Source of the DNA: Elusimicrobiota bacterium
GTDB taxonomy: Bacteria; Elusimicrobiota; Elusimicrobia; Elusimicrobiales; UBA9959
DNA: 54,712 nucleotides
Direction: 5' to 3'
NCBI GenBank assembly: GCA_027340875.1
Contig: DAIENX010000102.1
Coordinates: 1-54,712, forward strand
Positions 1 through 54,712 of the stretch are shown here, one piece after another. Within the stretch, counting starts at the first letter, position 1. The number at the start of each line of letters is the position of its first letter. The notes below the pieces were generated by a model that saw only the letters and a list, made by a program, of their open reading frames with translations, searched no databases and had not been told where the DNA came from. The translations under genes were made by a program, and so were the position numbers.

Positions 1-1323
1 CGCATAGGCCGCAACGAGAACTCCTTCTACAAGACCAACGACCCGGTGGCCATGCTGCGCATAGCCAACGACCTGGTCAGCGAGCCGCACCCGGCCGTCT
101 TCTCCCTGTGCGATTTCGACCGCTACCTGACGGACCCAGCCCCGGCCCGCTTCTTCAAGGACATTTTGGAGCGCATAAAGGGCTCCCCGACCACAGTGGT
201 GCTGCTCTCTTCCGAGGCCAGGCTGCCCCCGGACATAGCGCCGCTGGCCGCGCGCATCCAGGGCGGCTATCCCGACGAGAAGGAGATCCTGCGGGAGGTC
301 AACCGGGCGGTGGCCGAGTTCCGAAGCTCCTCCGCTTCCCTTCAGATCGACGTGCCTCCGGACGTCCTCAAGCGCATGGTCAAGGCCCTGAAGGGTCTGT
401 CGCTGCAGCAGGTGCGCAACGCGCTGAACATCTGCATGCTGAAGGATTACCGCCTGGACAAGGACGACATCCAGGAGATCGAGAGGTTCAAGAAGGACGC
501 CTTCGACAGGGACGGCGTGCTGGAGTACTTCGGCTCCGAGCACAAGGCCGACATCGCAGGCTTCGAAAACCTCAAGCGCTGGGTCTCCGACAGGCGTAAC
601 GCGTTCTTTTCCGACGGTCCGCTGCCGCCGCCCAAGGGCCTGCTGCTGCTGGGCGTGCAGGGCTGCGGCAAGTCCCTGGCCGCCAAGGTGATAGCCGGCG
701 AGCTGGGCATCCCGCTGTACCGGCTGGACCTCACCCGCCTCTACTCCAAGTATATCGGCGAGACCGAGGAGAACCTGCGCAAGGCGCTGGCCACCGTGGA
801 GCGCCTGGCCCCGGTCTGCCTGTGGATAGACGAGATAGAGAAGATCTTCGCCGCCTCCTCCGGCGACATCGACGGCGGCGTTTCCAAGCGCGTGCTCGGC
901 ACCATGCTGACCTGGATGCAGGAGCGCAAGGACCGCTCTTTCATCGCCGCCACCTCCAACGACATCAACAACCTGCCGCCCGAGCTGCTGCGCAAGGGCC
1001 GCTTCGACGAGATCTTCTTCGCGGACCTGCCGGACCCGGCCGCGCGCGGGGAGATACTCGCCATACACCTGCGCAAGCGCGGGCTGAAGCCGGAGGATTT
1101 CGACGTGCCCGCGCTGGCCGCGGCCTGCGGGGGCTTCAGCGGCGCCGAAATAGAGCAGGCGGTCATAGCCGCGCTCTACAGCGCCTCCGGCGCCGGCGAG
1201 AAGATCTCCTCCTCACACGTGATGGAGCAGATAAAGCTGACCAGGCCGCTCTCCGTCATCAAGGCGGAGGCCGTGGATTTCCTTCGCAACTGGGCCAAAG
1301 AGCGGGATATACTCCCCGTCTGA
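1..1323 (+). CDS. AAA+ ATPase, Ycf46-like (5' end probably outside the window)
   Basis: Walker A GVQGCGKS, Walker B LWIDEIEK, LLRKGRFDEIFF second region of homology; frame is open from base 1. Confidence 0.85.
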   Translation, partial: RIGRNENSFYKTNDPVAMLRIANDLVSEPHPAVFSLCDFDRYLTDPAPARFFKDILERIKGSPTTVVLLSSEARLPPDIAPLAARIQGGYPDEKEILREVNRAVAEFRSSSASLQIDVPPDVLKRMVKALKGLSLQQVRNALNICMLKDYRLDKDDIQEIERFKKDAFDRDGVLEYFGSEHKADIAGFENLKRWVSDRRNAFFSDGPLPPPKGLLLLGVQGCGKSLAAKVIAGELGIPLYRLDLTRLYSKYIGETEENLRKALATVERLAPVCLWIDEIEKIFAASSGDIDGGVSKRVLGTMLTWMQERKDRSFIAATSNDINNLPPELLRKGRFDEIFFADLPDPAARGEILAIHLRKRGLKPEDFDVPALAAACGGFSGAEIEQAVIAALYSASGAGEKISSSHVMEQIKLTRPLSVIKAEAVDFLRNWAKERDILPV

Positions 1324-1374
1324 CAATCCGCAGAAGCGGCCCGTCCGGCGGCCCTGCTGGCGTCATCGACCCTC

Positions 1375-1671
1375 TCAACCGGCGCCTGAGCCCGCTTCCC
1401 TCAGCTTGCTCACCCACAGGGCGAGTTCCGCCAGGTCCAGCTCGCCTATTTCCGGGAACCCGCCTGCCGCGGCCAGCACCTTCACCGTGGCTCCCTTGCC
1501 GCCGAACCCCAGCAGGGCTATGGCCCTGCCGCAGTAGCGCACCTCGTAGGCCGCGCCGCCCCCGCCGTAGAAGTCCGGCCAGCTAAGCGAGCGGTAGATG
1601 TAGGCGCGCAGCGCGCCCGCCCGCGTGGCCCTGTAAGAGTCTCCCGCCCATTCCTTGACCTTCCATCTCAT
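1375..1671 (-). CDS. Hypothetical protein, 98 aa
   Basis: ATG start after a purine-rich stretch, host-like codons, own promoter-like element at 1704-1736. Confidence 0.6.
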   Translation of the reverse strand: MRWKVKEWAGDSYRATRAGALRAYIYRSLSWPDFYGGGGAAYEVRYCGRAIALLGFGGKGATVKVLAAAGGFPEIGELDLAELALWVSKLREAGSGAG

Positions 1672-1703
1672 AATACCACCCCGTTCCCTGTCTTCCTGGA
1701 GAT

Positions 1704-1736
1704 AGCATAGCAGGTCAACCCGTCAAGGGCCTGTCG
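1704..1736 (-). promoter_or_regulatory. CGACA-N6-TGACG box + 11 nt + extended -10 (TGcTATGCT)
   Basis: Minus strand reads cgacaggcccttgacg-ggttgacctgc-tatgct, the same architecture as upstream of the ORF6N genes and addA. Confidence 0.6.
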
Positions 1737-1803
1737 GGTCCGCGACCGCGCGCTTTAACGGCGCTAATTTATATACAATTTCATTAATCCAAACGGAGGA
1801 CCG

Positions 1804-3498
1804 ATGCTGAGAACAATCCTGGCCCTGCTGCTTTCTTCGCTGCCCGCCATTGCCGGCGCCGCCCAGCCCGCCGACCCGGTAATGGACGCCCTTTCCAAGG
1901 AGCTGGACCGCTCCTTCAGCGGCCTTAAGAAGGCCGAGAAGGTGCCGCTCTATTATCTGGGCTACGAGCTGACGGTCTCCACCTACCACCAGATATCGGC
2001 CAAACTCGGTGCGCTGGAATACGACGGCGGCTCCGCCGGCGCCAAGCTGGACATAGACATGCGCGTCAATACGATGGAGCTGGACAATACCCACCAGGTG
2101 AAGGGCTCCTCCGCCTGGGGCAGCTACAGCCAGTCCCAGAACCTGCCCGTGGCGCTGGACGGCGACGAGGACGCGATACGCGCGCGCCTCTGGCAGTACA
2201 CCGACAAGGCCTACAAGGCCGCGCAGGAGAAATTCACGAAGGTCAAGATGAACAAGGCCGTCACGGCCGAGGAGGACGACCCGTCCCCCGACTTCTCCGC
2301 GGCCCCGCCCGAGAAGTTCTACGAGACGGTCACGCTCAAGCAGCCGGACCTGGCCGCCTGGCGCGACCGCCTGAAGAGGCTGTCGGCCAGGTTCGAGGGC
2401 TATCCGTTCATCTACGACTCCGGCGTCTGGCTCAGCTGGGAGAACCAGAACAGGTACCTGGTCAACAGCGACGGCACCCGCGTCAAGACCGGCAACAACT
2501 ACATAGTGCTGGGCTACTCGCTGATGAGCCGCACCACCGACGGCATGGACCTCACCCGCGGCGAGCGCTACGCCGGCTCGGACTTCTCCGACCTGCCTTC
2601 CGACGACAGGATCATCGCCGACATGGACCGCTCCATAAAGGAGCTGAAGGCGCTGCTCGCCGCGCCGGTGGTGGACCCGTACAGCGGCCCTGCCATACTG
2701 AACGCCCGCGCCGCCGCGGTCTACTTCCACGAGATCATAGGCCACAGGCTGGAGGGCCACAGGCAGAAGCAGGAGGACTCCGGCCAGACCTTCGCCAAGA
2801 AGGTGGGCCAGAAGGTGACCTCCGACATCATCACCCTCTACGACGACCCTGCCGTCAGGGACTTCCGCGGCATACCGCTGCGCGGCTACTACCGCTACGA
2901 CGACGAGGGCGTGAAGGCCCGGCGCGCCGGGTTGGTGGACCACGGCGTGCTGAAGGGCTTCCTGATGAGCCGTTCCCCTATACGGGGCTTCTCCGCCTCC
3001 AACGGCCACGGCCGGCGCGAGGCCGGCAACGAGGTGGTCTCGCGCATGGGCAACACCATCGTCGAGGCCTCCACCTCGGTGTCCTACGCGCAATTGCGCG
3101 GGATGCTGATAGAGGAATGCAAGAAGCAGGGCAAGCCTTTCGGCCTGGTGTTCGACGACATCTCCGGCGGCTTCACCAGGACCAGCCGCGGCAGCGGCCA
3201 GACCTTCAAGGTGCTGCCACTGCTGGTCTACAGGGTCTACACCGACGGCAGGCCCGACGAGGTGGTGCGCGGCGTGGACATAGTGGGCACGCCGCTGACC
3301 AGCTTCAGCAAGATAGAGGCCGCCGCCGATGACCCGGACGTGTTCAACGGCACCTGCGGCGCCGAGTCCGGCTGGGTGCCGGTCTCGGCCGTCTCGCCCA
3401 GCCTGCTGCTGGGAGAGATAGAGGTGGAGAAGTCGCAGAAGTCGCAGCAGAAGCAGCCGGTGCTGCCTCCGCCGACGCCGGAAAAGGGGGCGAAATGA
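1804..3498 (+). CDS. tldD: TldD-family metalloprotease with signal peptide
   Basis: HEIIGH zinc motif, YDDEG, SNGHGR...RMGN, C-terminal TCGAESG Cys; RBS ggagga; N-terminal hydrophobic signal. Confidence 0.85.
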   Translation: MLRTILALLLSSLPAIAGAAQPADPVMDALSKELDRSFSGLKKAEKVPLYYLGYELTVSTYHQISAKLGALEYDGGSAGAKLDIDMRVNTMELDNTHQVKGSSAWGSYSQSQNLPVALDGDEDAIRARLWQYTDKAYKAAQEKFTKVKMNKAVTAEEDDPSPDFSAAPPEKFYETVTLKQPDLAAWRDRLKRLSARFEGYPFIYDSGVWLSWENQNRYLVNSDGTRVKTGNNYIVLGYSLMSRTTDGMDLTRGERYAGSDFSDLPSDDRIIADMDRSIKELKALLAAPVVDPYSGPAILNARAAAVYFHEIIGHRLEGHRQKQEDSGQTFAKKVGQKVTSDIITLYDDPAVRDFRGIPLRGYYRYDDEGVKARRAGLVDHGVLKGFLMSRSPIRGFSASNGHGRREAGNEVVSRMGNTIVEASTSVSYAQLRGMLIEECKKQGKPFGLVFDDISGGFTRTSRGSGQTFKVLPLLVYRVYTDGRPDEVVRGVDIVGTPLTSFSKIEAAADDPDVFNGTCGAESGWVPVSAVSPSLLLGEIEVEKSQKSQQKQPVLPPPTPEKGAK

Positions 3499-5183
3499 GG
3501 AACAAGACCATGAGAACCGCGCCTATATACGCTCTCGCCCTTGCCTCCGTTCTCGCCGCCGGGGCCTCCGCCTCTCTCCCCGAGGGGGACAAGGTCTTCG
3601 CGGCCATGAAGGACGAGATGGCCCGCTCGATGGCCAGCCTGGACATGGACAACCTCGGCAAGCCGTACTTCATGTCCTACCGCATAGAGGACGGCCACAG
3701 CTTCTCGGTGTCCGCCAGCTTCGGCGGCCTGGAGCAGGAGTACTCCGGGGACTACCGCCGCCTGCAGGCGGACCTGCGCGTGGGCTCGCCCAAGTTCGAC
3801 AACAGCCATTTCGCCTCCACCGCCTGGGGGGAGTACCGCACCGAGTCCGACGGCGCGGTCTCGCTGGACGACAACTACGACGCGCTGCGCTTCGCGCTGT
3901 GGAGCGTGACCGACCGGGCCTACAAGAAGGCCCTCGAGACCCTCTCCAAGAAGAAGGCCTTCGTGGAGTCGCGCAACATCACCGAGCTCTACGACGACCA
4001 GAGCCCCGAGCCCGTGCACGAGCTCTACAGGCCGGCGCCGGTGGAGCGCCTGGACGAGGACCAGTGGAAGAAGGATATCGTGGAGATATCGAAGGTCTTC
4101 CTGAAGTACCCGGCCGTCCGCTATTCCGCCGTCAGCGTCGGCTTCAGCTCGGGCGGCGACCGCTTCCTGAACAGCGAGGGTTCCGCCTACCGGCAGCCCT
4201 CCTGCTCCGGCTCCGTCTCCATCAGCGTCTCCGGCTACGCGCCGGACGGCTTCAGGCTGAACGACTCCTACAGCGAGAGCTTCTGCCTGGCCAAGGACGC
4301 GCCTCCCCGGGAGCGGCTGCTGGCCAAGGCGCGCGAGCTGGGCGAGAACATGACGAAGATGGGCAAGTCGGTCACGCTGAAGGCCTACATAGGGCCGGTG
4401 CTGTTCGAGGGTGAGGCCGCCGGCGAGTTCTTCGAGAACCTGCTGGTCAACAACGTGGCCAACCCGCGCGAGGTCTGGACCGAGAAGAGCCGCTGGTACC
4501 AGGACGGCGTGCTGCGCCGCGCCGGCCAGCTGGTGGAGCGCCTCGGCATGCGCGTGACCTCTCCTTTCCTCAACGTCACGGACGATCCGCTGGCCCGTTA
4601 TTACGACGGCCGCCCGCTGGCCGGCTTCTACGAGATGGACGACGAGGGCGTGCCGGCCCGGAAGATAGAGCTCGTCACCAAGGGCAAGCTGACCGACTAT
4701 TACCGCTCGCGCGCCGCCACCCGCGACTTTTCCGGTTCCAACGGCCACGGCCGCGGCGGCCTGGACGAGTACCCGGAGGGCTCGCCGGCCAACGTGTTCA
4801 TCGTGCCGGAGAAGAACCCCGCCCGCGTGATGCCGCTGGCCGAGCTTAAGAAGAAGTTCATGGCCCTCTGCAGGGAGGAGGAGCTGGACTACTGCATCCG
4901 GGTGGACAGCCTGAACGGCCTGGGCGGCCCGTTCGCCGCGTGGAAGGTCTACGCGGACGGCCGCGAGGAGCCGGTGCACGGCATAGAGTTCACCGGCGTC
5001 ACGCTGCGCTCGCTGCGCGATATCGCCGCGGTCTCCACCGAGGAGGGCGTGTACGGCCTGAACTGGACCACCCCGGGCTCGCTGGTGGCTCCCTCCATAC
5101 TGGTGGTCGAGATGGAGATAAAGAAGAGCGAGCAGAAGCCCGAAAAGCTCCCCTACCTGCCGAACCCTTACTTCGCCAGGTGA
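3495..5183 (+). CDS. TldE/PmbA-like partner subunit with signal peptide
   Basis: Paralogous to the upstream TldD (MDDEGV, SNGHGR) but lacks HExxxH; ATGA overlap. Confidence 0.8.
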   Translation: MRNKTMRTAPIYALALASVLAAGASASLPEGDKVFAAMKDEMARSMASLDMDNLGKPYFMSYRIEDGHSFSVSASFGGLEQEYSGDYRRLQADLRVGSPKFDNSHFASTAWGEYRTESDGAVSLDDNYDALRFALWSVTDRAYKKALETLSKKKAFVESRNITELYDDQSPEPVHELYRPAPVERLDEDQWKKDIVEISKVFLKYPAVRYSAVSVGFSSGGDRFLNSEGSAYRQPSCSGSVSISVSGYAPDGFRLNDSYSESFCLAKDAPPRERLLAKARELGENMTKMGKSVTLKAYIGPVLFEGEAAGEFFENLLVNNVANPREVWTEKSRWYQDGVLRRAGQLVERLGMRVTSPFLNVTDDPLARYYDGRPLAGFYEMDDEGVPARKIELVTKGKLTDYYRSRAATRDFSGSNGHGRGGLDEYPEGSPANVFIVPEKNPARVMPLAELKKKFMALCREEELDYCIRVDSLNGLGGPFAAWKVYADGREEPVHGIEFTGVTLRSLRDIAAVSTEEGVYGLNWTTPGSLVAPSILVVEMEIKKSEQKPEKLPYLPNPYFAR

Positions 5184-5187
5184 CCGG

Positions 5188-6003
5188 ATGAAGCCCCTCT
5201 CCCTCAAGTTCGCCGCCGCGCTCGTGCTGGGCGCGGCGCTGGCCTCGGCGGCGGGGAGAGGGGACTACGTCTTCTACTACACCCCCGAATACCTTCGCTT
5301 CAGGAAGAGGATAGTGGACGAGTTCAAGAAGACGCCGGCCGGCCGTTTCAGCGAGTTCGCGCACCGCTCCCGGGCCGACAAGGGCGCCGAGCATAAGGTG
5401 ATAGCGCTGACCTTCGACGCCTGCACCGGCAAGCCCGGCGGCTACAACAAGGAGCTGATAGACTACCTGCGCGAGGAGAGGATCCCCGCCACGCTGTTCG
5501 TAACCGGCGTCTGGATAGACCGCAACAAGGAGACCTTCGCGGAGCTCTCGAAGGACCCGCTGTTCGAGATAGAGAACCACGGCCTGCTGCACCGGCTCTG
5601 CTCCACCAGCGGGCGCACGATGTACGGCGTGCGCTCCACCATGGACCTCTCCGGGGTGATAGACGAGATGGAGCTGAACGCCCGCAAGATACAGCAGCTC
5701 ACCGGGCGCAGGCCCGTCTTCTTCCGCTCCGCCACCGCCTACACCGACGACCTCTCGCGAAAGGTGGCCGAGCGCCTCGGCATGGAGGTGGTCAGCTACG
5801 ACGTGCTCTCCGGGGACGCGATGAAGGACGACGCCGCGAAGATCAGCCGCAATATACTCTCCGGCGCCCGCCACGGCGCCGTGGTCATCATGCACTTCAA
5901 CCACCCGGAGTGGCCGGAGGTCGCGGCGCTGAAACTGGCCGTGCCGGAGCTGCGCAAGCGCGGTTTCAACTTCGGCCGCCTCGACAGCTTCACGTTGCGC
6001 TGA
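5188..6003 (+). CDS. Polysaccharide deacetylase (NodB/CE4), exported
   Basis: ALTFDAC, IENHG..H, FFR, VIMH motifs; signal peptide. Confidence 0.85.
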   Translation: MKPLSLKFAAALVLGAALASAAGRGDYVFYYTPEYLRFRKRIVDEFKKTPAGRFSEFAHRSRADKGAEHKVIALTFDACTGKPGGYNKELIDYLREERIPATLFVTGVWIDRNKETFAELSKDPLFEIENHGLLHRLCSTSGRTMYGVRSTMDLSGVIDEMELNARKIQQLTGRRPVFFRSATAYTDDLSRKVAERLGMEVVSYDVLSGDAMKDDAAKISRNILSGARHGAVVIMHFNHPEWPEVAALKLAVPELRKRGFNFGRLDSFTLR

Positions 6004-6075
6004 CGCCGGGCGAAGGCCGGTTTTAATGTTCCAGAATATTATGGCCTGTCACGGATAAGCCGCATAGCGGCTTTC

Positions 6076-6122
6076 CTGGCCTATGGCCGTGCCGCATCGG
6101 AAGCTATGCTTATCAAGCGGCC
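6076..6122. repeat. 47-bp dispersed repeat, copy 1 (copy 2 at 22318-22364)
   Basis: ctggcctatggccgtgccgcatc...gctatgc..atcaagcggcc; 42/47 identical by manual alignment. Confidence 0.8.
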
Positions 6123-6258
6123 GCGGCCCCGGCGGGGAACTGTCGCTGTGCGCTGTCACAGCGCACAGCTCCATCCGGCGTTTTCGCTTGCGATGAAAAC
6201 GCCTTGCGGCCAGTTATGAGGCATAAATATGCCTCATAAAAAAATCTGGCCTCACCCC

Positions 6259-6287
6259 TTGACAAGTCAACTTTCGTCTGTTATATT
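6259..6287 (+). promoter_or_regulatory. Near-consensus sigma70 promoter
   Basis: TTGACA-17-TATATT with TG extension; -35 lies within the palindrome ttgacaagtcaa; perfect 12-bp-arm palindrome upstream at 6214-6239. Confidence 0.75.
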
Positions 6288-6293
6288 ACTTAT

Positions 6294-6664
6294 GTAGTCT
6301 TGCTCTCTTAATGGTGCGCCGGCGGTCTCAGTAGCGGTTTCGGTCGCGGTGTCGGGGTTCGGCCCCGCCCGGCGCGTGTCTCCCCCAGGTTCGCGGCCCG
6401 CTCTCGCGCGGCGTCTTGCGGCGCCCGCTTCGGTCCGGCGGTGCGGCGTTCCGGGGAGTGTCTTGGCCCGTCTCCCGCCGTTGCGGCGGCGCGCGGCCGG
6501 GTTCCTGGTGAGGCGGCCCGCCCGGCGCGGCGGCGTCCCTACCCCTGGGTCGGTGACCGGCTGTCCGGTTGCCCGTGTGCGGTGTGCGTTGCGGTCGCGG
6601 TAAAAACTAGAGTACGGCTTCGGCCGATAGAGAAGAGCCCCCTTAGCTGGGGGCTCTCTTTTTT
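6294..6664 (+). ncRNA. Candidate structured, adenine-depleted non-coding RNA (unknown family)
   Basis: Lies between a strong promoter and a plus-strand intrinsic terminator; only 5 A in 6334-6601; multiple hairpins with G-U pairs and UUCG-type loops. Confidence 0.5.
6634..6664 (+). terminator. Intrinsic terminator (may also serve the convergent ehr operon)
   Basis: agagccccc-ttagct-gggggctct followed by ctttttt. Confidence 0.8.
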
Positions 6665-6668
6665 GCGC

Positions 6669-7397
6669 TTATTCTATCCTTCCCAGCAGCCTCAGCAGGC
6701 CGTCCAGGATGGTCAGCGGGTGAGGAGGGCAGCCGGGTATGTAAAGGGATACCGGTATGTCCGCGGGCAGGCCGGCGCATTCCTGGTGGCCCGCGTAGGG
6801 CCCGCCGCCTATCGCGCAGGCCCCGCAGGCTATGGCCACCCTGGGCGAGGGCATGGCGTCCCAGGTCTTTCGCAGGGCTAGCTCCATGTTCTTCGTCACC
6901 GGGCCGGTGACCAGCAGGCCGTCGGCGTGGCGGGGGGAGGCGACGAACTGTATGCCGAACCTGCCCATGTCCCAGCCCACCGTGCCCAGCACATTGCAGT
7001 CGGCCTCGCAGGCGTTGCAGCCGCCGGCGCTGACCTGCCGCAGCTTGAACGAGCGGCCGAAAAGCCGCCTCAGCTCGGCGCCGAGGGCTTCTGCCCGGGC
7101 GTGGTCGCCGGAATTCACTTCCAGGCCGGCCCGCGAGGAGGCGCAGAGCCGGTAGTCGCGGGAGAACTCCACCGCGGCGGGGTCGGCCTTCGCGCAGGCG
7201 CCGCAGAAGACGCAGCGGCCCAGGTCCAGCCCGGCCCCGCCTATGGCCCCGTAGGGGCAGGCGGCCGCGGCCTTCTCCAGGCGCGCGGACCTCACCTTCG
7301 GCAGGCCGAGGGCCCGGTGCGGCAGCTGCAGGCCTTCCGCGGGGAACTTCATCGTGCGGTGCCCCTGCTTCAGGCGCTCGAACAGGGCTTTTATCAC
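6669..7397 (-). CDS. Ehr/Hyf small subunit (NuoB/HycG-like) fused to an N-terminal 4Fe-4S domain
   Basis: GTG start overlapping the upstream stop (GTGA); CPYGAI, CVFCGAC, GGCNACE, SPRHAD, GCPP. Confidence 0.85.
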   Translation of the reverse strand: MIKALFERLKQGHRTMKFPAEGLQLPHRALGLPKVRSARLEKAAAACPYGAIGGAGLDLGRCVFCGACAKADPAAVEFSRDYRLCASSRAGLEVNSGDHARAEALGAELRRLFGRSFKLRQVSAGGCNACEADCNVLGTVGWDMGRFGIQFVASPRHADGLLVTGPVTKNMELALRKTWDAMPSPRVAIACGACAIGGGPYAGHQECAGLPADIPVSLYIPGCPPHPLTILDGLLRLLGRIE

Positions 7398-8845
7398 AGG
7401 TCCCTCCCGCAGTAGGAAAGGTTGAAGCTCTTGTTGCAGAGCGGGAAATCGGAGATCTCGCCGCCGCGCAGCGCCAGCGCGAGCCCCATCCAGTTGTGGA
7501 AGGACGGGTCCGTCACCTTGTAGCTGCGGAAGCGGCCGTCGGCCCCGGTCAGGGCGAAGTGGCAGATCTGGCCGCGCCAGCCCTCCACCAGCGCCACCGC
7601 CGCCGCGCCGGGCTTCAGCGGGCCGCAGCCGGCCTTCAGCGGCCCGCCCGGCAGCGCGTCCAGCCAGCCGGCTATCAGCTCGGCCGACTTCTGCATCTCG
7701 CGCCAGCGCACCCGCGCGCGCGAGTGCACGTCCCCTGTGCCAGAAAGCGACATATTGAAACCCTCGTAAGGCCCGGCCGGGAAGTTGCGGCGGGAATCCA
7801 GCGCCACCCCGGAGGCCCGCGCCGCCGGGCCCACCAGCCCCACGCCCTCGGCCGCGGCCTTCGGCACCGTGCCGGTGCCGTCGAAGCGGTCGGCCACCGA
7901 GGCCGTGCTCCAGAGCAGCGACACCGCCCCGTCGGCGTCGCGCATCGCGGCGGCCAGCCGCAGCTTCAGTTCCTTTATCAGCGCCGGGTCCAGGTCGAAC
8001 TCCACCCCTCCTGGCCTGAACATCCCGCGGGCAAAACGATTGCCGCAGATGAGCGCAGTCATGTTCAGGAGATCGCCCCTGATGCGCCCGCAGAAGGAAG
8101 CGGTAGGCAGGTAGGCCACGTCCCCGGCCAGCGCGCCGAGGTCGCCGGTATGGTTGGCCAGCCGCTCGAGCTCCAGCATCACCGCGCGCAGCGTCTGCGC
8201 CCGGGGAGGGACGGCCGCCCCGCAGAGGGCCTCCACCGCGGCGCAATAGGCCCAGGCGTGGCCCGCCGTGGTGTCCCCGGCCAGCGTCTCGGCGTAGTGT
8301 ACGGAGCGCGCGTCCGGGCCCGCGGCCAGCGCCCGCTCCACGCCGCGGTGCTGGTAGCCCAGCATGATCTCCAGGTGGAAGACGCGCTCGCCGTGGCACT
8401 GGAAGCGGAAATGGCCCGGCTCTATCACGCCGGCGTGCACCGGCCCCACCGCCACCTCGTGCACCTGGCTGCCGTGTACGGTAAAATAGTCCGCCACGCC
8501 GGGCTCGGCGCCGGGAGAGTCGAAACGCACCGGCTTCAGCCACGGGTGCCCCTCCGGCTTCAGGCCCGACTGTTCGTATATCTCGCGCTCGAACAGGTGC
8601 AGTTGCGGGAAGGAGGAGGTCAGGGCCGGGAACGGACCGGAGACCAGCGTGGAGTATGCCTCCAGCCTGCTTTCCCGGTCGAAGGCCAGCGCCAGCACCA
8701 GCCGGTGCGCCGCGCCCTCCGGCACCGCGAAATAGGCCACGGCCCTGCCGCCGGCGCCCAGCCGGGCCGCCGCGGCCGCGAAGAACTCCGCCGGCTCCAG
8801 GTGCGAGCCGCGCGGATCGAAGGAGGAGAGGTGCTCTATGTTCAC
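7394..8845 (-). CDS. Ehr/Hyf large subunit (HycE/HyfG-like, NuoC+NuoD fold) lacking NiFe ligands
   Basis: GTG start VNIEHL; GPVHAGVIEPGHFRF, GYQHRGVE, ELERLANH, C-terminal DFPLCNKSFNLSY. Confidence 0.88.
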   Translation of the reverse strand: MNIEHLSSFDPRGSHLEPAEFFAAAAARLGAGGRAVAYFAVPEGAAHRLVLALAFDRESRLEAYSTLVSGPFPALTSSFPQLHLFEREIYEQSGLKPEGHPWLKPVRFDSPGAEPGVADYFTVHGSQVHEVAVGPVHAGVIEPGHFRFQCHGERVFHLEIMLGYQHRGVERALAAGPDARSVHYAETLAGDTTAGHAWAYCAAVEALCGAAVPPRAQTLRAVMLELERLANHTGDLGALAGDVAYLPTASFCGRIRGDLLNMTALICGNRFARGMFRPGGVEFDLDPALIKELKLRLAAAMRDADGAVSLLWSTASVADRFDGTGTVPKAAAEGVGLVGPAARASGVALDSRRNFPAGPYEGFNMSLSGTGDVHSRARVRWREMQKSAELIAGWLDALPGGPLKAGCGPLKPGAAAVALVEGWRGQICHFALTGADGRFRSYKVTDPSFHNWMGLALALRGGEISDFPLCNKSFNLSYCGRDL

Positions 8846-10314
8846 AGCGCGCCTCCCATGCAAGCCGCCGCGCCCTTCAGCAGGGCGTCCAGCCAGCCAG
8901 GTATGAACAGCCCGGCCGCCGCAGCCAGCGCGAAGAATACCGCCGCCGGCAGCAGCGCGCCGCGGCTCTCTTCGAACGGCCTCTCGTCCGGGCCGGCCTC
9001 CCGCTCGCCGAAGACCATCGCTATGAAGTAGCGGGCCATGCTGGCCACCAGCACGGCAAGGAAGAACAGGAACACGGCAGCCGCGGCGTAGCGGCCGCGG
9101 GCCAGCAGCTCGCGCAGCACTATGAACTTGACCAGGAACACGCCGGAAGGCGGCATGCCGGTTATCAGGAAGAAGCCCGCCAGCCACAGCGCGGCGGTGA
9201 GCGGAGCCCGGGCGCGCAGGCCCTTTACGGCGGCTATCTCCTTGGTCCTCTCGGCGGCCAGCACCCGGCCGGAGGTGAAGAACAGCCCGGCCTTGGTCAG
9301 CGAGTGGCTGACGGCGCCCAGCACGGCGCCGTAGGCCGCGGCCCCGCCCAGGCCCGCGCCGGCCGCCAGTATGCCCATATGCTCTATGCTGGAATAGGCC
9401 AGCATGCGCTTGTAGTCTCGCTGGCCCACCATGAACAGCGCCGCGGTGGCCACCGAGAACAGGCCGAACAGCAGCAGCAGGCCGCCGGTGAAGTCGGCCA
9501 GGCCCGCCCCGGCGCAGACGGCCGACACGCGCAGTATGCCGAGGAAGGCGCAGTTGAGCAGCGCGCCGGACAGCAGGGCCGACACCACCGCCGGAGACTC
9601 GCTGTGCGCGTCGGGCAGCCAGGTGTGGAACGGGGAAAGGCCCATCTTGGTGCCGTAGCCCACGAACAGGAACAGGAAGGCCGCCTTCAGCAGCGGCCGG
9701 TCCAGCGAGGCCGCGCCGGAGAGCAGCGCCCGGTAGTCCAGCCCGGCGCCGCTCTTCAGGCCCGCCGCGCCCAGCAGCAGGTTGCCCATCAGCGCCAGCG
9801 CTATGCCCACCGAGCAGATCAGCAGGTACTTCCACGTGGCCTCGAGCGAGCGTTTGTTGCGGTGGAAGTATATCAGCGGCGCCGAGAGCAGCGTGGTGGC
9901 CTCCACGGCCGCCCACAGCATGCCCAGGTGGCGGCTGGCGGCCACGGCCGTCATCGCCGCCAGGAAGAACAGCAGGCAGCCGGTGAAGACCGCCTCCGGC
10001 GCGTTCGTGAACAGGAAGAGCCCGTCGCTGCCGGCGGCCCGCTTCTCCTCGGCCAGGTAACGCACGGCGTAATGAGCGGCGCCCAAAAATAGCAGCGAGG
10101 TCGCGCAGAGGAATAGCAGCCCGAGCGCGTCCAGGCCGAAGTAAGCCCCGGCCCCGGCCGCGCCGCCGGCCAGGAAGGAGGCCGTCAGCCGCGCGGTAAG
10201 CAGCGAATGCGTCCAGGCCGTCAGCAGCAGCAGGCGCCGGCGGGCGGAGTCGCTCCGTATCAGGAAGGCCAGCCCTCCGGCGGCCGCGGGCAGGATCAGC
10301 AGGGCCGACGTCAT
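8842..10314 (-). CDS. hyfF: Proton-conducting membrane subunit, HyfF-like
   Basis: EATTL, WKYLLICSVG, GYGTKMG, HTWLPDAHSE, KRMLAYSSIEHMG. Confidence 0.85.
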   Translation of the reverse strand: MTSALLILPAAAGGLAFLIRSDSARRRLLLLTAWTHSLLTARLTASFLAGGAAGAGAYFGLDALGLLFLCATSLLFLGAAHYAVRYLAEEKRAAGSDGLFLFTNAPEAVFTGCLLFFLAAMTAVAASRHLGMLWAAVEATTLLSAPLIYFHRNKRSLEATWKYLLICSVGIALALMGNLLLGAAGLKSGAGLDYRALLSGAASLDRPLLKAAFLFLFVGYGTKMGLSPFHTWLPDAHSESPAVVSALLSGALLNCAFLGILRVSAVCAGAGLADFTGGLLLLFGLFSVATAALFMVGQRDYKRMLAYSSIEHMGILAAGAGLGGAAAYGAVLGAVSHSLTKAGLFFTSGRVLAAERTKEIAAVKGLRARAPLTAALWLAGFFLITGMPPSGVFLVKFIVLRELLARGRYAAAAVFLFFLAVLVASMARYFIAMVFGEREAGPDERPFEESRGALLPAAVFFALAAAAGLFIPGWLDALLKGAAACMGGAL

Positions 10315-10976
10315 CGCCCGTCCTCCCCGTGCCGCCAGTCGGAGAGTTCGGAGAGCTCCGCGGTGTCTATGTGGTCGAACTCGCGGCTGATGTGGAAGAT
10401 GGCTATGCCCATCACGAACACCGCCACGAAGACGTCCAGCAGTATGGCCAGTTCCACCATAAGCGGCTGCTCCACGAACAGCGCCAGTCCGAAGATGTAG
10501 ATGCCGTTCTCTATGACGAGGTAGCCGAGCACCTGCGTGATGGCCTTAGTGCGGGTGGTGATCAGCAGGAAGCCGGAAAAGATAGTGGCCAGCGAGGCGG
10601 GCACTATCCAGGCCACCTGCGCCTGCGGCAGCGGCAGGCGGGAGCCCATCCATGACGAGGCCAGAAAGGCGCCCAGGCAGAGCAGTATGGAGGCCGGGTA
10701 GCTTATCAGCGGTTCCACGTCCTTGCGGGCCCCGCTGCGGTCGCGCGCGCGCATCAGCAGCCAGGGGAACACCGCGCCCTTCAGCAGCGCTATCCCGGCG
10801 GCGAAGGCGGCCGCCCGCGCGTGCGGCTGCCCGTGGCCGGCCAGCAGCGGCAGCAGCGCGGCCAGCACGCCCTGCACGGCCACCAGCCTGATGCAGCCGG
10901 CCAGCGAGCCGGTCACCGCCAGCGCCAGGTCCAGCAGTATTATCAGCACTATCGAGAGCTCGGCGAAGGTGTGCAT
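10311..10976 (-). CDS. hyfE: Hydrogenase-4 component E-like membrane protein
   Basis: Polytopic; QVLGYLVIENGI and ELAILLDV motifs; operon position. Confidence 0.8.
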   Translation of the reverse strand: MHTFAELSIVLIILLDLALAVTGSLAGCIRLVAVQGVLAALLPLLAGHGQPHARAAAFAAGIALLKGAVFPWLLMRARDRSGARKDVEPLISYPASILLCLGAFLASSWMGSRLPLPQAQVAWIVPASLATIFSGFLLITTRTKAITQVLGYLVIENGIYIFGLALFVEQPLMVELAILLDVFVAVFVMGIAIFHISREFDHIDTAELSELSDWRHGEDGR

Positions 10977-10978
10977 TA

Positions 10979-11246
10979 GGGCTCGTTAAGAAATAACCGG
11001 CATAATTTGGAGGCCCGGATTTGAGACGGGTTCGAGGCGCGACGAGCGAGCATGCCGGCGGTCTGTGAGTGAGGAACAACGAAGAAACCGGCCAAAGACG
11101 GGCCTCCCCCAGGGGGCTGGGCGATCTTTGGCTGCAACTGCGTCACTCGGCGCTTACGTAGCTCCGCTACGCCGCGCTCCTCGTTCCTTGTTTCGCTCAT
11201 AAAATCGCTAAGCCAAATTGCGCCCGTTATTTCTTAACGAGCCCTC
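10979..11246. mobile_element. MITE (about 268 bp) with terminal inverted repeats and probable TA target duplication
   Basis: agggctcgttaagaaataac (10978-10997) is the exact reverse complement of 11226-11245; flanked by TA at 10977-10978 and 11247-11248; no transposase. Confidence 0.85.
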
Positions 11247-12151
11247 TATCTCCCCAGCTGGAATATCAGCGCCAGCGCCGCGAAAGCGAAAGCCGTTATC
11301 AGCATGTAGGGTACCTTCAGCAGGCGCAGGCGGGCCATGGCCGACTCCGTCACGCCCACCGCGCCGGTCACGCCCAGCATAACGCCAAGGTAGAGCGCGC
11401 CCTCGTACGCGCCGCCGCCGGCGCGCGGCAGCAGCATGCCCGCTATCAGCGAGCTGAACAGCCAGAGCTTGAGCGCCGCCCCGTAAAGTATGCAGGCCAG
11501 GTCCGGGCCGCTGTGGTCCAGCACCATGACCTCGTGTATCATCGTCAGTTCCAGGTGCGTGTTCGGGTCGTCGGCCGGCACGCGGGAGTTCTCGGCCAGC
11601 AGCACTATGAAGAGCGAGGCCGTCAGCAGGGCCAGCACCGGCGCCGCGGTGCGCCAGGTGTCGCCCGTGAGCGCAGCGAATATCCCGGAGAAGGACAGGC
11701 TGCCGGTGATGTGCGCCAGCGCGGCCAGGCACAGGAAGAAGGCGGGCTCGGCGAAGACCGCGAACTGCATCTCGCGGCTGGCCCCCATCCCCTCGAAGGC
11801 CGAGCCCGTGTCCAGCGCGGCCAGCACGGTCAGGAACCTCGCCAGCCCCAGCAGGTAGACCACCAGCACCAGGTCCCCCTCGAAGCCGAACAGCGGGCCG
11901 GCGCCGGCGAAAGGCAGCGCGGCCGCGGCCGCCAGCAGGGCCGCCAGGCCCGCGGCCGGCGAGGCGCGGAACACCCAGGTGGTGGTGCGGCTGTACACCG
12001 GCGTCTTGCCGGCCAGCTTGAAGAGGTCGTAGTAGAGCTGCAGCAGCGGCTGGCCGCGGCGCCCGCCGAAGAAGGCCTTCACGCGGTTTATCACTCCCGG
12101 CAGCAGCGGGGCGAGGAGCAGCGCGGCCAGGAAATGCAGGGCGGGCCTCAT
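11246..12151 (-). CDS. hyfC: NuoH/HyfC/HycD-like membrane subunit
   Basis: Starts MRPALHF (ATGA overlap); GRRGQPLLQLYYDLFKL, GMGASRE, ENSRVPADDPNTHLELTMIHE. Confidence 0.85.
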   Translation of the reverse strand: MRPALHFLAALLLAPLLPGVINRVKAFFGGRRGQPLLQLYYDLFKLAGKTPVYSRTTTWVFRASPAAGLAALLAAAAALPFAGAGPLFGFEGDLVLVVYLLGLARFLTVLAALDTGSAFEGMGASREMQFAVFAEPAFFLCLAALAHITGSLSFSGIFAALTGDTWRTAAPVLALLTASLFIVLLAENSRVPADDPNTHLELTMIHEVMVLDHSGPDLACILYGAALKLWLFSSLIAGMLLPRAGGGAYEGALYLGVMLGVTGAVGVTESAMARLRLLKVPYMLITAFAFAALALIFQLGR

Positions 12152-14112
12152 AGCTTCCATAGCAGCAGCGCCAGCAGCGTCAGCACTATATAGAGGATAT
12201 AGATCTGCAGCCTCCCGTGCTGCAGCCAGGTGAAACGGTAGGCCAGCTCGCGCACGCGGTGCGCGGCCGGGCTGTAGATCTTGTTGTAGACCAGCGCCTG
12301 CGCCTCGGTGGAGAACGAGGCCCCGCTGGGGAAGTAGCCGCGTATCTCGGGCTCGCGGCCCAGGCTGCGCAGCAACGGCTGGAAGAAGTCGGTGAGCGGC
12401 TGCGAGAACGAGGAGGCTCCGTACTGCATGCGCGCGGTGGGCCTGGCGTAGCCGCAGTCCCAGGTGGGCCCCTCGGCGTAGCCGCGGCGGCACATCAGCC
12501 AGGCGCGCAGCGCGGCGGCCAGCGCCAGCAGCCCGCACAGCGCGGAGAAGCCGGCCGAGACGAAGGCCACCGGCAGGGCGGCCAGCGCGTACAGCGCGGC
12601 GCCGGCGCCCGGGAAAGCGGCGTCAGCCGCGTTGGCCAGCGGGAGCAGCAGGAAGGGGGAGAGGAGGCCGGCCGCCAGGCAGGCGGCGGCCAGCGCGTAC
12701 ATCGCGGCCAGCATCGGGGCGCCGGGGTCGTGGGCGGCCGAGCACTTCGTGGAGCGCGGCTCGCCCAGGAAGACCGAGCCGAAGGCCTTTGCGAAGCAGC
12801 CGCCGGCCAGCGCGCCCGCGGCCGCCAGCGCCAGCAGCGCGGCGGCGCCCCAGTGGGCGGTGGCCCGCCCGTCCAGCAGCGCGCGGAAGGCGGCCAGGTA
12901 GATCAGGAACTCGCCGACGAAGCCGTTGAAGGGCGGCAGCGCGGTGATGGAGGCCGAGCCGGCCAGGAAGCAGGCCGAAGTACGCGGCATCTTCTTCGAG
13001 AGGCCGCCCAGCGCCTCCAGCTCGCCCAGCCCGGCGGAATGTATGACGGCGCCGGCCCCCATGAACAGCAGGCCCTTGAACAGCGAATGGTTGAAGGCGT
13101 GCAGCAGCGCGCCGGCCAGGCCGAGCGCCGCCAGCGCCGCCGAGCCGCGGGAGAGCCCTATCATGCCGAGGCCCAGCCCCAGCAGTATGATGCCGATATT
13201 CTCTATGCTGGAATAGGCCAGCAGGCGCTTCAGGTCGTGCTGCGCCAGCGCGAACAGCACCCCGCCCAGCGCGGAGACGGCCCCCAGAACCAGCACCAGC
13301 GCGCCCCACCATTCCGGCCACGGCGCCAGGAAGCCCAGCGTCCTCAGCAGGCCGTACACGCCCATCTTTATCATCACGCCGCTCATCACGGCGGAGACGT
13401 GGCTGGGAGCGGCCGGGTGCGCCTCGGGCAGCCAGACGTGCAGCGGCATGAAGCCGGCCTTCAGGCCGAAGCCCGTCAGCGCGATCAGGAAGACGGCCGC
13501 GGCGCGGGCGCCGGTCGGGCGGAGGAAAGAGGAGAAGTCCAGCGAGCCCGAGGGCGCGGCCAGCAGGCCGAAGGCCGCCAGCAGCAGCAGCGCGCCGCCG
13601 GCGCCCACGGCCAGATAGATGAAGCCGGCCCTGCGGGCCTGCTTCTTTTCTCCTTCGAACAGCACCAGCAGGAAGGAGGAAAGCGCCATCAGCTCCCAGC
13701 CGGTCATGAACAGCACCGCGTTGGCGGCCAGCAGCACCAGCGCCATCGAGGCCGTCAGCAGGTTGAACTGCGCCCAGGCCGGCGCGGCGCGGCCGGAGGC
13801 CTCGTAGCGCTCCATGTAGCCCGCGCCGTAGACGGCGGCCAGGCCGGTCAGCAGGAACAGCGGCACCAGGAAGAAGGCGGCCAGCGGGTCCAGCGAAAGG
13901 GAGAGGGAGCCCATAGGCACCGGCCAGGGCAGCGACAGCGTCTCGGCGCGGCCGCTGAACAGCACGCCGGCCGCGGCGGGCAGGCCGGCCAGCGCGGCGC
14001 CCACGGCGCCTATAACGCCGAAAGCCCGCGCGCGGGCGGGGCTTCCACTGAAAGAAAGGGAGAGCGCGGAGCTGACTAGCAGCAGGGCCAGGGAGAATAG
14101 GACCAGGGGCAT
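12148..14112 (-). CDS. hyfB: Proton-conducting membrane subunit, HyfB-like
   Basis: WELMALSS, GFGLKAGFMPLHVWLPEAHPAAPSHVSA, KRLLAYSSIENIG, TWDCGY. Confidence 0.88.
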   Translation of the reverse strand: MPLVLFSLALLLVSSALSLSFSGSPARARAFGVIGAVGAALAGLPAAAGVLFSGRAETLSLPWPVPMGSLSLSLDPLAAFFLVPLFLLTGLAAVYGAGYMERYEASGRAAPAWAQFNLLTASMALVLLAANAVLFMTGWELMALSSFLLVLFEGEKKQARRAGFIYLAVGAGGALLLLAAFGLLAAPSGSLDFSSFLRPTGARAAAVFLIALTGFGLKAGFMPLHVWLPEAHPAAPSHVSAVMSGVMIKMGVYGLLRTLGFLAPWPEWWGALVLVLGAVSALGGVLFALAQHDLKRLLAYSSIENIGIILLGLGLGMIGLSRGSAALAALGLAGALLHAFNHSLFKGLLFMGAGAVIHSAGLGELEALGGLSKKMPRTSACFLAGSASITALPPFNGFVGEFLIYLAAFRALLDGRATAHWGAAALLALAAAGALAGGCFAKAFGSVFLGEPRSTKCSAAHDPGAPMLAAMYALAAACLAAGLLSPFLLLPLANAADAAFPGAGAALYALAALPVAFVSAGFSALCGLLALAAALRAWLMCRRGYAEGPTWDCGYARPTARMQYGASSFSQPLTDFFQPLLRSLGREPEIRGYFPSGASFSTEAQALVYNKIYSPAAHRVRELAYRFTWLQHGRLQIYILYIVLTLLALLLWKL

Positions 14113-14190
14113 TTTAGTCGACTGAATTTTTTGTTCAGCAGTGGGTCCGTTCTTCCCGTCGTAGTCGCAGCCTTAAAAGGAACTGCTTAT

Positions 14191-14220
14191 AGTCTAAAAA
14201 AGTGCCCGCTCGCCTGTCAA
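14191..14220 (-). promoter_or_regulatory. sigma70 promoter of the ehr operon
   Basis: Minus strand TTGACA-18-TAGACT. Confidence 0.6.
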
Positions 14221-14292
14221 ATTCCCCAATGAAGGGCGTAAAAGGGAAAGGACCGCGCGGACGCGGCCCTTTCCTTAATATGCGCGCCGCGG

Positions 14293-15108
14293 CTAGCGGG
14301 TGTGGGTGTCGCCGTAGTTGTCCGTCCAGAGCAGCCTGCCGTCCTCGCGCAGGTCGAAGCTCTGGCAGCGGGAGACCAGCTGCTCCTTGTTGAAGTACAG
14401 GGCGCTGTAGCTGTCGGTCCAGGCCACGTCGCCGGTGCGGTCGGCCACCATGTAGCGGCTGGCGCGGCCGAGCTCCGCGTCGTTCTTGTGGAGCGTGCTG
14501 TAATTGTCCATCCACACCACGTCGCCGGTGTGGCCGGTGATCTGGTAGTTGGAGGAGCGGCCCAGCTCCACGGCGTCCTTGTAGAGGGTGCCGTAGTTGT
14601 CGGTCCAGGCCACGCTGCCGGTGTGGTCGGAGACCTTGAAGCTCTGCGCGCGGCCTATCTCGTCCTTGTTCTTCATCAGCGTGTTGTAGTTGTCCTTCCA
14701 GAAGACGTCGCCGGTGTAGAGCGCTATTTCGGAGCTCTGCGCGCGGCCCAGGGCGGTCTTGTTGTGGTAGAGGGTGCCGTAAGTGTCGGTCCAGGCGGCG
14801 TCGCCGTTGCAGGCGCCCTTGTACTGGGAGACCCTGTCGCCCAGCTTCTCGCCGTCGGCGTAGAGGTCGCCGTCGTGCACGTAGAGCACGGGCATGTTCC
14901 TGCAGTCCTCGGGCAGGACGTAGGGATGCGGATGGCGCGGCGCGACGGACGGCGCGGGCAGGGCCGGGGCCTCGAGGGCCTGCTCGGCGGCTGCGGGCAG
15001 GCCGAGCGCCCTGGCGCCGGAAAGGGCGCTGCTATAGACGGCCGAGCCCTGCGCGAAAGCGGCGCCGGCGCCGGCCAATACGAGAACGAACGTTAATACC
15101 TTCTTCAT
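14293..15108 (-). CDS. Secreted tandem-repeat (about 31 aa) beta-rich protein
   Basis: RBS aggagg, signal peptide MKKVLTF...AFA, about 6 repeats of TGDVxWxDNYxTLYKNxxELGR. Confidence 0.75.
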   Translation of the reverse strand: MKKVLTFVLVLAGAGAAFAQGSAVYSSALSGARALGLPAAAEQALEAPALPAPSVAPRHPHPYVLPEDCRNMPVLYVHDGDLYADGEKLGDRVSQYKGACNGDAAWTDTYGTLYHNKTALGRAQSSEIALYTGDVFWKDNYNTLMKNKDEIGRAQSFKVSDHTGSVAWTDNYGTLYKDAVELGRSSNYQITGHTGDVVWMDNYSTLHKNDAELGRASRYMVADRTGDVAWTDSYSALYFNKEQLVSRCQSFDLREDGRLLWTDNYGDTHTR

Positions 15109-15220
15109 CGACTTCCTCCTGGTAAAATAAAGCTTCAACCCCAGCGGTTATTCTAGTTTTATTCCGCCTCGGAGCGCATAAGGCGAAAGGCCCAGGCGCG
15201 GATAGGAAAAAGGACCTATA

Positions 15221-17419
15221 TCAGCTGTCCTGCAGGCGGCGCAGCTGCTGGTCCGTCTCGCTCAGGCGGGCGGCCTCCACGGCGGCCAGGCGCCTGTAGA
15301 AGGCCGCGCCCACGGCCGGGTCCCGGCGCGTCAGCGCGTCGAAGGCCGGGCCGTCTATGGCGTAAAGCTCGGCGTCGGTCAGCGCCAGCGCGTCGGCCGT
15401 GCGCGGCGACCCCGCCAGGAAGGAGGTCTCGCCGAAGAAGTCGCCGGGGCCCAGCACGGCCAGGTGGTGCAGGCGGTGCGTGCCCTTGAGCGGCAGCACT
15501 ATGCGCACCTGACCGCGGCGTATCAGGAACAGCTCCGCGCCCTTGTCCTTGCGGCGGAACACCGCCTCGCCGGCCTTTACCCGGCGCTCGGAGAAGGCCT
15601 CGCGCAGGCCGGCCAGCGAGGCCGGCTCCAGCCCGCTCAGGAAGTCTATGCCGGAAAGGTCCAGCGGCGCCCCGGCGGCCGCGCGCTCCAGGCCGGATCC
15701 CTTGAGCGCCTCGGCCTCGGCCCACTCCAGCGCGTCGTGCAGCGTGTCGAAGATGCGCCCCTGCCTGCCTTCCCCGGCCAGCCCCAGCGTCCTGAAATAG
15801 GCGCGCAGGTCCTGGCCGCTGGGCAGGTTGGGCGGCAGGTGCGAGAAGGCCAGCTTGCCTCCGCGCTCGCGCAGCATGCGCTCAACCTGCTCCAGCATGT
15901 GCACCGCGGTCAGGTCCACCGACGTCACGCGCCGCATGTCCAGTATCACGCGCGTATAGACGCCCAGGTCGTCCTCTATCTCGCTGAAGAGCTGGTCCGT
16001 GGTGCCGAAGAAGAGGCTGCCCTGCAGCTCCAGCACCAGCGTCTCGGCGCCGCGCTCGGCCAGCGCTTCCCGCTCGGCCGGCAGCCGGCGCTGCGTGGAG
16101 AAGAGGTGGTCGCCGGAAGTGCGGCGGCGTATCACGCTGCTGCGGGTCTGCTCGCGCAGGAACAGCAGTATGGAGAGGCCTATACCCACGCCGGCCGCGG
16201 TTATCAGGTCGGAGGCCAGCGCGGTGCCGGCCACCGCCGCCACCACCGCGAAGTCCAGCACGGTGGAGCGGTCCAGCGCCAGCTTCAGGCTGGGGCGGTC
16301 TATCATGCGCGCGCCCACCACCGTCAGTATGCCGGCCAGCGCGGCCAGCGGTATGTGGCCTATCGCGGAGCCCAGCGCGAAGGCGGCCGCCAGCGAGAAC
16401 AGGCCCTCGAGTATGCCGGCCCAGCGCGTCTTGCCGCCGCTCATGATGCTGATCATGCTGGCGCCTATCTCGCCCGAGCCCGGCATGCCGCCCGCCAGCG
16501 CGGACAGCGCGTTGCCGGCGCCCTGGCCGGCCAGCTCGCGGTCCGAGTCGTAGCGCGCGCCCACGAGGAAATTGGTCACCACGCAGCTCTTCAGCGTGTC
16601 TATGGCCAGCAGCACGGAGAGCGTCAGCGCCGGGGCCAGCAGGGCGCGCAGGTCGGAGAAGTCCAGCGCGCGCAGCGCGCCGAAGGCCGAGGAGGCGTTG
16701 GCGAAGATGGCCCCCGGGCTGACCGACAGCGCGCCTATCACCAGCGGGTTGCCGCCCAGCCGCATCAGCTCCGGCCGCGACAGCGAGAAGGCGGCGAATA
16801 CCAGCGTGCCGGCGCCTATGCCCACTATGGCCTCGGGGATCTTCTTCGTCACGCGGGGCGCGGCCAGCGTGGCCGCCGCCGTAGCCAGCGCGGCCGCCAC
16901 GGCCGGCCATTGCCACAGGGCGGGGGTCAGCAGGCCGTGCAGGGCGTGCGCGCCTTTCGGCAGGCCCAGGAACGGCCCTATCTGCGAGAGCATCACTATC
17001 AGCCCCACGCCGGTCATGTAGCCGGCCACCACCGGGTAAGGGATATATTTTATGAGCTTGCCGCCGCCGAGGGCCCCGTACACGGCCTGCAGCAGGCCGC
17101 AGAACAGCCCCACCAGCAGCAGCGAGGCTATCACGGCGGAAGGCTCCATGCCTCCGCCGGCCAGCCTGGCGCAGAGCGCGGCCATCACGGCCGCCGCCGG
17201 GGCGCTCGGGCCCGAGATCAGCCGCGGCGCGCCGCCCACGGCGGGTACGGCCAGGCCTATGGCCGCCGTGCCCAGCACGCCGGCCATCGCGCCGGCGGCC
17301 GCGTAGCCGGGGCCCAGCGGGGCGTACATGGCCACGCCGAAGGCTATGGCCGAAGGCAGCGCCACCAGCATGGCCGCCAGCCCGGCCCACGCGTCCGACC
17401 ACTCGAAATTCTTTTTCAT
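15221..17419 (-). CDS. SulP/SLC26 anion transporter with STAS and cNMP-binding domains
   Basis: LPSAIAFG, ISGP, YIPYPVVAG, ELAGQG, LQGSLFFG (STAS), GDFFGE...PRTA (cNMP). Confidence 0.9.
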   Translation of the reverse strand: MKKNFEWSDAWAGLAAMLVALPSAIAFGVAMYAPLGPGYAAAGAMAGVLGTAAIGLAVPAVGGAPRLISGPSAPAAAVMAALCARLAGGGMEPSAVIASLLLVGLFCGLLQAVYGALGGGKLIKYIPYPVVAGYMTGVGLIVMLSQIGPFLGLPKGAHALHGLLTPALWQWPAVAAALATAAATLAAPRVTKKIPEAIVGIGAGTLVFAAFSLSRPELMRLGGNPLVIGALSVSPGAIFANASSAFGALRALDFSDLRALLAPALTLSVLLAIDTLKSCVVTNFLVGARYDSDRELAGQGAGNALSALAGGMPGSGEIGASMISIMSGGKTRWAGILEGLFSLAAAFALGSAIGHIPLAALAGILTVVGARMIDRPSLKLALDRSTVLDFAVVAAVAGTALASDLITAAGVGIGLSILLFLREQTRSSVIRRRTSGDHLFSTQRRLPAEREALAERGAETLVLELQGSLFFGTTDQLFSEIEDDLGVYTRVILDMRRVTSVDLTAVHMLEQVERMLRERGGKLAFSHLPPNLPSGQDLRAYFRTLGLAGEGRQGRIFDTLHDALEWAEAEALKGSGLERAAAGAPLDLSGIDFLSGLEPASLAGLREAFSERRVKAGEAVFRRKDKGAELFLIRRGQVRIVLPLKGTHRLHHLAVLGPGDFFGETSFLAGSPRTADALALTDAELYAIDGPAFDALTRRDPAVGAAFYRRLAAVEAARLSETDQQLRRLQDS

Positions 17420-17534
17420 ATCCCCGTCAGCTCTCCCCTTGGCGTCCGGGAGTATATTATCAAAAATTTGCCGGGCAGATAGCGCCGCCCCGACAAGCCC
17501 TTGTCGGGGAGCTCTGTTAAGATATTTCAGGGCG

Positions 17535-17882
17535 TCACTTGCCGCGCTTGGGATAGGGGCGCAGAGCTTCGCGCAGGATGAGGTAGGTCCGCTTCTGCTG
17601 GTCTTTGGGGCGGTCCTTGACTATTCCCATTATGCGCTTCTCCCAGGTGGAGGGGGAGATGCTCGGCGGCCTTTCCTGGAGAAGGTCCGCGATCTTCACC
17701 TTTAAGGCGCGCGCCAGCTTCTCAAGGGTGGCTATGCTGATCTTCTTGGTGCCGCGCTCTATCTGGCCTATGTAGCTGGGGTGAAGGCCGGCCCTTTCCC
17801 CCAGTTCTTCCTGGGACCAGGCAAGCCTCTTCCTGTGGGCGCGAACGGAGCAGCCTAACGTGATGTAGATATCGTTCTTCAT
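17535..17882 (-). CDS. XRE-family HTH transcriptional regulator
   Basis: WSQEELGERAGLHPSYIGQIERG. Confidence 0.85.
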   Translation of the reverse strand: MKNDIYITLGCSVRAHRKRLAWSQEELGERAGLHPSYIGQIERGTKKISIATLEKLARALKVKIADLLQERPPSISPSTWEKRIMGIVKDRPKDQQKRTYLILREALRPYPKRGK

Positions 17883-18021
17883 TAAAGTGCCTTATATTCT
17901 TGCAATAAGCGGCCATATTTTCTAGATACTTAAGGGTTTTAAAATAAAAAACCTTTTAGCATTGACATTCCGGCCTCTATTTTATAAGTTTATGGTGCGG
18001 CCTGTCGCCGCGGGGGACATC

Positions 18022-18417
18022 ATGGACGGAAAAACCATACTGGTGGTGGACGACGAACCTGTATGGTTGAACATACTCTCCAAGTTCTTCGGGCATTACG
18101 GCTACGCAGTGCTTACGGCCTCCACCAGCATCCAGGCGGCGGAGCTGCTGCGCCGGCATCGTCCCGACTGCCTGCTGCTGGACTATGTGCTGGCGGACGG
18201 CGACGCCGGGGAACTGTGCGTCCTGGTGCGTAGCGACGCGGCGCTTTGCGGCATCCCCATAGTGATCTTTACCGGGGACCCCGAGGCCGAAACCTGTCTG
18301 GAAGGCCCTTACCGCGCCGACAGGCTGTTCTTCAAGGGAGAAGCTCTGCCGCATCTGCTGCTGCTGGTGGTCTCGTTGATCCGCGGGGATCATCGCGACA
18401 AGCCCTTGTCGGGCTAA
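18022..18417 (+). CDS. Single-domain response regulator (receiver)
   Basis: ILVVDDE, PDCLLLD, PIVIFTG, conserved K. Confidence 0.8.
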   Translation: MDGKTILVVDDEPVWLNILSKFFGHYGYAVLTASTSIQAAELLRRHRPDCLLLDYVLADGDAGELCVLVRSDAALCGIPIVIFTGDPEAETCLEGPYRADRLFFKGEALPHLLLLVVSLIRGDHRDKPLSG

Positions 18418-18434
18418 TATCTTATAATTAGAGC

Positions 18435-21400
18435 ATGGGGAAAGCTAAAGCGGCCGGCAAGGCCGCGGAGAAGCCCGTGCTTGAGGGGGACAAGACCCTC
18501 AGGTTCCCGCATGCCCTGCTGATAAGCGCCTCCGCCGGCTCCGGCAAGACCTATACCCTCACCCAGCGCTACGTGCAGTTCCTGCTTTCGGAGAAAGTGC
18601 CGGGCAACGACCTTTCCGGCATACTGGCGGTCACCTTCACCAACAACGCGGCCAAGGAGATGAAGGCCCGCATACTCTCCTGGTTGAAGGACCTCGCCCT
18701 CGGCCGCGACGAGGAGAAGCTTAAAGAGACCATGGAGCTGGTCTCGCTGCCCCGCGCGGAGATAGTCAAGCGCGCGGGCGTCCTTGTCGAGCGCATCATA
18801 GACAACTATTCCGATTTCCACATCCAGACCATAGACAGCTTCCTCGCCCGCGTGATGGCGGCCTCGGTGGACGAGCTGAAGCTGCCGCTCAAGGCCGAGA
18901 TCACCATGGCCTACGACGTGCTGATAGACCTCGCCTTATACAGCATGTTCTCGCGCATAGGCAAGGCGGACCTGCCGGCGGAGACGGTGGACAAGTTCCT
19001 CGCCGTCCTGCCCAAGAGCACGGCCTACCCGTGGAACCCGGCCCAGCGCATAAAAGAGAACTTCAACAGCTTCCTCAACCAGGAGGGCAAGACGGCTGGG
19101 GAGCTGGCCGCGGCACCGGTGAACTACGAGGATCTGCTCAAGGCCAAGTTCCGCGCGGTGCATAAGCACGCTGAAGGCCTCATAAAGCATTTCGGCAAGG
19201 AATTCGTTAAGGAGAAGGCCGCCGCGGCCATGGAGGCTGGCAATATCACGGATTTCCTCGCTTCCTACAGCTTCAAGTTCGGCATATTCAACGGCGTTAA
19301 AAAGGGCAAGTTCCCGCCCGGCTGGGAAAAGGACATCGCCCACTTGAGCGACCTGGTCATAGAGCTCACGGAGTTGAACGCCGTGGCCTATTACCACCCG
19401 TACGTCGGTATATACGACAGGTTCAAGGCCGAGCTGGAACGCGTAAAGCGCGGCAAGACGGACGTCATCCACATAAACGACATAGCCAAAAAGCTCGCGG
19501 CCTATATAAACGCTAAGAACGTGCCCGAGATCTACCTTAAGCTGGGCGAGCGCATCTCGCACTTCCTTATAGACGAGTTCCAGGACACCAACCGCCTGCA
19601 GTGGGACGTGCTGCGCCCGCTGGTGGAGGAGGGCATCTCCAAGACGGGCTCGCTGTTCGTGGTGGGGGACATCAAGCAGGCCATCTACATGTTCAGGAAC
19701 GCGGACTACAAGATAATGCGCGACCTGCTGGACAAGGCCGAGGGCAAGAAGGAGACGGCCGACAATCTTTCGCTCGAGCCTTTGGGGGGCGAGCTCAAGT
19801 ACATCAACCTGCCGGTGAACTACCGCTCGGACGGCGAGGTGCTCGGCTACGTGGACAAGCTCTTCAAGGAGAAGCTTAAAGGCTCGCCGCTGGTGGGCGA
19901 GGATATTACGGAGCTCACTTCTTATTCGCAGCATGTGCAGGCGGCCAGGGTTAAGGACGGCTACGTTAAGACCACGGTGCTCGAGGCCGAGGACCTGGAC
20001 GGGCCGGACGGCAAGCGGGACTGGCTGGTGGGGGCGGTGAAGGACGCGCGCAAGCGGCACCGCTACGGGGATATAGCGATCCTCGTGGGCAAGAACAAGC
20101 GCATAGAGCCGGTGGTGGAATGGCTGACGGCCGAGGGCATACCGGTGGCGTCGCTGAGTTCGCTGGACATCCGCAAGCGCAAGGTGGTGGCGGAGCTTAT
20201 CAGCTACCTGAGGTTCCTGGAGACGCCTTCGGACGATCTTTCCTTCGCTGACTTCATCACGGGCGATATTTTCACGCGGCTTACGGGGTTGAAGCGCGGG
20301 GAGCTGCTGGACTTCATATTCAAGGCGCGGCAGGCGGACAAGGGCGGCCTGCTGTACGCGGCTTTCCGCAACGACGCTAAATATAAGGAATACTGGGACC
20401 GCCACCTGGACGAGGTGTTCCGCAAGGTGGGCTACCTGCCGCTATACGAGCTGGCGGCCCTTGTGTACGCGAACCTCAAGCTCTTCGCCAATTTCCCGGA
20501 GGAGCAGGCTTTCCTGTCGCGGTTTCTTGAGGCGGTGAGCGCCCTTGAGGCGGAGGGCGTTACGAGCCCGCGGTCTTTTATTGAGTACGCGGCTGGCGAG
20601 GACGAGGACAAGGCCAAGGTTTTCGCCATCGCGCTGCCGGAGTATATAGACGCGGTGCGGGTGATGACTTTCCACAAGGCGAAGGGGCTGGGCTTTCCTG
20701 TGGTGATAAACCTGCTCTACGAGGAGCGGGGCCAGAGCGACCCTATGTATTTCGAGGAACGGGACGGGGCTATAAACGTTTATCACATTACTAAGGACGC
20801 TGCGGCGGAGTCCGCCAGGCTGCGGCCTATTTACGAGGCGAAGAAGGCGGACGAGGCTGTGCAGGACCTGAACGTGCTGTACGTTATCAGTACGCGGGCT
20901 AAGAACGAGCTTTATAATCTTGTGGTGCGTAAGGCGAGGAAGACGGAGGCCAAGGAGCCTAAGCTGCTGGATATTTTCGAGGATTACGAGGCGGGCAAGC
21001 CGCCCAGCGTGAAGCCGGAGGCGCGTGTTACGGCGCCGCCGGTGGTTATTGCGGGGGTGGCGGGCAGGCCGGAGGCGCGGTTCGAGGCGGCTAAGCCTAC
21101 TTACGGGAGTTTCTTTGAGACGGCTGAGGGCGAGCTGGTGCATGGTATGCTGGCGCGGTTTGTGGAGCTGCCGGGGGATCTTGAGGGGGAGCTCGGGCGG
21201 GCTTTTGATGAGCTGGCGCCGGGGTATCCGTTCGTCTTTAATAAGGAAAAGATAATTAAGGGGCTGTTGGGTTTTCTTAGGGGCGGGGAGGCGGCGGGGT
21301 TGTTCGCGGCTAAGGCTGGGCGCGAGGTGCTTATTGAGGCGGAGTTTATCGATAAGGGCGGCTCGCTGTTCAGGATGGACCGCGTTATTGTGGATAGTGA

Positions 21401-21557
21401 CGCCGTTACTGTTGTGGACTTTAAGACGGGGGCGGAGAATACGGAGAAATACACGGCCCAGATGAAGAACTACCTGGGCATTGTAGGCGAGGTCTACGGC
21501 AAGCCGGTCAAAGGCCTGCTAGCGTATGTGGATTTGGGGAAAATCGTAATAATTTAA
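18435..21557 (+). CDS. addA: AddA/RecB-like UvrD helicase with C-terminal PD-(D/E)xK nuclease
   Basis: ASAGSGKT, TFTNNAA, IDEFQDT, VGDIKQAIY.FR, NYRS, TFHKAKGL; nuclease RMDRV...VDFKTG. Confidence 0.85.
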   Translation: MGKAKAAGKAAEKPVLEGDKTLRFPHALLISASAGSGKTYTLTQRYVQFLLSEKVPGNDLSGILAVTFTNNAAKEMKARILSWLKDLALGRDEEKLKETMELVSLPRAEIVKRAGVLVERIIDNYSDFHIQTIDSFLARVMAASVDELKLPLKAEITMAYDVLIDLALYSMFSRIGKADLPAETVDKFLAVLPKSTAYPWNPAQRIKENFNSFLNQEGKTAGELAAAPVNYEDLLKAKFRAVHKHAEGLIKHFGKEFVKEKAAAAMEAGNITDFLASYSFKFGIFNGVKKGKFPPGWEKDIAHLSDLVIELTELNAVAYYHPYVGIYDRFKAELERVKRGKTDVIHINDIAKKLAAYINAKNVPEIYLKLGERISHFLIDEFQDTNRLQWDVLRPLVEEGISKTGSLFVVGDIKQAIYMFRNADYKIMRDLLDKAEGKKETADNLSLEPLGGELKYINLPVNYRSDGEVLGYVDKLFKEKLKGSPLVGEDITELTSYSQHVQAARVKDGYVKTTVLEAEDLDGPDGKRDWLVGAVKDARKRHRYGDIAILVGKNKRIEPVVEWLTAEGIPVASLSSLDIRKRKVVAELISYLRFLETPSDDLSFADFITGDIFTRLTGLKRGELLDFIFKARQADKGGLLYAAFRNDAKYKEYWDRHLDEVFRKVGYLPLYELAALVYANLKLFANFPEEQAFLSRFLEAVSALEAEGVTSPRSFIEYAAGEDEDKAKVFAIALPEYIDAVRVMTFHKAKGLGFPVVINLLYEERGQSDPMYFEERDGAINVYHITKDAAAESARLRPIYEAKKADEAVQDLNVLYVISTRAKNELYNLVVRKARKTEAKEPKLLDIFEDYEAGKPPSVKPEARVTAPPVVIAGVAGRPEARFEAAKPTYGSFFETAEGELVHGMLARFVELPGDLEGELGRAFDELAPGYPFVFNKEKIIKGLLGFLRGGEAAGLFAAKAGREVLIEAEFIDKGGSLFRMDRVIVDSDAVTVVDFKTGAENTEKYTAQMKNYLGIVGEVYGKPVKGLLAYVDLGKIVII

Positions 21558-21574
21558 AAGCAGTGCAGGGGATT

Positions 21575-22264
21575 ATGGGTAAAACTATTTCTAAAGTGAA
21601 AGTCTTGGCCTTTCTGGCAATTACTTTTACTGTTCCTGTCTCTTTGTTCTCCCAATCAGTTTCAACAAATACTATCAGGAGTAAGTGGAGTAAATCCGAC
21701 TCGAAAATATTGTATTTAGATGCATCTGGTCGTGTGGCCAAAGAGTTGGAAACAGGGAGTAAAGAGAAATTGATTACTCCGCCTACTGCCACATCTTATA
21801 TTGAAAAGTCCGGAGTGACTATTGATGGCGGAGTTAGCTCTGATGGAAATTATGCGTGGATTGATCGGCGTGAGTGGGCTTGGCTTCATGCTGGAAATCA
21901 TGGTGAGAACCTGTTCCAGTATTTTGGGCCGGACGGGAAATTGCTTTGGGAGAGAAATGATGTGTACGGTGTTGCTGTTTCCAGTGATGGTGAGCTGGTC
22001 TTTCTGTTGCAAGTCGATCCTGAATTTATAGAAACGCTAGAGTATGGGAATGGTCCTTCTGAGCCCGCCGTATATACTAGCACTGGCGGCGTTGTGGTAG
22101 AGTTACCAGATTGTGCGACATATCAGACAACATGGTATTTATCCAAGAACGGAGATAAGGCTACTGTCGAATGTTATGTTTTAGAAGATCATCGCAAACA
22201 ATTTACAGCGGTTTATGATGTGTTAAAGAGGAAATTAGCTGTTAGCGCAGTTATTTCGGACTAG
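21575..22264 (+). CDS. Hypothetical exported protein (AT-rich, left edge of island)
   Basis: Long ORF, N-terminal hydrophobic segment, beta-rich, abrupt GC drop. Confidence 0.65.
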   Translation: MGKTISKVKVLAFLAITFTVPVSLFSQSVSTNTIRSKWSKSDSKILYLDASGRVAKELETGSKEKLITPPTATSYIEKSGVTIDGGVSSDGNYAWIDRREWAWLHAGNHGENLFQYFGPDGKLLWERNDVYGVAVSSDGELVFLLQVDPEFIETLEYGNGPSEPAVYTSTGGVVVELPDCATYQTTWYLSKNGDKATVECYVLEDHRKQFTAVYDVLKRKLAVSAVISD

Positions 22265-22271
22265 GTGGTTT

Positions 22272-22620
22272 GTGAGGGCTGCCGGGGGTATGGGCTCCTC
22301 GGGCACGCGGTCTCGCACTGGCCTATGGCCGTGCCGCATCAGGCGCTATGCGCATCAAGCGGCCACCGTGCAGATGGTCGCCCGGGATTCGACGCTCGCT
22401 CATAAGCGGGCGCGCAGAAAGAGGGCCCTTGGGCCTCCGCCGGCCTCGAACTCGCTCGGCACGCAGTGCCTCGCTCAGACAGTCTCGGCCGCGGCCTTAA
22501 TGATAGGCCGTCCGCTCCGGCCGCCCGGGCCCTGCGCCCTAAAATCGCTCACGGCCGATTCTCCCTTGCCTCGCTTAGCGCTTTCAGCCAGGACTGCGTT
22601 TTGGCCGATACTTTTAAGGG
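22272..22620. repeat. GC-rich hairpin-dense non-coding element including 47-bp repeat copy 2
   Basis: GC-rich stretch inside AT-rich DNA; several short inverted repeats; shares 22318-22364 with 6076-6122. Confidence 0.55.
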
Positions 22621-22623
22621 GGG

Positions 22624-22674
22624 TTGACAAACCCCATGTATCTGCTATAATATGGTATCAAATGATACCATATT
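22624..22674 (+). promoter_or_regulatory. TA operon promoter with palindromic operator
   Basis: TTGACA-16-TATAAT (TG extended); perfect palindrome aatatggtatca-aa-tgataccatatt at 22649-22674. Confidence 0.8.
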
Positions 22675-22682
22675 GAGGGAAA

Positions 22683-23003
22683 ATGTCACAGGCAGCACCT
22701 ATGGACGGGAGTTTACGGCAGAAGATACTTCTGCTTTGTCAGTGCCCCTCAAAGGTTACGCTAACTGGTTCGGCAAAAAATGACTCCGGTCGGGTGGGGG
22801 TTACCAAAGAGGGAATATTGCGATGCATTGAAAAACACATCCAATCCGATGGGGTAATAGAAAAAATTTTACAGAAAAAAACAGGAAAACCCGCGTATCT
22901 GATGTTTATGCAGGTGTTAGCAAATAAATATTACGTTAAAGTTCAGTTCTATGGACCAGATAATAACATGATAGTCCTTTCCTTTCATCCCGCGAAATGG
23001 TAA
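22683..23003 (+). CDS. Putative MqsR-like toxin
   Basis: Small basic protein with YYVKVQF and C-terminal IVLSFH, directly upstream of an MqsA-like gene. Confidence 0.6.
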   Translation: MSQAAPMDGSLRQKILLLCQCPSKVTLTGSAKNDSGRVGVTKEGILRCIEKHIQSDGVIEKILQKKTGKPAYLMFMQVLANKYYVKVQFYGPDNNMIVLSFHPAKW

Positions 23004-23039
23004 TTAGGGAATCATTCGCATGGTTAAAGAGAGGCTGAT

Positions 23040-23585
23040 ATGAAAACAAAAATTGAAGAATGTCCAGTTTGTGGATCTAAAAATATGGTGACTGTTAGGG
23101 GGCAGCGACGCTTTCCTATTGGCGTTGATGGGAAAATCCATAATATTGTTGTAAAAGGACTGACTTGGGAGGAATGTTCTGATTGTCATGAGATTTTTTT
23201 AGATGATAATGCCACAAAGATTATTGAGGCTGCTCAATTTCAAGAATTGTCTTTGCTTAGTCCAGCAGAGTTGAAATCAATCCGGCAGGAGCTTAATTTG
23301 AGCCAGACTAGTATGGCCCGGCTTTTGGGAGTAGGTGCTAAAAGTTACTTGCGATGGGAGACTGGCCTTTCTGTGCAAAATAAGGCTATGGATAATCTGA
23401 TCCGTCTGATTGTGGAAAAATTCAAAAAGAAAGAAGAAAATACGAAATATGGGGTTGATCTCTCAGAACGTTTTGAGTATTTAGATTCTATTGAAGAGTG
23501 TCAAGAGCAAGAATCTAGTTTCCTGAATCGTACCCCAGTTGATTGTAGCCCTGTAGCGATGTATTGCGATTCTGGGAGGCATTGA
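23040..23585 (+). CDS. MqsA-family antitoxin (zinc ribbon + HTH)
   Basis: CPVCG...CSDCHE zinc ribbon, then IRQELNLSQTSMARLLGVG...RWETG HTH. Confidence 0.85.
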   Translation: MKTKIEECPVCGSKNMVTVRGQRRFPIGVDGKIHNIVVKGLTWEECSDCHEIFLDDNATKIIEAAQFQELSLLSPAELKSIRQELNLSQTSMARLLGVGAKSYLRWETGLSVQNKAMDNLIRLIVEKFKKKEENTKYGVDLSERFEYLDSIEECQEQESSFLNRTPVDCSPVAMYCDSGRH

Positions 23586-25315
23586 TGCTTAAATTTATAA
23601 CTTTCTATTCATACAAAGGCGGAGTTGGGCGGTCTCTTGCTTTGGTAAATGTTGCGCATTCGTTAGCGATGAAGGGGCGTAAAGTCGTAATTTTAGACTT
23701 TGATTTGGAGGCTCCTGGCCTTGATACAATGCTGGAATTCCAGAAGTCTAACCATGATGGCAAAGGGGTAATCGAATATATCTCGGAATATAAGCAAAAA
23801 GCAGTGCCGCCTAAAAATCTTAGGGAATACACTCGAGAGGTTATTGTTCGTGGTTCCGGAAGTATCGTGTTGATTCCTGCTGGAAAAAAAGACTCTAGCT
23901 ACCAAGTTGAGTTGAGCCGGCTAGACTGGAAAGACTTTTATAGAAAAAAAGATGGTTTTTATTTTATTGAAAATCTTAAATCTCAGATTAAAAAGGAATT
24001 TAATCCGGACTATGTTCTGATTGACTCAAGAACAGGTCTGACGGATATCGGTGGCGTATGCACATTGCATATCCCGGATATGGTGGTGTTGCTCTTCGGC
24101 TTGAACAAGCAAAATCTTGAAGGGATTGAACATGTGAAAAACACTATCCAGTGTAACCCACTGGGCAAAGAAATTGATCTGCTGTTTGTGGCTAGCCCAG
24201 TCCCGGATGGGATTAATCTTGTTGAACAGCGCATCAAAGAGGTCAAAGATAGGCTAAGGGTTGAAGAACAAAATTTCAAAATCGTCCACTATAATTCTGG
24301 GCTTGCACTAGAGGAGAAAATCGTTGTTGCCGGAGAGGCCTATCTGCCACAAAAAGCTGAATATGAGGAAATATCAGCTTGGATTATTCGTAAAAATAGT
24401 AGTGATTTCGAGAATACGCTTGAGAAATGTAGGGAAAAAATGGCCGAAGGTGCTGTCGCTGAGGCAGTGGTTGGTTATATGTCGGTCGCACGCAATTTCC
24501 CATCAAATGAGCATGTCTGTATAGAGTCGGCCAGGGCGCTTGCCTCAATGGAGAAATATAAAGAGGCTCTCGAGTGTATTGCGGGGTTGGTAAAGACTCT
24601 TCCGGATAATGCTGCATATATTCTGGAAACTGCCCGGATTTATGAGAGATGGGGAAAGAGAGCCCAGGCCACAAAAACGCTGGCAACTCTGTCTCCGAAG
24701 ATGTTTTCGAGGAATCATGGGAGATCGGTGTTGGAAGTGGCGCGGATATATGACAAATTAAAAAAGCAATCACCTGCGAGGGAATGGCTTGGTTATGCTG
24801 TTGAATTCTATACTTCAATGCCCAGTTGTATATTTGCATTTACCATTGCAGAATTCTCGATGGCTTTAAAAGAGTACTCGCTTGCAAAAGAGTTTTATGA
24901 GAAGGCATGTGAGTCAGGGGAATTTGTGCTGCCCGCTGCATACAATATGGGGTATGCGATGTATAAATTGGGGGATATCGGCTATAGGCAGAAGTTTGAA
25001 ACAGCTATCGGTCTGTTCGAAAAAGCGGCTACGAGTAATAACCCATTAATGGACGCCAATCGGTGTCAGGCGATGCATTATGCTTATAAATATCTTGGAG
25101 ATTATGAGAAGGCAATGTCGTGCCTCTCAAAAGTAAAGATGCTGTTGTTGCCCTTAAGGGATTATGGGTCCAAATTCACTTTGTTTTCCCCAACGAAATA
25201 CCGCTGGGTCACATATGTTGAGTTTTTAAAAGAAAATAAAAAAGAAACTGCTGCAATCGGTTCAATGTTAAAGAATAAAAGGGGAGGCGAAGCAGGTAGG
25301 CAAGAAAAAAAGTAG
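23585..25315 (+). CDS. KGGVGR-variant ParA/MinD-like ATPase fused to TPR repeats
   Basis: FYSYKGGVGRS, DFDLEAPGL, YVLIDSRTG; helical TPR-like C-terminal half; TGATG overlap with the antitoxin. Confidence 0.8.
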   Translation: MLKFITFYSYKGGVGRSLALVNVAHSLAMKGRKVVILDFDLEAPGLDTMLEFQKSNHDGKGVIEYISEYKQKAVPPKNLREYTREVIVRGSGSIVLIPAGKKDSSYQVELSRLDWKDFYRKKDGFYFIENLKSQIKKEFNPDYVLIDSRTGLTDIGGVCTLHIPDMVVLLFGLNKQNLEGIEHVKNTIQCNPLGKEIDLLFVASPVPDGINLVEQRIKEVKDRLRVEEQNFKIVHYNSGLALEEKIVVAGEAYLPQKAEYEEISAWIIRKNSSDFENTLEKCREKMAEGAVAEAVVGYMSVARNFPSNEHVCIESARALASMEKYKEALECIAGLVKTLPDNAAYILETARIYERWGKRAQATKTLATLSPKMFSRNHGRSVLEVARIYDKLKKQSPAREWLGYAVEFYTSMPSCIFAFTIAEFSMALKEYSLAKEFYEKACESGEFVLPAAYNMGYAMYKLGDIGYRQKFETAIGLFEKAATSNNPLMDANRCQAMHYAYKYLGDYEKAMSCLSKVKMLLLPLRDYGSKFTLFSPTKYRWVTYVEFLKENKKETAAIGSMLKNKRGGEAGRQEKK

Positions 25316-25457
25316 GAAAGTTGCTGGTGATGGGAATTTGCAGAGCATAGACAGTAATATGGAAAACATCAGCATTCTTTTTTGATGGTAAAACATGAAT
25401 AAAAAAGTGACATGGCATTTCGAAGGTTGACAATAAATTAATAGGAGGAATGGTTAA

Positions 25458-25712
25458 ATGGCAGATGATAAGAAGCCGGTGACTATAATTGTGAACGGTA
25501 CGCCACACGAGTGGCCTAGGGGATCAAAGATCTCTTATTCGGAGGTCGTTGTTTTCGAGTACTCCGACTATGCGCAGCATCCTGAAATTACGTATTCAGT
25601 CAAATACAAGAACGGGCATGGGAATAAGCCAGAAGGAACTCTGGTGCCCAGCGCAACGGTCGAGGTAAAAGAGGGGATGATCTTCAGTGTTTCAAGAACT
25701 GGTCAGTCATAA
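25458..25712 (+). CDS. Multi-ubiquitin (beta-grasp) Ubl protein
   Basis: TIIVNG...ISY.EVV...YSVKY..G...VKEGMIF.V..TGQS pattern; RBS aggagg; upstream of an E1-like gene. Confidence 0.75.
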   Translation: MADDKKPVTIIVNGTPHEWPRGSKISYSEVVVFEYSDYAQHPEITYSVKYKNGHGNKPEGTLVPSATVEVKEGMIFSVSRTGQS

Positions 25713-26532
25713 CGACGACATTAGGCGGCTGGTCGAAAAAGGCTATGCAGTCGCTTTTGATGGTGGCCACCTAATCGTGCGTGACATTCCCTATCTGGAT
25801 GCAGAACTAAAGCTCCAGATTGGGGCTATTGTTGCAGAGCTTGTCTTTGTCGACAAAACGCATGTCAAACAGAACGACCATCAGATATTTTTTGCGGGTT
25901 CCGCTCCGTTTAACTTGGATGGTAAGCCAATCCCAAATCTTGCCGGAGGGCCTACAAAACGTGTGCTAGGTGATGCGAGTAAGGATGTGGTAGTGCAGCG
26001 CTCTTTCTCGAACAAGCCGAAAGACACAGGCAAGTTTGTTGACTTCTTCGATAAAATAGAAAACTATGTCAGCATAATATCTGGTCCGGCTATTGAGTTA
26101 CACAACCCAAAGCCATATCCATACACATTCCGTGCAGTTACGGAAATTATCCCTGATTCAATCTTCAAATTCCACGACACTTTAACAAGTCGGGCAGGAA
26201 TTGGGGACTTGTCTGGTAAGCTGAAGGATGATGTTATCGCGGTTATAGGTTTGGGCGGAACAGGTGCTTACTTGCTCGATTTTTTGATTAAGACCCCGGT
26301 GAGGGAAATCCGCGCCTTCGACCTCGATCCGCTTTATGTGCATAATGCATTTCGCTCGCCTGGTAAATTAGATCCCGCTGACTTGGGCAAATCTAAAGCG
26401 GAAGTATATCATGCGAGGTATGATAATTTTCGGAATGGACTGATTGTCACTCCGAAGTTTATTGATGCTGAATGTGGTGCTGATATGGACGGGGTGACAT
26501 TTAGGGAATTGGGGTCAGGTCTTGATTCTTGA
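25687..26532 (+). pseudogene. DUF6791/E2-like + ThiF (E1) fusion, truncated at about 26503 by the island repeat
   Basis: N-terminal HLIVRDIPY...FSNKP; ThiF IAVIGLGGTG, HNAFRSPG, KAEV; the last codons (ELGSGLDS*) are repeat-derived. Confidence 0.75.
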
Positions 26533-26613
26533 CATCGAAGCCGCCGGAAAGTTCCGGCGGTTTTGTTTTTAAATTAACATAATCCACCAAAAAGGCAGCA
26601 GGAGCCTTTTTTG
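26505..26613 (+). repeat. Island repeat copy a (core + hairpin + extension shared with copy e)
   Basis: ggaattggggtcaggtcttgattcttgacatcgaagccgccggaaagttccggcggttttgttttt. Confidence 0.9.
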
Positions 26614-26736
26614 CAGGCGGGATTCGGCAACGAGTTCTCATTGGGGAGAACGTGTCCAACGTGACGCATGCGTATTTGACAATCCGCCGGTTGTCCATTA
26701 CACTATTTGCGCTTATATACTCGCGAAGTTATATTT

Positions 26737-26877
26737 ATGAGCCCATCACGCCTGAAAGGTTTACTCAAGATAACATTGTGCGTGTCACTGCCGCTTTTTG
26801 CCTGTCTCGTATCCGTTAACCCCGTCTTCGCGCGCACATCGACGGATTGGGGTCAGGTCTTGAATCTTGACATTTGA
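26737..26877 (+). pseudogene. 5' remnant of an exported-protein gene truncated by repeat copy b
   Basis: Promoter TTGACA-17-TACACT (26676-26704); MSPSRLKGLLKITLCVSLPLFACLVSVNPVFA signal peptide runs into the repeat 4 codons later. Confidence 0.55.
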
Positions 26878-26914
26878 CATCGAAGCCGCCGGAAAGTTCC
26901 GGCGGTTTTGTTTT
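26845..26914 (+). repeat. Island repeat copy b
   Basis: gattggggtcaggtcttgaatcttgacatttgacatcgaagccgccgg... with duplicated ttgacat. Confidence 0.9.
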
Positions 26915-26952
26915 GTAGAATGTTTTCGTTAGGGTGCCCGGGTATATTTTAG

Positions 26953-29900
26953 ATGAAAATATTCAAGGCCTCACTTCATATGGCCGCTTTCCTGATCTTT
27001 CACGGGGCAGTGGCTGCAATGGCACAAGCCCCTTTTAATTCGTCTTTGATCTTTGGCCAAGACATCATTACGGATGGCACGTCTGTTGCTTTGGATTCTC
27101 TGGGAAATCCGCACATCTGTTTCAATAATACAAACATGAATCTTGTGTACGCCAAACGGACAGCGAACTCCTGGATCACACAAGTGGTGGACAATGCGGC
27201 AGGAGTCGGGGAGTACTGCTCCGTCTCTTTGGATAGTTTTGATCGACCGCATATCAGTTATTATGATTCGACCAATAAGGATCTGAAATACGCCCACTGG
27301 ACAGGAACTGCCTGGGAGATCCAAACAGTTGACAGCGCGGGGGAAGTTGGCAGGTTTTCTTCTATTGCCATAGATGGCGCTGGAAATCCGCATATCAGCT
27401 ACGAAGCTGCGCTCGTGAATAAACTCAAATACGCTCACTGGACAGGGGCTGCCTGGGACGTGCAAATAGTGGCGACTGGGACAGGGGCATGGTACACCTC
27501 CATAGCTTTGGATTCTTCAGGAAATCCGAATATCAGTTATTACACCGCGATTTGGTATATTGCCGATCTCGCGTATGCCCATTGGAACGGAAGTTCCTGG
27601 GAAATACAGACCGTGGATGCGGAGGGAGATGTCGGGCTGGAGAGTTCTCTTGCGCTGGATGGGTTGGGGCGGCCTCATATCAGTTATAGGGACCTGACAA
27701 ATCTGGACCTTAAATATGCTTATTGGACCGGAAGTTTCTGGAGTACGCAGACCGTAGTAAGTTCAGGAGAACAGGGGTGGTATTCTTCTATCGCCTTGGA
27801 TGGTTCAGGGAAACCGCATATTACCTACGGAGATGGTTTAGGGCTAGCGGTAAAGTATATTTACTGGGACGGTTCTTCCTGGAATTTACAAACAGTTGAT
27901 GCTGTTACTGGCGGGCACACGTCTCTAGCTTTGGATGGCCAAGGGAACCCACATGTAAGTTACGAGGTTGGGGCGTTAGGGGTTAAATATGCGACCGCCG
28001 CTACGGGCTTTGCTCCGGCTATGGGGGGAGGGAATGGAAGAAGTCGTCCACAGGCCGCCAGTTCGTTAGGGGCAACCTTTGTCTCGACCGGGACTATTGT
28101 GTGGGGGTGGGTTGATAATGCCGTCAATGAGTTGGGATTCAGGCTATACGGCTCTCAGATCAGTTCAGGGCCATATAGTCTTGTCGCGGATACGACAAGC
28201 ATCGGCCCGGACCAAAACAACTTCACGGAAAGCGGTTTGGCGCCTAATACCACTTATTATCGTTATCTTGCGGCGGTAAATGCCGGCGGCCACGTTTTTT
28301 CCAATCTTATCAGCACAGTTACTCCGGCTTCCCAGCCTGCTCAGAGCGATCCAACTTTTATATCAGTTGATTTTACAACTATCGCAGTTCAATGGGGACC
28401 GAACGGCAATCCGCTCGGAACTAAATACGCTCTGCTGACCTCCACCGGAGCTGATCCGGGAGTAAATGGTTTTTCCGGAAATTTGATCTCTATCGTTTCT
28501 AATTCTCAAGCCGACATCGGGTCTTTAAAAGATGGCACAACCTATTTTTTTGCGGTTAAAGCCGTCGGGCATAATGGATATTCGACACCGTATACAAACA
28601 TCGGTTCCACTAGGACCCTGGCTTTAACCACGCCGGATCCCTTCGGCACTGCACTGGGGGTCTCCTCCATTGCCTGGAGTTGGACTGATGGGGCCTATGA
28701 AAGCGGCTATCGGGTCATCAACTCAAGCGATGAAATTCTGTCCGGTGATCTGTCACCGGGAGCGACTTCATGGCTTGAGGGCGGTCTTTCGACCAACACA
28801 GTCTATAGCCGCAGGGTTCTAGCGTTCGCGCCGGTCCTTGCCGCAACTTCCGCTCCGGTTTCCGTCTACACTTTGGCCGTGCCGCCGGAGGGGAGCTACG
28901 TGTCGCAGGCGAGTTCTTCCTCGGTATCTTTGGCCTGGTCGGCCAACTCCAACCCGGGATATACGGTCTATGAGATATCGCGGTCAACCGACGGCTTCTC
29001 GACCTCGTTCTCCACGCCTGTCCCTTACGGGAGCTCCTTTACTGGCACGGACTATTCGGACTCGGGTCTGTTGCCGGAAACGACATATTTTTACCGGATC
29101 AGGGCTTATAACGGCGATGCGGTCCCTACGGATTTTGACTCAGTAGTTTCAACCATTACGCGGCCGGCATTGCCGAATGTCGCGGTTATTTCGCCTGGCA
29201 GCATTGGTATTTCATCCACCGCCATCAATTGGAATTGGAGCATCCAGACCCCTCCCTCGATAACCGGAGTGCGAGTGGTTTCTTCTACCGGGGGGGCGTT
29301 GTCGGGGGATCTCCCTGGGTCTGCTACTTATTACGTCCAAGCCGGCCTTTCCGCTAACGCCAGTTCACAGGTTATGATCGAGGTTTTCAATATTACAGGG
29401 GTTTCCACCTCCGCACCAGTAATTCGCTATGCTTTGGCCAATTCCCCGGTAAGCCCTGAGGTCACAGAGGTTGCCATTACCTCGGCTTCCATTTGCTGGG
29501 GGAGTAATTCAAACCCCGCTTATACGACTTATGACATTGGCGTTTGGGAGGCGGATTCTTCCACGGTCACCATGCGGGTGTCCACGTGCTGCACCAATAT
29601 CACCGGGCTTTATTCGGGAACCACCTATTTCTTCTCTGTTACGGAAGTTAACGGAAACGGGGTGGGGGGGCAAGGGACGGCGGGGATATCTACCGTGACC
29701 CGCCAGGTCCCTTATCTGGGGATTGTTTTTCCGGGGGCGCCGGCAACTGTATCGTACCACTCTTCGCACGGCGAAGTCTCGATAGGGATATCCCCCGGGG
29801 CGTTCGGCGAAACGGTACAGCTTGCGGCTTCGGCACCGGGCGCATACCCTCCTGATACGTCACTGATGGGAGAGCTGCGCGGTTCAGGCGCGGGGGTGGA

Positions 29901-30402
29901 GATAGCTCTGGATAAGCCATTGCAGCCCTCAAATAAGGTTCGGCTGACCGTATCCTATCGTGATGCGGATGTGTCTGGTATGGACGAGAACAAACTGCTC
30001 TTGGCCCGCTATGATACGGCCGGCGGAGTATGGGTTCCGCTGGTTTCCTATCCTGATCCGGATAACAACAGGGTAATGGCATTGGTCGACCATTTTTCCA
30101 CGTTCCAGATAATGCAGGCCATCCCATCCGCGTCTGTTAAAGAGGTTAAGGTGTCGCCCAACCCGTTGCGGCCCGCCCTAGGCCATACGGCCATGGTGTT
30201 CTCCAACCTGCCGGGTTTCGCGGTGTTGCGGATCTATTCTTTGTCGGGGTCGCTTATCCGGGAAATACATGCGGGCGCGGGGGGGATAGCCAGCTGGGAC
30301 GGCAGGAACAAGTCAGGGGTATACGTGGCAAGCGGTGTATACTTTGTCTTCGCGGAGAAGGGCGGCGATAAAAGGACCTTTAAGGTGGCGGTACAGAGAT
30401 AA
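26953..30402 (+). CDS. Large secreted protein: beta-propeller-like repeats, FN3 domains, T9SS-like/FlgD-Ig C-terminal sorting domain
   Basis: Repeats SIALDxxGNPHISY...LKYAHW; FN3 motifs (L.P.TTYY.R); C-terminal SPNP...IYSLSG.LIR...WDGRN.SG..VASGVYF. Confidence 0.8.
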   Translation: MKIFKASLHMAAFLIFHGAVAAMAQAPFNSSLIFGQDIITDGTSVALDSLGNPHICFNNTNMNLVYAKRTANSWITQVVDNAAGVGEYCSVSLDSFDRPHISYYDSTNKDLKYAHWTGTAWEIQTVDSAGEVGRFSSIAIDGAGNPHISYEAALVNKLKYAHWTGAAWDVQIVATGTGAWYTSIALDSSGNPNISYYTAIWYIADLAYAHWNGSSWEIQTVDAEGDVGLESSLALDGLGRPHISYRDLTNLDLKYAYWTGSFWSTQTVVSSGEQGWYSSIALDGSGKPHITYGDGLGLAVKYIYWDGSSWNLQTVDAVTGGHTSLALDGQGNPHVSYEVGALGVKYATAATGFAPAMGGGNGRSRPQAASSLGATFVSTGTIVWGWVDNAVNELGFRLYGSQISSGPYSLVADTTSIGPDQNNFTESGLAPNTTYYRYLAAVNAGGHVFSNLISTVTPASQPAQSDPTFISVDFTTIAVQWGPNGNPLGTKYALLTSTGADPGVNGFSGNLISIVSNSQADIGSLKDGTTYFFAVKAVGHNGYSTPYTNIGSTRTLALTTPDPFGTALGVSSIAWSWTDGAYESGYRVINSSDEILSGDLSPGATSWLEGGLSTNTVYSRRVLAFAPVLAATSAPVSVYTLAVPPEGSYVSQASSSSVSLAWSANSNPGYTVYEISRSTDGFSTSFSTPVPYGSSFTGTDYSDSGLLPETTYFYRIRAYNGDAVPTDFDSVVSTITRPALPNVAVISPGSIGISSTAINWNWSIQTPPSITGVRVVSSTGGALSGDLPGSATYYVQAGLSANASSQVMIEVFNITGVSTSAPVIRYALANSPVSPEVTEVAITSASICWGSNSNPAYTTYDIGVWEADSSTVTMRVSTCCTNITGLYSGTTYFFSVTEVNGNGVGGQGTAGISTVTRQVPYLGIVFPGAPATVSYHSSHGEVSIGISPGAFGETVQLAASAPGAYPPDTSLMGELRGSGAGVEIALDKPLQPSNKVRLTVSYRDADVSGMDENKLLLARYDTAGGVWVPLVSYPDPDNNRVMALVDHFSTFQIMQAIPSASVKEVKVSPNPLRPALGHTAMVFSNLPGFAVLRIYSLSGSLIREIHAGAGGIASWDGRNKSGVYVASGVYFVFAEKGGDKRTFKVAVQR

Positions 30403-30403
30403 T

Positions 30404-31321
30404 ATGGCCTTATTCCTGATATTGCTTATCTTCCTGACGGCGCCGCCGGCGAGCGCGTCTTTTAACGCTGCGGCGAAAGGCACCTCTTCCGCCGGTTTCC
30501 TCACCCTTGGCTCCGGGGCGAGGGGGGTGGCGATGGGCGGGGCCTATTCTGCCGTTGTCGATAACGCCGAAGCCATGTTCTGGAATCCAGCGGCGTTGCT
30601 GCGCGTGAAGAACAGGTCCGTCACCTTCATGCATGCGGCATATATAGCTTCGACCTATTATGACTACGGGGCGTATGTACAGAATTTGGGCGATGAAGAT
30701 GCTTTCGGTGTCGGGTTGCAATATTTTTCTTCAGGCGACATGATGGAAACCGATGTGAACGGCGTCGATCTGGGGAAGTTTTCCCCTGATGATTACTCTT
30801 TGTCGTTCGGCTACGCTATGCTGGTGCGCGATATTAAACTTGGGTTCGTTCTCAAGTATGTGCATTCCACGATACTTTCTACCGCTAAGACGGTTGCCTC
30901 GGATATAGGTGTAATGTTCCCGCCTGTTTACGATGGGAAAGTGAGATTTGCGGTAGTGGGTTCGAATATCGGGGGAGGGCTGAAATATGAAGAGAAGACG
31001 GAAGCGCTGCCAGGGATAGTGAAGCTTGGCGGAGTGTATACAAGCAATGGCTTCGGATTATATAGTCTGGATGTCGGATTTCCGCAAGATGACTCCCCGT
31101 ATTTAGCGATGGGATATGAATATCCCCTACGAATGAGTGATCCTTGGAGACTGCTGGTCAGGTGTGGATTCAACTCTCAGACTGTAGGTGATATCAAAGG
31201 ATTTACCGGCGCTTCTTTCGGCTTCGGGGTGGGTTACGATAAGTACGTTTTTGATTATGCTTTTTCCCCGTTGGGGGATCTTGGGGCCGCTCACCGTATG
31301 GCCGTTTCCGTAAAGTTCTGA
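30404..31321 (+). CDS. PorV/PorQ-family outer-membrane beta-barrel
   Basis: FLTLGSGARGVAMGGAY, FWNPAAL, C-terminal DYAF.P.GDLG..HR...VKF. Confidence 0.8.
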   Translation: MALFLILLIFLTAPPASASFNAAAKGTSSAGFLTLGSGARGVAMGGAYSAVVDNAEAMFWNPAALLRVKNRSVTFMHAAYIASTYYDYGAYVQNLGDEDAFGVGLQYFSSGDMMETDVNGVDLGKFSPDDYSLSFGYAMLVRDIKLGFVLKYVHSTILSTAKTVASDIGVMFPPVYDGKVRFAVVGSNIGGGLKYEEKTEALPGIVKLGGVYTSNGFGLYSLDVGFPQDDSPYLAMGYEYPLRMSDPWRLLVRCGFNSQTVGDIKGFTGASFGFGVGYDKYVFDYAFSPLGDLGAAHRMAVSVKF

Positions 31322-31377
31322 AAAGATTTATCCACTTCCGCCTCCTCCAGGTGGCCTACCATCAGCCGATTGGCCGC

Positions 31378-31492
31378 GGAATCGTGGTCAGGTCTTGAAT
31401 CTTGACATCGAAGCCGCCTGCGGGAGAATTGGGGTCAGGTCTTGATTCTTGACATCGAAGCCGCCGGGGAAAATGCCCGGCGGTTTTGTTTT
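31378..31492 (+). repeat. Island repeat tandem copies c1 (truncated) and c2
   Basis: ggtcaggtcttgaatcttgacatcgaagccgcc followed by gaattggggtcaggtcttgattcttgacatcgaagccgccgggg... Confidence 0.9.
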
Positions 31493-31549
31493 GTCCCGAC
31501 AGGCCGTTGACGGGGTGGGCTGCTATGCTATCTGTGGGAAGGGGGGCTT

Positions 31550-32056
31550 ATGTCCAAGGACGTTATCCCGCAGGAAGCGCTGGAGTTGAAGATACTGCTT
31601 GTTCGCGGCCATAAGGTGATGCTGGACCGCGACCTGGCCGCGCTGTACGGGGTGGAAACGCGGGTTCTGAATCAGGCTGTTCGCCGCAATATCAGGCGAT
31701 TCCCGAAAGACTTTATGTTCTCGTTGACCCGGGAAGAGATCGGGAACTTATCACAATTTGTGACAAGTTCCCGGATAAAGCACGCCCCTAATGTGTTCGC
31801 ATTCACGGAACATGGCATAGCGATGCTTTCCAGCATATTGAAGAGCGAACGGGCCGTTCAGGTTAATATCCATATAGTGCGTGCTTTCGTGAGGCTGCGC
31901 GGTCTTCTGGCCTCGCATCGGGACCTTGCCCGCAGGTTGGACGAGCTGGAGCGGAAATACGACTCACAGTTCAAGAGCGTGTTCGACGCCATCAAGGCGC
32001 TGATGGAGCCGCCTGACGGCCCTGAACCGAAGAGGATCACTGGCTTCAAGCCGTAG
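31550..32056 (+). CDS. ORF6N-domain DNA-binding protein, paralog 1
   Basis: RGHKVMLDRDLAALYGVET..LNQAVRRN..RFP.DFMF.L, FTEHGIAMLSS.L.S. Confidence 0.9.
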   Translation: MSKDVIPQEALELKILLVRGHKVMLDRDLAALYGVETRVLNQAVRRNIRRFPKDFMFSLTREEIGNLSQFVTSSRIKHAPNVFAFTEHGIAMLSSILKSERAVQVNIHIVRAFVRLRGLLASHRDLARRLDELERKYDSQFKSVFDAIKALMEPPDGPEPKRITGFKP

Positions 32057-32156
32057 CTGTATCCGAAGCCGCCGGGGGAAAACCCCGGCGGTTTTGTTTT
32101 GTCCCGACAGGCCCTTGTCGGCGTCGCATGCTATGTTATTTATGGGAAGGGAGGGT

Positions 32157-32237
32157 ATGTCGAAGGATATTATCCCGCAGGAAGTATTGGAATCCAAGAT
32201 ACTGCTTATACGCGGCCACAGGGTGATGCTGGACCGA
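32157..32237 (+). pseudogene. Truncated ORF6N paralog (first 27 codons)
   Basis: MSKDIIPQEVLESKILLIRGHRVMLDR followed immediately by the island repeat; promoter and RBS intact. Confidence 0.85.
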
Positions 32238-32413
32238 GGAATTGGGGTCAGGTCTTGATTCTTGACATCGGGGACTTGGGGTCAGGTCTTGAATCTTGAC
32301 ATCGAAGCCGCCGGGGGAAAAGCCCGGCGGTTTTGGTTTTTGTAGAATGGAATTGGGGTCAGGTCTTGAAACCTGACATCGAAGCCGCCGGGGAAGCCCG
32401 GCGGTTTTGTTTT
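32238..32413 (+). repeat. Island repeat tandem copies d1, d2, d3
   Basis: Three ttggggtcaggtcttga...tgacatcg units at about 32238, 32272 and 32349. Confidence 0.9.
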
Positions 32414-32465
32414 AAAAAGACAGCAGCAGTCTGCAGACTGGAGAACTTTGCTTTAATTTGTGGCC

Positions 32466-33923
32466 CTATGGCCGCTTGTTAGGTGTCAGTTCAACTGTAA
32501 TGGAGTCGGCTTCGCTGTAAATACGTCCGGGTCTTGCCGCTTTGAAAGATACTTTTTCTCCATTGATCTGCAATTCCCGGAAAGATACCCCTTGCGGGGA
32601 TGGGGATGTCTCTTTTCCGTCAACCAGAATCTTCACTTGTCCTTCCCCGATGTTGCCTTCGATCAGAGTCGGATATATAACCGCTCCGCGCAAATCGCGG
32701 ATGGGTTTTATCTTTAGATTCTTTTTCATAACAGACGTGTTCCTGAAAATCAGGCGCAGCGTTGTGTCCCGGAGAAACTCCATTGTGGAGACCGAAGGGT
32801 AAAATACCCCGTCGTTTGTTTTTACCGGTTGTTTGTCGCCTGAAAAACCTTCATCCGTAAAAGTCCTGGCATCCCAGCTTATCAAGGACAGCTTTCCACG
32901 TCCAGCCGAAAAACTTTTTGCGTCGGCTGCCGCAGTTCTGCTCATGGCGGCATTAACGTTTTCAAAGGAGGCAACAAGTGCCTGATAGTTGTACTTTTTA
33001 TAAGTCTTATCGATCTGGGCGCTGTCTGGCAGGCCGGTCCTGTATTGTTCCAGCGCTAACTGATAGATTGGTGTGCCTGCTTCTAGTCTCGACTTCCAGG
33101 GAGCGCGCAATCTGTCTAACAGGCGCATTTGAGCCGCGCCGGTTAAGTAGTATTTAACTTTATCGTTCTGTTTCTCCACCGGCATTAACAGCATATTTGC
33201 CAGAAACGTATCCGGCGATGTGGTGATACTGCCGGCTTTTCCGGCTGGTTCCGAGTATTTCAGCTCTACATATTGGGCGGACCCTTCCAGTCTCTCGCTT
33301 TGATCTTCCCAGGCCGTTGCCCCGGTATCTTGACGTTTAAGACGATCTCGTCTTGCCGCCAGAAAGAGCCTGAAGTCGTCCTGCCAGCTATCGGGAGAAA
33401 TTAATGCTTTTGCAAGCAACAACTCCTCAATGTAGAAAGCCGCGTGTTGCGCCGCGCTTGACGTTGCGGGTTTTGCTGCCGGCACGGCCGCAAACCTGTT
33501 GTGCTGGAAAGAATGGAATGTCTCATGGGAAACAAGATTCAATGTGCTCTCCGGCGTGGCGCCCAACAGACGCCTGACATAAAACACTGGAACACCATCA
33601 TACACATATTCCGACAAAAAAACGGATTCAGCCGGCCGTTGGAATCGGGGGTTCTTGTAAACGGGGAGAGCGTTACCCTTGTCTATGCGTGTAAATCCTT
33701 TCGTGGGTTTCGGGTAATTTATGAGGTATCCGGCACCGGTTTCATCAGCCAGTAAGATGGGCCTTTCAAGAGGTGAATAACCCGGCCAGACCGGGACAGC
33801 ATTTTTATGCTTATCGATGAGTTTGTCAACAACATCTTCTGCCGCCGAATGACGCTGTTCGCCGGCAGAGAGGATGTTTAAGCTGAGCAGCGCGATGGGC
33901 AGAAAAACAGAGGATTTAATCAT
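32466..33923 (-). CDS. Exported protein with HExxH motif (putative zinc metallopeptidase-like)
   Basis: Start MIKSSVFLPIALL; SHETFHSFQ and downstream EGSAQYVE. Confidence 0.65.
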   Translation of the reverse strand: MIKSSVFLPIALLSLNILSAGEQRHSAAEDVVDKLIDKHKNAVPVWPGYSPLERPILLADETGAGYLINYPKPTKGFTRIDKGNALPVYKNPRFQRPAESVFLSEYVYDGVPVFYVRRLLGATPESTLNLVSHETFHSFQHNRFAAVPAAKPATSSAAQHAAFYIEELLLAKALISPDSWQDDFRLFLAARRDRLKRQDTGATAWEDQSERLEGSAQYVELKYSEPAGKAGSITTSPDTFLANMLLMPVEKQNDKVKYYLTGAAQMRLLDRLRAPWKSRLEAGTPIYQLALEQYRTGLPDSAQIDKTYKKYNYQALVASFENVNAAMSRTAAADAKSFSAGRGKLSLISWDARTFTDEGFSGDKQPVKTNDGVFYPSVSTMEFLRDTTLRLIFRNTSVMKKNLKIKPIRDLRGAVIYPTLIEGNIGEGQVKILVDGKETSPSPQGVSFRELQINGEKVSFKAARPGRIYSEADSITVELTPNKRP

Positions 33924-34482
33924 AACAATGCTGGATACACTCGCATTTGTGTGTGTAGACAATATGGTTCCAACAGGTATAGATATACCTGCAGCTGTCC
34001 GGAACAAGCCCGGTAGGATCACAAACCCAATCCCACTTACAGTCTTCTACCCATTGTTCATCATCATCGCAATGGAATAACTGTGGACCGCTCCAGTTTT
34101 CATAAGAATGTCGATTCGCCGCATCCGTCAGGAACATCCTGGGCGGGATGACCATCCCGCGCAACTCCTGTGCGGAAATCTGATTGGCGGGAGAACCGTG
34201 ATAACAGTATAAGTTCGGCGTAGTAAAACAATTGAAAGAATCCGTGATTGTCGCCGTGCCTTTTTTTATTGATACTACCACTTCGGCTGAGTGGCGAAGA
34301 GATGTTTCCGACCCAGTTGACACCGGCACCGCCGGGCATGCATTAGGGAAAGTCTGTGGTGTTTCCAGCAGCAAGCGTTCCGCTTGTGCTAACTCTACTT
34401 CAAAACTTGTCTTGTTGTTGCCGGCAAAAGTGCTGCCAACAGAAGTAGCGAATATCGTAAGGCAGAGCGCAATGATTTTCAT
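33916..34482 (-). CDS. Secreted Cys-rich hypothetical protein
   Basis: Signal peptide MKIIALCL...TFA; Cys/Trp-rich C-terminus; RBS-like ggggga. Confidence 0.65.
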   Translation of the reverse strand: MKIIALCLTIFATSVGSTFAGNNKTSFEVELAQAERLLLETPQTFPNACPAVPVSTGSETSLRHSAEVVVSIKKGTATITDSFNCFTTPNLYCYHGSPANQISAQELRGMVIPPRMFLTDAANRHSYENWSGPQLFHCDDDEQWVEDCKWDWVCDPTGLVPDSCRYIYTCWNHIVYTHKCECIQHCYD

Positions 34483-34717
34483 TTAGTTCTTCCCCCCATA
34501 AAAAAACGGGAAAGCGGGTTAATTCGCTTTCCCTGGATACACCGGATTAAGGTCCGGTCGTGGATACTTCGGGGCCAATTCCCCGAATTACAAGGAGACT
34601 ACAATTAAAGTTTAGCTGATAGTGGTTACGTGTGGAAGTGTCTTTGGACCTATTGGGTTCTGGGCCCTCGTTTTCCCGCAGTTGAATTCTCCCATTACTG
34701 GCGCAATTTCTTCCGGG

Positions 34718-34856
34718 GGAATTGGGGTCAGGTCTTGATTCTTGACATCGAAGCCGCCGGAAGGTTCCGGCGGTTTTGTTTTTAAATTAACATAATCCAC
34801 CAAAAAGGTAGCTGCTACCTTTTTCAACCCTTAAAAGGCAGCAGGAGCCTTTTTTG
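34718..34856 (+). repeat. Island repeat copy e with extra palindrome
   Basis: Near-identical to copy a plus a 30-bp insert containing aaaaaggtagc-t-gctaccttttt. Confidence 0.9.
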
Positions 34857-34913
34857 ACCACGACAGGCGGTTGTCGGGGTGCTCTGATATGCTATCAGTA
34901 GGAAGGGGGGCTT

Positions 34914-35432
34914 ATGTCCAAAGACGTTATCCCGCAGGAAGCGCTGGAGTCGAAGATACTGCTTATTCGCGGCCACAGGGTAATGCTGGACCGAGACCTG
35001 GCCGCGCTGTACGGGGTTGAGACCCGCATGTTGAATCAGGCGGTGAAGCGGAACAGTAAGCGGTTTCCGGAAGATTTTGTGTTCAGATTGACTGCAGCGG
35101 AGACTTCGGTTTGGGTATCACAATTTGTGATACCCAATTCAAAGATCAAAAAAGGCTTAAGAATAAGTCCGCTTGCCTTTACCGAGAACGGCGTAGCCAT
35201 GCTCTCGAGCGTTCTTAACAGCCCCCGTGCCATAGCGGTGAACATCCAGATAATGCGCATGTTCACGCGGCTGCGGGGGCTGCTGGCCTCTCACCGCGAT
35301 CTGGCGCGCAGGATGGATGAGCTGGAGAAGAAATACGACGCGCAGTTCAAGAGCGTCTTCGACGCGATAAGGGCGCTGATGGAGCCGCCGGATGGCCCGG
35401 AGCCTAAGAGGATAACCGGCTTCAAGCCGTAA
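34914..35432 (+). CDS. ORF6N-domain DNA-binding protein, paralog 2
   Basis: Same ORF6N motifs; core WVSQFVIPN. Confidence 0.9.
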   Translation: MSKDVIPQEALESKILLIRGHRVMLDRDLAALYGVETRMLNQAVKRNSKRFPEDFVFRLTAAETSVWVSQFVIPNSKIKKGLRISPLAFTENGVAMLSSVLNSPRAIAVNIQIMRMFTRLRGLLASHRDLARRMDELEKKYDAQFKSVFDAIRALMEPPDGPEPKRITGFKP

Positions 35433-35512
35433 TAAAAACCCGGCGGTTTTGTTTTGTCCCGACAGGCGGTTGTCGGGGTCTCCTGCTATGCTATCTGTGG
35501 GAAGGGGGGCTT

Positions 35513-36022
35513 ATGTCCAAAGACGTTATCCCGCAGGAAGTGCTGGAGTCGAAGATACTGCTTGTTCGCGGCCACAGGGTGATGCTCGACCGTGACCTGG
35601 GCGCGCTGTACGGGGTCGGAACCCGTGATCTGAATAAAGCGGTTTCACGTAATATGGAGCGGTTCCCGGAGGACTTCATGTTCCGCCTGGACGGGTCAGA
35701 GCTGGAAAACTTGATGTTCCAATTTGGAACATCAAGTTGGGGCGGGACCAGAAAGCCCCCGAGGGTGTTTACCGAACATGGGATATTGATGCTGTCCTCG
35801 GTGCTTAAAAGCCGGCGCGCCATAGCGGTGAACATCCAGATAATGCGTACTTTCACGCGGTTGCGCGGGCTGCTGGCCTCAAGTAGGGATCTTGCCCGCA
35901 AGGTGGCCGAGCTCGAGAAGAAATACGACGCGCAGTTCAAGAGCGTCTTCGACGCGATAAGGGCGCTGATGGAGCCGCCTGACGGCCCGGAGCCCAAGAA
36001 GATAACCGGCTTCAAACCATAA
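35513..36022 (+). CDS. ORF6N-domain DNA-binding protein, paralog 3
   Basis: Same ORF6N motifs; core LMFQFGTSS. Confidence 0.9.
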   Translation: MSKDVIPQEVLESKILLVRGHRVMLDRDLGALYGVGTRDLNKAVSRNMERFPEDFMFRLDGSELENLMFQFGTSSWGGTRKPPRVFTEHGILMLSSVLKSRRAIAVNIQIMRTFTRLRGLLASSRDLARKVAELEKKYDAQFKSVFDAIRALMEPPDGPEPKKITGFKP

Positions 36023-36049
36023 TAAAACCCCGGCGGTTTTGTTTTTGGG

Positions 36050-36227
36050 GAACATATCACATTTTGTGATATGTTCAAGGTCGCAATTTGCGGCCTTGAA
36101 ACTTGAAGTGCCAATTTGGCACCTCAAACTGGGTGGATAACTGGGTATCGCAAAATGCGATACCTGATTTGGCGGTCACAAACTGTGACCTCAAACCGAA
36201 TCTTTAAGGTTCCAAATTGGAACTTTA
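36050..36227 (+). repeat. Array of six palindromes, each resembling an ORF6N variable-core coding fragment
   Basis: Palindromes at 36050-36076, 36074-36100, 36103-36127, 36144-36164, 36174-36190 and 36205-36227, all centred on CA-nnn-TG. Confidence 0.85.
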
Positions 36228-36288
36228 GAAACTCGACATCCCCTTGGCGGGTTGGTCTGCCAGGATATAAGCGGGAAAGGGGGGCGAT

Positions 36289-36798
36289 ATGAAAGAGGTT
36301 ATATCCCTGGAGATGATCGAGCAAAAGATATACTTTATTCGGGGACACAGGGTCATGCTGGATAGTGATCTGGCGGAAATGTACGAGGTGCCGACAGGGC
36401 ATCTTAATAGGGCGGTTATCCGAAATATCGAAAGTTTCCCGTCTGATTTTATGTTCCAGCTTTCGGAGCGGGAATACCGGTCTTTAAGATGCCGATCTGG
36501 CATCTTAAAGCGCGGGACTCATTCCAAGTATCTGCCGCGTGTTTTCATGGAGCAGGGAGTCGGCATGCTGTCCAGTGTGCTCAAGAGCAAACGTGCCCGG
36601 CAGGTGAATATCCATATCATGCGGGCTTTCGTTAAGCTTCGCCGGCTTCTTAATACTCACAAGGAACTGTCCCGAAAGCTGGAAGAATTGGAAAAGAAAT
36701 ATGACGCCCAGTTCAAGAGCGTGTTCGACGCCATCAAGGCGCTGATGGAGCCGCCGGATGGCCCGGAGCCCAAGAAGATAACCGGCTTCAAGCCGTAA
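36289..36798 (+). CDS. ORF6N-domain DNA-binding protein, paralog 4
   Basis: Same ORF6N motifs; core LRCRSGILK. Confidence 0.9.
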   Translation: MKEVISLEMIEQKIYFIRGHRVMLDSDLAEMYEVPTGHLNRAVIRNIESFPSDFMFQLSEREYRSLRCRSGILKRGTHSKYLPRVFMEQGVGMLSSVLKSKRARQVNIHIMRAFVKLRRLLNTHKELSRKLEELEKKYDAQFKSVFDAIKALMEPPDGPEPKKITGFKP

Positions 36799-36950
36799 TA
36801 AAAACCCGGCGGCTTTGTTTTGTCCCGACAGTCGGTTGTCGGGTTAGCCTGCTATGCTATCGATGAGGGGAAGGTGCATATCGGGTCTTGAAAATAGGTC
36901 TTGCGCATACAGTATATATCATGTAGACTATTTTCAGGGAAGGGGGCGGG

Positions 36951-37289
36951 ATGTACTGCGTGGAGTTTTGGCGGGACGCGGGAGGGGGCTGTCCCGCCAG
37001 GGACTTCCTGGACGGCCTGCCGGTGAAGGTCAGGGCGAAGACGGCCAAGTGGCTGCAGCTCTTGCAGGAGGGGGGACCGGACCTGAAGAGGCCGTACGCG
37101 GACATGCTTGCGGACGGCATACGGGAGCTGAGGCTGTCGTTCGGGCGTCTGGAGGTCAGGCTGCTCTACTTCATAGAAGGCAGAGAGATAGTGCTGACCA
37201 ACGGGTTCCTCAAGAAGACGCGCCATACGCCGACAGGCGAGATAGAGCGGGCGAGAAGGAGCAGGGCCGTCTGGCTGGCGGCGAGGTGA
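36951..37289 (+). CDS. RelE/ParE-superfamily (Gp49/HigB-like) toxin
   Basis: G.CP..DFL..L, L.RPYAD.L.DGIRELR, RLLYF, LTNGFLKKT..TP..EI; promoter TTGCGC-17-TAGACT within an inverted repeat. Confidence 0.85.
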   Translation: MYCVEFWRDAGGGCPARDFLDGLPVKVRAKTAKWLQLLQEGGPDLKRPYADMLADGIRELRLSFGRLEVRLLYFIEGREIVLTNGFLKKTRHTPTGEIERARRSRAVWLAAR

Positions 37290-37293
37290 GGTT

Positions 37294-37590
37294 ATGAAAA
37301 AAAAGAAACAGACGCTGAACGGCTGGCTTAAGGGCGAACTGAAGAATAAAGAGTTCAGGAAAGCCTTTGATGCTGAGGATATCCGCGCGCGGATGGCGCT
37401 CATGATAGCCGAGAGGCGCCAGAACCTTCACGTCAGCCAGGCGGAGCTGGCGCGCCGGGTGCATACCAAGCAGCAGGTCATTTCCGACATCGAAACGCTG
37501 CGGCATCCCAATATCACCATCCTGACGCTGGACAGGATAGCCAGGGCGCTCAACAGCGACCTGCGCATCTCGCTACGCCCTATACATTAA
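37294..37590 (+). CDS. XRE HTH antitoxin (HigA-like)
   Basis: SQAELARRVHTKQQVISDIE; directly downstream of the toxin. Confidence 0.85.
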   Translation: MKKKKQTLNGWLKGELKNKEFRKAFDAEDIRARMALMIAERRQNLHVSQAELARRVHTKQQVISDIETLRHPNITILTLDRIARALNSDLRISLRPIH

Positions 37591-37738
37591 CCGGAGGGAG
37601 TTCCGGGGGGAGTTCAGGAGCCACAATATTTAATTAGCGCCGCCGGGGAAAAGCCCGGCGGTTTTGTTTTGGGGCGGGGGGGCGATTTAGTATTATCGCA
37701 TAATGGAAAATCATTGCGGGCAGCGGTTCCGCTGAACT

Positions 37739-38362
37739 ATGGAGAGCAAACATAAGGAAGAGCTGGCCAACAGCATAACCCATATGGTGGGCGTGGCGCT
37801 GGCTATGGCGGGGCTGGCGGTGCTGGTGGTGTCGGCTTCGCTGCGCGGCGATCCGTGGCGCATAGTGAGCTTTTCGGTATACGGGTTTACCCTGCTCTAC
37901 CTCTATTCCTCTTCGGCCCTCTACCACGTCACTTACGGCAGGGTGAAAAAATTCCTGCGCCTCGTGGATTACCAGGCCATCTACCTGCTCATAGCCGGCA
38001 CCTATACGCCTTTCGTGCTGGTGACCCTGCGCGGCACCGTGGGCTGGTGGCTGTTCGGTATCATCTGGGGTCTGGCCGCCTTCGGCATAGTGCTGGATAC
38101 TTTCTACGGCCGGGGCCGGCGCATTCTTCAGCTCGTTATCTATCTCGCTATGGGCTGGCTTATAACCGTGGCGCTGGGACCGCTGGTGCGGGCGCTGCCG
38201 GCGCGCGGCATGGCGTTGCTGGTGCTGGGCGGGCTGTTCTACACTTCGGGCGTGGTTTTCTACGTGCTGGACAGGCGCTTCCATTACTTCCACGCCGTGT
38301 GGCACCTCTTCGTGCTGGCCGGCAGTCTGTGCCATTACTTCGCGGTGCTGTTCTACATTTAA
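37739..38362 (+). CDS. Hemolysin III / PAQR family membrane protein
   Basis: EELANSITH, SSALYH, IYLLIAGTYTPF, HAVWHLFVL. Confidence 0.9.
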   Translation: MESKHKEELANSITHMVGVALAMAGLAVLVVSASLRGDPWRIVSFSVYGFTLLYLYSSSALYHVTYGRVKKFLRLVDYQAIYLLIAGTYTPFVLVTLRGTVGWWLFGIIWGLAAFGIVLDTFYGRGRRILQLVIYLAMGWLITVALGPLVRALPARGMALLVLGGLFYTSGVVFYVLDRRFHYFHAVWHLFVLAGSLCHYFAVLFYI

Positions 38363-38460
38363 GCGGCTCCATCAGCCTTGCTGCCGCCGGGTCTCCCCGG
38401 CGGTTTTGTTTTGGGCGGAAAGATTAGGCGCGGCCGATTGTATATAATGCAGGAGGAAAG

Positions 38461-39045
38461 ATGGAACAGACCGACCTGCAGATACTCGACCGCGTAGCCT
38501 CGGGGGACGCCGACGCCTTCGAACTGATAGTGAGGCGCTACCAGGGCCTGGTGTACGACCTGTCCTGGCGGCTGCTGGGGGACGCTTCGGAGGCGGAGGA
38601 CGCGGCGCAGGCCGCGTTCATAAGGATGTATTCCGCGCTGGGCTCTTATAAGCGGGAGATGCCGTTCCGCAACTGGGTCTACACTGTCACGCTGAACGTG
38701 GCCCGCAACCGGCTGAAGCGCGGCCGCCTGCTGAGTTTCCTGCCGTTCATGGGCCCCGGAGATGATGAAGGCGTCCCGGAGCCGGCCGAGGCCGGCGGGT
38801 CCCCGGAAGAGCAGCTCGAGGGCGGCGGCCTGCGCCGCGCGCTCGAGGGCGCCATAGCGGCCCTGCCCGAGGAGCTGAAGACCGCGTTCGTGCTGTTCCA
38901 CCTGCACCGCCTCCCGGCGAAGGACATAGCCGAAACGCTGGGCGTAACGCCCAACGCCGTAAGCCTGCGCCTGTATAAGGCGCGCGGGCGCCTGGCGAAG
39001 GCGCTTTCGCCCGCCTATCCTGAATACCGCGTGGAGGGCATATGA
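38461..39045 (+). CDS. ECF sigma-70 factor
   Basis: AEDAAQAAF, FRNWVY, region 4 IAETLGVTPNAVSLRLYKAR. Confidence 0.85.
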   Translation: MEQTDLQILDRVASGDADAFELIVRRYQGLVYDLSWRLLGDASEAEDAAQAAFIRMYSALGSYKREMPFRNWVYTVTLNVARNRLKRGRLLSFLPFMGPGDDEGVPEPAEAGGSPEEQLEGGGLRRALEGAIAALPEELKTAFVLFHLHRLPAKDIAETLGVTPNAVSLRLYKARGRLAKALSPAYPEYRVEGI

Positions 39046-39623
39046 ACGAGAAGGACCTTGAGAAGAAATTCGGGGAAGCGTGCGCCGGCGTGCCGCTGCG
39101 CGAGCCGCGCGATCTCTGGCCCGGGGTGCGCGCCGGCATAACCGGCCGACGTGTCTCCGCCTTCGGCCGCAGGTCGGCCTGGGCGGCCGGCTTCGCCGCG
39201 GCGGCCGTCATAGTGGTGCTCTCCATGCCGGGCGCCACTCAGAGCATAAAGAACGGGTTGAAGCGTCTGTTCTCGAGCGCCTACTCCGTCTCTATAGGCG
39301 GCCAGCAGGCCTCCGGCACGCTGATCTCCATGGACGGCGAGGAGAAGGAGATAAAGAGCGGCGACATGCTGCTGAAGGTGAAGGTTTCCTCCTGGGACGA
39401 GAAAACGGCCATGGTGGAGTTGTCGGTGTTCTACGAGGGGCTTCAGCCGGACGGCAGCACGCGGAAGCTGATATCGCATCCTAAGATACTCGCCATGAAG
39501 GGCCGCGCTGCGGAGATCACCGTCACCAACAATACCGGCAAACCGGTGTACAAGTTCCGCATAGTGCCCACGGAAACGGATCCCACCGTTTATTCCGGGG
39601 ACATGGTCCCCATCAAGGGCTGA
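39042..39623 (+). CDS. Putative membrane anti-sigma factor
   Basis: ATGA overlap with the sigma gene, single TM helix, extracytoplasmic C-terminal domain. Confidence 0.6.
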   Translation: MNEKDLEKKFGEACAGVPLREPRDLWPGVRAGITGRRVSAFGRRSAWAAGFAAAAVIVVLSMPGATQSIKNGLKRLFSSAYSVSIGGQQASGTLISMDGEEKEIKSGDMLLKVKVSSWDEKTAMVELSVFYEGLQPDGSTRKLISHPKILAMKGRAAEITVTNNTGKPVYKFRIVPTETDPTVYSGDMVPIKG

Positions 39624-39769
39624 TACCGCCGCCTACAGGACCGCCGGGGAAGCCCGGCGGTTTTGTTTTGGGGCGGGGCTGTCCCGCCGTATGGAGATAG
39701 CCTTTCCGGGCGATTCCCCTTTTTATCCTCAGCGGTTATAATTTCCTTGGGGTTGGGTTAGGGGGGCGT

Positions 39770-39994
39770 ATGACCAGGATATTGAGCACCGCCAAGGACG
39801 TGCTGGTGGAGAACACGGGACTGAAGTTCCCGCGGCTGGTGGATATCAGCCTTAAGAAAGGCCAGTACCACGTCATTCTGGACATGTACGACGCGGCGGC
39901 CAAGCCGGGGGACGCCGCCAGCCGTACCTACGACGTCAGGATAGATGAGGCCGGCCGGCTGCGCGGCTATACGCTTCTCAAGCGGGCAGTGTAG
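39770..39994 (+). CDS. Hypothetical protein, 74 aa
   Basis: RBS-like gggggg, host-like codons, followed by a hairpin repeat. Confidence 0.6.
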
Positions 39995-40106
39995 CCGGGT
40001 GCTGGGAGCGCGTATAACGAAGCCGCCGGAAAGTTCCGGCGGTCGTGTTTGGAGCGGGTGGCGGCGCGGTCCGGGAAATGTTTATGATCCGGTGAGGGGG
40101 TACGCT

Positions 40107-41093
<987 letters not shown>

Positions 41094-41195
41094 CAAAGGC
41101 GGACCGCGGCCTTTCCGAAACCGCCGGGCTTCCCCGGCGGTTCTTTTTTTGAATTTGATAGGATATCGGTTGAAAGACATTTCCCGGAGGGGCAT

Positions 41196-43154
41196 ATGCT
41201 GAAGGAAGCCGCGATCACAGCCGTCATAGACAAGCTCAAGAAGAAGTATCCCGCCGAGGCGGAGCGCGCGGAGACCGGCGTGCGCCAGGCGGCCGCCCTC
41301 TGGGATACCCGCAAGGACGGCACGGCCGCCGCGTTCAAGCGTTTCTGCCGGGAGAGCTTCGTTCCCGCCTCCAGGCTGGACGTGGTGCTGGCCGCTTTCG
41401 AGTCCAAGCTCGAGAGCGCGGACGGCCACTTCAACGCGCTGACGCTGAAGCTGCGCCGCGAGATGGACGAGGACACCGGCCCGCTCAACCCAGTGGACGC
41501 GATGTTCGCCGCCTACTCTCCCGGGGAGCATTTCACCGAGGACATGTTCCTCTCCAAGCTGGCTTTCGTGGTGCTGCTCAATTTCCCGGTGCGTACCCTG
41601 GACGACTGCCTTAAGCTCGGCCCGGACTGGAGCCGCTCCGAGTGGGCGCGGGCGCGGCTGGCGCAGCGCTTCAAGAGGCGCGTGCCGCCGGAAGTGAACC
41701 GGGCGGTCTACGCGGCCTATGCCGCCGCCGAGGCCTATATAGGCTCGTACAACGTCCACCTGGGCTGTCTGACGGGCGCGGACGGAAAAAAGATCTTTCC
41801 AGACGGCCCCAAGCTTATCTCGCACTGGGGTCTGCGCGACCACCTCAAGAGCCTTTACGCGGAGGGCGAGGGCGCGGTTGAGAAGCAGCGCGTCATACGC
41901 CGCGTGATGGAGCGCATAGTGGCGCAGGAGATACCGGAGAAGGCCGTGGATTCCGGCAAATACGCGTGGGACCCGGAGGCCAACACGCTCAACGGCGCGG
42001 CGGCCCGCCGCGAGCCGGATACGCGTTACGCCCGGTTCCTCGACGTCTTCCGGGCGCACCTGAAGGAGGACCCGTACTTCCCGCAGGAGCCCACCCATAT
42101 GGACCGGAAGTTCAACCTGGGCCGCGAGATACCCGAGGCCGAGGTGGAGGCGATGTTCACTGCCCTGCTGGAGGCGCCGGAGGGGGCCGCGGCGGCTAAG
42201 CTTATTGCGGCACGCCTCGGCCGGCCGCTGGAGCCGTTCGACATCTGGTACGACGGTTTCAAGGCGCGGTCATCGGTTTCCCCGGCCGAGCTGGACAAGC
42301 TGACGGCTTCTTCGTTCCCGGACGCGGCCGCTTTCCAGGCGGCGATCCCCGACATAATGCGCAAGCTGGGCTTTTCCGGAGAGACGGCGCGCTTCGTGGG
42401 CGACCGGATACAGGTGGACGCGGCCCGCGGCTCGGGCCACGCCTGGGGCGCCTCCATGCGCACCGAGAAGGCGCGCCTGCGCACCAGGGTCCCCGCCGGC
42501 GGCATGAACTATCTCGGCTTCAATATAGCCATGCACGAGCTGGGCCACAACGTGGAGCAGGTCTTCTCGCTCTGCCGGGTGGACCATACGCTGCTGTCCG
42601 GGGTGCCGAACACCGCTTTCACCGAGGGCTTCGCTTTCGTCTTCCAGGACCGCGACCTGGAGGTGCTGGGACTGCCGTCCTCCGGCGGGAAAGCCGCGCT
42701 GATGAAGACGCTGGACACCTTCTGGGCCACGCGCGAGATAGCGGGCGTGGCGCTGACGGACATGTACGTCTGGCGCTGGCTTTACGCCAACAGGGAAGCG
42801 GAACCGGCGGACCTGCGCGAGGCCGTGACGCGCATAGCGGGCGAGGTATGGGACAAGTACTACGCGCCGCTGCTGGGCGGCCGGGGCTGCACGCTGCTCG
42901 GCGTCTATTCGCACATGATAAGCAACGGTCTCTACCTGCCGGACTACCCGCTGGGGCATATCATCGCCTTCCAGGTGGAGGAGTATTTCAAGGGGCATAG
43001 GCTGGCCGACGAGATGGAGCGCATGTGCGTGCTGGGCTCCATAACCCCGCGCGAATGGATGAGCCGCGCGGTCGGCGCGGAAATATCCCCGGAGCCGATG
43101 CTCAAGGCCGCGGCCGGCGCGCTGGCCGCCTTGGCCGCGCCCGCCGGTAAGTGA
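41196..43154 (+). CDS. Conserved hypothetical protein with zincin-like HExxH
   Basis: AMHELGHNVE and downstream AFTEGFA. Confidence 0.65.
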   Translation: MLKEAAITAVIDKLKKKYPAEAERAETGVRQAAALWDTRKDGTAAAFKRFCRESFVPASRLDVVLAAFESKLESADGHFNALTLKLRREMDEDTGPLNPVDAMFAAYSPGEHFTEDMFLSKLAFVVLLNFPVRTLDDCLKLGPDWSRSEWARARLAQRFKRRVPPEVNRAVYAAYAAAEAYIGSYNVHLGCLTGADGKKIFPDGPKLISHWGLRDHLKSLYAEGEGAVEKQRVIRRVMERIVAQEIPEKAVDSGKYAWDPEANTLNGAAARREPDTRYARFLDVFRAHLKEDPYFPQEPTHMDRKFNLGREIPEAEVEAMFTALLEAPEGAAAAKLIAARLGRPLEPFDIWYDGFKARSSVSPAELDKLTASSFPDAAAFQAAIPDIMRKLGFSGETARFVGDRIQVDAARGSGHAWGASMRTEKARLRTRVPAGGMNYLGFNIAMHELGHNVEQVFSLCRVDHTLLSGVPNTAFTEGFAFVFQDRDLEVLGLPSSGGKAALMKTLDTFWATREIAGVALTDMYVWRWLYANREAEPADLREAVTRIAGEVWDKYYAPLLGGRGCTLLGVYSHMISNGLYLPDYPLGHIIAFQVEEYFKGHRLADEMERMCVLGSITPREWMSRAVGAEISPEPMLKAAAGALAALAAPAGK

Positions 43155-43209
43155 CCGGCCGGGACAAGTGCCGCCGGCAAGGAATGCGGCGGGGAGCCGA
43201 CCGAAGGAA

Positions 43210-43815
43210 ATGAAAAAGTTACTATCCATATTGCTGAAGCTGTTCTATGTCGCGGTCGGCCTGACCGCGCTGATATTGGTGTCCACCATCGCCGACTCCA
43301 TGCTGCCGAGCAGGGTGGCGTCCCGCATCTACAAAGGCAACGATTTCGGCGCGGCCGCTATCTGCTCGAACCTGCTGAAAGGGGACCTCGAGGCGGCCTC
43401 CGGGCCCATACGCTTCAAGGCGGCGTCGCGCGAGCTGCGCTTCGCCGAGACGGTGACCTGGCTGGGCGGAAAGGGGGATTCTCCTTACGTACCTATACCG
43501 GCCTCGCCGCTCTTCACCGGCCTGCCGAAGGATATAGGCCCTCTCCGGTCCTGCGATACTCCGAAGAGCTTCAACCTGGCCGGCGACCGCATGTCAGCCA
43601 CCCTGAGCCTGGGCTACGAGAAGTACCGCGTTACGGTCACGCTGCGCTACAAGGTCGGGCTTTTCTCCGGCCGGCTGGAGCGCATCGAGATAGGCGTCCC
43701 GGAACGGCTGACGCCGTCAACTCCGCCGCCGGGGGAGGATGAAAGACGGGTGAGGGAGTTCATCGGGAAGCTGGACGGCATGTCCGGCGGGCAGGGCGCG
43801 GAGGGCCGGCGCTGA
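43210..43815 (+). CDS. Hypothetical membrane-anchored protein
   Basis: MKKLLSILLK N-terminal TM segment, RBS-like gaagga. Confidence 0.6.
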   Translation: MKKLLSILLKLFYVAVGLTALILVSTIADSMLPSRVASRIYKGNDFGAAAICSNLLKGDLEAASGPIRFKAASRELRFAETVTWLGGKGDSPYVPIPASPLFTGLPKDIGPLRSCDTPKSFNLAGDRMSATLSLGYEKYRVTVTLRYKVGLFSGRLERIEIGVPERLTPSTPPPGEDERRVREFIGKLDGMSGGQGAEGRR

Positions 43816-43985
43816 GCGCGGGAAATGACGGCAGCGGCCTTTTTAAGCCGCCGGGGAAACCCGGCGGTTTTGTTTTTTAACGGGGCGATCTGCGGCTGAA
43901 GAGGCGACTTGAGGAAAATCTGAGCTTTTCCGGAGCATTGCGTGAGCGAAGGCCTATATACTCATTTAACGATGAGGAGAACTAT

Positions 43986-44597
43986 ATGGATGCCAATGAT
44001 GCCAGCCCCTCCGGTTTCAATACGCTCAGGCGCATAGAGGAAGAGCTGTTCGGCGGCAGGCGCGCTCCGGCCGCGCAGGCCGGTCCTGCGGTCCCCAAGG
44101 CCGAGCCGTACGAGCGGCGGATGGCGGCCCCGGAGCTTCATGGCGGCTCCTGGCGGATGAGCCGCGAGATACTTGCCGTGAAAAGGGAGCTCGCGGCGCT
44201 GCGCGACGAGAACGATTCGCTGCACCTGGAGATCATGGAGCAGAACGTAAAGACCACGTCCACTATCTCGGCCCTGAGGGACCTCCGGCAGGACTATGAC
44301 CGCCTGGGCGCGGAGATGCACTATAAGGAACTGCAGCTCGAATCCCAGGCGGCGGAGATAGCCAAGCTGAAGGCCGAGGTGGAAAAAGAACGGGCACGCT
44401 GCCTGGAACTCGCCGAAAAAGCCGCCTGGCTGGCCGGTCAGGCGGAGATCACTGGGGGGATGGCCAGGGCCCGTCATGAAGCCGCATCCCAGCCGCAGGC
44501 CAAGCCCTCCGGCATGCCGGCGCCGACCCGGATCTGGAGGTCCTCTTCCGGGCTGCGCAAGGACTTCGTCCCTTTCAGGCGCGGCAGGCTTTTATAG
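43986..44597 (+). CDS. Hypothetical coiled-coil protein
   Basis: RBS gaggag; heptad-rich central region. Confidence 0.6.
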   Translation: MDANDASPSGFNTLRRIEEELFGGRRAPAAQAGPAVPKAEPYERRMAAPELHGGSWRMSREILAVKRELAALRDENDSLHLEIMEQNVKTTSTISALRDLRQDYDRLGAEMHYKELQLESQAAEIAKLKAEVEKERARCLELAEKAAWLAGQAEITGGMARARHEAASQPQAKPSGMPAPTRIWRSSSGLRKDFVPFRRGRLL

Positions 44598-44862
44598 CCG
44601 CGCGGTCGCCGCTCCGTGACGGCAAAGCCGCCGGGGAAGCCCGGCGGCCTTGCTTTTTGCGGGCGGTGGTGTATAATATCTGTGCAGTTATCCCACATTA
44701 CAGGAGGCGTGATATGACGGAGATAATATCCATGTTCGGCTGCCGCGCCTCCCTTCCTTTCTAACCGGTAGCGGGGACGCGGGCAGTGTAACGCCGGCCT
44801 GGGCTTTGCCCTGGCGGCCGCGCACAGCGTGCGTCATTCGGTATCGGTCATTCAAGGAAATC

Positions 44863-45897
44863 ATGAACGAAAGAACATTGTTCACCGCGCTCGTTACGGC
44901 GGAACAGAGGCAGTCCTATACCGTGCGGCTGGACGGCAGGGAGCTGCCGGCGACTGTGTCGGGGAAGCTGATGGGCGAAGCGGCGGGCAGGCTGGACTAC
45001 CCCGTGGTGGGCGACGACGTGAGCGTGACGCTGCACGACGGCGGCGCTAAGGCCGTGGTGCACGCGGTGCTCCCGCGGCGCGGCCTGCTGCTGCGCAAGG
45101 GCGTGGGCGCGCAGGGCGACGCGCAGCCGCTGGCGGCCAACGTGGACAGGGTGCTGATAGTGATGGGGCTGGACGGCAACTACAACGTCGCCCGCCTGGA
45201 GCGGCTGCTGGTGGCCGCCTGGGACAGCGGCGGCGTGCCGGTGGTGGTGCTCACCAAGAGGGACCTGGCTCCGGCCGGGGAGCTGCCGGAAAAGCTCGCG
45301 GCGGTGGAGCGGGCCGCCCCCGGGGTGCGGGTGTTCTGCGTGTCCTCCGTCTCAGGCGAGGGCGTGGCGGAGGTGGAGGCGGAGCTGGCCGGCGGGCTGC
45401 GCTGCTGCCTGCTGGGCTCCTCCGGAGCGGGCAAGAGCACGCTGCTCAACCGGCTGGCCGGTATCGAGACCGCTGTCACGGGCGCCGTGAGGGAGGGCGA
45501 CTCCCGCGGCCGGCATACCACCACGGCCAGGCACCTGTACTTCCTGCCCTGCGGCGGGCAGGTCGTAGACACGCCCGGAGTGCGCGAGTTCTGCGTGGAG
45601 TATTCGGGCGAGGGGCTGGAGTCTTCCTTCAGCGACATCGAGGCGCTGGCGGAGGGCTGCCGCTTCGCCGACTGCTCGCACGGCGCGGAGCCCGGCTGCG
45701 CGGTGCAGGCCGCGGTAAGCGAAGGAGCATTGTCGCCCGAGCGGCTCAAGAGCTACGACAAGCTGCGCCGCGAGACCCGCCGCCTGGAACTCAAGGCGGA
45801 CCCGAAGAAGCGCATACTGGCCAAAAGGAGGTTCATGATGATCGCCCATATGCGCCGCGGTGTGAGCGAGGCCAAGCGCAGGCTGCGCGGCGGCTGA
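44863..45897 (+). CDS. rsgA: Ribosome small subunit-dependent GTPase A
   Basis: VVGD, AANVD, LTKRD, GSSGAGKST, GRHTTT, DTPG, CRFADCSH.AEPGC. Confidence 0.92.
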   Translation: MNERTLFTALVTAEQRQSYTVRLDGRELPATVSGKLMGEAAGRLDYPVVGDDVSVTLHDGGAKAVVHAVLPRRGLLLRKGVGAQGDAQPLAANVDRVLIVMGLDGNYNVARLERLLVAAWDSGGVPVVVLTKRDLAPAGELPEKLAAVERAAPGVRVFCVSSVSGEGVAEVEAELAGGLRCCLLGSSGAGKSTLLNRLAGIETAVTGAVREGDSRGRHTTTARHLYFLPCGGQVVDTPGVREFCVEYSGEGLESSFSDIEALAEGCRFADCSHGAEPGCAVQAAVSEGALSPERLKSYDKLRRETRRLELKADPKKRILAKRRFMMIAHMRRGVSEAKRRLRGG

Positions 45898-45941
45898 AGG
45901 GCGGGGCCGCCGGGGAAGCCCGGCGGCTTTGTTCCAGGGGG

Positions 45942-47384
45942 TCAGCGCTGCAGCTTCTCTACCGGGGTGAGGAGGGCGTTGCCGGCGCCGAAGGCCTCCG
46001 GCATGACGGCCAGACCCTGCATGCCGGGTCTGGCTATGCGCGACGTCAGGTAGAAGAAGACCTCCTGCCCGCTCTGGTCCTCCTCGTGGGCGGCGGTCAG
46101 CAGGTTCAGCAGCGGTATGCGCCTCAACCAGGGCAGGCCGGCGTTGGCCGTGGCGATGCTCTTCATCTTGAGCCCGCCGATGACCGCGGTCTGCCCGTCC
46201 TCCAGCGTCAGCACGGTCCTGGCGCTGTTGTTGTCTATGATCTGGTCTATGTTGCCCTGCGAAGGCAGGAACTGGCGGTTGGTCATGTTTATGTCCAGCC
46301 GCACCAGGCTCTCGCCCAGCACCAGCGGCGTTATGCGCAGGCCCACGCCGGACTCTATGGCCTGCGTGCCGTAGACGGCCGAGCCGGCCGACGGCTGCTG
46401 CACCACCACGTAGCGGTTCTGGCCTATCTTCATCTCGGCTTCCTGGCCGCTCATCGTGGTTATGAACGGCCGGGCTATCACCCTGGCCTGCTGCTGCTGG
46501 AACAGCATGTTCATCAGCGCGCTGAACGTCAGCGGGCTCTTCACGGCCGGGTTCTGGCTGTAGGTGAACTCTAGCGAGCTCTCCTGCAGGGCCCAGACGT
46601 GTATCTTGCCGCCCGAGACCCTGCCCTTGGCGATGTTGCTGAACTGCGAGTTGAACTCCTGGTAGGCGCTGGAGTTGACGCTGACTATGACCGCCTCCAG
46701 CTGCACCGCGCCGGGATCGCGGTCGGCGCGGGCGAGCAGGTCCAGCGCCCCCTGCACCTCCCCTTCCGGCCCGGACAGGTAGATGCTGCGCAGGTCCGGC
46801 ACCCTGCTGATGCCGACGGAGCGCGGCTGGGGCAGCAGGTCGTTGAGCAGGCCGTAGGCGGTATCGGGCGTCAGGTACTTGAGCACGAAGCTCCGGGTAA
46901 CGGTGCCGCCCGGCGCGGCCGGCTGCTCGGCCGGCTTTACCGGCGCGTACTCCAGGAACAGCGTGTCGCCGCGCAGCCGCGCCGAGACGCCCAGCGGCTC
47001 CGTCAGCAGGCGCGCGGCTTCGGTGAGCGGCACGCCCTCGGCCTTGACGGTAACGCGCCCCGGCAGCCGCACGTCGCCCATGCGGTAAGGCATGCCGGCC
47101 CGGCCCATCAGCCGCAGGAACGCGGTGTCGGCCGGGGCGTCCACCAGGTCCAGCGTGACCACGGCGCCGGCCCCGGAGCCGTTCACGTCGAGCGTCCGGA
47201 ACTCCTCCGCCTGCCTGGCCAGCTTGGCCGCCTCTATCTCCTGGTTGCGCTTCATCAGGTCCGCCAGCAGCGCGGTCAGCTCCTTGTCCTTCTTCAGCGT
47301 GCCGGTGCTGCAGCCGCAGGCGAGCGCCAGCGCCAGCAGCGCTGCCGGCCTCCGCCAGGCGGTCCTGGTCATGCCTTCGTGCAT
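45942..47384 (-). CDS. Secretin-family (GspD/PilQ-like) outer-membrane protein, lipoprotein-like N-terminus
   Basis: VIARPFITT.SGQEA, GVGLRITP, DGQTAVIGGL, LPWL..IPLL; LALACGC. Confidence 0.8.
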   Translation of the reverse strand: MHEGMTRTAWRRPAALLALALACGCSTGTLKKDKELTALLADLMKRNQEIEAAKLARQAEEFRTLDVNGSGAGAVVTLDLVDAPADTAFLRLMGRAGMPYRMGDVRLPGRVTVKAEGVPLTEAARLLTEPLGVSARLRGDTLFLEYAPVKPAEQPAAPGGTVTRSFVLKYLTPDTAYGLLNDLLPQPRSVGISRVPDLRSIYLSGPEGEVQGALDLLARADRDPGAVQLEAVIVSVNSSAYQEFNSQFSNIAKGRVSGGKIHVWALQESSLEFTYSQNPAVKSPLTFSALMNMLFQQQQARVIARPFITTMSGQEAEMKIGQNRYVVVQQPSAGSAVYGTQAIESGVGLRITPLVLGESLVRLDINMTNRQFLPSQGNIDQIIDNNSARTVLTLEDGQTAVIGGLKMKSIATANAGLPWLRRIPLLNLLTAAHEEDQSGQEVFFYLTSRIARPGMQGLAVMPEAFGAGNALLTPVEKLQR

Positions 47385-47403
47385 AGCTCCCCCAATATGG
47401 CCG

Positions 47404-49236
47404 CTATCTCCTGAACGTCACCTTCGGGAAGGCCTCCGGCGGCGTGCACACCGGCTGCCAGTAGGCCGAGACCACGCCGGACACCCCCGTCGGGTCGAAG
47501 CCGGACGCCACCGCCAGCGTGCTCTTGGCCGTCTCGCCCACGTCCTTCTCCAGCATCATGTCCAGGTTGACCAGCGCGTACTGCTTCTTGAGGTACTCCT
47601 CGGCTTCGGCGTGGCCCGCGCAGGCGGCGTGCAGCCTGGCGGCTATCCCCGGCGTGGTCAGCTTGTCGAAGTTCCTGGAGTAGTCGTTCACCCACATGTC
47701 CACGTTCTCTTTTGCCTCGATGCCGAGGGCCGCGCCGCCCTTGGCCAGCGTGAAGGCTTTGACTATCTGCGGATAATAGCTCGTCATGCCCGAAGTGCCG
47801 CCGGCGCTGGCTATGTTCATGGCCAGCATCGCCGGGGCTACCACCATCTGCGCCGTATTGGTTATGCAGGTGACGGTGCCGTCGGCGCAGCCCGCGCCGC
47901 ACTCGGTCTTGCTCTTAGGGCAGTCCATCCAGCAGACCGGCCCGACGCCGTGATACCCGTCTTTGCAGGGCTTGTAGCACAGCGCCGCGTCCTCCTCCAG
48001 GCCGGCCGCGCAGTCCATCGGCGCGCCCACGCCGCGGCCGTACGAGTCCTTTATGATGTCCAGACCGGAAAGCCCGCGCCAGCCGGGCGGCACCGCCGGG
48101 GTCTTCAGCGCGCAGAAAAGGCCCGCGTTGACGTAGCCGGAGGGGCACTCCAGCTTCTTCATCATGCATTTGCCGAAGAGCTTCCAGGAGCAGACCCACT
48201 TGCCGCCCTTCGTCAGCGGCTTGTCTATGTGGCAGAAGGCGCCGGTGTCCACGTAGCCGGAAGGACAGCTGCGCCAGCAGACCGGGCCCACGCCGTCGTA
48301 GCCGCTTTTGCACTTCGGGTAGCAGAGCCAGGCGTCCTTTTCCTTATCCGGCGGGCAGGAGCTCAGCGGCACGCCCACGCCGCGGCCGTAGGAGTCGCGG
48401 TAGCAGTAGGGCTGGCGGGCGGAAGCCACCTCCTGGGCCAGCCATTCCATCACCTGGCTTGTATCCTTCCTGTCCAGCGGGTTTTCCGGGGGGGAAGGCT
48501 GAGCGGGAGCGGCCTGCGCATTAGTGGCCGGAGCGGCCAGCGCCTTCTTCCGGGTTTCCAGCTCCCTTAAAGCCTGTTGGTTTTTGGCCGACTCGGCCTT
48601 GTCCCTGTCGGCCTTCGTCCTCAGCTGCTCCTTCTGTTTGCGGAGCAACTCCTTCAACTGGCCCGTCAGCTGCGGGTCCAGACCGGAGGCGGCCGCACGC
48701 AGCTTCGGGCTGGCGGCCAGCGTCCCGGCGGCCGCACCCTCTTCTTCCAGGAAATACTCGCGCAGCGCCTTGGAGACGAAAGGCTGCAGCTCCGCGTTGA
48801 GCGAGAGCCTGTCGAGCGCGGCTTCCAGCTTCTCCTTGGAGGCCCCGTATTTTTCCATCGCCGCGCCCAGTGCCCCGGCGTCCTGCTCGCTGAGCTTGCC
48901 CGCCTGGAGCTTCTGCAGCAGGGGCTCCGACTCCTTCAGCGCCGCCCTGTATCTTTTGCCGCAATCCTCCAGCCGGCCGGCCTTTTCCAGCGCGCCGTCC
49001 AGGAACTTGGCGTCGGCGGGGGCGACCTCCATCAGGTCGCCGCCGGCCAGCTCGTTGATGTACTCCTCGGCCTGCGCCCTCGGCAGGCCGGCCGGCGCCT
49101 TGAGAGCGGCTATGGCGTCGGCCAGGCCGGCGCATTCGTCCATGACGCCGGAAGCGCGCGTGAGGGCCGTAACGTCCGGCGGCGCCGAAGCCGCCGGCTG
49201 CGCCGCGGCCAGCAATACCGCTATGATATATCCCAT
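47404..49236 (-). CDS. Secreted protein with helical N-terminal half and duplicated Cys-rich module
   Basis: Two copies of YGRGVG...C...DA.LCY..C..GY.GVGPVCW..CP. Confidence 0.75.
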   Translation of the reverse strand: MGYIIAVLLAAAQPAASAPPDVTALTRASGVMDECAGLADAIAALKAPAGLPRAQAEEYINELAGGDLMEVAPADAKFLDGALEKAGRLEDCGKRYRAALKESEPLLQKLQAGKLSEQDAGALGAAMEKYGASKEKLEAALDRLSLNAELQPFVSKALREYFLEEEGAAAGTLAASPKLRAAASGLDPQLTGQLKELLRKQKEQLRTKADRDKAESAKNQQALRELETRKKALAAPATNAQAAPAQPSPPENPLDRKDTSQVMEWLAQEVASARQPYCYRDSYGRGVGVPLSSCPPDKEKDAWLCYPKCKSGYDGVGPVCWRSCPSGYVDTGAFCHIDKPLTKGGKWVCSWKLFGKCMMKKLECPSGYVNAGLFCALKTPAVPPGWRGLSGLDIIKDSYGRGVGAPMDCAAGLEEDAALCYKPCKDGYHGVGPVCWMDCPKSKTECGAGCADGTVTCITNTAQMVVAPAMLAMNIASAGGTSGMTSYYPQIVKAFTLAKGGAALGIEAKENVDMWVNDYSRNFDKLTTPGIAARLHAACAGHAEAEEYLKKQYALVNLDMMLEKDVGETAKSTLAVASGFDPTGVSGVVSAYWQPVCTPPEAFPKVTFRR

Positions 49237-49557
49237 ATGCCCCCCTTGCGCGGAAATAGCGCGGCGGCGTGCGACGGAAAGCCGTTCCCGCAGGGCGGGC
49301 CCGTTGCCGCAGATATTTCCGCTATGTGATGCGCGGGTTCCCGCGCGGCCCGCAAGCCCCCCGGCTTCCGGGCGTTCCCTCAGGGCTATGCTGCAAAAAC
49401 AGCGGACGCCAGGTCAAGTCGCCAGTTCATATTAGACCGGGGCCGTACGTCCCGGCCGGGATGCCCACGCGCGCCTGGGCCCTTTTCCCGGCGCCGTCTT
49501 CCCGACTTGCTCATGTGCGCCGTCTTCCGGACGGTTATACTATAGTCGAGGAAAATA

Positions 49558-50943
49558 ATGCGAAAAACTCTTTTCATCATCATTATCGCGGGCATAACTT
49601 CCACGGCGCAGTCGGCGGAATTCTCCGACTTGGCCGTAAGCGCCTCTAAGATAAAAGCCATGGACGCGCGGGCCATCCCTGCTCCGCGCGCGGCGGCTGG
49701 AATTACGGAGCAGGTCCCGGCCCAGGACGCCTGCCGGACCGAGATGTCCGGCATGCTTGGCGCGCTGGACGGCGCCCCGGCGCGCGGCACCAAGGCCGAT
49801 ATGGACGCGCTCTTCGCTCTGCGCGCCCGGCTGGTCCATTCCGTCGGCAGGTCCGCCTGCGTGCGCGAGCTGGTATCTCAGGCCCGGCACGCGCAGGACG
49901 ACATAGGCGTCTCTCTGCTGGGCGGGGGAACGAAGGCGTCGGAACCGTTCAAGGGCGATATCAACGTGGAGACCGACGGCCCTTTCAGCTTCCCCGGCGA
50001 CCTCAGGACCGGCGACGTGATGCTCAGCCGCGGCCTTAACCTTATGGGCTCCGTGGCGGCCCGCATGTCCGTCACGCCAGGGGAATACAGCCACCTCGGA
50101 ATGGTCTGGCGCGACCCGGCCGACGGCCAGGTGTTCATCCTGTCCTCCGACAGCGGGGTAGGCGCGGCCGTAGAGCCGCTGGCGAAGTTCACCGCCGGCA
50201 GGGCCCGCCTGATAGTGCTGCGCTACGAGGACGAGGCCCTCGCCCGGAAGGCCGCCGAGCTGATGCATGACCGCATGCTGGGCGGGCATATACCGTACGA
50301 CTATTTCATGAACTACGATGACGATTCCGCCCTTTACTGCACCGAGGTCGCGGCCGCCGCTTTCCGTATGGCCGGCGGCCCCGCCGTGCCGCTGGAGCTG
50401 AGCCGCCTGCCCGGCGGCGGCCGCAGCAAGACGTATTCCAACATCGGCATCCGCAAGCCCTACGTGTTCGTGGCACAGGACGCGGAGGTGGACCCCAGGT
50501 TCCGCGTAGTCGCGGAGTGGACTGATTACGCCAGGATAGGGGAGATGAACAGGATAGACGCGCTTTACGGCAAGATGGCCGAGTGGATGGATCGCGAGGA
50601 TTACGACTTCTCCCGGAACATCCTGAACCAGGCGCTGGGCCAGGTGCTGATGGTCCTCGGCAAGAAGAGGATCCACGACGCCGTCGGCGACCTGCCTACC
50701 GGCATCGGACGCGATGCGGTGGATTATACCCTGACTATATATCAGTTCATGTCGCTGATGCAGCGCAAGCTGGATTACGAGATGCGCAAGAGCCCCGGCT
50801 ACCACACGCTGGCGGAGTTCAATTCCGCGCTGGAGAGGATACGCCTGGAGGAATACAAGGAGTACCGCGACGCCGATCTGTTCGGCGAGCAGGTCCCCTC
50901 GGGCAACATGCACCTCTACCTGCGGCCCAAGCGGCTGAAATAG
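49558..50943 (+). CDS. Exported permuted papain-like (YiiX/YebB, NlpC/P60) cysteine hydrolase
   Basis: LRTGDVMLSRG, YSHLGMV, PYDY, LYCTEV (His before Cys). Confidence 0.8.
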   Translation: MRKTLFIIIIAGITSTAQSAEFSDLAVSASKIKAMDARAIPAPRAAAGITEQVPAQDACRTEMSGMLGALDGAPARGTKADMDALFALRARLVHSVGRSACVRELVSQARHAQDDIGVSLLGGGTKASEPFKGDINVETDGPFSFPGDLRTGDVMLSRGLNLMGSVAARMSVTPGEYSHLGMVWRDPADGQVFILSSDSGVGAAVEPLAKFTAGRARLIVLRYEDEALARKAAELMHDRMLGGHIPYDYFMNYDDDSALYCTEVAAAAFRMAGGPAVPLELSRLPGGGRSKTYSNIGIRKPYVFVAQDAEVDPRFRVVAEWTDYARIGEMNRIDALYGKMAEWMDREDYDFSRNILNQALGQVLMVLGKKRIHDAVGDLPTGIGRDAVDYTLTIYQFMSLMQRKLDYEMRKSPGYHTLAEFNSALERIRLEEYKEYRDADLFGEQVPSGNMHLYLRPKRLK

Positions 50944-51157
50944 TCCGCGAAGTCCGCCGTTCGTTGACCGCCGCCGGGGAAACCCCTACCCGTTGTCTTA
51001 GATCCTATTGTTTGCAGGTCTAACCGTCTGTGTCTGCCTTGGGCGCGGAGCCAAAGGGCAGGGCAAGCCGGCGGTTCTGTTTTTCCCCGGGTCGCAGTGA
51101 ACTTTTTCGCGGGTTTTGGCACATACAGGGCAGAACTGCAGCTATCGGAGGAAGTTT

Positions 51158-51478
51158 ATGTCTGGAAAGTTCTGGCTTTCTGTCTTGTTCGTGGCCGCGG
51201 CTATCTCCATTCCCGCGGCGGTAAAGGCCTTTTCCCCGGACAACGGGAAGGGGCTGGCCTGCGGCGGCAATGACGGCCCCGTCTGCGCGCTGTACCGGGT
51301 ATGCAAGCCCATATTGGAGAAGTACCCGGAATCCGAGGTCGCCGGGGCCGGCAAGGACTGTACGCTGACCATAGAGGACCGCCAGCTCATCATAAGAAGG
51401 AAAAGTACCGATCGGGGCACGGGCTATTTCTTTTATTACAGGACCTTACAGGCGCGTGGGACGGCCGTGGCGCGCTGA
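51158..51478 (+). CDS. Small secreted hypothetical protein
   Basis: RBS ggagg, signal peptide, four Cys. Confidence 0.55.
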   Translation: MSGKFWLSVLFVAAAISIPAAVKAFSPDNGKGLACGGNDGPVCALYRVCKPILEKYPESEVAGAGKDCTLTIEDRQLIIRRKSTDRGTGYFFYYRTLQARGTAVAR

Positions 51479-51535
51479 CGGGCGTTTATTGCGGAGCGCC
51501 GCGAATAACCATATAATTTTTTTACCGTAGAGAAT

Positions 51536-52138
51536 ATGGGACCCCCTGACAAGAAGGAACTGGCCGCGCGGGAGAACGCCCTGGCGGAGCGTTTTATCGG
51601 CGGCGATGTCTCGGCCTTCGCGGACCTGGTGGAGCTGTACAAGGACCGCGTGCACCGGTTCATCACCTGCATTCTCGGCCCGGACAGGGAGTCGGAGGAT
51701 ATAGCGCAGGAAGTCTTCATACAGGTCTACCGGTCGCTGGAGAGCTTCAGGCGCGAGTCGCGGCTCAGTACGTGGATATACGCTCTGGCGCGCAATGTCT
51801 GCCGCCGCCGGCTGCGCGAGCGGGGGCGCGAGGCGGGGCTGTTCGCGGCGGCCGCGGACGAAGACGGGTACGAGCCGCCGGACGCCGCGCCGTCGGCGGA
51901 ATCGGCTTTCGAGGGCATGGAGAGCGGGCGGGCCGTACGCGACGCCGTGGACGGGCTTTCGCCGCTGCACCGTTCCGTCATCTTCCTGAGCTGCTGGGAG
52001 CAGCTGTCGTACCAGGAGATAGCTGACGCGCTGGATATCCCCGTGGGTACCGTGCGCTCGCGCATACATAACGCCATGGCGGCGCTGGCGGCGAGGCTTA
52101 AAGCGGTCCTGGCCCCGGAGAGAGGTGAAAAGCAATGA
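51536..52138 (+). CDS. ECF sigma-70 factor
   Basis: EDIAQEVF, LSTWIY, LSYQEIADALDIPVGTVRSRIH. Confidence 0.9.
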   Translation: MGPPDKKELAARENALAERFIGGDVSAFADLVELYKDRVHRFITCILGPDRESEDIAQEVFIQVYRSLESFRRESRLSTWIYALARNVCRRRLRERGREAGLFAAAADEDGYEPPDAAPSAESAFEGMESGRAVRDAVDGLSPLHRSVIFLSCWEQLSYQEIADALDIPVGTVRSRIHNAMAALAARLKAVLAPERGEKQ

Positions 52139-52626
52139 ACTGCCTTTCCAAAGAGCAGCTTGTCGACTATATTTTCAGCGGGGATGGCCCGCTCCGCGCG
52201 TCCATGGAGGCGCACGTCAGCGCATGTCCCGGCTGCCGGGCCAGGATAGAGTCTTTGGAACGGCTCAGGGCGGCCGCTGCTTCGGCCCCGCTGACGCCGG
52301 TTTCCGGGGATTTCACTGCCAGGCTTATGCGGAGCCTGCCGGCCGGAACGCCGCGGAGAGGATACCTGCGCGAGTTCTACGGGTATTTGTTCAGGCCGGC
52401 CTGGGCTTTAGGCCTGGCCGCCTGCGCCGTCATCCTCTATTTCGGCGCGGTAGCGCTGAAGGGGCCCGGGCTCGCCAAGGCGGATACGGCGGAAGTGCTT
52501 TATTTTTCCGACGGTCCGGCCACGGTCAGGAGCGGGCTGTCCGCGCCGGCGGGGACGGCCGTACATAAACAGGGAGTATATTCCTACACGGACAGCTGCG
52601 CGACGGCCAGGTGCGGGATGCTGTAG
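52135..52626 (+). CDS. zf-HC2 (ZAS) anti-sigma factor
   Basis: HVSACPGC, single TM helix, ATGA overlap. Confidence 0.8.
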   Translation: MNCLSKEQLVDYIFSGDGPLRASMEAHVSACPGCRARIESLERLRAAAASAPLTPVSGDFTARLMRSLPAGTPRRGYLREFYGYLFRPAWALGLAACAVILYFGAVALKGPGLAKADTAEVLYFSDGPATVRSGLSAPAGTAVHKQGVYSYTDSCATARCGML

Positions 52627-52687
52627 TGAACTTTTCCGGGCCGGAAGGCACTGACAGCGAAAGCTTCGTAGCAAGGGAGATAACTGT

Positions 52688-54190
52688 ATGAAAGCAAAGA
52701 TCCTTTACGTCATGCTGGGCGCGGCCCTGCTGCCGGCCGCGTTCGCCGCCGCGGCGCGCGCGCAGGAGAACGAGACCCCCAACGGGCGCCTGACCGGCGG
52801 CGCGCGTCCCGGCGGGGAGGACCTTCTCGAGAGACGCCTTTCCTCCATAAGAGTGAAAGGCGCCACTCTCGAGGATTTCCTGTCCATCGTGTCCAGTCAG
52901 ACCGGGGTATCGTTCACGCTGGCCCCCGGGCTGGCCGATTCTCATGTTACGGTGTTCCTGCGCGACAGCTCGCTGGGGGATGTAATGGCGCTCCTGAAGG
53001 CAACCAAGCGTCTGGAATTCCGCCGGTACGCGGCAGGGGACAGTTACCGGGTTTCGCGGATCGCGGCGCCTTTCGGGAATTTTCCGCCGCTTACCCGCAA
53101 GGAGATCGAGAGCCCGTTGCTGCAGAGGGTGGTGGAGGGTGTGCGGGTGAAGGAAGCGCCGTTAGTCACCTTCCTGGATATCGTTTCCGCGAAGGCCAAG
53201 GTGAATTTCGTGGTGACGGAGGACACCCGGGAAATTCGTGTAACCACCTTCATAAGAAATACGACCGTGGCCGATATTTTATTGTTCCTCCGGGGCAAGG
53301 GTATTTCTTATTCCCTGATAGGGAAGACCAACACTTTCGTGCTGCGCGGGATGACGAAGCCGGCCGACGATGATTTCGTCAAAGCCGAGGAGGCTTTCAA
53401 GGACGCGCGGTACGAGGAGGCCGCGGGCCTCTATAAGAAGATAGCGCAGCAATATCCGGATTCGGAGCTGGCCGATTACTCCCTTTTGAAAGCCGCCGTC
53501 AATTACGACTGGATAGCCGCGCGCGACAACGCCCCCGAGGCTTTGAAAGAGGAGGAAGCGCTCCTGAGGCTCCTCATAAATGAGTACCCCAGGAGCCAGA
53601 GGCTGGGCGACGCCTACCTTTACCTGGGGCAGATCTATTCCGGTTACGGCGGCGTCAAAACGCAGGCGGATTGCGAGAAGGCCGTACAGCTTTACGAATC
53701 GGCTATACAGAACACCTACCGCGACTGGGTAAAGGCCCAGGCGAGCGGCAGGATAGCGCAGTGCTACGAGCTGGCCGGGAAGAAGGAGAAGGCCGCGGCC
53801 ATGTACGCCGAGATACAGGAGAAATACCCGGGTACCGAGGCCGCCAGGGAGCTGCGCGGCCGGGCCGGCGAACAGGACCCGCTCCTTTCCAGCGGGGCCG
53901 TGCTCGAGGGAAAAGGGCTTTATAAGCTGGCCATCGATATATACCAGTCGCGCTGGGACGGTTCCACGGAGGCATCGCTGCGCAAAGCGGAGCTGCGCAT
54001 AGGCATCTGCCAGGCGGCCATGAAGGATACCGGCGACGCCGTGAAGACCTTCGACGCGTACTTGGAGAAGTATAAGCCGGCCCCCGGGGACGAGGCCTAT
54101 TCGCAGATGGTGGAGGCGCTGGAAAAAGCCGGCAAAGAGGACGCGGCGAAGAAATACCGGAAAAAAGGGTCTGTAGCCGCCGGGCACTGA
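52688..54190 (+). CDS. Exported protein with two STN/secretin-N0-like domains and TPR repeats
   Basis: Signal peptide; duplicated RVK.A.L..FL.IVS....V.F...VT.F; BamD/YfiO-like TPRs (YPDSELAD, YPRSQ..DAY). Confidence 0.7.
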   Translation: MKAKILYVMLGAALLPAAFAAAARAQENETPNGRLTGGARPGGEDLLERRLSSIRVKGATLEDFLSIVSSQTGVSFTLAPGLADSHVTVFLRDSSLGDVMALLKATKRLEFRRYAAGDSYRVSRIAAPFGNFPPLTRKEIESPLLQRVVEGVRVKEAPLVTFLDIVSAKAKVNFVVTEDTREIRVTTFIRNTTVADILLFLRGKGISYSLIGKTNTFVLRGMTKPADDDFVKAEEAFKDARYEEAAGLYKKIAQQYPDSELADYSLLKAAVNYDWIAARDNAPEALKEEEALLRLLINEYPRSQRLGDAYLYLGQIYSGYGGVKTQADCEKAVQLYESAIQNTYRDWVKAQASGRIAQCYELAGKKEKAAAMYAEIQEKYPGTEAARELRGRAGEQDPLLSSGAVLEGKGLYKLAIDIYQSRWDGSTEASLRKAELRIGICQAAMKDTGDAVKTFDAYLEKYKPAPGDEAYSQMVEALEKAGKEDAAKKYRKKGSVAAGH

Positions 54191-54361
54191 TGCCACGTAC
54201 GGTATGGTATAGCGGCTGCAGGTCACGGATCCATGATCAGGAACCGCCGGGGAAACCCGGCGGTTCCGTTTTTTGCGAGGTCAGGCGCGGCCTCTCCCTT
54301 ACACGCCTGCGGAAAAGATATATACTATCCTTCAAGGGGAGGGACCAGGGGGATCATCGAC

Positions 54362-54712
54362 ATGGACGAAGGGAAAAGCGTCAAAAGGGGCATCGAGGAG
54401 AGCGCGGCGAGGCTGTTCGCCGGGCACCTGTTCGGTTCCGTCCCTTACGAGATAAAGCACCGCAAGGAAGACGATTCCGTCGACATAGAGATAGACGGCA
54501 GGATCCAGCTGCAGGTCACGCAGGTCGGGCCCGGCAAGGAGTTCTACGCGGCCAGGGCTTACGACGCCGGCGGCCCCGGGCCAGTTCCCAGGGATATAGT
54601 AGCTCAGGTGTTCGAGGCCATAGACCGCAAGACCACTAAGAAGATCTCCTCGGACGCGGAGAACATCGTGCTCCTGCTCTACTGCGACATGGGCCTGGCG
54701 GAGTTCGAGCGG
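54362..54712 (+). CDS. Hypothetical protein, runs off the window end
   Basis: ATG at 54362 after a purine-rich stretch, open to the end with host-like codons (MDEGKSVKRG...). Confidence 0.55.
   Translation, partial: MDEGKSVKRGIEESAARLFAGHLFGSVPYEIKHRKEDDSVDIEIDGRIQLQVTQVGPGKEFYAARAYDAGGPGPVPRDIVAQVFEAIDRKTTKKISSDAENIVLLLYCDMGLAEFER

Follow-up and report, generated by a model that had tools for sequence, protein, structure and literature searches.

A predicted family of adenine-depleted non-coding RNAs with a BoxA-like leader in Elusimicrobia

Organization of the locus

The element described here occupies positions 6259-6664 of the window, by which we mean the whole 54 712-nt stretch of Elusimicrobiota DNA that was analysed, and is flanked by genes for a deacetylase and a hydrogenase subunit. 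Its features are listed in Table 1. An earlier note on this DNA had described a near-consensus promoter and a plus-strand U-tailed terminator enclosing a region nearly free of adenine and containing short repeats; all of these claims on the sequence (counts, promoter, terminator and repeats) were verified. That description did not include the BoxA-like element, the existence of paralogs or the arrays of G/U-rich repeats.

A promoter scan gave TTGACA-17-TATATT (6259-6287) an 11/12 match to the sigma-70 consensus, with TG preceding the -10 hexamer, and one promoter-grade site was found in 5900-7000 compared with 0.2 expected from shuffles. The promoter is kept in homologs, which also have A/T-rich runs immediately upstream of the -35 hexamer. 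The predicted start, G6294, lies 7 nt past the -10 hexamer at the onset of family conservation (TGTAG/TGTAGTC in alignment A1). At the other end, a stem of nine pairs, seven of them G-C, spans 6634-6657 and is followed by CTTTTTT. This terminator is likewise kept in homologs; 15 sequences close the loop of helix 13 with GC and eight with UA. The locus has the elements of a unit with a sigma-70 promoter and an intrinsic terminator, namely consensus hexamers, a 17-nt spacing and a G+C hairpin followed by a U-run. The module GAGCCCCC..GGGGGCTC occurs at only three sites in the genome: the window gene, its paralog and one other.

Table 1. Features of the locus (coordinates are those of the window)
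Feature	Position	Strand	Basis or remark
A/T-rich stretch cataaaaaaatc, putative UP element	6235..6246	+	position ~48-59 nt upstream of predicted start
-35 hexamer TTGACA within palindrome TTGACAAGTCAA	6259..6270	+	promoter scan; 12-mer kept in homologs inspected
Extended -10, TG-T-TATATT	6279..6287	+	homologs inspected: CTGTTATAYT
Predicted transcript, ~371 nt	6294..6664	+	conservation onset and terminator T-run
BoxA-like element GCUCUCUUAAU (GCTCTCTTAAT)	6302..6312	+	~+9 to +19; likeness to genus rRNA leaders
A-depleted body	6334..6601	+	base counts; depletion kept in homologs
5' G/U-rich repeat segment GCGGUU UCGGUC GCGGUG UCGG	6335..6356	+	includes first CGGTCGCGGT
Conserved hairpin GCGCGGCGUC-UUGC-GGCGCCCGC (helix 5)	6406..6428	+	8 pairs, 5 changed on both sides, 92.3% paired
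Core domain, covariance model R1; includes CCCGCC/GGCGG hairpin ~6474-6489	6445..6561	+	
3' G/U-rich repeat segment GUGUGCGGUGUGCGUUGCGGUCGCGGU	6575..6601	+	includes second CGGTCGCGGT
A-rich linker AAAAACUAGAGUA	6602..6614	+	AGAG may pair with CUCU of BoxA (tentative leader-trailer helix)
Penultimate hairpin CGGC-UUCG-GCCG	6615..6626	+	helix 12
Intrinsic terminator AGAGCCCCC-UUAGCU-GGGGGCUCU, C, UUUUUU	6634..6664	+	conserved helix 13

A BoxA-like element in the leader

The first seven bases of the BoxA-like element are identical to the block TTTGCTCTCTAAAAAA found in 10/10 rRNA-operon leaders of the genus. The window's TTGCTCTCTTAAT resembles this block, inside which all 10 leaders carry GCTCTCTAAAA, and across the family the element follows the pattern TG[ACGT]TCT[CT]T. 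A passage of PMC5725501 gives the BoxA consensus of gamma-proteobacteria as GYTCTTTAANA and states that it may differ in other taxa. Counted by eye, the window element agrees with this consensus, which is gamma-proteobacterial and may not be that of the host, at 8/11 positions, compared with 10/11 for the rRNA BoxA of the genus and also 10/11 for some homologs (GTTCTTTTAAA). The same source describes Nus factors as blocking Rho termination and as acting on non-rRNA genes too (PMC5725501). The genome encodes both NusB (120.6 bits) and Rho (Rho_RNA_bind, 113.6 bits in a 471-aa open frame). Because the 5' end matches the BoxA of the genus's own rRNA leaders, the gene is probably a Nus-antiterminated unit for a stable RNA, expressed in the style of rRNA. 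We consider it likely that the conserved 5' block is a BoxA and that the gene is transcribed by a NusB/NusE-modified, Rho-resistant polymerase with high accumulation of the product.

Distribution and gene context of the family

Homologs were found by blastn in 24/24 genomes of the same genus and in 0/16 genomes from two other families of the order. Model R1, built on the core domain, matched 38/42 genomes of genus g1, 3/3 of g16 and 1/7 of g17, and none of 27 genomes from ten other genera; in a sample of the phylum it matched 3/151 genomes, all in family f1. Copy number ranges from 1 to 5 per genome and is often 2-5, with tandem or multiple copies in several genomes. The promoter-BoxA module marks a wider superfamily covering four genera (g1, g15, g16 and g17) of one Elusimicrobiales family, in which G/U-rich arrays of the GCGGU type, differing in length, are abundant, and its signature, of which the palindromic 12-mer at -35 is a fixed component, finds ~100 further members in metagenomes. 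All counts exclude 119 stretches (L030-L148) that had been collected with a GC-generic pattern and are mostly chance matches in high-GC genomes. The carriers are a small group of groundwater Elusimicrobia.

The neighbours of the gene differ by lineage and include a polysaccharide deacetylase, recQ, a UvrD-like helicase and isocitrate dehydrogenase; no candidate for a partner protein emerged from neighbouring genes across the lineages examined. A mobile or phage origin was rejected, since neither a blastn search of phage and plasmid records nor a search of viral contigs with the module pattern gave a match.

Known-family and coding tests

The earlier note had proposed a novel non-coding RNA and suggested comparison with Rfam and with collected homologs. 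At gathering score, Rfam 15 left the locus unmatched, the sole match in the whole window being a 2dG-II riboswitch elsewhere. In 6000-6900 nothing was found at E<0.01, and raising the limit to E of 10 gave only terminator-like chance matches, the best being ctRNA_p42d (23.2 bits; gathering score 50). The 17 homolog loci compared with Rfam likewise gave no match. Full-text literature searches found no description of a natural RNA family defined by exclusion of one base and nothing pertinent on non-coding RNA of Elusimicrobia or on bacterial GU-rich-binding sequestration systems. The family is conserved and without a described counterpart.

A protein-like codon pattern in homologs, which according to the earlier note would speak against an RNA gene, was absent. 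Only 17/101 indels are multiples of three, and diversity shows no 3-periodicity (0.323, 0.296 and 0.305 at the three codon positions). The open frames 6349-6603 and 6441-6881 gave no Pfam match. Within the A-free block AUG, GGAGG and stop codons are all impossible, and A-free sequence has zero stop codons across six frames. The proposal of a novel non-coding RNA is supported by the conserved helices, by the conservation of promoter, terminator and A depletion across the family, and by the absence of an Rfam match and of a coding pattern.

Adenine depletion of the body

The 268 nt of the body contain 5 A, 98 C, 112 G and 53 T (G 41.8%, C 36.6%, U 19.8%, A 1.9%); the five adenines reported earlier were exact on recount. 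This is the lowest A count among all 268-nt segments of the 54.7-kb window (mean 52.7, sd 13.2) and not a product of chance. Genome-wide, 23 of 5,551,276 strand-specific segments of this length, 6334-6601 included, have ≤5 of one base. Other low-A or low-T segments (C1, C10, C11, C22, C65 and 12459-12730) are less extreme and by eye resemble one strand of compositionally biased coding sequence.

The depletion extends to the homologs. Bodies of 241-321 nt contain 3-16 A (27 elements), and the share of A is 1.1-8.5% with a median of 3.8% (44 elements), compared with 18% genome-wide. In the same 44 elements A makes up 12.6% of the first 40 nt and 18.4% of the last 75 nt. Downstream of all 60 distinct promoter-BoxA modules, the following 220 nt has 0.5-10.9% A, below 10% in 58 of them, while the median upstream of these modules is 22.3%; on metagenome contigs, 63 of the 72 testable modules were likewise below 10%. 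A homolog copy in a locus of 49% GC is still A-poor (15/261), being U/G-rich instead. Residual adenines in the bodies are preceded by C (37%), G (28%) or T (27%) about as expected from overall composition, and avoidance of labile pyrimidine-A steps was not seen (44 elements). Some family copies have inserted A-containing hairpins such as CGAGAUGAUCUCG.

In the alignment of 44 sequences A occurs in 125 body columns, as a singleton in 54, in ≤3 sequences in 95 and as the majority base in one; the majority base is C in 87 columns, G in 88 and T in 36. Other RNAs have ordinary adenine contents, as shown by the rRNA leaders of the genus (337-348 nt, with BoxA; 31-35% A) and by RNase P RNA (22.2% A) and tmRNA (20.7% A) of the same genome. 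Since A alleles are widespread but rare and the other non-coding RNAs are normal in A, the depletion points to selection against A and not to mutation or GC content. A history of A-specific mutagenic copying, raised as a speculation in the earlier note, is disfavoured, as there is no reverse transcriptase match, the sequence is present in one copy and variation among homologs extends beyond A sites. The other speculation of that note, evasion of A-specific nucleases, would fit the signs of selection.

Secondary structure

The minimum free energy (MFE) was -186.5 kcal/mol for the plus strand and -158.4 kcal/mol for the minus strand, in keeping with the claim of better plus-strand pairing, to which the prevalence of G-U pairs also conforms. 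Dinucleotide shuffles folded about as well as the plus strand (z = +0.46; 64/100 equal or better), and folding energy was consequently dropped as evidence. The highly structured character described for the region is for the most part an effect of composition.

The comparative evidence comes from 55 pairs in which 95.2% of cells are paired, compared with 45.0-51.5% when the partners were slid; 13 pairs, with 51 cells, show compensatory changes. Close relatedness of the sequences keeps the covariation modest, and for related sequences the shuffle controls overstate significance. At several pairs most sequences have U-G or G-U, which fits only the plus strand. The core alignment A3 (46 sequences) has 96.0% of cells paired compared with 38.8-55.9% for slid partners, and model R1 scores the window core at 75.4 bits (E 1.2e-10); two pairs of helix 5 have nine and eight compensatory changes in this alignment. 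Two hairpins had been singled out earlier. Of these, ggcgtc-ttgc-ggcgcc is conserved with covariation (helix 5), while gcggt-ttcg-gtcgc falls in a variable region. Helix 12 has 96.1% of cells paired, its outer pair being UA in 12 sequences, CG in eight and GC in one.

A helix between leader and trailer is tentative. In the window MFE, transcript positions 8-13 pair with six nt ending just before the penultimate hairpin, and CU[C/U]U of BoxA is compatible with a 3' A[N]AG in 22 of the 27 elements that have the 3' motif, other distinct elements lacking the motif; duplex folding of a 5'/3' closing helix was inconsistent across 44 elements. No G-quadruplexes appeared in the MFE of four family members with quadruplexes allowed.

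Repeats and G/U-rich arrays

Two direct repeats noted earlier are both present in the window. The copies of CCCGCCCGGCGCG at 6364 and 6517 are the only ones (expected 0.07; 0/100 shuffles), and CGGTCGCGGT, described as bracketing the A-free block, is confined to 6341 and 6592 (expected 0.26; 3/100 shuffles reach 2). The bracketing is not a feature of the family and was rejected as such: the longest word common to both body ends averages 8.5 nt compared with 7.2 in shuffles, and a shared word of at least 10 nt exists in just 10/44 homologs.

What recurs in the family is a G/U-rich motif. Among 44 members GGT occurs 731 times against 398 expected (1.84-fold), and GGT spacings of 5-10 nt number 300 compared with ~70 in shuffles (~4-fold). 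The 5' G/U-rich segment is variable in length and expanded in other copies, and the number of GCGGUY units in the 3' segment differs among homologs (alignment A1, columns 395-425). Strong expansion of the arrays is seen in the G015:C90 copies and in variants from genus g15 (L159 and L195 are among the expanded loci), one g15 variant being a long run of GYGCGGU-type units. Sponge RNAs in general are expected to have such an array, with paralogs differing in the number of short motifs. The arrays may, however, be neither single-stranded nor accessible, since MFE folds pair them with one another or with segments rich in C.

Interpretation and alternative explanations

The near-absence of A, the promoter, the terminator and the helices are conserved, and a coding signature is absent. 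Our best explanation as a whole, held tentatively and with rather less than even confidence, is that 6259-6664 encodes, as a gene in its own right, a stable ~370-nt non-coding RNA of a lineage-specific family. The strong promoter and BoxA would give Rho-resistant transcription and a high RNA level, and a GC-clamped core would present G/U-rich arrays of the GCGGU type whose number expands and contracts between copies. Exclusion of A would leave the RNA with no AUG, GGAGG or stop codon, with no A-dependent recognition sites for proteins or RNases, and with few A-mediated tertiary contacts. It may have been selected because it renders an abundant RNA inert, and an inert RNA should be long-lived. 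These elements taken jointly, i.e. a protein-binding scaffold or sponge in which A exclusion was selected for inertness, make a reading suggested by analogy that is possible though doubtful. A difficulty for the sponge function is that it leaves the base exclusion unexplained. Exclusion of A does not imply resistance to RNases, because RNase E/G is encoded in the genome and can cut U-rich sites that lack A. The leader and trailer, which do contain A, may serve as signals for processing.

A bolder form of the explanation, which we regard as somewhat unlikely, is that the family represents a natural class of 'three-letter' G/C/U RNAs in which adenosine itself is counter-selected and the mature RNA is an A-free, nuclease-proof scaffold. 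Such an RNA would be highly abundant yet would escape everything that depends on A: start and stop codons, Shine-Dalgarno pairing, A-minor packing, RNA-binding proteins that recognise A, and RNases or toxins specific for it. Leader and trailer, with their BoxA and A-rich stretch, would be mere transcription and processing signals, removed like the flanks of rRNA, and the mature RNA would persist in very slowly growing subsurface bacteria.

Closest to these readings is a survivor RNA that excludes A mainly to escape an A-specific endoribonuclease, either a toxin or a CRISPR-associated HEPN RNase, and that persists through bulk RNA degradation in dormancy or abortive infection to function afterwards; it overlaps with our best explanation but makes evasion primary. 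Some HEPN and toxin RNases are indeed A-specific, signs of selection against A extend all along the RNA except in the terminal signal regions, and other RNAs of these genomes have normal A content. However, the residual A has no dinucleotide-context bias, a few copies tolerate 8-11% A and some have acquired the A-containing hairpins such as CGAGAUGAUCUCG, and we judge this alternative unlikely. An abundant stable RNA that tunes transcription in slow growth, by binding RNA polymerase as 6S/Ms1 do or NusB/NusE as a decoy, would fit the rRNA-like promoter with BoxA, the multi-copy gene and the failure to detect a 6S RNA in the genome. The covariance model for 6S gave no match in the genome (E up to 1) or in the region, but it finds 6S in only 5/14 control genomes, and owing to this insensitivity of the Rfam model the absence is weak evidence. 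Moreover, the predicted folds are branched instead of forming a rod with a central bubble, and A exclusion is left without explanation, which makes a role of this kind quite improbable.

The remaining alternatives do not invoke an RNA selected to lack A. As a mutational by-product, the depletion would arise because the non-template strand of a heavily transcribed unit loses A by damage or editing, e.g. adenine deamination; it does affect one strand only, and it is limited to a unit transcribed from a very strong promoter. Yet rRNA leaders with comparable promoters and BoxA retain 31-35% A, C, which deaminates faster than A, is not depleted (36.6%), the boundaries are sharp with the transcribed ends keeping their adenines, and the trait persists across genera and in the 49% GC locus. 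We therefore regard this explanation as very improbable. A template or product of an A-mutagenic reverse transcriptase as in diversity-generating retroelements (DGR), or a stop-free template for rolling-circle reverse transcription between the flanking repeats (DRT2/Neo-like), is suggested by the lack of stops in all six frames and, in the window copy, by the bracketing 10-nt repeat (6341 and 6592). The genome (92.45% complete) gave 0 matches to RVT_1, however, the sequence occurs once in it, the bracketing repeat is not conserved, phage, plasmid and viral-contig searches gave no match, and the conserved helices, like BoxA, speak for a stable RNA of conventional kind; we hold this origin to be scarcely credible. 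With no reverse transcriptase match and no second near-identical copy, a reverse transcriptase-associated RNA (DGR, retron or DRT) is largely refuted. Least probable of all is a small gene for an Arg/Pro/Gly/Ala-rich peptide written in A-free codons, as ORF 6349-6603 (84 aa) or 6441-6881. Open frames exist, but they are automatic in the absence of A; the A-free block can hold neither AUG nor a ribosome-binding site of the GGAGG type, and the indels, the missing codon periodicity and the lack of a Pfam family are accompanied by compensatory base-pair changes instead.

Relation to known RNAs

In its many copies of a short motif, varying in number between paralogs, and in being encoded separately, between a strong promoter and a terminator of its own, the RNA resembles CsrB/RsmZ, which bind CsrA/RsmE, and CrcZ, which acts on Hfq/Crc. 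RNAs of this type fall in a size class of ~350-450 nt, like the RNA here. The motif differs, being G/U-rich and GCGGU-like, not GGA or A-rich, and GGA is impossible where there is no A. To our knowledge no sponge RNA such as CsrB excludes a nucleotide. Searches of the genome gave no match to Hfq or CsrA, and with 5 A in 268 nt and no CsrA match the RNA does not belong to the CsrB/RsmZ type. RsmZ has been called a 'protein sponge' (PMC13287468). The G/U-rich arrays may point to an undiscovered RNA-binding partner in a genome with no Hfq/CsrA match.

The likeness to 6S/Ms1 lies in an independent gene for a non-coding RNA that is predicted to be stable and probably abundant; unlike 6S, the RNA has no model match, is twice as long (the 6S model has 187 positions) and is predicted to be branched, not rod-shaped. 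A further comparison is a laboratory-evolved ligase ribozyme of reduced alphabet, which reportedly lacks cytidine and which would also be a functional RNA made from essentially three of the four nucleotides. That ribozyme is artificial and without C, whereas the RNA here is natural, conserved and without A.

In natural structured RNAs, loops, junctions and tertiary contacts normally depend on adenosines. This expectation is challenged by a conserved RNA, present in multiple copies and predicted to be expressed in rRNA style, that is purged of A, and the purge holds in four genera and in a lower-GC relative. The family offers a handle on which processes 'see' RNA via adenosines, among them translation, decay, global RNA-binding proteins and toxins. 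If the three-letter reading is true, it would constitute a new design principle for bacterial RNAs, beyond a new family.

The leaders of rRNA operons, whose BoxA is served by the antitermination complex of NusB/NusE/NusA/NusG/SuhB, are similar in having a strong promoter followed by a BoxA-like block, with GCUCUCU identical to the block in the genus, and in belonging to multi-copy genes with non-coding products in a genome that encodes NusB and Rho. They differ in that no rRNA or tRNA lies downstream of the element described here, whose own terminator follows ~370 nt on; its putative BoxA is at ~+9 compared with ~+75, and its body has 1-8.5% A compared with 31-35%. BoxA-type antitermination would here extend to a stable RNA other than rRNA, in a phylum that has hardly been studied. 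A block of similar sequence also follows the promoter of a tRNA-like gene at G000:C72:1400.

A nearly A-free predicted transcription unit

A base count of window positions 6334-6601 (A5, C98, G112, T53) confirmed the near A-free block, which has the lowest A content of all 268-nt windows in the 54.7 kb (mean 52.7, sd 13.2). Genome-wide, 23 of 5,551,276 strand-specific 268-nt windows contain five or fewer of one base. The signals that the earlier note had described around the block were also recovered, namely a near-consensus promoter (TTGACA-17-TATATT, 6259-6287, 11/12 score, with a TG extension) and a U-tailed plus-strand terminator (stem at 6634-6657, then a T-run); its two short repeats each occur exactly twice, where it had placed them. 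The claim of a highly structured plus-strand RNA held as to strand, the plus-strand MFE being 28 kcal/mol better than that of the minus strand, but not as to energy. The plus-strand MFE was no better than that of dinucleotide shuffles (z = +0.46), and folding energy thus reflects the G/C/U composition and is not evidence in itself. The spacer upstream of the promoter contains several inverted repeats (Table); upstream sequence differs in the closest homolog, genome G023, whose RNA is 93% identical.

Distribution and anatomy of the family

In blastn searches the unit was present in each of the genus's 24 other genomes (66-93% identity) and in 0/16 genomes from two further families of the order. 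R1, a covariance model for the RNA core, matched 38/42 genomes of the window's genus (g1) and, among other genera of the same family, 3/3 of g16 and 1/7 of g17, and none of the 27 genomes from ten further genera of this family. Across 151 genomes sampled evenly from the phylum, R1 matched three, all within this family. Copy number reaches 2-5 in several genomes, with some copies in tandem; viral contigs and phage and plasmid records gave no match.

All members of a 27-sequence alignment share a common anatomy from promoter to terminator. An A/T-rich stretch lies upstream of the promoter, whose palindromic -35 block TTGACAAGTCAA is followed by CTGTTATAYT. Next come the start, conserved as TGTAGTCYTG-NTCTYT, and a body of 240-320 nt that is poor in A and includes conserved hairpins. 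The 3′ end consists of a linker containing A and a small hairpin, with GAGCCCCC-loop-GGGGGCTC as the terminator. Each body contains 3-16 A. The full-text literature covered gave no account of a natural RNA family characterized by one missing base. We are highly confident that this is a real, novel and clade-restricted family of BoxA-led, nearly A-free structured ncRNA genes under selection against adenosine. The TTGACAAGTCAA block is also present at three other likely strong promoters of the genome (Table); behind one of them lies an ORF whose beginning resembles a signal peptide. Other possible roles of the palindrome are as a regulator site or as a bidirectional -35 element.

Coding potential and structure

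Since a sequence without A has no stop codon in any of the six frames, the ORFs listed for the region are uninformative. The proposal of an ncRNA was supported by the lack of a protein-like pattern: of 101 body indels counted in sequence pairs with ≥80% identity, only 17 have a length divisible by three. Diversity was flat across codon positions (0.323, 0.296 and 0.305), and neither ORF had a Pfam match. The RNAalifold consensus withstood its controls, with 95.2% of cells paired, compared with 45.0-51.5% when partners were slid by 1-3 columns, and changes on both sides were seen at 13 pairs (51 cells) versus 4-11 pairs (6-20 cells) in the slid controls. For the core (46 sequences) the values were 96.0% and 38.8-55.9%. 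Because the sequences are closely related, these figures represent compatibility and some true covariation, and not a proven full structure. The CCCGCC/GGCGG hairpin shows nine GC-to-CG swaps and eight changes of CG to AU or GC. At several pairs most sequences have G-U or U-G, an arrangement compatible with the plus strand only.

Depletion of A

Two explanations of the depletion other than selection were considered, namely GC content and a transcription-linked mutation bias. A family copy whose locus has 49% GC is still A-poor (15/261) and is U/G-rich instead; in the window's genome RNase P RNA and tmRNA contain 22.2 and 20.7% A, and the genus's rRNA leaders, which are of equal length and bear BoxA, contain 31-35%. 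The predicted transcript has a normal A content at both ends (12.6% over the first 40 nt, 18.4% over the last 75 nt), compared with a median of 3.8% in the body. In a 44-sequence alignment A occurred in 125 body columns, as a singleton in 54, in three or fewer sequences in 95 and as the majority base in one (C in 87, G in 88, T in 36). Together, these observations argue against both explanations and point to selection against A. Judging from the aligned sequences, new A alleles evidently arise in the family yet fail to persist. Pyrimidine-A steps are not avoided among the residual A.

The speculation that A-specific mutagenic copying had shaped the block found no support, since no reverse transcriptase match was obtained in the window's genome with the RVT_1 profile. 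The direct repeat bracketing the block is not conserved among homologs, and for these two reasons DGR-like and DRT2-like readings were set aside.

A BoxA-like leader

Leaders of 337-348 nt, with TTTGCTCTCTAAAAAA about 75 nt after the promoter, precede all ten rRNA operons obtained from the genus; the promoters are of the form TTGACAAGG-N-GATAAGATT. In the window RNA the corresponding block is TTGCTCTCTTAAT, at about +8, and in other members it is TGATCTTTGA, TGTTCTCTTAAA or similar. From this sequence likeness we read the 5′ block of the family as BoxA. According to PMC5725501, the BoxA consensus GYTCTTTAANA is gamma-proteobacterial and Nus factors also act on genes other than rRNA; the paper itself points out that it left non-coding RNAs aside. 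Genes for NusB and Rho are present in the window's genome, and a tRNA-like gene (contig C72, ~1400) carries GCTGTTCTTTAAATG directly after a TATACT -10 element. On these grounds we interpret the unit as a gene for a stable RNA of rRNA style, with an untranslated transcript that would be shielded from Rho; Nus-type antitermination is probable. Pairing of BoxA CUCU/CUUU with a 3′ AGAG/AAAG is compatible in 22 of the 27 elements carrying that 3′ motif. Such a leader-trailer helix between BoxA and the 3′ linker, which we suggest tentatively, would point to rRNA-like end processing to an essentially A-free core.

A second paralog and the wider superfamily

The genome also encodes a strongly diverged paralog (Table), missed by R1, with the same type of promoter and terminator, a BoxA-like CGCTCTTTT block and 2.5% A. 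It is flanked by a monomeric isocitrate dehydrogenase gene on one side and an NmrA/DUF2867 gene on the other. By blastn it was detected in 53/80 family genomes, a count to which partial matches in genera g12, g15 and g17 contribute, as do many short ones that cover the shared promoter or terminator. Genus g15 includes variants that have about 1 A per ~265 nt and consist largely of GCGGU-type repeats; one g15 copy is a long run of GYGCGGU units.

A composite pattern of promoter plus TCTYT block occurred 1-5 times per genome in 39/42 genomes of g1, 6/7 of g15, 2/3 of g16 and 5/7 of g17, and in none of 20 genomes of nine other genera; the reversed control gave 0 matches. In the window's genome this module is present exactly twice, both times at A-poor RNA genes. 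In all 60 distinct modules of the extracted loci, the following 220 nt contained 0.5-10.9% A (median 3.2%, 58/60 below 10%), compared with 22.3% upstream. Metagenome contigs, scanned independently, yielded 103 stretches, of which 80 were retrieved and 72 were long enough to test. A was below 10% in 63 of the 72 and below 5% in 39; in four clear exceptions (24-39% A) the module is joined to something else.

Repeat arrays and possible function

The RNA is most variable, and yet most characteristic, in its G/U-rich arrays, where GGU recurs every 5-7 nt, for example as GCGGUY, GGUCU or GGUUC. GGT occurred 731 times versus 398 expected, and GGT spacings of 5-10 nt 300 times versus ~70. MFE folding predicts base pairing of the arrays, either to C-rich segments or among themselves, and no G-quadruplex. 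Sponge RNAs have repeated motifs likewise, but the motif here differs. Profile searches of the window's genome gave no match for Hfq, CsrA or the N-terminal domain of RNase Y; an RNase E/G-family protein is encoded. The reason for A exclusion, like a scaffold or sponge function, is offered here as a rather doubtful hypothesis.

Neighbouring genes gave no pointer to a partner. DNA helicase genes adjoin the RNA gene in three lineages (Table); the proximity may be coincidental, or it may relate to R-loops or to conflicts between transcription and replication at a GC-rich gene that would be transcribed at a very high level.

Table. Locations of features in the window, its genome (G000; C, contig) and extracted loci (L)
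Feature	Location	Strand	Remarks
Spacer with inverted repeats	window 6004-6258		255 nt, deacetylase stop to RNA promoter
Terminator-like hairpin	window 6005-6021		in spacer
Inverted repeat	window 6145-6169		in spacer; 12-bp arms
Inverted repeat	window ~6179-6203		in spacer; 8-bp arms
ATGAGGCAT-AAAT-ATGCCTCAT inverted repeat	window 6216-6237		just upstream of UP-like stretch
T-poor stretch	window 11702-14117	+	
2dG-II (2'-deoxyguanosine) purine riboswitch aptamer	window 34528-34598	-	85.8 bits, gathering 60, E 5e-21
Diverged paralog	G000:C13:15214-15584 = L176:2215-2585	-	A-poor RNA gene
TTGACAAGTCAA block	G000:C21:40633	+	likely strong promoter
TTGACAAGTCAA block	G000:C65:128465	-	likely strong promoter
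TTGACAAGTCAA block	G000:C81:24895	-	likely strong promoter
RNase P RNA	G000:C52:20982-21350		
tmRNA	G000:C81:23522-23873		
Strand-biased windows	G000:C1:22407-22739; C11:27856-28204		
RNA downstream of polysaccharide deacetylase gene			16 loci, one lineage
RNA directly downstream of recQ	L021, L023, L024, L029, L150, L152-L154, L157, L160		10 loci, three genera
UvrD/REP-type helicase gene 1-2 kb from RNA	L011, L013, L014, L016, L156		5 loci
g15 RNA downstream of UvrD-like C-terminus	L190:1-633		weak UvrD_C match
Array-dominated variants	L189-L191, L195, L196 (g15); L159		GCGGUY hexamers, GYGCGGU units, GGUCU/GGUUC pentamers
Greatly expanded arrays	L159:2728-3216 and 3355-3857		two tandem copies, G015:C90

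Other features of the genome

The Rfam models of small bacterial SRP RNA and 6S RNA had no match in the window's genome, which is 92% complete and without an assembled 16S gene. Its other strand-biased windows (Table) have 4-11 T per 200-268 nt and are less extreme than the RNA genes; by eye they look like coding or antisense-of-coding low-complexity sequence.

Follow-up and report, generated by a model that had tools for sequence, protein, structure and literature searches.

Solo, co-oriented TIRtron-type arms fused to terminators adjoin truncated genes in a low-GC island of an Elusimicrobiota bacterium

TIRtrons were described by Di Nocera et al. (2013, PMC3733652), and Quentin et al. (2018, PMC6006769) treat them as the same group as TnpA-Y1 subclass 2.1. 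According to these accounts, a TIRtron consists of a TIRYT gene, encoding a RAYT-like Y1/HUH transposase, between terminal inverted repeats (TIRs) of the GGGGWSAS type, and the proteins of subclass 2.1 are long, with the motifs NH[YF]H and Y...NP and a C-terminal HTH (PMC6006769, Table 1). The distribution of the published TIR families does not simply follow that of the gene (PMC3733652). The REP/REPIN-RAYT systems have been presented by Bertels and Rainey (2011, PMC3116915), whose account includes REP singlets and co-oriented tandem arrays in Pseudomonas, and E. coli TnpA-REP by Messing et al. (2012, PMC3479197), where it is proposed that any 3'-OH can serve as the joining partner of the covalent 5'-phosphotyrosine end.

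The window, i.e. the whole stretch of 54,712 nucleotides that was analysed, contains an element of a known kind whose local arrangement is unusual: solo, co-oriented, terminator-fused arms in an island (Table 1). The 27-mer GGGGTCAGGTCTTGAWTCTTGACATCG (up to 3 mismatches) has eight matches, all on the plus strand, where none is expected, since 100 dinucleotide-preserving shuffles did not yield a single match. These are 8 of the 19 motif copies of the genome, and they lie within 8.3 kb. The extension 5' of the TIR occurs in the variants GGAATT, GGATT, GGAATC, AGAATT and GGGACTT, and the outer edge of the units is sharp (GGAATT/GGGG). The inner side (CATCGAAGCCGCC...) is conserved among the copies and the outer side is different at every copy. 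A GC-rich hairpin and a T-run follow at six of the eight (a, b, c2, d2, e and h). A solo arm does not fold (-1.4 kcal/mol, z -0.05), an arm pair does (-25.4 kcal/mol, z -3.8). An earlier note, made from the letters of this DNA alone, had listed eight co-oriented copies, usually followed by a hairpin and free of flanking target duplications, and had seen that d2 retains the tgtagaatg flank of copy b. All of this was confirmed, the last by sequence comparison, and reading the window copies revealed no target duplications. The further claim that two earlier copies had been cut stands for d1, which ends directly after ...GACATCG (32270), but probably not for c1, which ends inside the left hairpin arm (31418), is an extra segment relative to contig C71 of the related species G135 and looks like a later addition and not like a copy cut by c2.

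Table 1. Features of the array and its surroundings in the window (nucleotide positions)
Feature	Position	Strand	Unit start including 5-6-nt extension	27-mer match	Remarks
5' half of DUF6791-ThiF (E1-like) gene	25687..26502	+			downstream of Multi_ubiq gene (25458-25712)
Unit a: GGAATT + TIR (26511-26537) + terminator hairpin + T-run	26505..26570	+	26505	26511	right flank 'module M' to ~26611
~36-codon stub, signal-peptide-like N-terminus	26737..26844	+			promoter region 26635-26727; ends at unit b
Unit b: GGATT + TIR with 7-nt internal duplication + terminator + gtagaatg	26844..26923	+	26845	26849	
Cargo b to c1: 1149-aa fn3 / type IX secretion tail protein + PorV-like protein	26953..31321	+			
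Unit c1: partial, GGAATC + TIR + CATCGAAGCCGCC, ends in left hairpin arm	31378..31418	+	31378	31384	
Unit c2: left flank ctgcgggAGAATT (common to G135) + TIR + terminator	31419..31492	+	31425	31431	promoter hairpin of ORF6N gene on the 3' side
Cargo c2 to d1: intact ORF6N gene (PADLOC candidate family PDC-S05)	31550..32056	+			
27-codon stub of ORF6N paralogue (~168 codons full)	32157..32237	+			ends at unit d1
Unit d1: GGAATT + TIR + ATCG, without hairpin	32238..32270	+	32238	32244	
Unit d2: GGGACTT + TIR + terminator + tgtagaatg	32271..32348	+	32272	32278	
Unit e: GGAATT + TIR variant (...GAAACCTGAC, perfect 7-bp stem) + terminator	32349..32413	+	32349	32355	
Cargo e to h: operon, 518-aa + 188-aa proteins without family	32466..34598	-			preceded by purine / 2'-dG-II-type riboswitch at 34528-34598
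Unit h: GGAATT + TIR + terminator + module M	34718..34824	+	34718	34724	
Three more tandem ORF6N paralogues right of unit h	34914..36798	+			

The repeat is very probably the TIR of a TIRtron, an already described family, and it is not a new boundary element. The TIR starts with GGGGTCAG, in line with the GGGGWSAS consensus (PMC3733652). Twelve related loci have a Y1 gene of the cognate clade (identity of 49% or more to that of G147); in 10 of them the motif or close variants of it flank the gene as inverted copies, 3 of the 10 showing one side only because of contig ends or a partial gene. No such flanking copies were found at the 18 loci with Y1 genes of other clades (up to 43% identity). 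Usually, one copy shares the last 15 nt of the ORF, and a second one is located about 75 nt before the ATG; the 23-mer stands on both sides of the transposase gene, its GGGG ends facing outward, and the exact window-type TIR is found at three loci (L059, L060 and L061). The transposases of this clade pass the NCBI curated model for REP-associated tyrosine transposases (NF047646; 88.0 and 83.7 bits, cut-off 80) and have the motifs NHYH and YVVLNP and a C-terminal HTH; in a protein of 282 amino acids the motifs read GNHYH and RYVVLNP, and the HTH is HTH_23-like (residues 244-275, E 1.8e-4, under the Pfam cut-off). The description of the repeat as the boundary element of an integrase-free cassette array is replaced by that of a known TIR family normally present as inverted pairs, whereas the likeness to the ends of Y1/HUH (RAYT-like) genes, which the earlier note had also pointed out, was borne out. 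For annotation, the lesson is that the motif marks TIRtron ends and not a new class of recombination site.

The loci in relatives resemble TIRtrons in their ~280-aa Y1/HUH transposase with NHYH, Y..NP and a C-terminal HTH, in the GGGGWSAS TIRs that bracket the gene, one of them overlapping the 3' end of the ORF, and in TIR copies scattered as singles, dimers and groups with a patchy cross-phylum spread. Unlike TIRtrons, the window has solo arms only, in a single orientation and each fused to an intrinsic terminator, which are clustered in one island at truncated genes in an assembly where no cognate transposase was found (112 contigs); this absence is not proven, because the assembly is 92% complete. 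The only Y1 gene of the assembly, on contig C111, belongs to another clade (42% identical; 60 bits with NF047646, below the cut-off of 80) and is flanked by a different repeat, and the locus syntenic to that of the G135 transposase contains other DNA in this genome (G000). Action in trans, as had been proposed, or in the past would thus be required.

Other mobile elements were considered as well. A classical MITE of a DDE transposon was rejected: pairs exist, but a target-site duplication was seen neither on comparing the filled with the empty site of a paired copy nor at the copies in the window. In the one-ended transposition of IS91/ISCR elements one end is precise and one variable, adjacent genes are mobilised or deleted, inverted-repeat pairs are lacking and the Y2 HUH transposase is encoded in cis. 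The window segments are similar in having one precise and one variable end and no inverted-repeat pairs; PF04986 (Y2) had no match in this genome, including the window ORFs, nor in the control genomes. IS200/IS605 was rejected since the transposase of the relatives has 282 amino acids with Y..NP and its ends are inverted repeats, whereas a TnpA of ~150 amino acids with Y...Q and same-orientation subterminal hairpins at both ends are described for IS200/IS605 (PMC6006769).

The array sits in an island of low GC content (45-54%), in agreement with the idea of foreign cargo. The left edges of several units fall within genes, as had been noted. The E1-like gene retains residues 1-272 of the ~531 found in its relatives (68% identity, the alignment ending with ...GVTF; Pfam matches positions 17-90 of 238 of ThiF), its remainder was not found anywhere in the assembly, and GGAATT is separated from the last homologous codon by two bases (ag, 26503-26504). 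Among 43 genomes of the genus, the gene was found in this one alone. The ORF6N paralogue is cut after 27 of about 168 codons; for the ORF at 26737, truncation is only inferred because a full-length homologue was not found. The homology of the cut partners stops 0-2 nt from GGAATT at E1, ORF6N, the joint of d2 and e, and d1. Serial gene capture, the process that the earlier note had envisaged, found no support here; the fn3/PorV pair is syntenic in G135:C71, with 81% identity over its 3' 2.6 kb. On that contig, the same TIR and terminator modules are located 3 nt after the stop codon of an intact 373-aa gene and also after PorV, and the distance onward to HlyIII is 0.6 kb compared with 6.3 kb in G000. 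The comparison with a related species (the earlier note had suggested one of strains or long reads) thus revealed different cargo and the same modules after intact genes. In relatives, the usual place of the arm is at the stop codon of an uncut gene or directly downstream of it; truncation is therefore not a general property of the element.

The eight copies are very probably solo left arms of a TIRtron TIR. We are more hesitant about the mechanism, for which the likeliest candidates would be end-specific HUH nicking with one-ended rejoining, insertion with subsequent recombination between copies, or a combination of them. One local arm lineage (GGAATT, the 27-nt TIR and a stereotyped intrinsic terminator, ~66-72 nt) has multiplied in one orientation inside the low-GC variable/defence island. 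The sharp left edge is the outer end of the element and would have been nicked repeatedly by a transposase that is now absent from the assembly or unbinned. The HUH enzyme would remain on the 5' end, on the TIR side, and any foreign 3'-OH could be joined to that end, replacing whatever lay to the left. Cut genes, cut sister copies and reshuffled blocks without target duplications would be the outcome, and recombination among the co-oriented copies would produce more deletions and mosaics. One-ended strand transfer fits the anatomy of the units, and the proposal made for the E. coli enzyme (PMC3479197) is a precedent. What the repeat is, that it accompanies the transposase gene in relatives, that genes are cut and that a related species differs has been established here, whereas we infer that nicking and rejoining took place and that the transposase caused these junctions. 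Solo arms may not be substrates, because without a partner arm they do not fold alone.

It might tentatively be suggested that the array is a footprint that one-ended strand transfer has left in nature, with a TIRYT/RAYT-type HUH enzyme nicking at the outer edge of a single arm. The enzyme would be covalently bound to the arm and an available 3'-OH, such as the end of a nascent strand, would be ligated to it. Because of this ligation to the nicked arm, a lone arm with its terminator would be a portable 'gene-end' module: 27 nt would suffice to close two reading frames, the third would be closed shortly downstream of the hairpin, and transcription would be terminated. If the one-ended reading is true, the module could delete, truncate and re-join blocks of a defence island, and 'domesticated' transposases would have a role in genome restructuring that has so far only been proposed from in-vitro work with E. 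coli. Terminator-fused ends do punctuate the defence island and help to erode it, and a ubiquitin-like (Multi_ubiq/E1) system has been disabled here. The set of junctions is unusually clean: the outer TIR edge is fixed, the partners are arbitrary, duplications are lacking and the uncut state is available from a related species. It permits a cleavage site and a polarity to be deduced for testing. To our knowledge, there is no biochemistry on record for TIRYTs.

A route in two steps would need no one-ended joining: a unit or pair transposes into a gene or a sister copy, and recombination with a downstream co-oriented copy then deletes the interval, leaving the 5' part of the gene, a hybrid unit and a foreign right flank. 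The units are long (66-110 nt) and similar (80-100% alike; a and h are 94% identical over 108 nt) enough for recombination, and TIR variant (A, T or AAAC), hairpin loop and right flank occur in mosaic combinations among a, b, c2, d2, e, h and two G135 copies. The repeat family does move, because one paired copy is present in this genome, G129 and G135, whereas G035 and G127 lack it at the corresponding site; no duplication was found on comparing the filled with the empty site. However, about six independent insertions into genes or units would be needed within 8 kb, each with a deletion, a gene interrupted by a unit and still present in both halves was seen neither here nor in the loci read, and solo units are not known as mobile, judging from what is reported for REP singlets (PMC3116915). 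We regard this route as unlikely.

An explanation without any transposase is that the GC-rich terminator hairpin stalls replication, which leads to slippage, microhomology deletions and template switches nearby. The stems of 13-15 bp would be in line with stalling, there are 1-nt overlaps at d1 and e, and c1 resembles a templated patch with 15 nt of foreign left flank. In G135, GGAATT is preceded by ...TTTTAGC, which resembles the TTT and 'ag' of the E1 junction; the latter may therefore be a microhomology deletion that ended a few bases outside the unit. But the end-points fall on the outer TIR edge, and the foot of the hairpin follows only 31-33 nt downstream of it; one identical 6-nt extension recurs at five copies. 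Furthermore, 34 of the 42 terminators of this type in the genome have no TIR, and no truncations were noticed at those read. Altogether, stalling appears to be an improbable cause.

The array and the truncations would be unreal if the assembler had joined unrelated pieces at a shared repeat. The sample is a metagenome-assembled genome with 5.5% contamination, and identical stretches of 33-55 bases are shared at every junction. In public (Logan) contigs from four runs of one study, one of which is possibly the source of this DNA, unique left DNA at a, d1 and h is continued by about 29 nt of the TIR, and a contig of 338 nt bridges the junction between the stub and unit b. The search for the junctions in public contigs (the earlier note had proposed raw reads) was successful for each joint of unique left DNA and TIR in all four runs, but only in part for the array as a whole: the contigs break at the repeats, the order of the blocks across repeats is beyond the reach of the 31-mers from which they were built, and in two runs (X1 and X3) there is one contig each that follows an alternative path, from 31385 to 32280, via a shared 33-mer. 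Sequencing depth is even (~14-20x in run X1), a single read length covers the nested copies c1/c2 and, likewise, d1/d2/e, and the independent G135 assembly has the same joints of TIR, terminator and M and of PorV and TIR, all of which makes an artefact very improbable.

That the locus is an integron-like cassette array, with a site-specific recombinase using the repeat as attachment site, can practically be dismissed: as in integron arrays, the gene blocks have co-oriented hairpin-containing sites at their 3' ends, and the cargo is not the same in different species, but the 55 window ORFs contain no integrase, recombinase or transposase domain (Pfam), reading revealed no core of the GTTRRRY type that is the consensus of attC sites, the blocks are not promoterless and include a riboswitch and genes on both strands, cut genes at the joints are not expected from site-specific cassette exchange, and the repeat is demonstrably that of a Y1 transposase.

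Within the order, 39 of the 201 genomes (this one included) have the motif, as have 28 of 42 in the genus; in one family (f2), it was found in none of 119 genomes. Most copies are inverted pairs, and in relatives the 23-mer is strewn over intergenic DNA as hairpin-forming pairs of this kind; direct head-to-tail arms were seen in only 2 of 80 genomes of the family. Non-autonomous inverted doublets that fold as long hairpins are shared with REP/REPIN-RAYT systems, as is a related HUH enzyme that passes the NCBI RAYT model; unlike in these systems (PMC3116915, PMC3479197), the arm begins with GGGG and has no 5' GT[AG]G tag, and a single arm is no palindrome. The only GTAG in the units is located 3' of the terminator in b and d2. 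The exact 23-mer was found in at least 126 stretches from genomes of at least 13 phyla, with an inverted partner within 150 nt for 70 of the 146 copies in this set. REPs are lineage-specific; in contrast, this 23-nt transposon end has been kept letter-perfect across many phyla.

The 27-mer GGGGTCAGGTCTTGAWTCTTGACATCG matches the window eight times at three mismatches or fewer, always on the + strand, and not once in 100 shuffles of the window. Once the 5' extensions are counted (Table), the eight co-oriented copies that the earlier note had located are confirmed at their proposed positions, and no flanking target duplications are visible on reading the sequence around them, as had also been claimed. 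A terminator hairpin, CATCG-AAGCCGCCGG-loop-CCGGCGG-TTTTGTTTT with a stem of 13-15 bp and a T-run, was said to follow the motif usually; it does so at six copies and not at c1, which ends at 31418 within the left arm of the hairpin, nor at d1, which ends at 32270 at ...GACATCG. Genome-wide (2.8 Mb in 112 contigs, 92% complete, the window being contig C69), the 23-mer core occurs 19 times at up to two mismatches, eight of these inside 8.3 kb of the window, and a looser search (up to five substitutions) gave 22 copies. The Rfam search revealed no family that fits the motif; a DUF3800-III match at 32308-32404 was below threshold (25.6 versus 43.8 bits) and was taken as chance or hairpin-driven. 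Reading the TTGACA within the motif as part of a sigma-54-like or sigma-70 promoter was rejected, with no -10 box at a suitable spacing except an incidental one at c1/c2. The TIR of unit b contains a 7-nt internal duplication (TCTTGACATTTGACATCG, 26865-26880).

Table. Repeat units (start of the 27-mer), ORF6N genes, terminators, promoter modules and inverted motif pairs in the window and elsewhere in its genome (G000)
Feature	Position	Location	Remark
Unit a	26511	window	5' extension GGAATT
Unit b	26849	window	5' extension GGATT
Unit c1	31384	window	5' extension GGAATC
Unit c2	31431	window	5' extension AGAATT
Unit d1	32244	window	5' extension GGAATT
Unit d2	32278	window	5' extension GGGACTT
Unit e	32355	window	5' extension GGAATT
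Unit h	34724	window	5' extension GGAATT
ORF6N paralogue, intact	31550-32056	window	PADLOC candidate PDC-S05
ORF6N paralogue, cut	32157-32237	window	PADLOC candidate PDC-S05
ORF6N paralogue, intact	34914-35432	window	PADLOC candidate PDC-S05
ORF6N paralogue, intact	35513-36022	window	PADLOC candidate PDC-S05
ORF6N paralogue, intact	36289-36798	window	PADLOC candidate PDC-S05
Terminator copies	26536-26570, 31456-31492, 32064-32100, 37639-37671, 39641-39671, 43848, 45907, others	window	also on contig C80
Promoter module before ORF6N genes	31493-31549, 32101-32156, 34860-34913, 35460-35512	window	
Inverted pair	51946/52008	contig C1	motif search
Inverted pair	3362/3422	contig C4	motif search
Inverted pair	22434/22487	contig C11	motif search
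Inverted pair	1559/1644	contig C80	window-type terminator hairpin and gtagaatg between the arms

The window repeat is a family of terminal inverted repeats (TIRs, or arms) of a TIRtron, an already described kind of element in which TIRs bracket the gene for a TIRYT, a RAYT-like Y1/HUH transposase; the proposal of a new boundary element, like an integrase-free cassette array, is unsupported. Outside the window, the motif occurs in G000 mostly as close inverted pairs, and in the relative G147 a 284-aa Y1_Tnp ORF sits between two inverted variant copies. With this protein as query we searched 80 genomes of the family, and the 30 loci returned were scanned for the motif. At 10 of the 12 loci whose gene is at least 49% identical to the query, this gene is accompanied by the motif or by a close variant of it (the exceptions are L058 and L065; three of the ten show one side only). 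Genes with 43% identity or less have it at their flanks in none of 18 loci, one of which (L066) shows a 3-mismatch match 1 kb off the gene. At a typical cognate locus, one arm covers the final 15 nt of the ORF, the other lies ~75 nt upstream of the ATG, and the GGGG ends are on the outside; the exact window-type arm was found on both sides of the gene at L060 and L061 and on one side at L059. The cognate proteins score 88.0 and 83.7 bits with the NCBI model for REP-associated tyrosine transposases (NF047646, cut-off 80), contain GNHYH and RYVVLNP, have a weak C-terminal match of the HTH_23 type and end in ...SRRMSRFKT*, the final residues being encoded by the arm. Quentin et al. treat TnpA-Y1 subclass 2.1 as equivalent to the TIRYTs that Di Nocera et al. 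described (PMC6006769), TIRtron genes are flanked by TIRs with a common GGGGWSAS (PMC6006769, PMC3733652), and Di Nocera et al. describe TIR families as moderately abundant, present as singles, dimers and groups (PMC3733652). GGGGTCAG agrees with the GGGGWSAS consensus and, judged by their sequence, the cognate proteins match the published description of TnpA-Y1 subclass 2.1/TIRYT.

The earlier note's link to ends near Y1/HUH genes was therefore right, and a search for the motif beside a Y1_Tnp/RAYT gene succeeds in the relatives and fails in G000 itself. The one Y1 gene of this genome (L082, C111:16320-16931) is 42% identical to the cognate clade, belongs to another clade and, with 60 bits, falls short of the NF047646 cut-off. 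Both of its flanks carry a different repeat that includes AAAGGTACCTGGTACC, so that it was rejected as the partner of the motif. The locus syntenic to the transposase of the related species G135 is occupied by 6.2 kb of other DNA in G000, and a search for Y2 (IS91-type) transposases gave no match, its control being uninformative. Since transposase loci of this clade are often located on short contigs or at contig ends, the cognate gene may be missed in the 92%-complete bin.

In an order-wide survey, 39 of 201 genomes had the motif (28/42 in the genus, 37/79 in family f1 and 0/119 in family f2), in most cases in inverted pairs spaced 7-90 nt. In a species-representative genome collection, at least 126 stretches contain the exact 23-mer, and these belong to at least 13 phyla by record title; the matches listed include Elusimicrobia, Acidobacteriota, Nitrospirota, Desulfobacterota, Chloroflexota, Planctomycetia, Actinomycetota, Synergistota, Omnitrophota, Bipolaricaulota, Nitrospinota, Methylomirabilota, Gammaproteobacteria and Patescibacteria. 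Of the 146 copies in the stretches listed, 70 are matched by an inverted copy no more than 150 nt away, and several copies lie directly upstream of a transposase start. A 23-nt TIR that is letter-perfect across so many phyla argues for wide horizontal spread and a very strong constraint on the ends of the element. The arm pair folds into a long hairpin (-25.4 kcal/mol, z -3.8), and one arm alone does not (-1.4 kcal/mol, z -0.05). The family has moved within the genus, since the site of the G000 pair at C1:51944, which separates a stop codon from the following start, is filled in G129 and G135 and empty in G035 and G127, with no duplication.

The left edges of the window copies had been described as falling mid-gene, which holds for the E1 and ORF6N genes. 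The E1 ORF (25687-26532) contains DUF6791 and only positions 17-90 of 238 of ThiF (Pfam). Its relatives have ~531 aa and are 68% identical across the whole fragment; the alignment ends at residue 272 (...GVTF), followed in the window by the repeat-encoded RELGSGLDS*. The second half of E1 was not found elsewhere in the G000 assembly, E1 was found in none of the 42 other genomes of the genus (43 searched in all), and a 27-mer taken from the E1 flank of the junction had no exact match in JGI metagenome contigs. The ORF6N stub is 84% identical to the 5' end of the intact paralogue at 31550 and is cut after 27 codons at ...gaccga/GGAATT. The third partner, the ORF at 26737, has ~36 codons, a signal-peptide-like N-terminus and a good promoter upstream, and a paralogue of its upstream region (81% identical) is located on contig C3; as no full-length homologue was found, we only infer its truncation. 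Unit d2 shares the tgtagaatg flank with copy b, as noticed before, and stops at ...tgtagaatg/GGAATT of e where b runs on as ...tgtagaatgttttcg, which fixes the boundary of e to within 1 nt.

As sequences, the junctions are genuine. Four public DNA runs, all from a single study, contain 93-97% of the sampled words, and one of them may be the source of the DNA. Their 31-mer contigs, which are of even depth, extend from unique DNA to ~29 nt inside the TIR at units a (26200-26533), d1 (31996-32267) and h (32384-34746), and a 338-nt contig (26566-26903) covers the stub, unit b and module M, the right flank that units a and h have in common 3' of the terminator. No variants were shown by these contigs, which break inside repeats and do not order the blocks. 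A path from 31385 to 32280, seen in one contig in each of two runs (X1 and X3), was considered as a strain variant and instead read as an ambiguous graph path through the 33 nt common to both sides. The contigs of all four runs thus support the junction sequences; for the order of the blocks, the basis is the original assembly together with the G135 contig (C71), which is parallel in part.

On this contig, HlyIII is 94% identical to its counterpart in the window, and the 3' 2.6 kb of fn3 and PorV are 81% identical. The order is ORF6N, half terminator, module M, intact 373-aa gene, degenerate TIR 3 nt past the stop of this gene, terminator, M, fn3 (954 aa), PorV, TIR, terminator, gtagaat, 192-aa gene and HlyIII, showing that the modules of the window stand behind intact genes in G135. 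The spacing between the PorV TIR and HlyIII is 0.6 kb in G135 versus 6.3 kb in G000. The left flank of c2 (ctgcgg(g)AGAATT) is common to both genomes, and of the two only G000 has the 54-nt c1 segment; thus the c2 junction is old and c1 a newcomer, reversing the earlier reading that c2 cut c1. In other relatives, the arm is commonly located a few bases from the stop codon of complete genes or supplies the stop. ORFs entering the TIR in relatives were rejected as a proxy for truncation: of eight scanned, the two with Pfam domains are complete, namely a type III PKS (L025:1505-3007, - strand; C-terminal domain complete to 150 of 151) and, apparently, an AAA_14-DUF4143 ATPase (L037:1512-2846, - strand), and the other six have no informative family. 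The TIR encodes the last residues and the stop of these two genes (…GSGLDS* or …GVRS*). Direct head-to-tail arms were found in only two of 80 family genomes, G000 and G025, which together with the position of arms after complete genes marks the truncating array as a local peculiarity and not the normal behaviour of the element.

An explanation has to account for a fixed outer edge (GGAATT, 6 nt 5' of GGGG) and an inner side that is conserved, for outer partners that are arbitrary and cut 0-2 nt from the edge, for the single orientation and for the lack of duplications. Homology-driven exchange between copies cannot make new outer junctions, so that DNA must be broken or joined at this edge, the site where a transposase would work on the end of its element. 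HUH enzymes cleave a single strand and remain linked to the 5' side. The array is compatible with one-ended HUH joining at this edge, in which the arm and the terminator would remain and the DNA left of the arm would be replaced. Joining to an upstream 3' end would result in a deletion, as at E1, and joining to other ends in patches (c1) and tandem heads (d1-d2-e); recombination among co-oriented units could generate the mosaic seen in TIR variants, loops and right flanks. Such joints may be harmless, since the unit stops two of the reading frames over its first 27 nt, the third shortly past the hairpin, and is predicted to terminate transcription. The main rival explanation is insertion of the element and subsequent recombination between copies. 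A smaller rival, microhomology deletion provoked by the hairpin, draws on the TTT+ag at the E1 junction, which resembles the ...TTTTAGC before GGAATT in G135, so that the true position of this junction may be a few bases away from the unit, on its outer side. The interest of the locus now lies in a co-oriented array of solo arms with truncations at a fixed edge, and with it in a concrete cleavage-site prediction for the TIRYT enzymes, a class that to our knowledge has never been assayed.

The GC content is 64-70% in the window flanks, 63.6% in the genome and 45-54% at ~18-38 kb. This island contains four intact ORF6N genes (PDC-S05, E 5e-52) and the stub, the fn3/PorV pair, a riboswitch-headed operon on the - strand and, at 18435-26532, a low-GC (45-50%) defence-like block. 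The latter comprises a GajB-like helicase-nuclease (UvrD/PD-(D/E)XK, 1040 aa), three small family-less ORFs, an MqsA-like HTH, a ParA-TPR protein (PADLOC PDC-M28B), Multi_ubiq and the cut E1; the ubiquitin-like system (Multi_ubiq/E1) is presumably dead. Integrase, recombinase and transposase domains were absent from the 55 window ORFs scanned, and tRNA or tmRNA genes were dismissed as attachment sites, the window containing none. The ORF6N paralogues are 68-84% identical in DNA, and each has a promoter module and a terminator to itself; of the terminator at 35433-35460, only the right half is left.

A purine/2'-dG-II-type riboswitch aptamer is located at 34528-34598 on the - strand (RF03165, 85.8 bits versus a gathering score of 60). 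The operon behind it, on the same strand, encodes a Cys-rich secreted protein of 188 aa and a 518-aa protein, both without a Pfam or NCBIfam family, an unusual cargo for a purine-class riboswitch. The riboswitch leader (~34494-34676) recurs at more than 25 places across genus genomes with 78-89% identity.

The terminator hairpin is a separate repeat family of the stereotyped form …CCGCCGG-loop-CCGGCGGTTTTGTTTT, with 42 strict copies in the genome, 24 of them on C69 and C80 and only eight preceded by a TIR. Over 30-34 nt, terminator stretches are shared at 100% identity by dozens of genus genomes, with genes only 70-80% alike; the family could be mobile or an uptake-sequence-like signal. The promoter module consists of the hairpin CCCGACA-N6-TGTCGGGG, followed by TG-N-TATGCTAT/TATACTAT and the RBS. 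A loose regular expression for it gave 207 matches, mostly noise, with a handful genuine-looking by eye. The module is also located upstream of several unrelated G000 genes (C2, C11, C22 and C79), and an identical module is present upstream of TIRYT genes in relatives (L054-L064).

Follow-up and report, generated by a model that had tools for sequence, protein, structure and literature searches.

A 27-bp palindrome within ORF6N genes covaries with the predicted recognition helix of the encoded protein and is probably its cognate binding site

Four ORF6N paralogs of an Elusimicrobiota bacterium each carry, in the middle of the coding sequence, a DNA palindrome whose bases covary with residues of a predicted helix-turn-helix encoded outside it. 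On this sequence evidence we think it likely that each palindrome serves as the 27-bp cognate site to which the ORF6N protein of that same gene binds. A preliminary description of this DNA had offered two readings, that hairpins template diversification or that each protein binds the palindrome in its own coding sequence; the latter is favored by covariation with helix residues outside the palindrome, by the occurrence of the site in two reading frames, and by successful prediction in an independent gene set. The window is the whole 54,712-nucleotide stretch analyzed (contig DAIENX010000102.1 of assembly GCA_027340875.1), whose ORF6N genes are as follows.

31550..32056, + strand: ORF6N paralog W1 (168 aa; Pfam PF10543 E 5.1e-31, PADLOC PDC-S05 E 5e-52)
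34914..35432, + strand: ORF6N paralog W2 (172 aa; Pfam PF10543 E 2.6e-31, PDC-S05 E 6e-54)
35513..36022, + strand: ORF6N paralog W3 (169 aa; Pfam PF10543 E 2.8e-30; AlphaFold2 model of mean pLDDT 80.5)
36289..36798, + strand: ORF6N paralog W4 (169 aa; Pfam PF10543 E 6.2e-29, PDC-S05 E 1.4e-54)
32158..32240, + strand: truncated 5' fragment of a fifth ORF6N copy, ~27 codons (tblastn match, residues 1-31; positions 2069-2161 of locus L002)

W1 to W4 matched Pfam PF10543 at 100.6 to 108.2 bits (E 6e-29 to 3e-31), above the gathering threshold of 27.8 bits, and three models of PADLOC PDC-S05, a candidate single-gene phage defence (E 1e-36 to 1e-54; 5.3e-52 to 1.4e-54 for PDLC04856). Only PDC-S05 models were returned by the PADLOC scan of the four proteins (E ≤ 0.01), from a library that should include a BstA model. 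The whole genome has six PF10543 matches, namely the intact, tandem W1 to W4 and two more; the fifth copy in the window was cut off by a dispersed repeat. A search of the viral contigs of IMG/VR with the four-paralog alignment gave 220 pattern matches, none of them confirmed, and only five phage records in INPHARED have a relative.

The palindromes lie ~190 to 225 nt from the gene start, at the coordinates given in the preliminary description (31741-31773, 35111-35137, 35708-35738, and 36482-36510), and the peptides quoted there for them, LSQFVTS, VSQFVIP, MFQFGTS, and RCRSGIL, are correct.

31744..31770, unstranded: intragenic 27-bp site of W1, centre 31757 (12/13 positions paired, 6/6 invariant bases; symmetry reached by 2/20,000 recodings)
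35111..35137, unstranded: intragenic 27-bp site of W2, centre 35124 (13/13 positions paired, 13-nt perfect arms; 1/20,000 recodings)
35710..35736, unstranded: intragenic 27-bp site of W3, centre 35723 (13/13 positions paired; 0/20,000 recodings)
36483..36509, unstranded: intragenic site of W4, centre 36496 (11/13 positions paired, 5/6 invariant bases; 9/20,000 recodings)

The inverted repeat of W1 extends over 31741-31773 with 16-nt arms and one mismatch, and the perfect palindrome of W3 spans 35708-35738 with 15-nt arms; in W4, perfect 12-nt arms (36482-36493 and 36499-36510) flank a central 5 nt that are unpaired. As a control for chance, the 11 codons around each centre were recoded synonymously, with codons drawn from family usage, 20,000 times per gene. 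Palindromicity exceeded these controls: 0 to 9 of the 20,000 recodings per gene equaled the observed symmetry. Across the family, synonymous recoding reached the observed number of paired positions in 5 of 18,600 cases. With synonymous shuffles within each gene, the mean best hairpin score was 5.9, versus 11.8 observed, and 82 of 2,820 shuffles reached the observed score.

DNA identity among W1 to W4 is 17 to 66% from ~nt 100 to nt 280, compared with 86 to 100% in the flanks. The claim that the palindrome encodes the hypervariable core thus needs correction: the variable core is wider than the palindrome, a block of ~180 nt that also includes the predicted recognition helix.

We found the same 27-bp anatomy in all 94 ORF6N genes of a set from many phyla (set 1). 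Counting from the centre, every one of the 94 genes has C at position 3 and T at position 6 of both arms, and the arms paired in 85 to 94 of the genes at variable positions 4, 5, and 8 to 12, in 84 at position 13, and in 70 at position 1; among the 59 mismatches, read on the sense strand, 29 were A.C or C.A and 13 were G.T or T.G. Site types are discrete: identical 27-mers recur in distant phyla, and five genes from distant phyla share an identical 13-nt half-site on both arms. Some departures from symmetry are themselves shared, such as A/G at position 7 in 14 genes with R38 and a TTCC-left/GTGCC-right asymmetry that recurs in four genes, in one of which it is also copied upstream. The site was present in 76 to 77 of the 79 genes of set 2, in which one subfamily dominates (31 genes, KRE/CG in frame +1). 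In 49 set 2 genes the motif is read one base out of frame, so that the site encodes peptides like VVANCDH, versus RSQFATS.

Within each half-site, bases 4, 5, and 7 covary with residues 38, 39, and 42 of the predicted helix-turn-helix, whose second helix occupies the following positions in the four paralogs.

31658..31687, + strand: predicted recognition helix of W1, residues 37-46 (R38, V39, Q42), by alignment to helix 37-46 of the W3 AlphaFold model
35022..35051, + strand: predicted recognition helix of W2 (R38, M39, Q42), by alignment and model
35621..35650, + strand: predicted recognition helix of W3 (R38, D39, K42), helix 37-46 following helix 26-33 in the model
36394..36423, + strand: predicted recognition helix of W4 (G, H, and R at aligned positions 38, 39, and 42), by alignment

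The mutual information of base 4, out of 1.34 bits, was 1.07 bits with residue 39 and 1.05 with residue 42; no other column outside the palindrome-encoded peptide exceeded 0.42 bits, and none between helix and site exceeded 0.41. In set 1, all 42 genes with K38 have G at position 7 of both arms, all 9 with R39/E42 have CG, and all 11 that combine N, D, or E at 39 with K42 have TC. Pairings of Gln with A, Arg or Lys with G on the other strand, and Glu with C are chemically sensible. As an out-of-sample test, we carried the set 1 rules over to the 76 genes of set 2 whose site is in its usual position. Base 4 agreed with the prediction from residue 42 on both arms in 70 genes and on a single arm in 1, and it agreed on neither arm in 5; K38 was accompanied by G in 62 of 64. 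Exceptions are genes with R39/Q42, which carry TG (5 of 76 in set 2 and 1 in set 1), and a gene with Q42 and C. Among distant homologues on gut phage contigs (42 to 54% identity), site and residue rule were kept in two of three, and the third has altered spacing.

Helix and site are only ~70 to 100 nt apart, inside one divergent block, and the raw association is inflated because the two are coinherited as one recombination module. Tests on phylogenetically independent pairs were underpowered: of the 7 pairs for Q42 versus A, 5.4 were concordant and 0 discordant (median p 0.06), and p was 0.125 for E42, 0.06 for K or R42, and 0.25 for K38.

The peptide encoded by the palindrome had been suggested as a specificity segment; the inner site bases are, however, best predicted from the helix, ~25 to 30 codons upstream. 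We rejected this peptide as the main DNA-reading determinant, because frame-shifted genes, which encode an unrelated peptide at the site, obey the same helix rule.

Residues 38, 39, and 42 lie in helix 37-46 of the W3 model, directly after helix 26-33, in a predicted helix-turn-helix arrangement. Structure comparison with the N-terminal 100 residues of the model returned Dachshund (Z 6.2), a Ski-like protein (Z 5.9), Mbp1 (Z 4.7), and pSK1 Par in complex with centromere DNA (Z 5.0; 53 residues at rmsd 2.2); best Z scores overall were a middling 4.7 to 6.9, and Foldseek gave the Ski-like match a probability of 0.96 with E of at least 0.058. The modeled N terminus thus resembles, at middling scores, winged-helix or KilA-N-APSES domains (Mbp1, the Dachshund/Ski DHD, MerR-like pSK1 Par, and RacA). 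A sequence search of solved structures found no relevant relative (best E 0.026, a formin coiled coil). Because of the middling scores and the lack of a solved sequence relative, a winged-helix or KilA-N-like fold for the ORF6N N terminus is only suggestive.

How such a protein might engage its site can be sketched from these data; that it binds, dimerizes, and does so to some purpose are points that we infer. The N-terminal helix-turn-helix (26-33 and 37-46) is followed by a long C-terminal helix that probably dimerizes, so that an ORF6N dimer would sit on a two-fold symmetric site. In each half-site, residues 38, 39, and 42 would recognize bases 7, 5, and 4, with Q42 going with A, E42 (plus R39) with G, K42 or R42 with C, and, at position 7, K38 with G. 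The segment just past the palindrome-encoded peptide (residues ~76 to 81) appears to track outer bases 8 to 13. The peptide itself, which forms the end of helix 61-71 and a loop, would mostly tolerate whatever the site dictates, and this tolerance may account both for its hypervariable appearance and for the reading of the site in two frames. Symmetry would then be kept by selection for dimer binding, without any templating process.

Sites of this type also occur outside coding DNA, here most conspicuously as an array between the W3 terminator and the upstream (promoter) region of W4.

36050..36229, unstranded: non-coding array of six abutting ORF6N-type sites (centres 36063, 36087, 36115, 36154, 36182, and 36216)

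The stretch has no ORF of ≥60 aa on the + strand; a sigma-70 promoter scan gave 5 matches, versus 4.7 expected, and does not place the array relative to a promoter. When the six sites were assigned one to one to the six resident ORF6N genes, the optimal assignment matched at 33 of 36 outer positions (p 0.001 versus genes of all phyla; p 0.003 versus same-genus genes), against a null that is lowered by the frequent repetition of a type in random draws. We did not uphold the array as a directory of resident paralogs: the array as a whole was not conserved across 40 relatives, and one genome has a single ORF6N gene with three different upstream sites and another a single gene with five non-coding sites, so that arrays need no resident partners.

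More broadly, 28 sites lie in non-coding DNA within 200 bp upstream of 19 ORF6N genes, and same-genus loci have 26 non-coding versus 36 intragenic sites. In the 2.8-Mb genome, all 10 occurrences of the strict site pattern fall at ORF6N loci. There is no ORF6N-type site upstream of W1, W2, or W3. At inner positions 4, 5, and 7, upstream sites matched the next gene at a mean of 1.68 of 3 (null, 1.86; p 0.86); because they are not cognate to that gene at these positions, the data argue against simple promoter autoregulation by a cognate upstream site. An intragenic roadblock form of autoregulation is possible.

Three other explanations of the palindromes were considered. They might be targets of another factor, such as a recombinase, a nuclease, or a repressor encoded elsewhere, with the ORF6N helix tracking the site through a shared, exchanged block. 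The position of helix and site within one ~180-nt mosaic block, independent-pair tests that fall short of significance, and non-coding sites that are often not cognate to the adjacent gene fit such a factor, but columns between helix and site carry no more than 0.41 bits on base 4, compared with 1.05 to 1.07 for residues 39 and 42, and the residue-base pairings are those expected on chemical grounds. Moreover, no conserved partner gene was noticed beside 80 + 80 loci on reading the site scans, and in this genome the sites are confined to ORF6N loci; we therefore think another factor improbable. It seems very improbable that selection acts on RNA structure, on a hairpin of the mRNA or of an antisense RNA that serves, for example, as a processing, pausing, or stability element. 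Compensatory changes do keep a stem of 12 to 16 pairs, and the 29 A.C/C.A mismatches would be G.U on the antisense strand, but wobble is not favored on the sense strand, and with pairing up to one base from the centre no viable loop is left. Nor would a stem need the sequence-specific invariants C3, T6, and A2, or explain covariation with helix residues and copies both upstream and downstream of genes in intergenic DNA that does not look transcribed. In Rfam the palindromes matched no family, the only overlap being rivX at 19.6 bits, versus a gathering score of 100.

Hairpin-templated diversification, in which a fold-back of the palindrome while DNA is replicated or repaired lets one arm serve as template for the other and generates paired changes that vary a specificity segment, we regard as unsupported and the remotest of the three. 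Quasi-palindromes are known to mutate by template switching, the arms do change together, with 84 to 94 of 94 genes paired at variable positions, and divergence among the paralogs is highest in the core. Templating would leave the invariant bases and the link to the helix unexplained, however, and it sits poorly with discrete site types that are identical in distant phyla and with arm asymmetries that are stable across lineages rather than erased. The genome, which is 92% complete, gave no match to a reverse transcriptase (RVT_1). Within-population variation did not appear: Logan contigs from four metagenome runs of one study (a fifth run, containing 7% of the words, was left out) had 0 differing bases at the four cores and the array, which is weak evidence against templating because contigs drop rare variants.

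Returning to binding by the encoded protein, we take its purpose to be self-recognition: each gene would carry its own protein's site, so that the two stay inseparable. The role could, about equally well, be autogenous control, with the site a roadblock or operator wherever the mobile gene lands, or a BstA/aba-like site that neutralizes, or marks self for, a candidate anti-phage protein. A more elaborate "barcoded" version, possible but rather doubtful, is that ORF6N/PDC-S05 variants are each tied to their own-gene 27-bp site by a re-programmable residue-to-base rule; binding would, like aba for BstA, switch the protein off or mark self, an arms race would drive the many specificities, and non-coding arrays of near-cognate sites, the six here among them, would be collected decoys or immunity tokens against sister variants.

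If binding is confirmed, the ORF6N family would be a natural set of small orthogonal DNA-binding proteins whose pairs can be read by a residue-to-base rule, with four intact tandem genes and two more as protein-site pairs in this genome. Coding DNA would be under two constraints at once, the protein and the site that this protein binds, and these would be strong enough for the site to persist through a change of reading frame; there would also be a testable handle on the control of a very common candidate defence gene. The BstA/aba principle of a defence protein whose gene includes a cognate DNA antidote would also extend from a few enterobacterial prophages to many phyla.

We found no description of an intragenic ORF6N palindrome in print: among the ORF6N papers listed, none concerns a palindrome by its title or abstract opening, and in the literature on KilA-N together with a palindrome or operator, an own-gene binding site, or abortive infection, only the BstA papers were relevant. 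According to the accessible passages of Owen et al. 2021 (PMC8585504), aba is a 63-bp element made up of 29 bp upstream and the first 34 bp of the gene, and it depends on terminal direct CCCGCC repeats. As far as those passages go, the two systems are alike in combining a phage-defence protein (a candidate one for ORF6N) that has an N-terminal KilA-N-type DNA-binding domain (a putative one for ORF6N) with a short DNA element inside or overlapping its own gene, and in that each protein variant has its own cognate element, a cognacy that for ORF6N is suggested by covariation. They differ in that aba spans the start codon and has direct repeats and no palindrome, whereas the ORF6N site is a 27-bp mid-gene palindrome; BstA is also prophage-borne and larger than ORF6N. 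In the passages available from the PDC-S05 preprint (10.1101/2024.09.26.614923), which mention no intragenic site, one representative is reported to lower plating of T7 and T5 ~1,000-fold. From its description there, that representative has a Virulence_RhuM domain and is thus a longer relative; W1 to W4 are candidate defence proteins by the models.

Like lambda O and ParB, ORF6N has a dyad-symmetric site, in its case a putative binding site, within its own coding DNA. Sites within the binder's own gene are familiar from the lambda ori iterons inside gene O and from parS inside parB/spo0J, lac O2 and gal OI are operators inside coding DNA, and in lambdoid phages site and protein specificity differ together between phages. 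Unlike lambda O and ParB, ORF6N has a single site at a fixed codon position in nearly every member across many phyla, follows a simple residue-to-base rule, and is encoded outside replication or partition modules.

The four ORF6N genes of the window (W1 to W4, numbered by position; 168 to 172 codons each) lie in the same orientation at 31.5 to 36.8 kb and match both the Pfam ORF6N model (E values of 6e-29 to 3e-31) and the PADLOC candidate defense family PDC-S05 (E values of ∼1e-52 to 1e-54). The source genome (2.8 Mb, 112 contigs, 92% complete) holds two further copies outside the window, of which that on contig C80 is intact and that on contig C68 is truncated. ORF6N is an accessory gene, present in 0 to 8 copies per genome among 40 congeners and found across phyla at 55 to 70% identity.

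Features of the ORF6N cluster and its surroundings in the window
31550-32056, + strand: ORF6N gene W1 (Pfam ORF6N)
32158-32240, + strand: 27-codon 5' ORF6N stump (sequence match to the ORF6N start)
34914-35432, + strand: ORF6N gene W2 (Pfam ORF6N)
35513-36022, + strand: ORF6N gene W3 (Pfam ORF6N)
36050-36229: noncoding array of six abutting ORF6N-type sites, between W3 and W4
36289-36798, + strand: ORF6N gene W4 (Pfam ORF6N)
31495, 32103, 34859, 35458, 36232, 36824, and also 1719, 17489, 18394: palindrome CCCGACA-N6-TGTCGGG (pattern scan of the window)
26513, 26851, 31386, 31433, 32246, 32280, 32357, 34726, + strand: dispersed repeat GGTCAGGTCTTGAWTCTTGACATC
32466-34022, − strand: 518-aa protein (ORF, no Pfam match)
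33916-34482, − strand: 188-aa Cys-rich protein with a signal-like N terminus (ORF, no Pfam match)
within 36951-37590, + strand: Gp49/HigB-like toxin gene (PF05973, E = 2.4e-19)
within 36951-37590, + strand: HTH_3 antitoxin-like gene (E = 2.4e-11)

The cluster sits in the lower-GC part of positions 27000-41000 (G+C of ∼47 to 57% over 27 to 37 kb; 60 to 69% past 37.5 kb), beside a PorV-like gene (30335-31321) and a hemolysin III-like gene (37739-38362), and the toxin and antitoxin-like genes lie directly 3' of it. The dispersed repeat (eight copies in the window versus 0 expected) is usually followed by a terminator hairpin, GAAGCCGCCGG...CCGGCGGTTTT; one copy truncates an ORF6N gene at ∼32240, and an Rfam search of the repeat gave only a subthreshold DUF3800-III match. 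Contig depth over 32320-32503 was 4 to 6 times that of the flanks in four of four runs. A 2dG-II purine riboswitch aptamer (34528-34598, − strand; 85.8 bits against a gathering score of 60; E = 5.6e-22) lies upstream of the two ORFs without a Pfam match.

Each of W1 to W4 contains the inverted repeat claimed for it in the preliminary description, at the coordinates given there and with arms of 12 to 16 nt and at most one mismatch. The synonymous control called for in that description supports the claim. When the 11 codons around each center were replaced by synonymous codons (20,000 trials per gene), the observed pairing was reached by 2 recodings for W1, 1 for W2, 0 for W3, and 9 for W4; family-wide, 5 of 18,600 recodings reached it. 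After synonymous shuffling within genes, the best hairpin scored 5.9 on average versus 11.8 observed, and 82 of 2,820 shuffles reached the observed score. The ORF6N palindrome therefore exceeds both chance and protein-coding need.

Pattern scanning, with each species represented by a single genome, yielded 568 confirmed relatives, the best 80 of which came from Elusimicrobia, Terriglobia, Desulfobacterota-type lineages, Verrucomicrobiota, Planctomycetota, Nitrospirota, Chloroflexota, and one methanogen metagenome-assembled genome. Set 1 comprised 94 genes (the four in the window, the C80 copy, and 89 from these best 80 loci); we excluded matches of fewer than 120 residues, the truncated copy on C68, and loci that duplicated the window. 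In every one of the 94 genes the top-scoring hairpin of the coding sequence was the same element, a site of 27 bp with positions 1 to 13 on either side of the center. Position 3 is C and position 6 is T in both arms of 94 of 94 genes, and A occupies position 2 in 92 genes. The arms are complementary at variable positions 4, 5, and 8 to 13 in 84 to 94 genes, and at position 7 (A or G) in 75. The site is likewise present in homologues (42 to 54% identity) from three gut phage contigs, with the spacing altered in one of them. In some relatives (loci L056 [2313-2374], L066, and L044/L075/L086) the coding sequence contains tandem sites (two) or an insert; in gene L056_2140, two palindromes, both in frame, are separated by 37 nt. 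The C68 copy (locus L006, 10746-11010), which ends after the ORF6N domain, retains an intragenic site that is perfect, with 13 of 13 positions paired, and another site with the same inner type lies ∼40 nt upstream of the start codon (ATG).

In 89 of the 94 genes a codon begins at the palindrome center, a phasing in which second codon positions of one arm pair with wobble positions of the other. In four genes the same DNA motif is shifted by one base against the reading frame and encodes an unrelated peptide (VVTNCDH/VVAICDH in place of RSQIVT/RSQFAT), and in one gene the frame is broken. A second scan, seeded with one out-of-frame gene, added 79 genes (set 2, dominated by one subfamily), of which 49 were shifted and 30 were in the usual frame. 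Across these genes, the conserved entity at the site is the DNA and not the peptide.

An AlphaFold2 model of W3 (93-sequence alignment; mean pLDDT of 80.5) has helices at residues 26 to 33 and 37 to 46 joined by a short turn, a predicted helix-turn-helix, followed by a strand, a helix at 61 to 71, a less confident loop at 72 to 83, and a long helix at 101 to 137. The palindrome encodes residues ∼66 to 76, which form the last part of helix 61-71 and the beginning of the loop. Base 4 of the site shares 1.07 and 1.05 of 1.34 bits with residues 39 and 42, and base 7 shares 0.70 of 1.0 bits with residue 38; for the remaining columns outside the palindrome-encoded peptide, including the stretch from the helix to the site, mutual information with base 4 was ≤0.42 bits. 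In set 1, Q42 pairs with CA (16 of 17 AQ genes; 32 of 33 VQ genes), R39/E42 with CG (9 of 9), N/D/E39 plus K42 with TC (11 of 11), and R42 with C at position 4; K38 pairs with G at position 7 in both arms (42 of 42), and R38 mostly with A there. Classic contacts are those of Gln with adenine, Arg or Lys with guanine (here on the other strand), and Glu with cytosine.

Residues 38/39/42 and half-sites of the window paralogs, each of which fits the residue-42 rule
W1: R, V, Q; ATCACA/GTCACA
W2: R, M, Q; ATCACA
W3: R, D, K; GTTCCA
W4: G, H, R; ATGCC

Applied out of sample to the 76 set 2 genes with a site at the usual place (two others had lost the site and one was a partial match), the set 1 rules predicted base 4 from residue 42 in both arms of 70 genes, in one arm of 1, and in neither arm of 5; four of these five were R39/Q42 with TG, a subrule seen once in set 1, and the fifth was a mispicked site. 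For K38, the prediction of G was correct in 62 of 64 genes. The pairings held in both frames: E42 with CG (16 genes in frame 0; 31 in frame +1) and Q42 with CA (3 and 13, respectively). From these covariations, inner bases 4, 5, and 7 appear to be read by the helix.

Among W1 to W4, DNA identity is 86 to 100% over the first ∼100 and last ∼90 nt and 17 to 66% over the stretch that begins at the helix and ends shortly after the site; since helix and site share one divergent block, its cotransfer contributes to the raw association counts. A tree of the flanks alone (120 columns) had few supported branches, and on it independent pairs for Q42 versus A (n = 7) gave 5.4 in the same direction and 0 opposite (median p = 0.06); other residue-base contrasts gave p values of 0.06 to 0.25. 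The ORF6N model showed middling similarity to DNA-binding domains (Dachshund, Z = 6.2; pSK1 Par on centromere DNA, Z = 5.0; Mbp1, Z = 4.7), its Foldseek matches had E values of at least 0.058, and no sequence relative was found among solved structures.

All 10 occurrences of the strict site pattern in the 2.8-Mb genome are at ORF6N loci, so ORF6N proteins have no visible regulon beyond themselves. At the fetched loci of relatives, 28 sites lie ≤200 bp upstream of 19 genes. Their outer bases (8 to 13) resemble those of the next gene's own site (4.04 versus 3.14 of 6; p = 0.0045), and their inner bases (4, 5, and 7) do not (1.68 versus 1.86 of 3; p = 0.86). We therefore rejected simple auto-operators as an explanation of the upstream sites, whose inner bases fit the next gene no better than chance. 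Every site of the array between W3 and W4 has its own counterpart among the sites of the six ORF6N genes in the genome, from which it differs at 1 or 2 of 9 variable positions. With sites and genes optimally assigned one to one, 33 of 36 outer and 45 of 54 variable positions matched, which exceeded random sextets from all phyla (p = 0.001, outer; p = 0.005, variable) and congeneric sextets (p = 0.003 and 0.024, respectively), with the null lowered by sextets that often repeat a site type. The array as a unit is not conserved among 40 relatives; congeners with a single ORF6N gene still bear different noncoding sites (three in G005, five in G024).

No ORF6N-type site was found upstream of W1 to W3, which are instead preceded by the unlike palindrome CCCGACA-N6-TGTCGGG, 55 nt before each ATG. 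This palindrome stands at the same distance from the ATG of every ORF6N copy, the truncated one included, and is likewise carried by the ORF6N gene of one congener; three of its nine matches in the window (0.37 expected) are not at ORF6N copies. Its possible roles include those of a promoter element and of an operator for some other regulator.

An RNA hairpin does not fit the site. Of 59 mismatches, only 13 were of the G·U type on the sense strand, compared with 29 of the A·C type; the arms pair right to the central base, certain site bases are invariant, copies stand in intergenic DNA, and an Rfam search of the palindromes gave no match. Nor does hairpin-templated diversification, one of two explanations offered in the preliminary description, the other being binding by the protein of the same gene. 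Site types are discrete, with identical sites in distant phyla, and arm asymmetries are stably inherited, that of locus L049 even being duplicated upstream. Contigs from four runs of one study, which can mask rare variants, showed 0 differing bases over W1, W2, W3, and the array plus W4 core, and the genome (92% complete) has no reverse transcriptase match.

We found no published account of an intragenic ORF6N palindrome in the ORF6N, KilA-N, and PDC-S05 literature, mostly at the level of titles and abstract openings. One longer PDC-S05 member is described in a preprint as protecting Escherichia coli ∼1,000-fold against T7 and T5 (10.1101/2024.09.26.614923). BstA is described as a KilA-N-type abortive-infection protein whose locus contains a DNA element, aba, that turns BstA off in a variant-specific manner, sparing the carrier prophage (PMC8585504). 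By analogy, the ORF6N site might be an aba-like switch for a candidate defense protein; alternatively, it might provide autogenous control through an intragenic roadblock that moves with the gene. Under either role, protein and site would always be coinherited because the site lies inside the gene. BstA is the closest worked-out system to ORF6N and its site. The two differ in anatomy, aba being described as a 63-bp element with direct repeats that spans the start codon (PMC8585504). In logic, ORF6N resembles BstA as a DNA-binding defense candidate with a putative cognate element in its own gene and many specificities.

Follow-up and report, generated by a model that had tools for sequence, protein, structure and literature searches.

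Few small "anti-repressor" or candidate defence genes of bacteria and phages are commoner than those for ORF6N proteins, and we know of no account of what they bind. Sites placed inside the gene of their own binder are familiar from parS, which lies within spo0J/parB, and from the lambda ori iterons within gene O. Several palindromic sites for helix-turn-helix dimers stand at the OR and OL promoters of lambdoid phages, whose immunity classes are set by helix residues, and the REP/BIME elements with RAYT are tandem extragenic palindromes in many near-identical dispersed copies. The silent cassettes of pilS/pilE and vls are hundreds of bases long and share flanking homology with the expression site. 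A described analogue nearer to ORF6N is the bstA locus, which holds a cognate DNA element, aba, that switches the abortive-infection protein BstA off; according to the available text of that report, aba is 63 bp long, overlaps the start of the gene, and requires direct CCCGCC repeats at its ends (Owen et al. 2021, PMC8585504). The available portion of a recent preprint describes a representative of the candidate defence family PDC-S05, one with a RhuM domain, that protected E. coli B from phage (10.1101/2024.09.26.614923).

The window analysed here, a stretch of 54,712 nucleotides, is contig C69 of a 2.8-Mb Elusimicrobiota assembly (112 contigs, 63.6% G+C, 92% complete), and it carries four ORF6N paralogs, P1 to P4, on the plus strand. 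All four match the Pfam ORF6N family (PF10543) at 100.6-108.2 bits (E 5e-31 to 6e-29; curated cut-off 27.8 bits) and, over nearly the whole protein, the PADLOC PDC-S05 profile PDLC04856 (E 1e-52 to 1e-54). Each also contains a palindrome, which we describe by positions k counted from its centre and by a class written as the bases at k8k7-k5k4. The palindrome of P1 (31550-32056; helix ETRVLNQAVRRN) lies at 31741-31773 and that of P2 (34914-35432; helix ETRMLNQAVKRN) at 35111-35137, both of class TA-CA; P3 (35513-36022; helix GTRDLNKAVSRN) has a perfect 15+1+15 palindrome at 35708-35738 (class TG-TC), and P4 (36289-36798; helix PTGHLNRAVIRN) has one at 36482-36510 (class GA-GC). These four in-gene palindromes, to which the first-pass annotation had likened the array discussed below, are real. 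The paralogs are mosaics, with ends 83-100% identical and a helix-plus-site middle that is 40-73% identical. A fifth copy, at 32157-32240, is cut after approximately 28 codons, and the assembly holds two further copies, one intact on contig C80 and one truncated at its 3' end on contig C68. A conserved block, CGACA-N6-TGTCGG-N10-TANNNT, precedes P1, P2, P3 and the truncated copy approximately 20 bases before the ribosome-binding site, and is a putative promoter; it occurs 19 times in the genome, also ahead of a UvrD-like helicase gene and a Gp49/HTH gene pair. Ahead of P4 a degenerate version (CGACA-N6-TGGCGG-N10-CAGGAT; 36234-36266, plus strand) can be recognised by its likeness to the block before P1-P3.

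Between P3 and P4 lie six different palindromes, at 36050-36229. They are intergenic, bounded by a short terminator-like hairpin with a T-run that follows P3 (36024-36047, plus strand, directly before unit a) and by the P4 promoter block, and they form a non-coding stretch of approximately 180 bases ahead of the small DNA-binding gene P4 (ORF6N paralog 4). A scan of 35950-36320 for sigma-70 promoters and terminators returned no site of either kind, the hairpin at 36024-36047 included. The first-pass annotation had reported six palindromes between paralogs 3 and 4, and all six are there; the six peptides that it quoted are exact translations, and the units are, as it said, not in one frame (frames 0, 0, 1, 1, 2 and 0). 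That no unit is identical to an expressed allele and that no other ORF6N sequence is retained are likewise true for this genome.

None of the six units is assigned a strand. Unit a (36050-36076, centre 36063; class TA-CA) is a perfect 12+3+12 palindrome. Unit b (36074-36100, centre 36087; class GG-CG) is symmetric at 9/10 outer positions and has in its right arm a C at k6, where T is otherwise near-invariant. Unit c (36102-36128, centre 36115; arms 36103-36114 and 36116-36127, 92%) belongs to class AG/GG-GC, and unit d (36141-36167, centre 36154; arms 36144-36152 and 36156-36164), a perfect 9+3+9 palindrome whose symmetry reaches k10 only, to class TA-CG. Unit e (36169-36195, centre 36182; arms 36169-36180 and 36184-36195, 83%) is of class GG-CA, and unit f (36203-36229, centre 36216; arms 36197-36215 and 36217-36235, 79%) of class GG/AG-TC. 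Scored for symmetry out of 10, units a to f reach 10, 9, 8, 7, 8 and 8, and units b, d and e are degenerate. A site filter (13+1+13 symmetry out to k13, with A at k2, C at k3 and T at k6) is passed by units a, c, e and f and failed by b, on account of the T at k6 in one arm. Gaps between units are 0-12 bases and centre-to-centre spacings are 24, 28, 39, 28 and 34, with helical phasing absent.

Such a concentration of palindromes is not a product of base composition. The 183 bases at 36048-36230 contain five palindromes with arms of at least 9 and at most one mismatch; of 2000 shuffled versions of this stretch, 1974 had none, 26 had one and none had two. Genome-wide, only 2 of 31,001 windows of 183 bases contain three or more such palindromes, and these two are expected to be the array itself. 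A 753-base contig over 35986-36738 is identical, with no difference and no indel, in all four of the public runs X1-X4, which are assembled contigs from one study and of which the best-matching may be the genome's own source sample. The worry that the region is an assembly artefact can thus be set aside, because the array is unchanged in four independent run assemblies.

In the array, a 27-bp (13+1+13) site that is otherwise found within ORF6N genes is present as non-coding copies. Every full-length ORF6N copy in this genome has, at one and the same codon, a palindrome 25-31 bases long, and a palindrome is present at the aligned position in 104 of 111 full-length genes drawn from this genome, 30 loci from 40 relatives and 80 loci from more than 15 phyla (46-64% protein identity). 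This palindrome is centred on the first base of codon 71 (P3 numbering). Positions k2-k13 are symmetric in 83-104 of the 104 genes, while the bases at k4, k5, k7, k8, k10, k11 and k13 vary freely among them, and many of the paired base changes alter the encoded residues (e.g., S-Q-F-V, C-Q-F-G and F-Q-F-G). The centre uses CAA-TTT, yet genome-wide CAA serves for 6.3% of glutamines and TTT for 10.7% of phenylalanines. Since symmetry is kept while bases vary, paired changes alter residues, and rare codons stand at the centre, the constraint acts on the DNA. Viral contigs yielded 175 ORF6N relatives, with an in-gene palindrome in 79 of the 80 loci examined. Among papers naming ORF6N or PDC-S05, we found none describing an in-gene palindrome, a residue-to-base code or mixed arrays.

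The probable protein partner of this DNA constraint emerges from covariation. Mutual information between alignment columns and half-site bases singled out residue 42 (1.31 bits with k4 and 1.15 with k5), which lies in helix 37-46 and outside the palindrome-encoded residues 65-76, and residue 38 co-varies with k7 and k8. The resulting rule for k5k4 pairs Q42 with CA (34/39 in the discovery set, 57/62 held out), E42 with CG (24/24 and 35/37), K42 with TC (17/17 and 3/3), and R42 with GC (19/24, with 3 more AC, and 4/12 held out, where a further 7 have GC in one arm); at k8k7, K38 is paired with GG in the discovery set and in 60/70 held-out cases. The rule was applied to 114 distinct held-out genes, taken from viral and metagenome loci and unused in finding it, and 99 of them obeyed it exactly. 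When the helix and palindrome columns were left out of the tree, at least 47 changes of residue 42 and at least 39 of the site class were counted, and among independent pairs on supported branches there was none in which site and residue moved in opposite directions. For R/GC the direction is the same in 5.9/6 pairs (p ~0.03); in the other classes, supported pairs are too few for 0.05 to be reached. Because residues 38 and 42 predict the bases of the site, the palindromes are the proteins' own predicted binding sites: each ORF6N protein very probably reads the palindrome in its own gene, and we consider it likely that the array units are ORF6N binding sites as well.

An AlphaFold model (pLDDT 76.6) shows a winged helix-turn-helix-like N-terminal domain, in which residues 26-33 and 37-46 are helical, and after it a long helix spanning residues 101-153; the symmetry of the site and this long C-terminal helix suggest that ORF6N proteins presumably dimerise. 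The fold bears a weak likeness to Dachshund/Ski, the baculovirus Orf22 N-domain and Mbp1 (Z 4.3-6.3), and the best score of the wide VIA structure search, Z 6.3, is under the level that would mean more than a common arrangement. A Foldseek search of the PDB returned nothing at E 0.001 or better (best, Ski/Dachshund at E 0.09), and a sequence-profile search of the PDB found no relative, the sole match being a de novo protein at E 0.52.

The placement of specificity in the helix bears on the proposal, made in the first-pass annotation, that the array is a library of specificity segments. In such a silent repertoire, the units would serve as donors whose sequence is copied over the cores of ORF6N genes. 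The units do resemble gene cores, some of them equal cores in sister species, and other ORF6N genes in the same community have cores like units c, e and a/b, with matching sides of only 23-27 bases; such matches to foreign cores are expected from so small a site alphabet. Nor is specificity a property of the core alone: the core co-varies with helix residues 38 and 42, mismatched pairs are few, and a swap of the core alone would uncouple protein and site, because specificity resides in these residues, encoded approximately 90 bases upstream. The units have no flanking homology, and a Pfam scan of 44 ORFs of the window identified no recombinase, transposase or HUH enzyme, so that the look for such an enzyme advised in the first-pass annotation came out negative among these ORFs. 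No reverse transcriptase (RVT_1) is present in the genome, whose single Y1 transposase is located on another contig. As to the further check, whether units turn up as in-gene cores, some do so in sister species, but the four runs contain no variant of the array and no joint with the resident genes. We therefore give the cassette account very little credence. The related idea of a record of captured alleles survives in a weak sense only, in that unit f equals the in-gene site of P4 orthologues in sister species.

The same covariation between helix and bases points to recognition of double-stranded DNA and so weighs against a role for the palindromes in the transcript, in which the hairpins would act as a terminator, an insulator or a source of processed small RNAs. 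Such a role might be read from the array's position after a weak P3 terminator, from its capacity to fold into six hairpins, and from single units in the presumed 5' leaders of the C68 copy and of locus L002. The mismatches, however, are not G-U on a consistent strand (T-G in unit b, A-C in unit c and in P1), T-runs are absent after the hairpins, and an Rfam search of 31000-37500 (E up to 1) gave nothing above threshold on the array, its one match being rivX, at 19.6 bits against a cut-off of 100. An RNA element is consequently a highly improbable explanation of the array.

Read with the code, the six units have six different predicted specificities, of which three have a matching resident paralog and three do not. 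Unit a is predicted to be read by an R38/Q42 protein, matching P1 in its outer flank as well; it agrees with the P1 in-gene site at 12/15 half-site positions, and equally close background sites number 2/99. The predicted reader of unit b is K38/E42, as in the C80 paralog, with agreement at 12/15 positions with C68 and 11/15 with C80. Unit e (predicted K38/Q42) would match the truncated paralog on C68. For the other three the assembly offers no match: unit c would call for K38/R42 and has an outer flank like that of the P3 in-gene site, unit d for E42 with a non-K residue 38 and an outer flank like that of the P2 in-gene site (11/15 positions; equally close background sites 3/99), and unit f for K38/K42. 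Unit f corresponds instead to the in-gene site of P4 orthologues in sister species, at 13.5/15 positions with L011, L007 and L013. Pairing by overall similarity, with no reference to the code, would assign units a to f to P1, C68, P3, P2, C80 and P4, respectively. A one-to-one correspondence of this kind between units and paralogs is marginal, with a total of 67.75 against 62.7 +/- 3.0 for random family sites, a total reached in 287/5000 random draws (120/5000 with a background from other phyla), and it was not retained.

In the whole genome, the array, the region upstream of the C68 copy and the interior of ORF6N genes are the only places with sites of this type, so that the ORF6N proteins have no wider regulon here. 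Comparison with other loci shows that extragenic sites recur. They were found in 30 of the first 112 loci, mostly 22-130 bases upstream of the start, and their class is almost always unlike that of the gene itself. Among the 346 distinct loci listed there are at least 91 single sites, 38 doubles, 11 triples and 3 quadruples, all four counts being lower bounds, and the six-unit array of the window is the largest cluster among the matches listed. Of the 50 clusters of two or more among these matches, 29 are upstream of an ORF6N gene and 5 downstream, and 16 have no ORF6N gene in the piece examined, 10 of these with too little flank to judge; most clusters among the matches listed lie within approximately 100 bases upstream of a start codon. 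All arrays among them are mixed, with 0/99 within-array pairs sharing k4-k10, and 4/76 array units equal the nearest in-gene site. An active avoidance of duplicate units was considered, but 0/99 against an expected 2.8 is not significant (P ~0.06, with non-independent pairs). The suggestion that arrays should be sought near ORF6N genes in other genomes is thus answered by mixed arrays of 2-4 sites that recur in metagenomes.

Within the genus, the placement of these sites relative to the putative promoter is regular. Of the 29 distinct genes preceded by the promoter block, 8 have upstream units; one of the TTTAAG...CTTAAA type stands 18-19 bases before CGACA in five genus loci, and another unit stands at 50-54 in four. 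In the window, the centres of unit f, unit e and the next unit lie 18, 52 and 80 bases before the CGACA of the P4 block, and a sister species (G005) has three related units centred 19, 53 and approximately 81 bases before the same block, there ahead of a P1-type gene. In another relative, G046, the P4 orthologue is preceded by a unit cognate to it; the corresponding unit is non-cognate in G000 and G018. Because the promoter-proximal place is kept between species, the G046 copy is cognate, and clusters are biased to upstream positions, we favour the reading that the array is a cis-acting operator or docking cluster ahead of paralog 4. This is the most likely reading in our estimation, held with moderate confidence, and binding and any effect on transcription are deduced here from sequence comparison. 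The chance that the array sites regulate paralog 4 seems to us about even, and among the possibilities raised in the first-pass annotation that of a binding-site array controlling this paralog comes out ahead, given that the units are copies of the family's site, the nearest is 18 bases from the block, and similar arrays occur elsewhere.

Under the operator or docking reading, ORF6N proteins would read the 27-bp site with the second helix of the helix-turn-helix, as dimers held by the long C-terminal helix, and each ORF6N gene would contain the cognate site of its own protein. Several ORF6N proteins might then act through the array on P4 and its neighbourhood, these being the resident P1, C80 and C68 types together with three types absent from the assembly. 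A simple network of resident paralogs is disfavoured because units c, d and f have no resident reader and because of the pattern in two other genomes, G018 (97% complete) and G024 (100%), which have one ORF6N gene each and well-formed upstream sites without a resident cognate. Cross-control among co-resident paralogs is accordingly not a general rule, since these single-gene genomes carry sites of other classes. Also counting against the operator reading are the reduced symmetry of extragenic sites, the unphased spacing of the units, the marginal pairing of units with resident paralogs and the empty sigma-70 scan.

Sites without a reader could alternatively be remnants, i.e., former operators or copies of in-gene sites that were stranded after a gene changed specificity or was replaced through recombination at its conserved ends, and that are now largely without function. 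Unit f fits this description, being the in-gene site of P4 orthologues (L011, L007, L013 and G046), while the present P4 combines R42 with a GA-GC site, and a cognate copy occupies the same position in G046. An exchanged middle in the mosaic P1-P4 would leave upstream units behind. Extragenic sites are also less symmetric than in-gene sites (mean 8.35/10, n=43, versus 9.29/10, n=105), which agrees with weak constraint or decay, as do the break in unit b and the degeneracy of units b, d and e, and the G005 array is only 78% identical to the window's (G000) over 106 bases, the changes being asymmetric. Against decay, six relics trimmed to the length of the site and 0-12 bases apart would not be expected from random deletion, unit a and many heterologous units elsewhere are perfect (10/10), the distances to the promoter block are conserved across species, and the units at the f position change on both arms between species (GGTTCC/GGAACC versus GATGCC/GGCATC). 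We regard wholesale decay as an improbable origin for the array, and continue to prefer an operator or docking cluster.

The missing resident readers, and the frequency of the family on viral contigs, would also fit sites that serve incoming relatives or that act in the manner of aba. On such an account, ORF6N/PDC-S05 proteins would be defence proteins that cognate DNA switches off; the in-gene site would protect the element that carries it, and a mixed array would shield the carrying DNA from several specificities, or titrate them, thereby affecting protein activity rather than the transcription of P4. In the available text of PMC8585504, BstA, which has a KilA-N-like domain, is suppressed by a variant-specific cognate element in its own locus. 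P1-P4 match PDC-S05, and the accessible part of preprint 10.1101/2024.09.26.614923 reports that a representative of that family lowered T7 and T5 plating approximately 1000-fold; the protein tested had a RhuM domain, however, and may not be of the 170-residue type. Heterologous sites in genomes without a cognate resident protein, the downstream position of 5/50 clusters among the matches listed, the 175 relatives on viral contigs, and two viral contigs with perfect family sites and no ORF6N gene within 1.5 kb all point in the same direction. In opposition, the 44 window ORFs scanned against Pfam include no phage genes, placement near gene starts at fixed distances from the block would not be needed by a pure decoy, and aba, as described in the part of PMC8585504 that is available, has terminal direct repeats and no palindrome. 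A search of viral contigs for three CAAWTTG cores in a row also gave no ORF6N-type array among the 135 matches listed (two palindromes in 5 of them), and a two-site pattern gave 14 loci, of which the four inspected were single palindromes, two of them terminator-like. Shielding or titration is an unlikely explanation of this array. More broadly, we can only tentatively suggest that ORF6N/PDC-S05 is a programmable self/non-self recognition family, with mixed arrays as key-rings of sister and foreign sites that would either make the DNA carrying them immune to several ORF6N defence proteins or allow a resident defence gene to sense incoming ORF6N-bearing phages.

In conclusion, this work provides the ORF6N family with a testable target, a 27-bp palindrome with a four-letter recognition rule at one helix residue, and the array constitutes a natural construct in which six specificities stand ahead of one gene. 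With the code, the DNA specificity of a very large family of proteins could be predicted and perhaps re-targeted. If the sites are operators, they would imply a cross-regulatory network among paralogs and incoming relatives, and if they act like aba, mobile DNA or hosts would have in mixed arrays a new means of dealing with several defence proteins at once. The contribution of the locus itself is the largest, fully mixed array among the loci listed and its mapping onto the genome's own paralogs, together with the related arrays at fixed promoter distances in sister species and an out-of-sample test of the code.

Among the known systems, a CRISPR array was considered and rejected, as the units are different, abutting palindromes and not identical direct repeats with unique spacers. 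Unlike REP/BIME elements, the ORF6N units all differ, occur only at ORF6N loci, and have the genome's Y1 transposase elsewhere. As in pilS/pilE and vls, non-expressed variants of a segment adjoin expressed genes, but here these are 27-bp units without flanks, and neither a recombinase among the window ORFs scanned nor RVT_1 in the genome, as expected of silent-cassette or diversity-generating systems, accompanies them. Like parS and the lambda iterons, the in-gene site is a cis site embedded in the gene of its reader and inherited together with it; those sites serve segregation or replication and are conserved within species, whereas the ORF6N site and helix diversify together and sites of foreign class lie beside the gene. 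In the lambdoid clusters several sites serve one repressor, while the ORF6N array has six sites for six predicted readers, three of them absent from the genome. The statement in the first-pass annotation that no system of this form has been described holds in that no paper was found on such arrays, and the available text of PMC8585504 describes no mixed arrays of aba elements, but BstA/aba, so far as that text goes, is a described analogue. As is predicted for ORF6N, it combines a DNA-binding protein of the KilA-N/ORF6N kind with a short, variant-specific cognate element in its own locus and a link to phage defence. Unlike ORF6N, BstA is, in the same text, prophage-borne and about twice as long (PMC8585504), and the ORF6N element is instead a mid-gene 27-bp palindrome that can be read by a residue-to-base rule.

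The four intact ORF6N paralogs of the window (P1 to P4, in units spanning 31470-36842) are mosaics: identity is 83-100% over the first 90 bases of the genes, at the 5' end, and over their last 120 bases, but falls to 40-73% in the central part that encodes the recognition helix and contains the palindrome. P1 to P4 look like a diversifying specificity module set between homogenised ends. In contigs assembled from four public runs of one study, depth climbs from about 12 to 50-67 at 35706-35756, exactly over the P3 palindrome, and the loose contig ends at this position resemble other ORF6N genes. Together, the rise in depth and the ORF6N-like loose ends indicate that this 31-base core is present in identical form in otherwise differing genes of different organisms of the community. 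The C-terminus carries a basic-I-(x)-G-F tail motif that is conserved in P1 to P4 (e.g., 36775-36795) and in all relatives, with G166 and F167 invariant across 22 sequences; this tail may be a docking peptide for some partner.

A promoter-like block, CGACA-N6-TGTCGG-N10-TANNNT, occurs 19 times genome-wide, at 17491, 18396, 32105, 34861, 35460, and 36826 in the window and at 13 sites on other contigs, and precedes ORF6N genes, the gene at 18435-21554 for a UvrD-like helicase, and, at 36951-37590, a Gp49/HTH pair that resembles a toxin-antitoxin system. A fifth ORF6N gene (32157-32240) is interrupted after approximately 28 codons by copies of a repeat of about 45 bases that starts with GGGGTCAGGTCTTGA and ends in a terminator hairpin. 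This repeat is present in 15 copies genome-wide, seven of which lie on the window contig (26511, 26849, 31431, 32244, 32278, 32355, and 34724). Also in this region, on the minus strand, a 2'-dG-II purine riboswitch aptamer (34528-34598; RF03165, score 85.8 bits, cut-off 60, E-value 6e-22) precedes two minus-strand ORFs (33916-34482 and 32466-34022), neither of which matches any Pfam family.

ORF6N-type palindromic sites were also identified outside the window. A second contig of the genome, C68, carries an ORF6N copy (C68:10785-11090) whose similarity ends after about residue 95 and which, besides its in-gene site, has an upstream site of its own class (C68:10745-10771) between the promoter block and the start codon; an additional imperfect site lies at C68:3841. 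Perfect or near-perfect sites were found at positions 1496-1522 of each of two viral contigs, L454 and L457. No ORF6N gene lies closer than 1.5 kb to either site, and the two may be free-standing sites of phage DNA. Hybrid sites, whose arms belong to two different classes (for example, a TC left arm and a GC right arm), are found at loci L036 and L041, in the second gene of L033, and in the upstream unit of L019. Such sites may be intermediates in a specificity switch or, alternatively, sites for mixed dimers.
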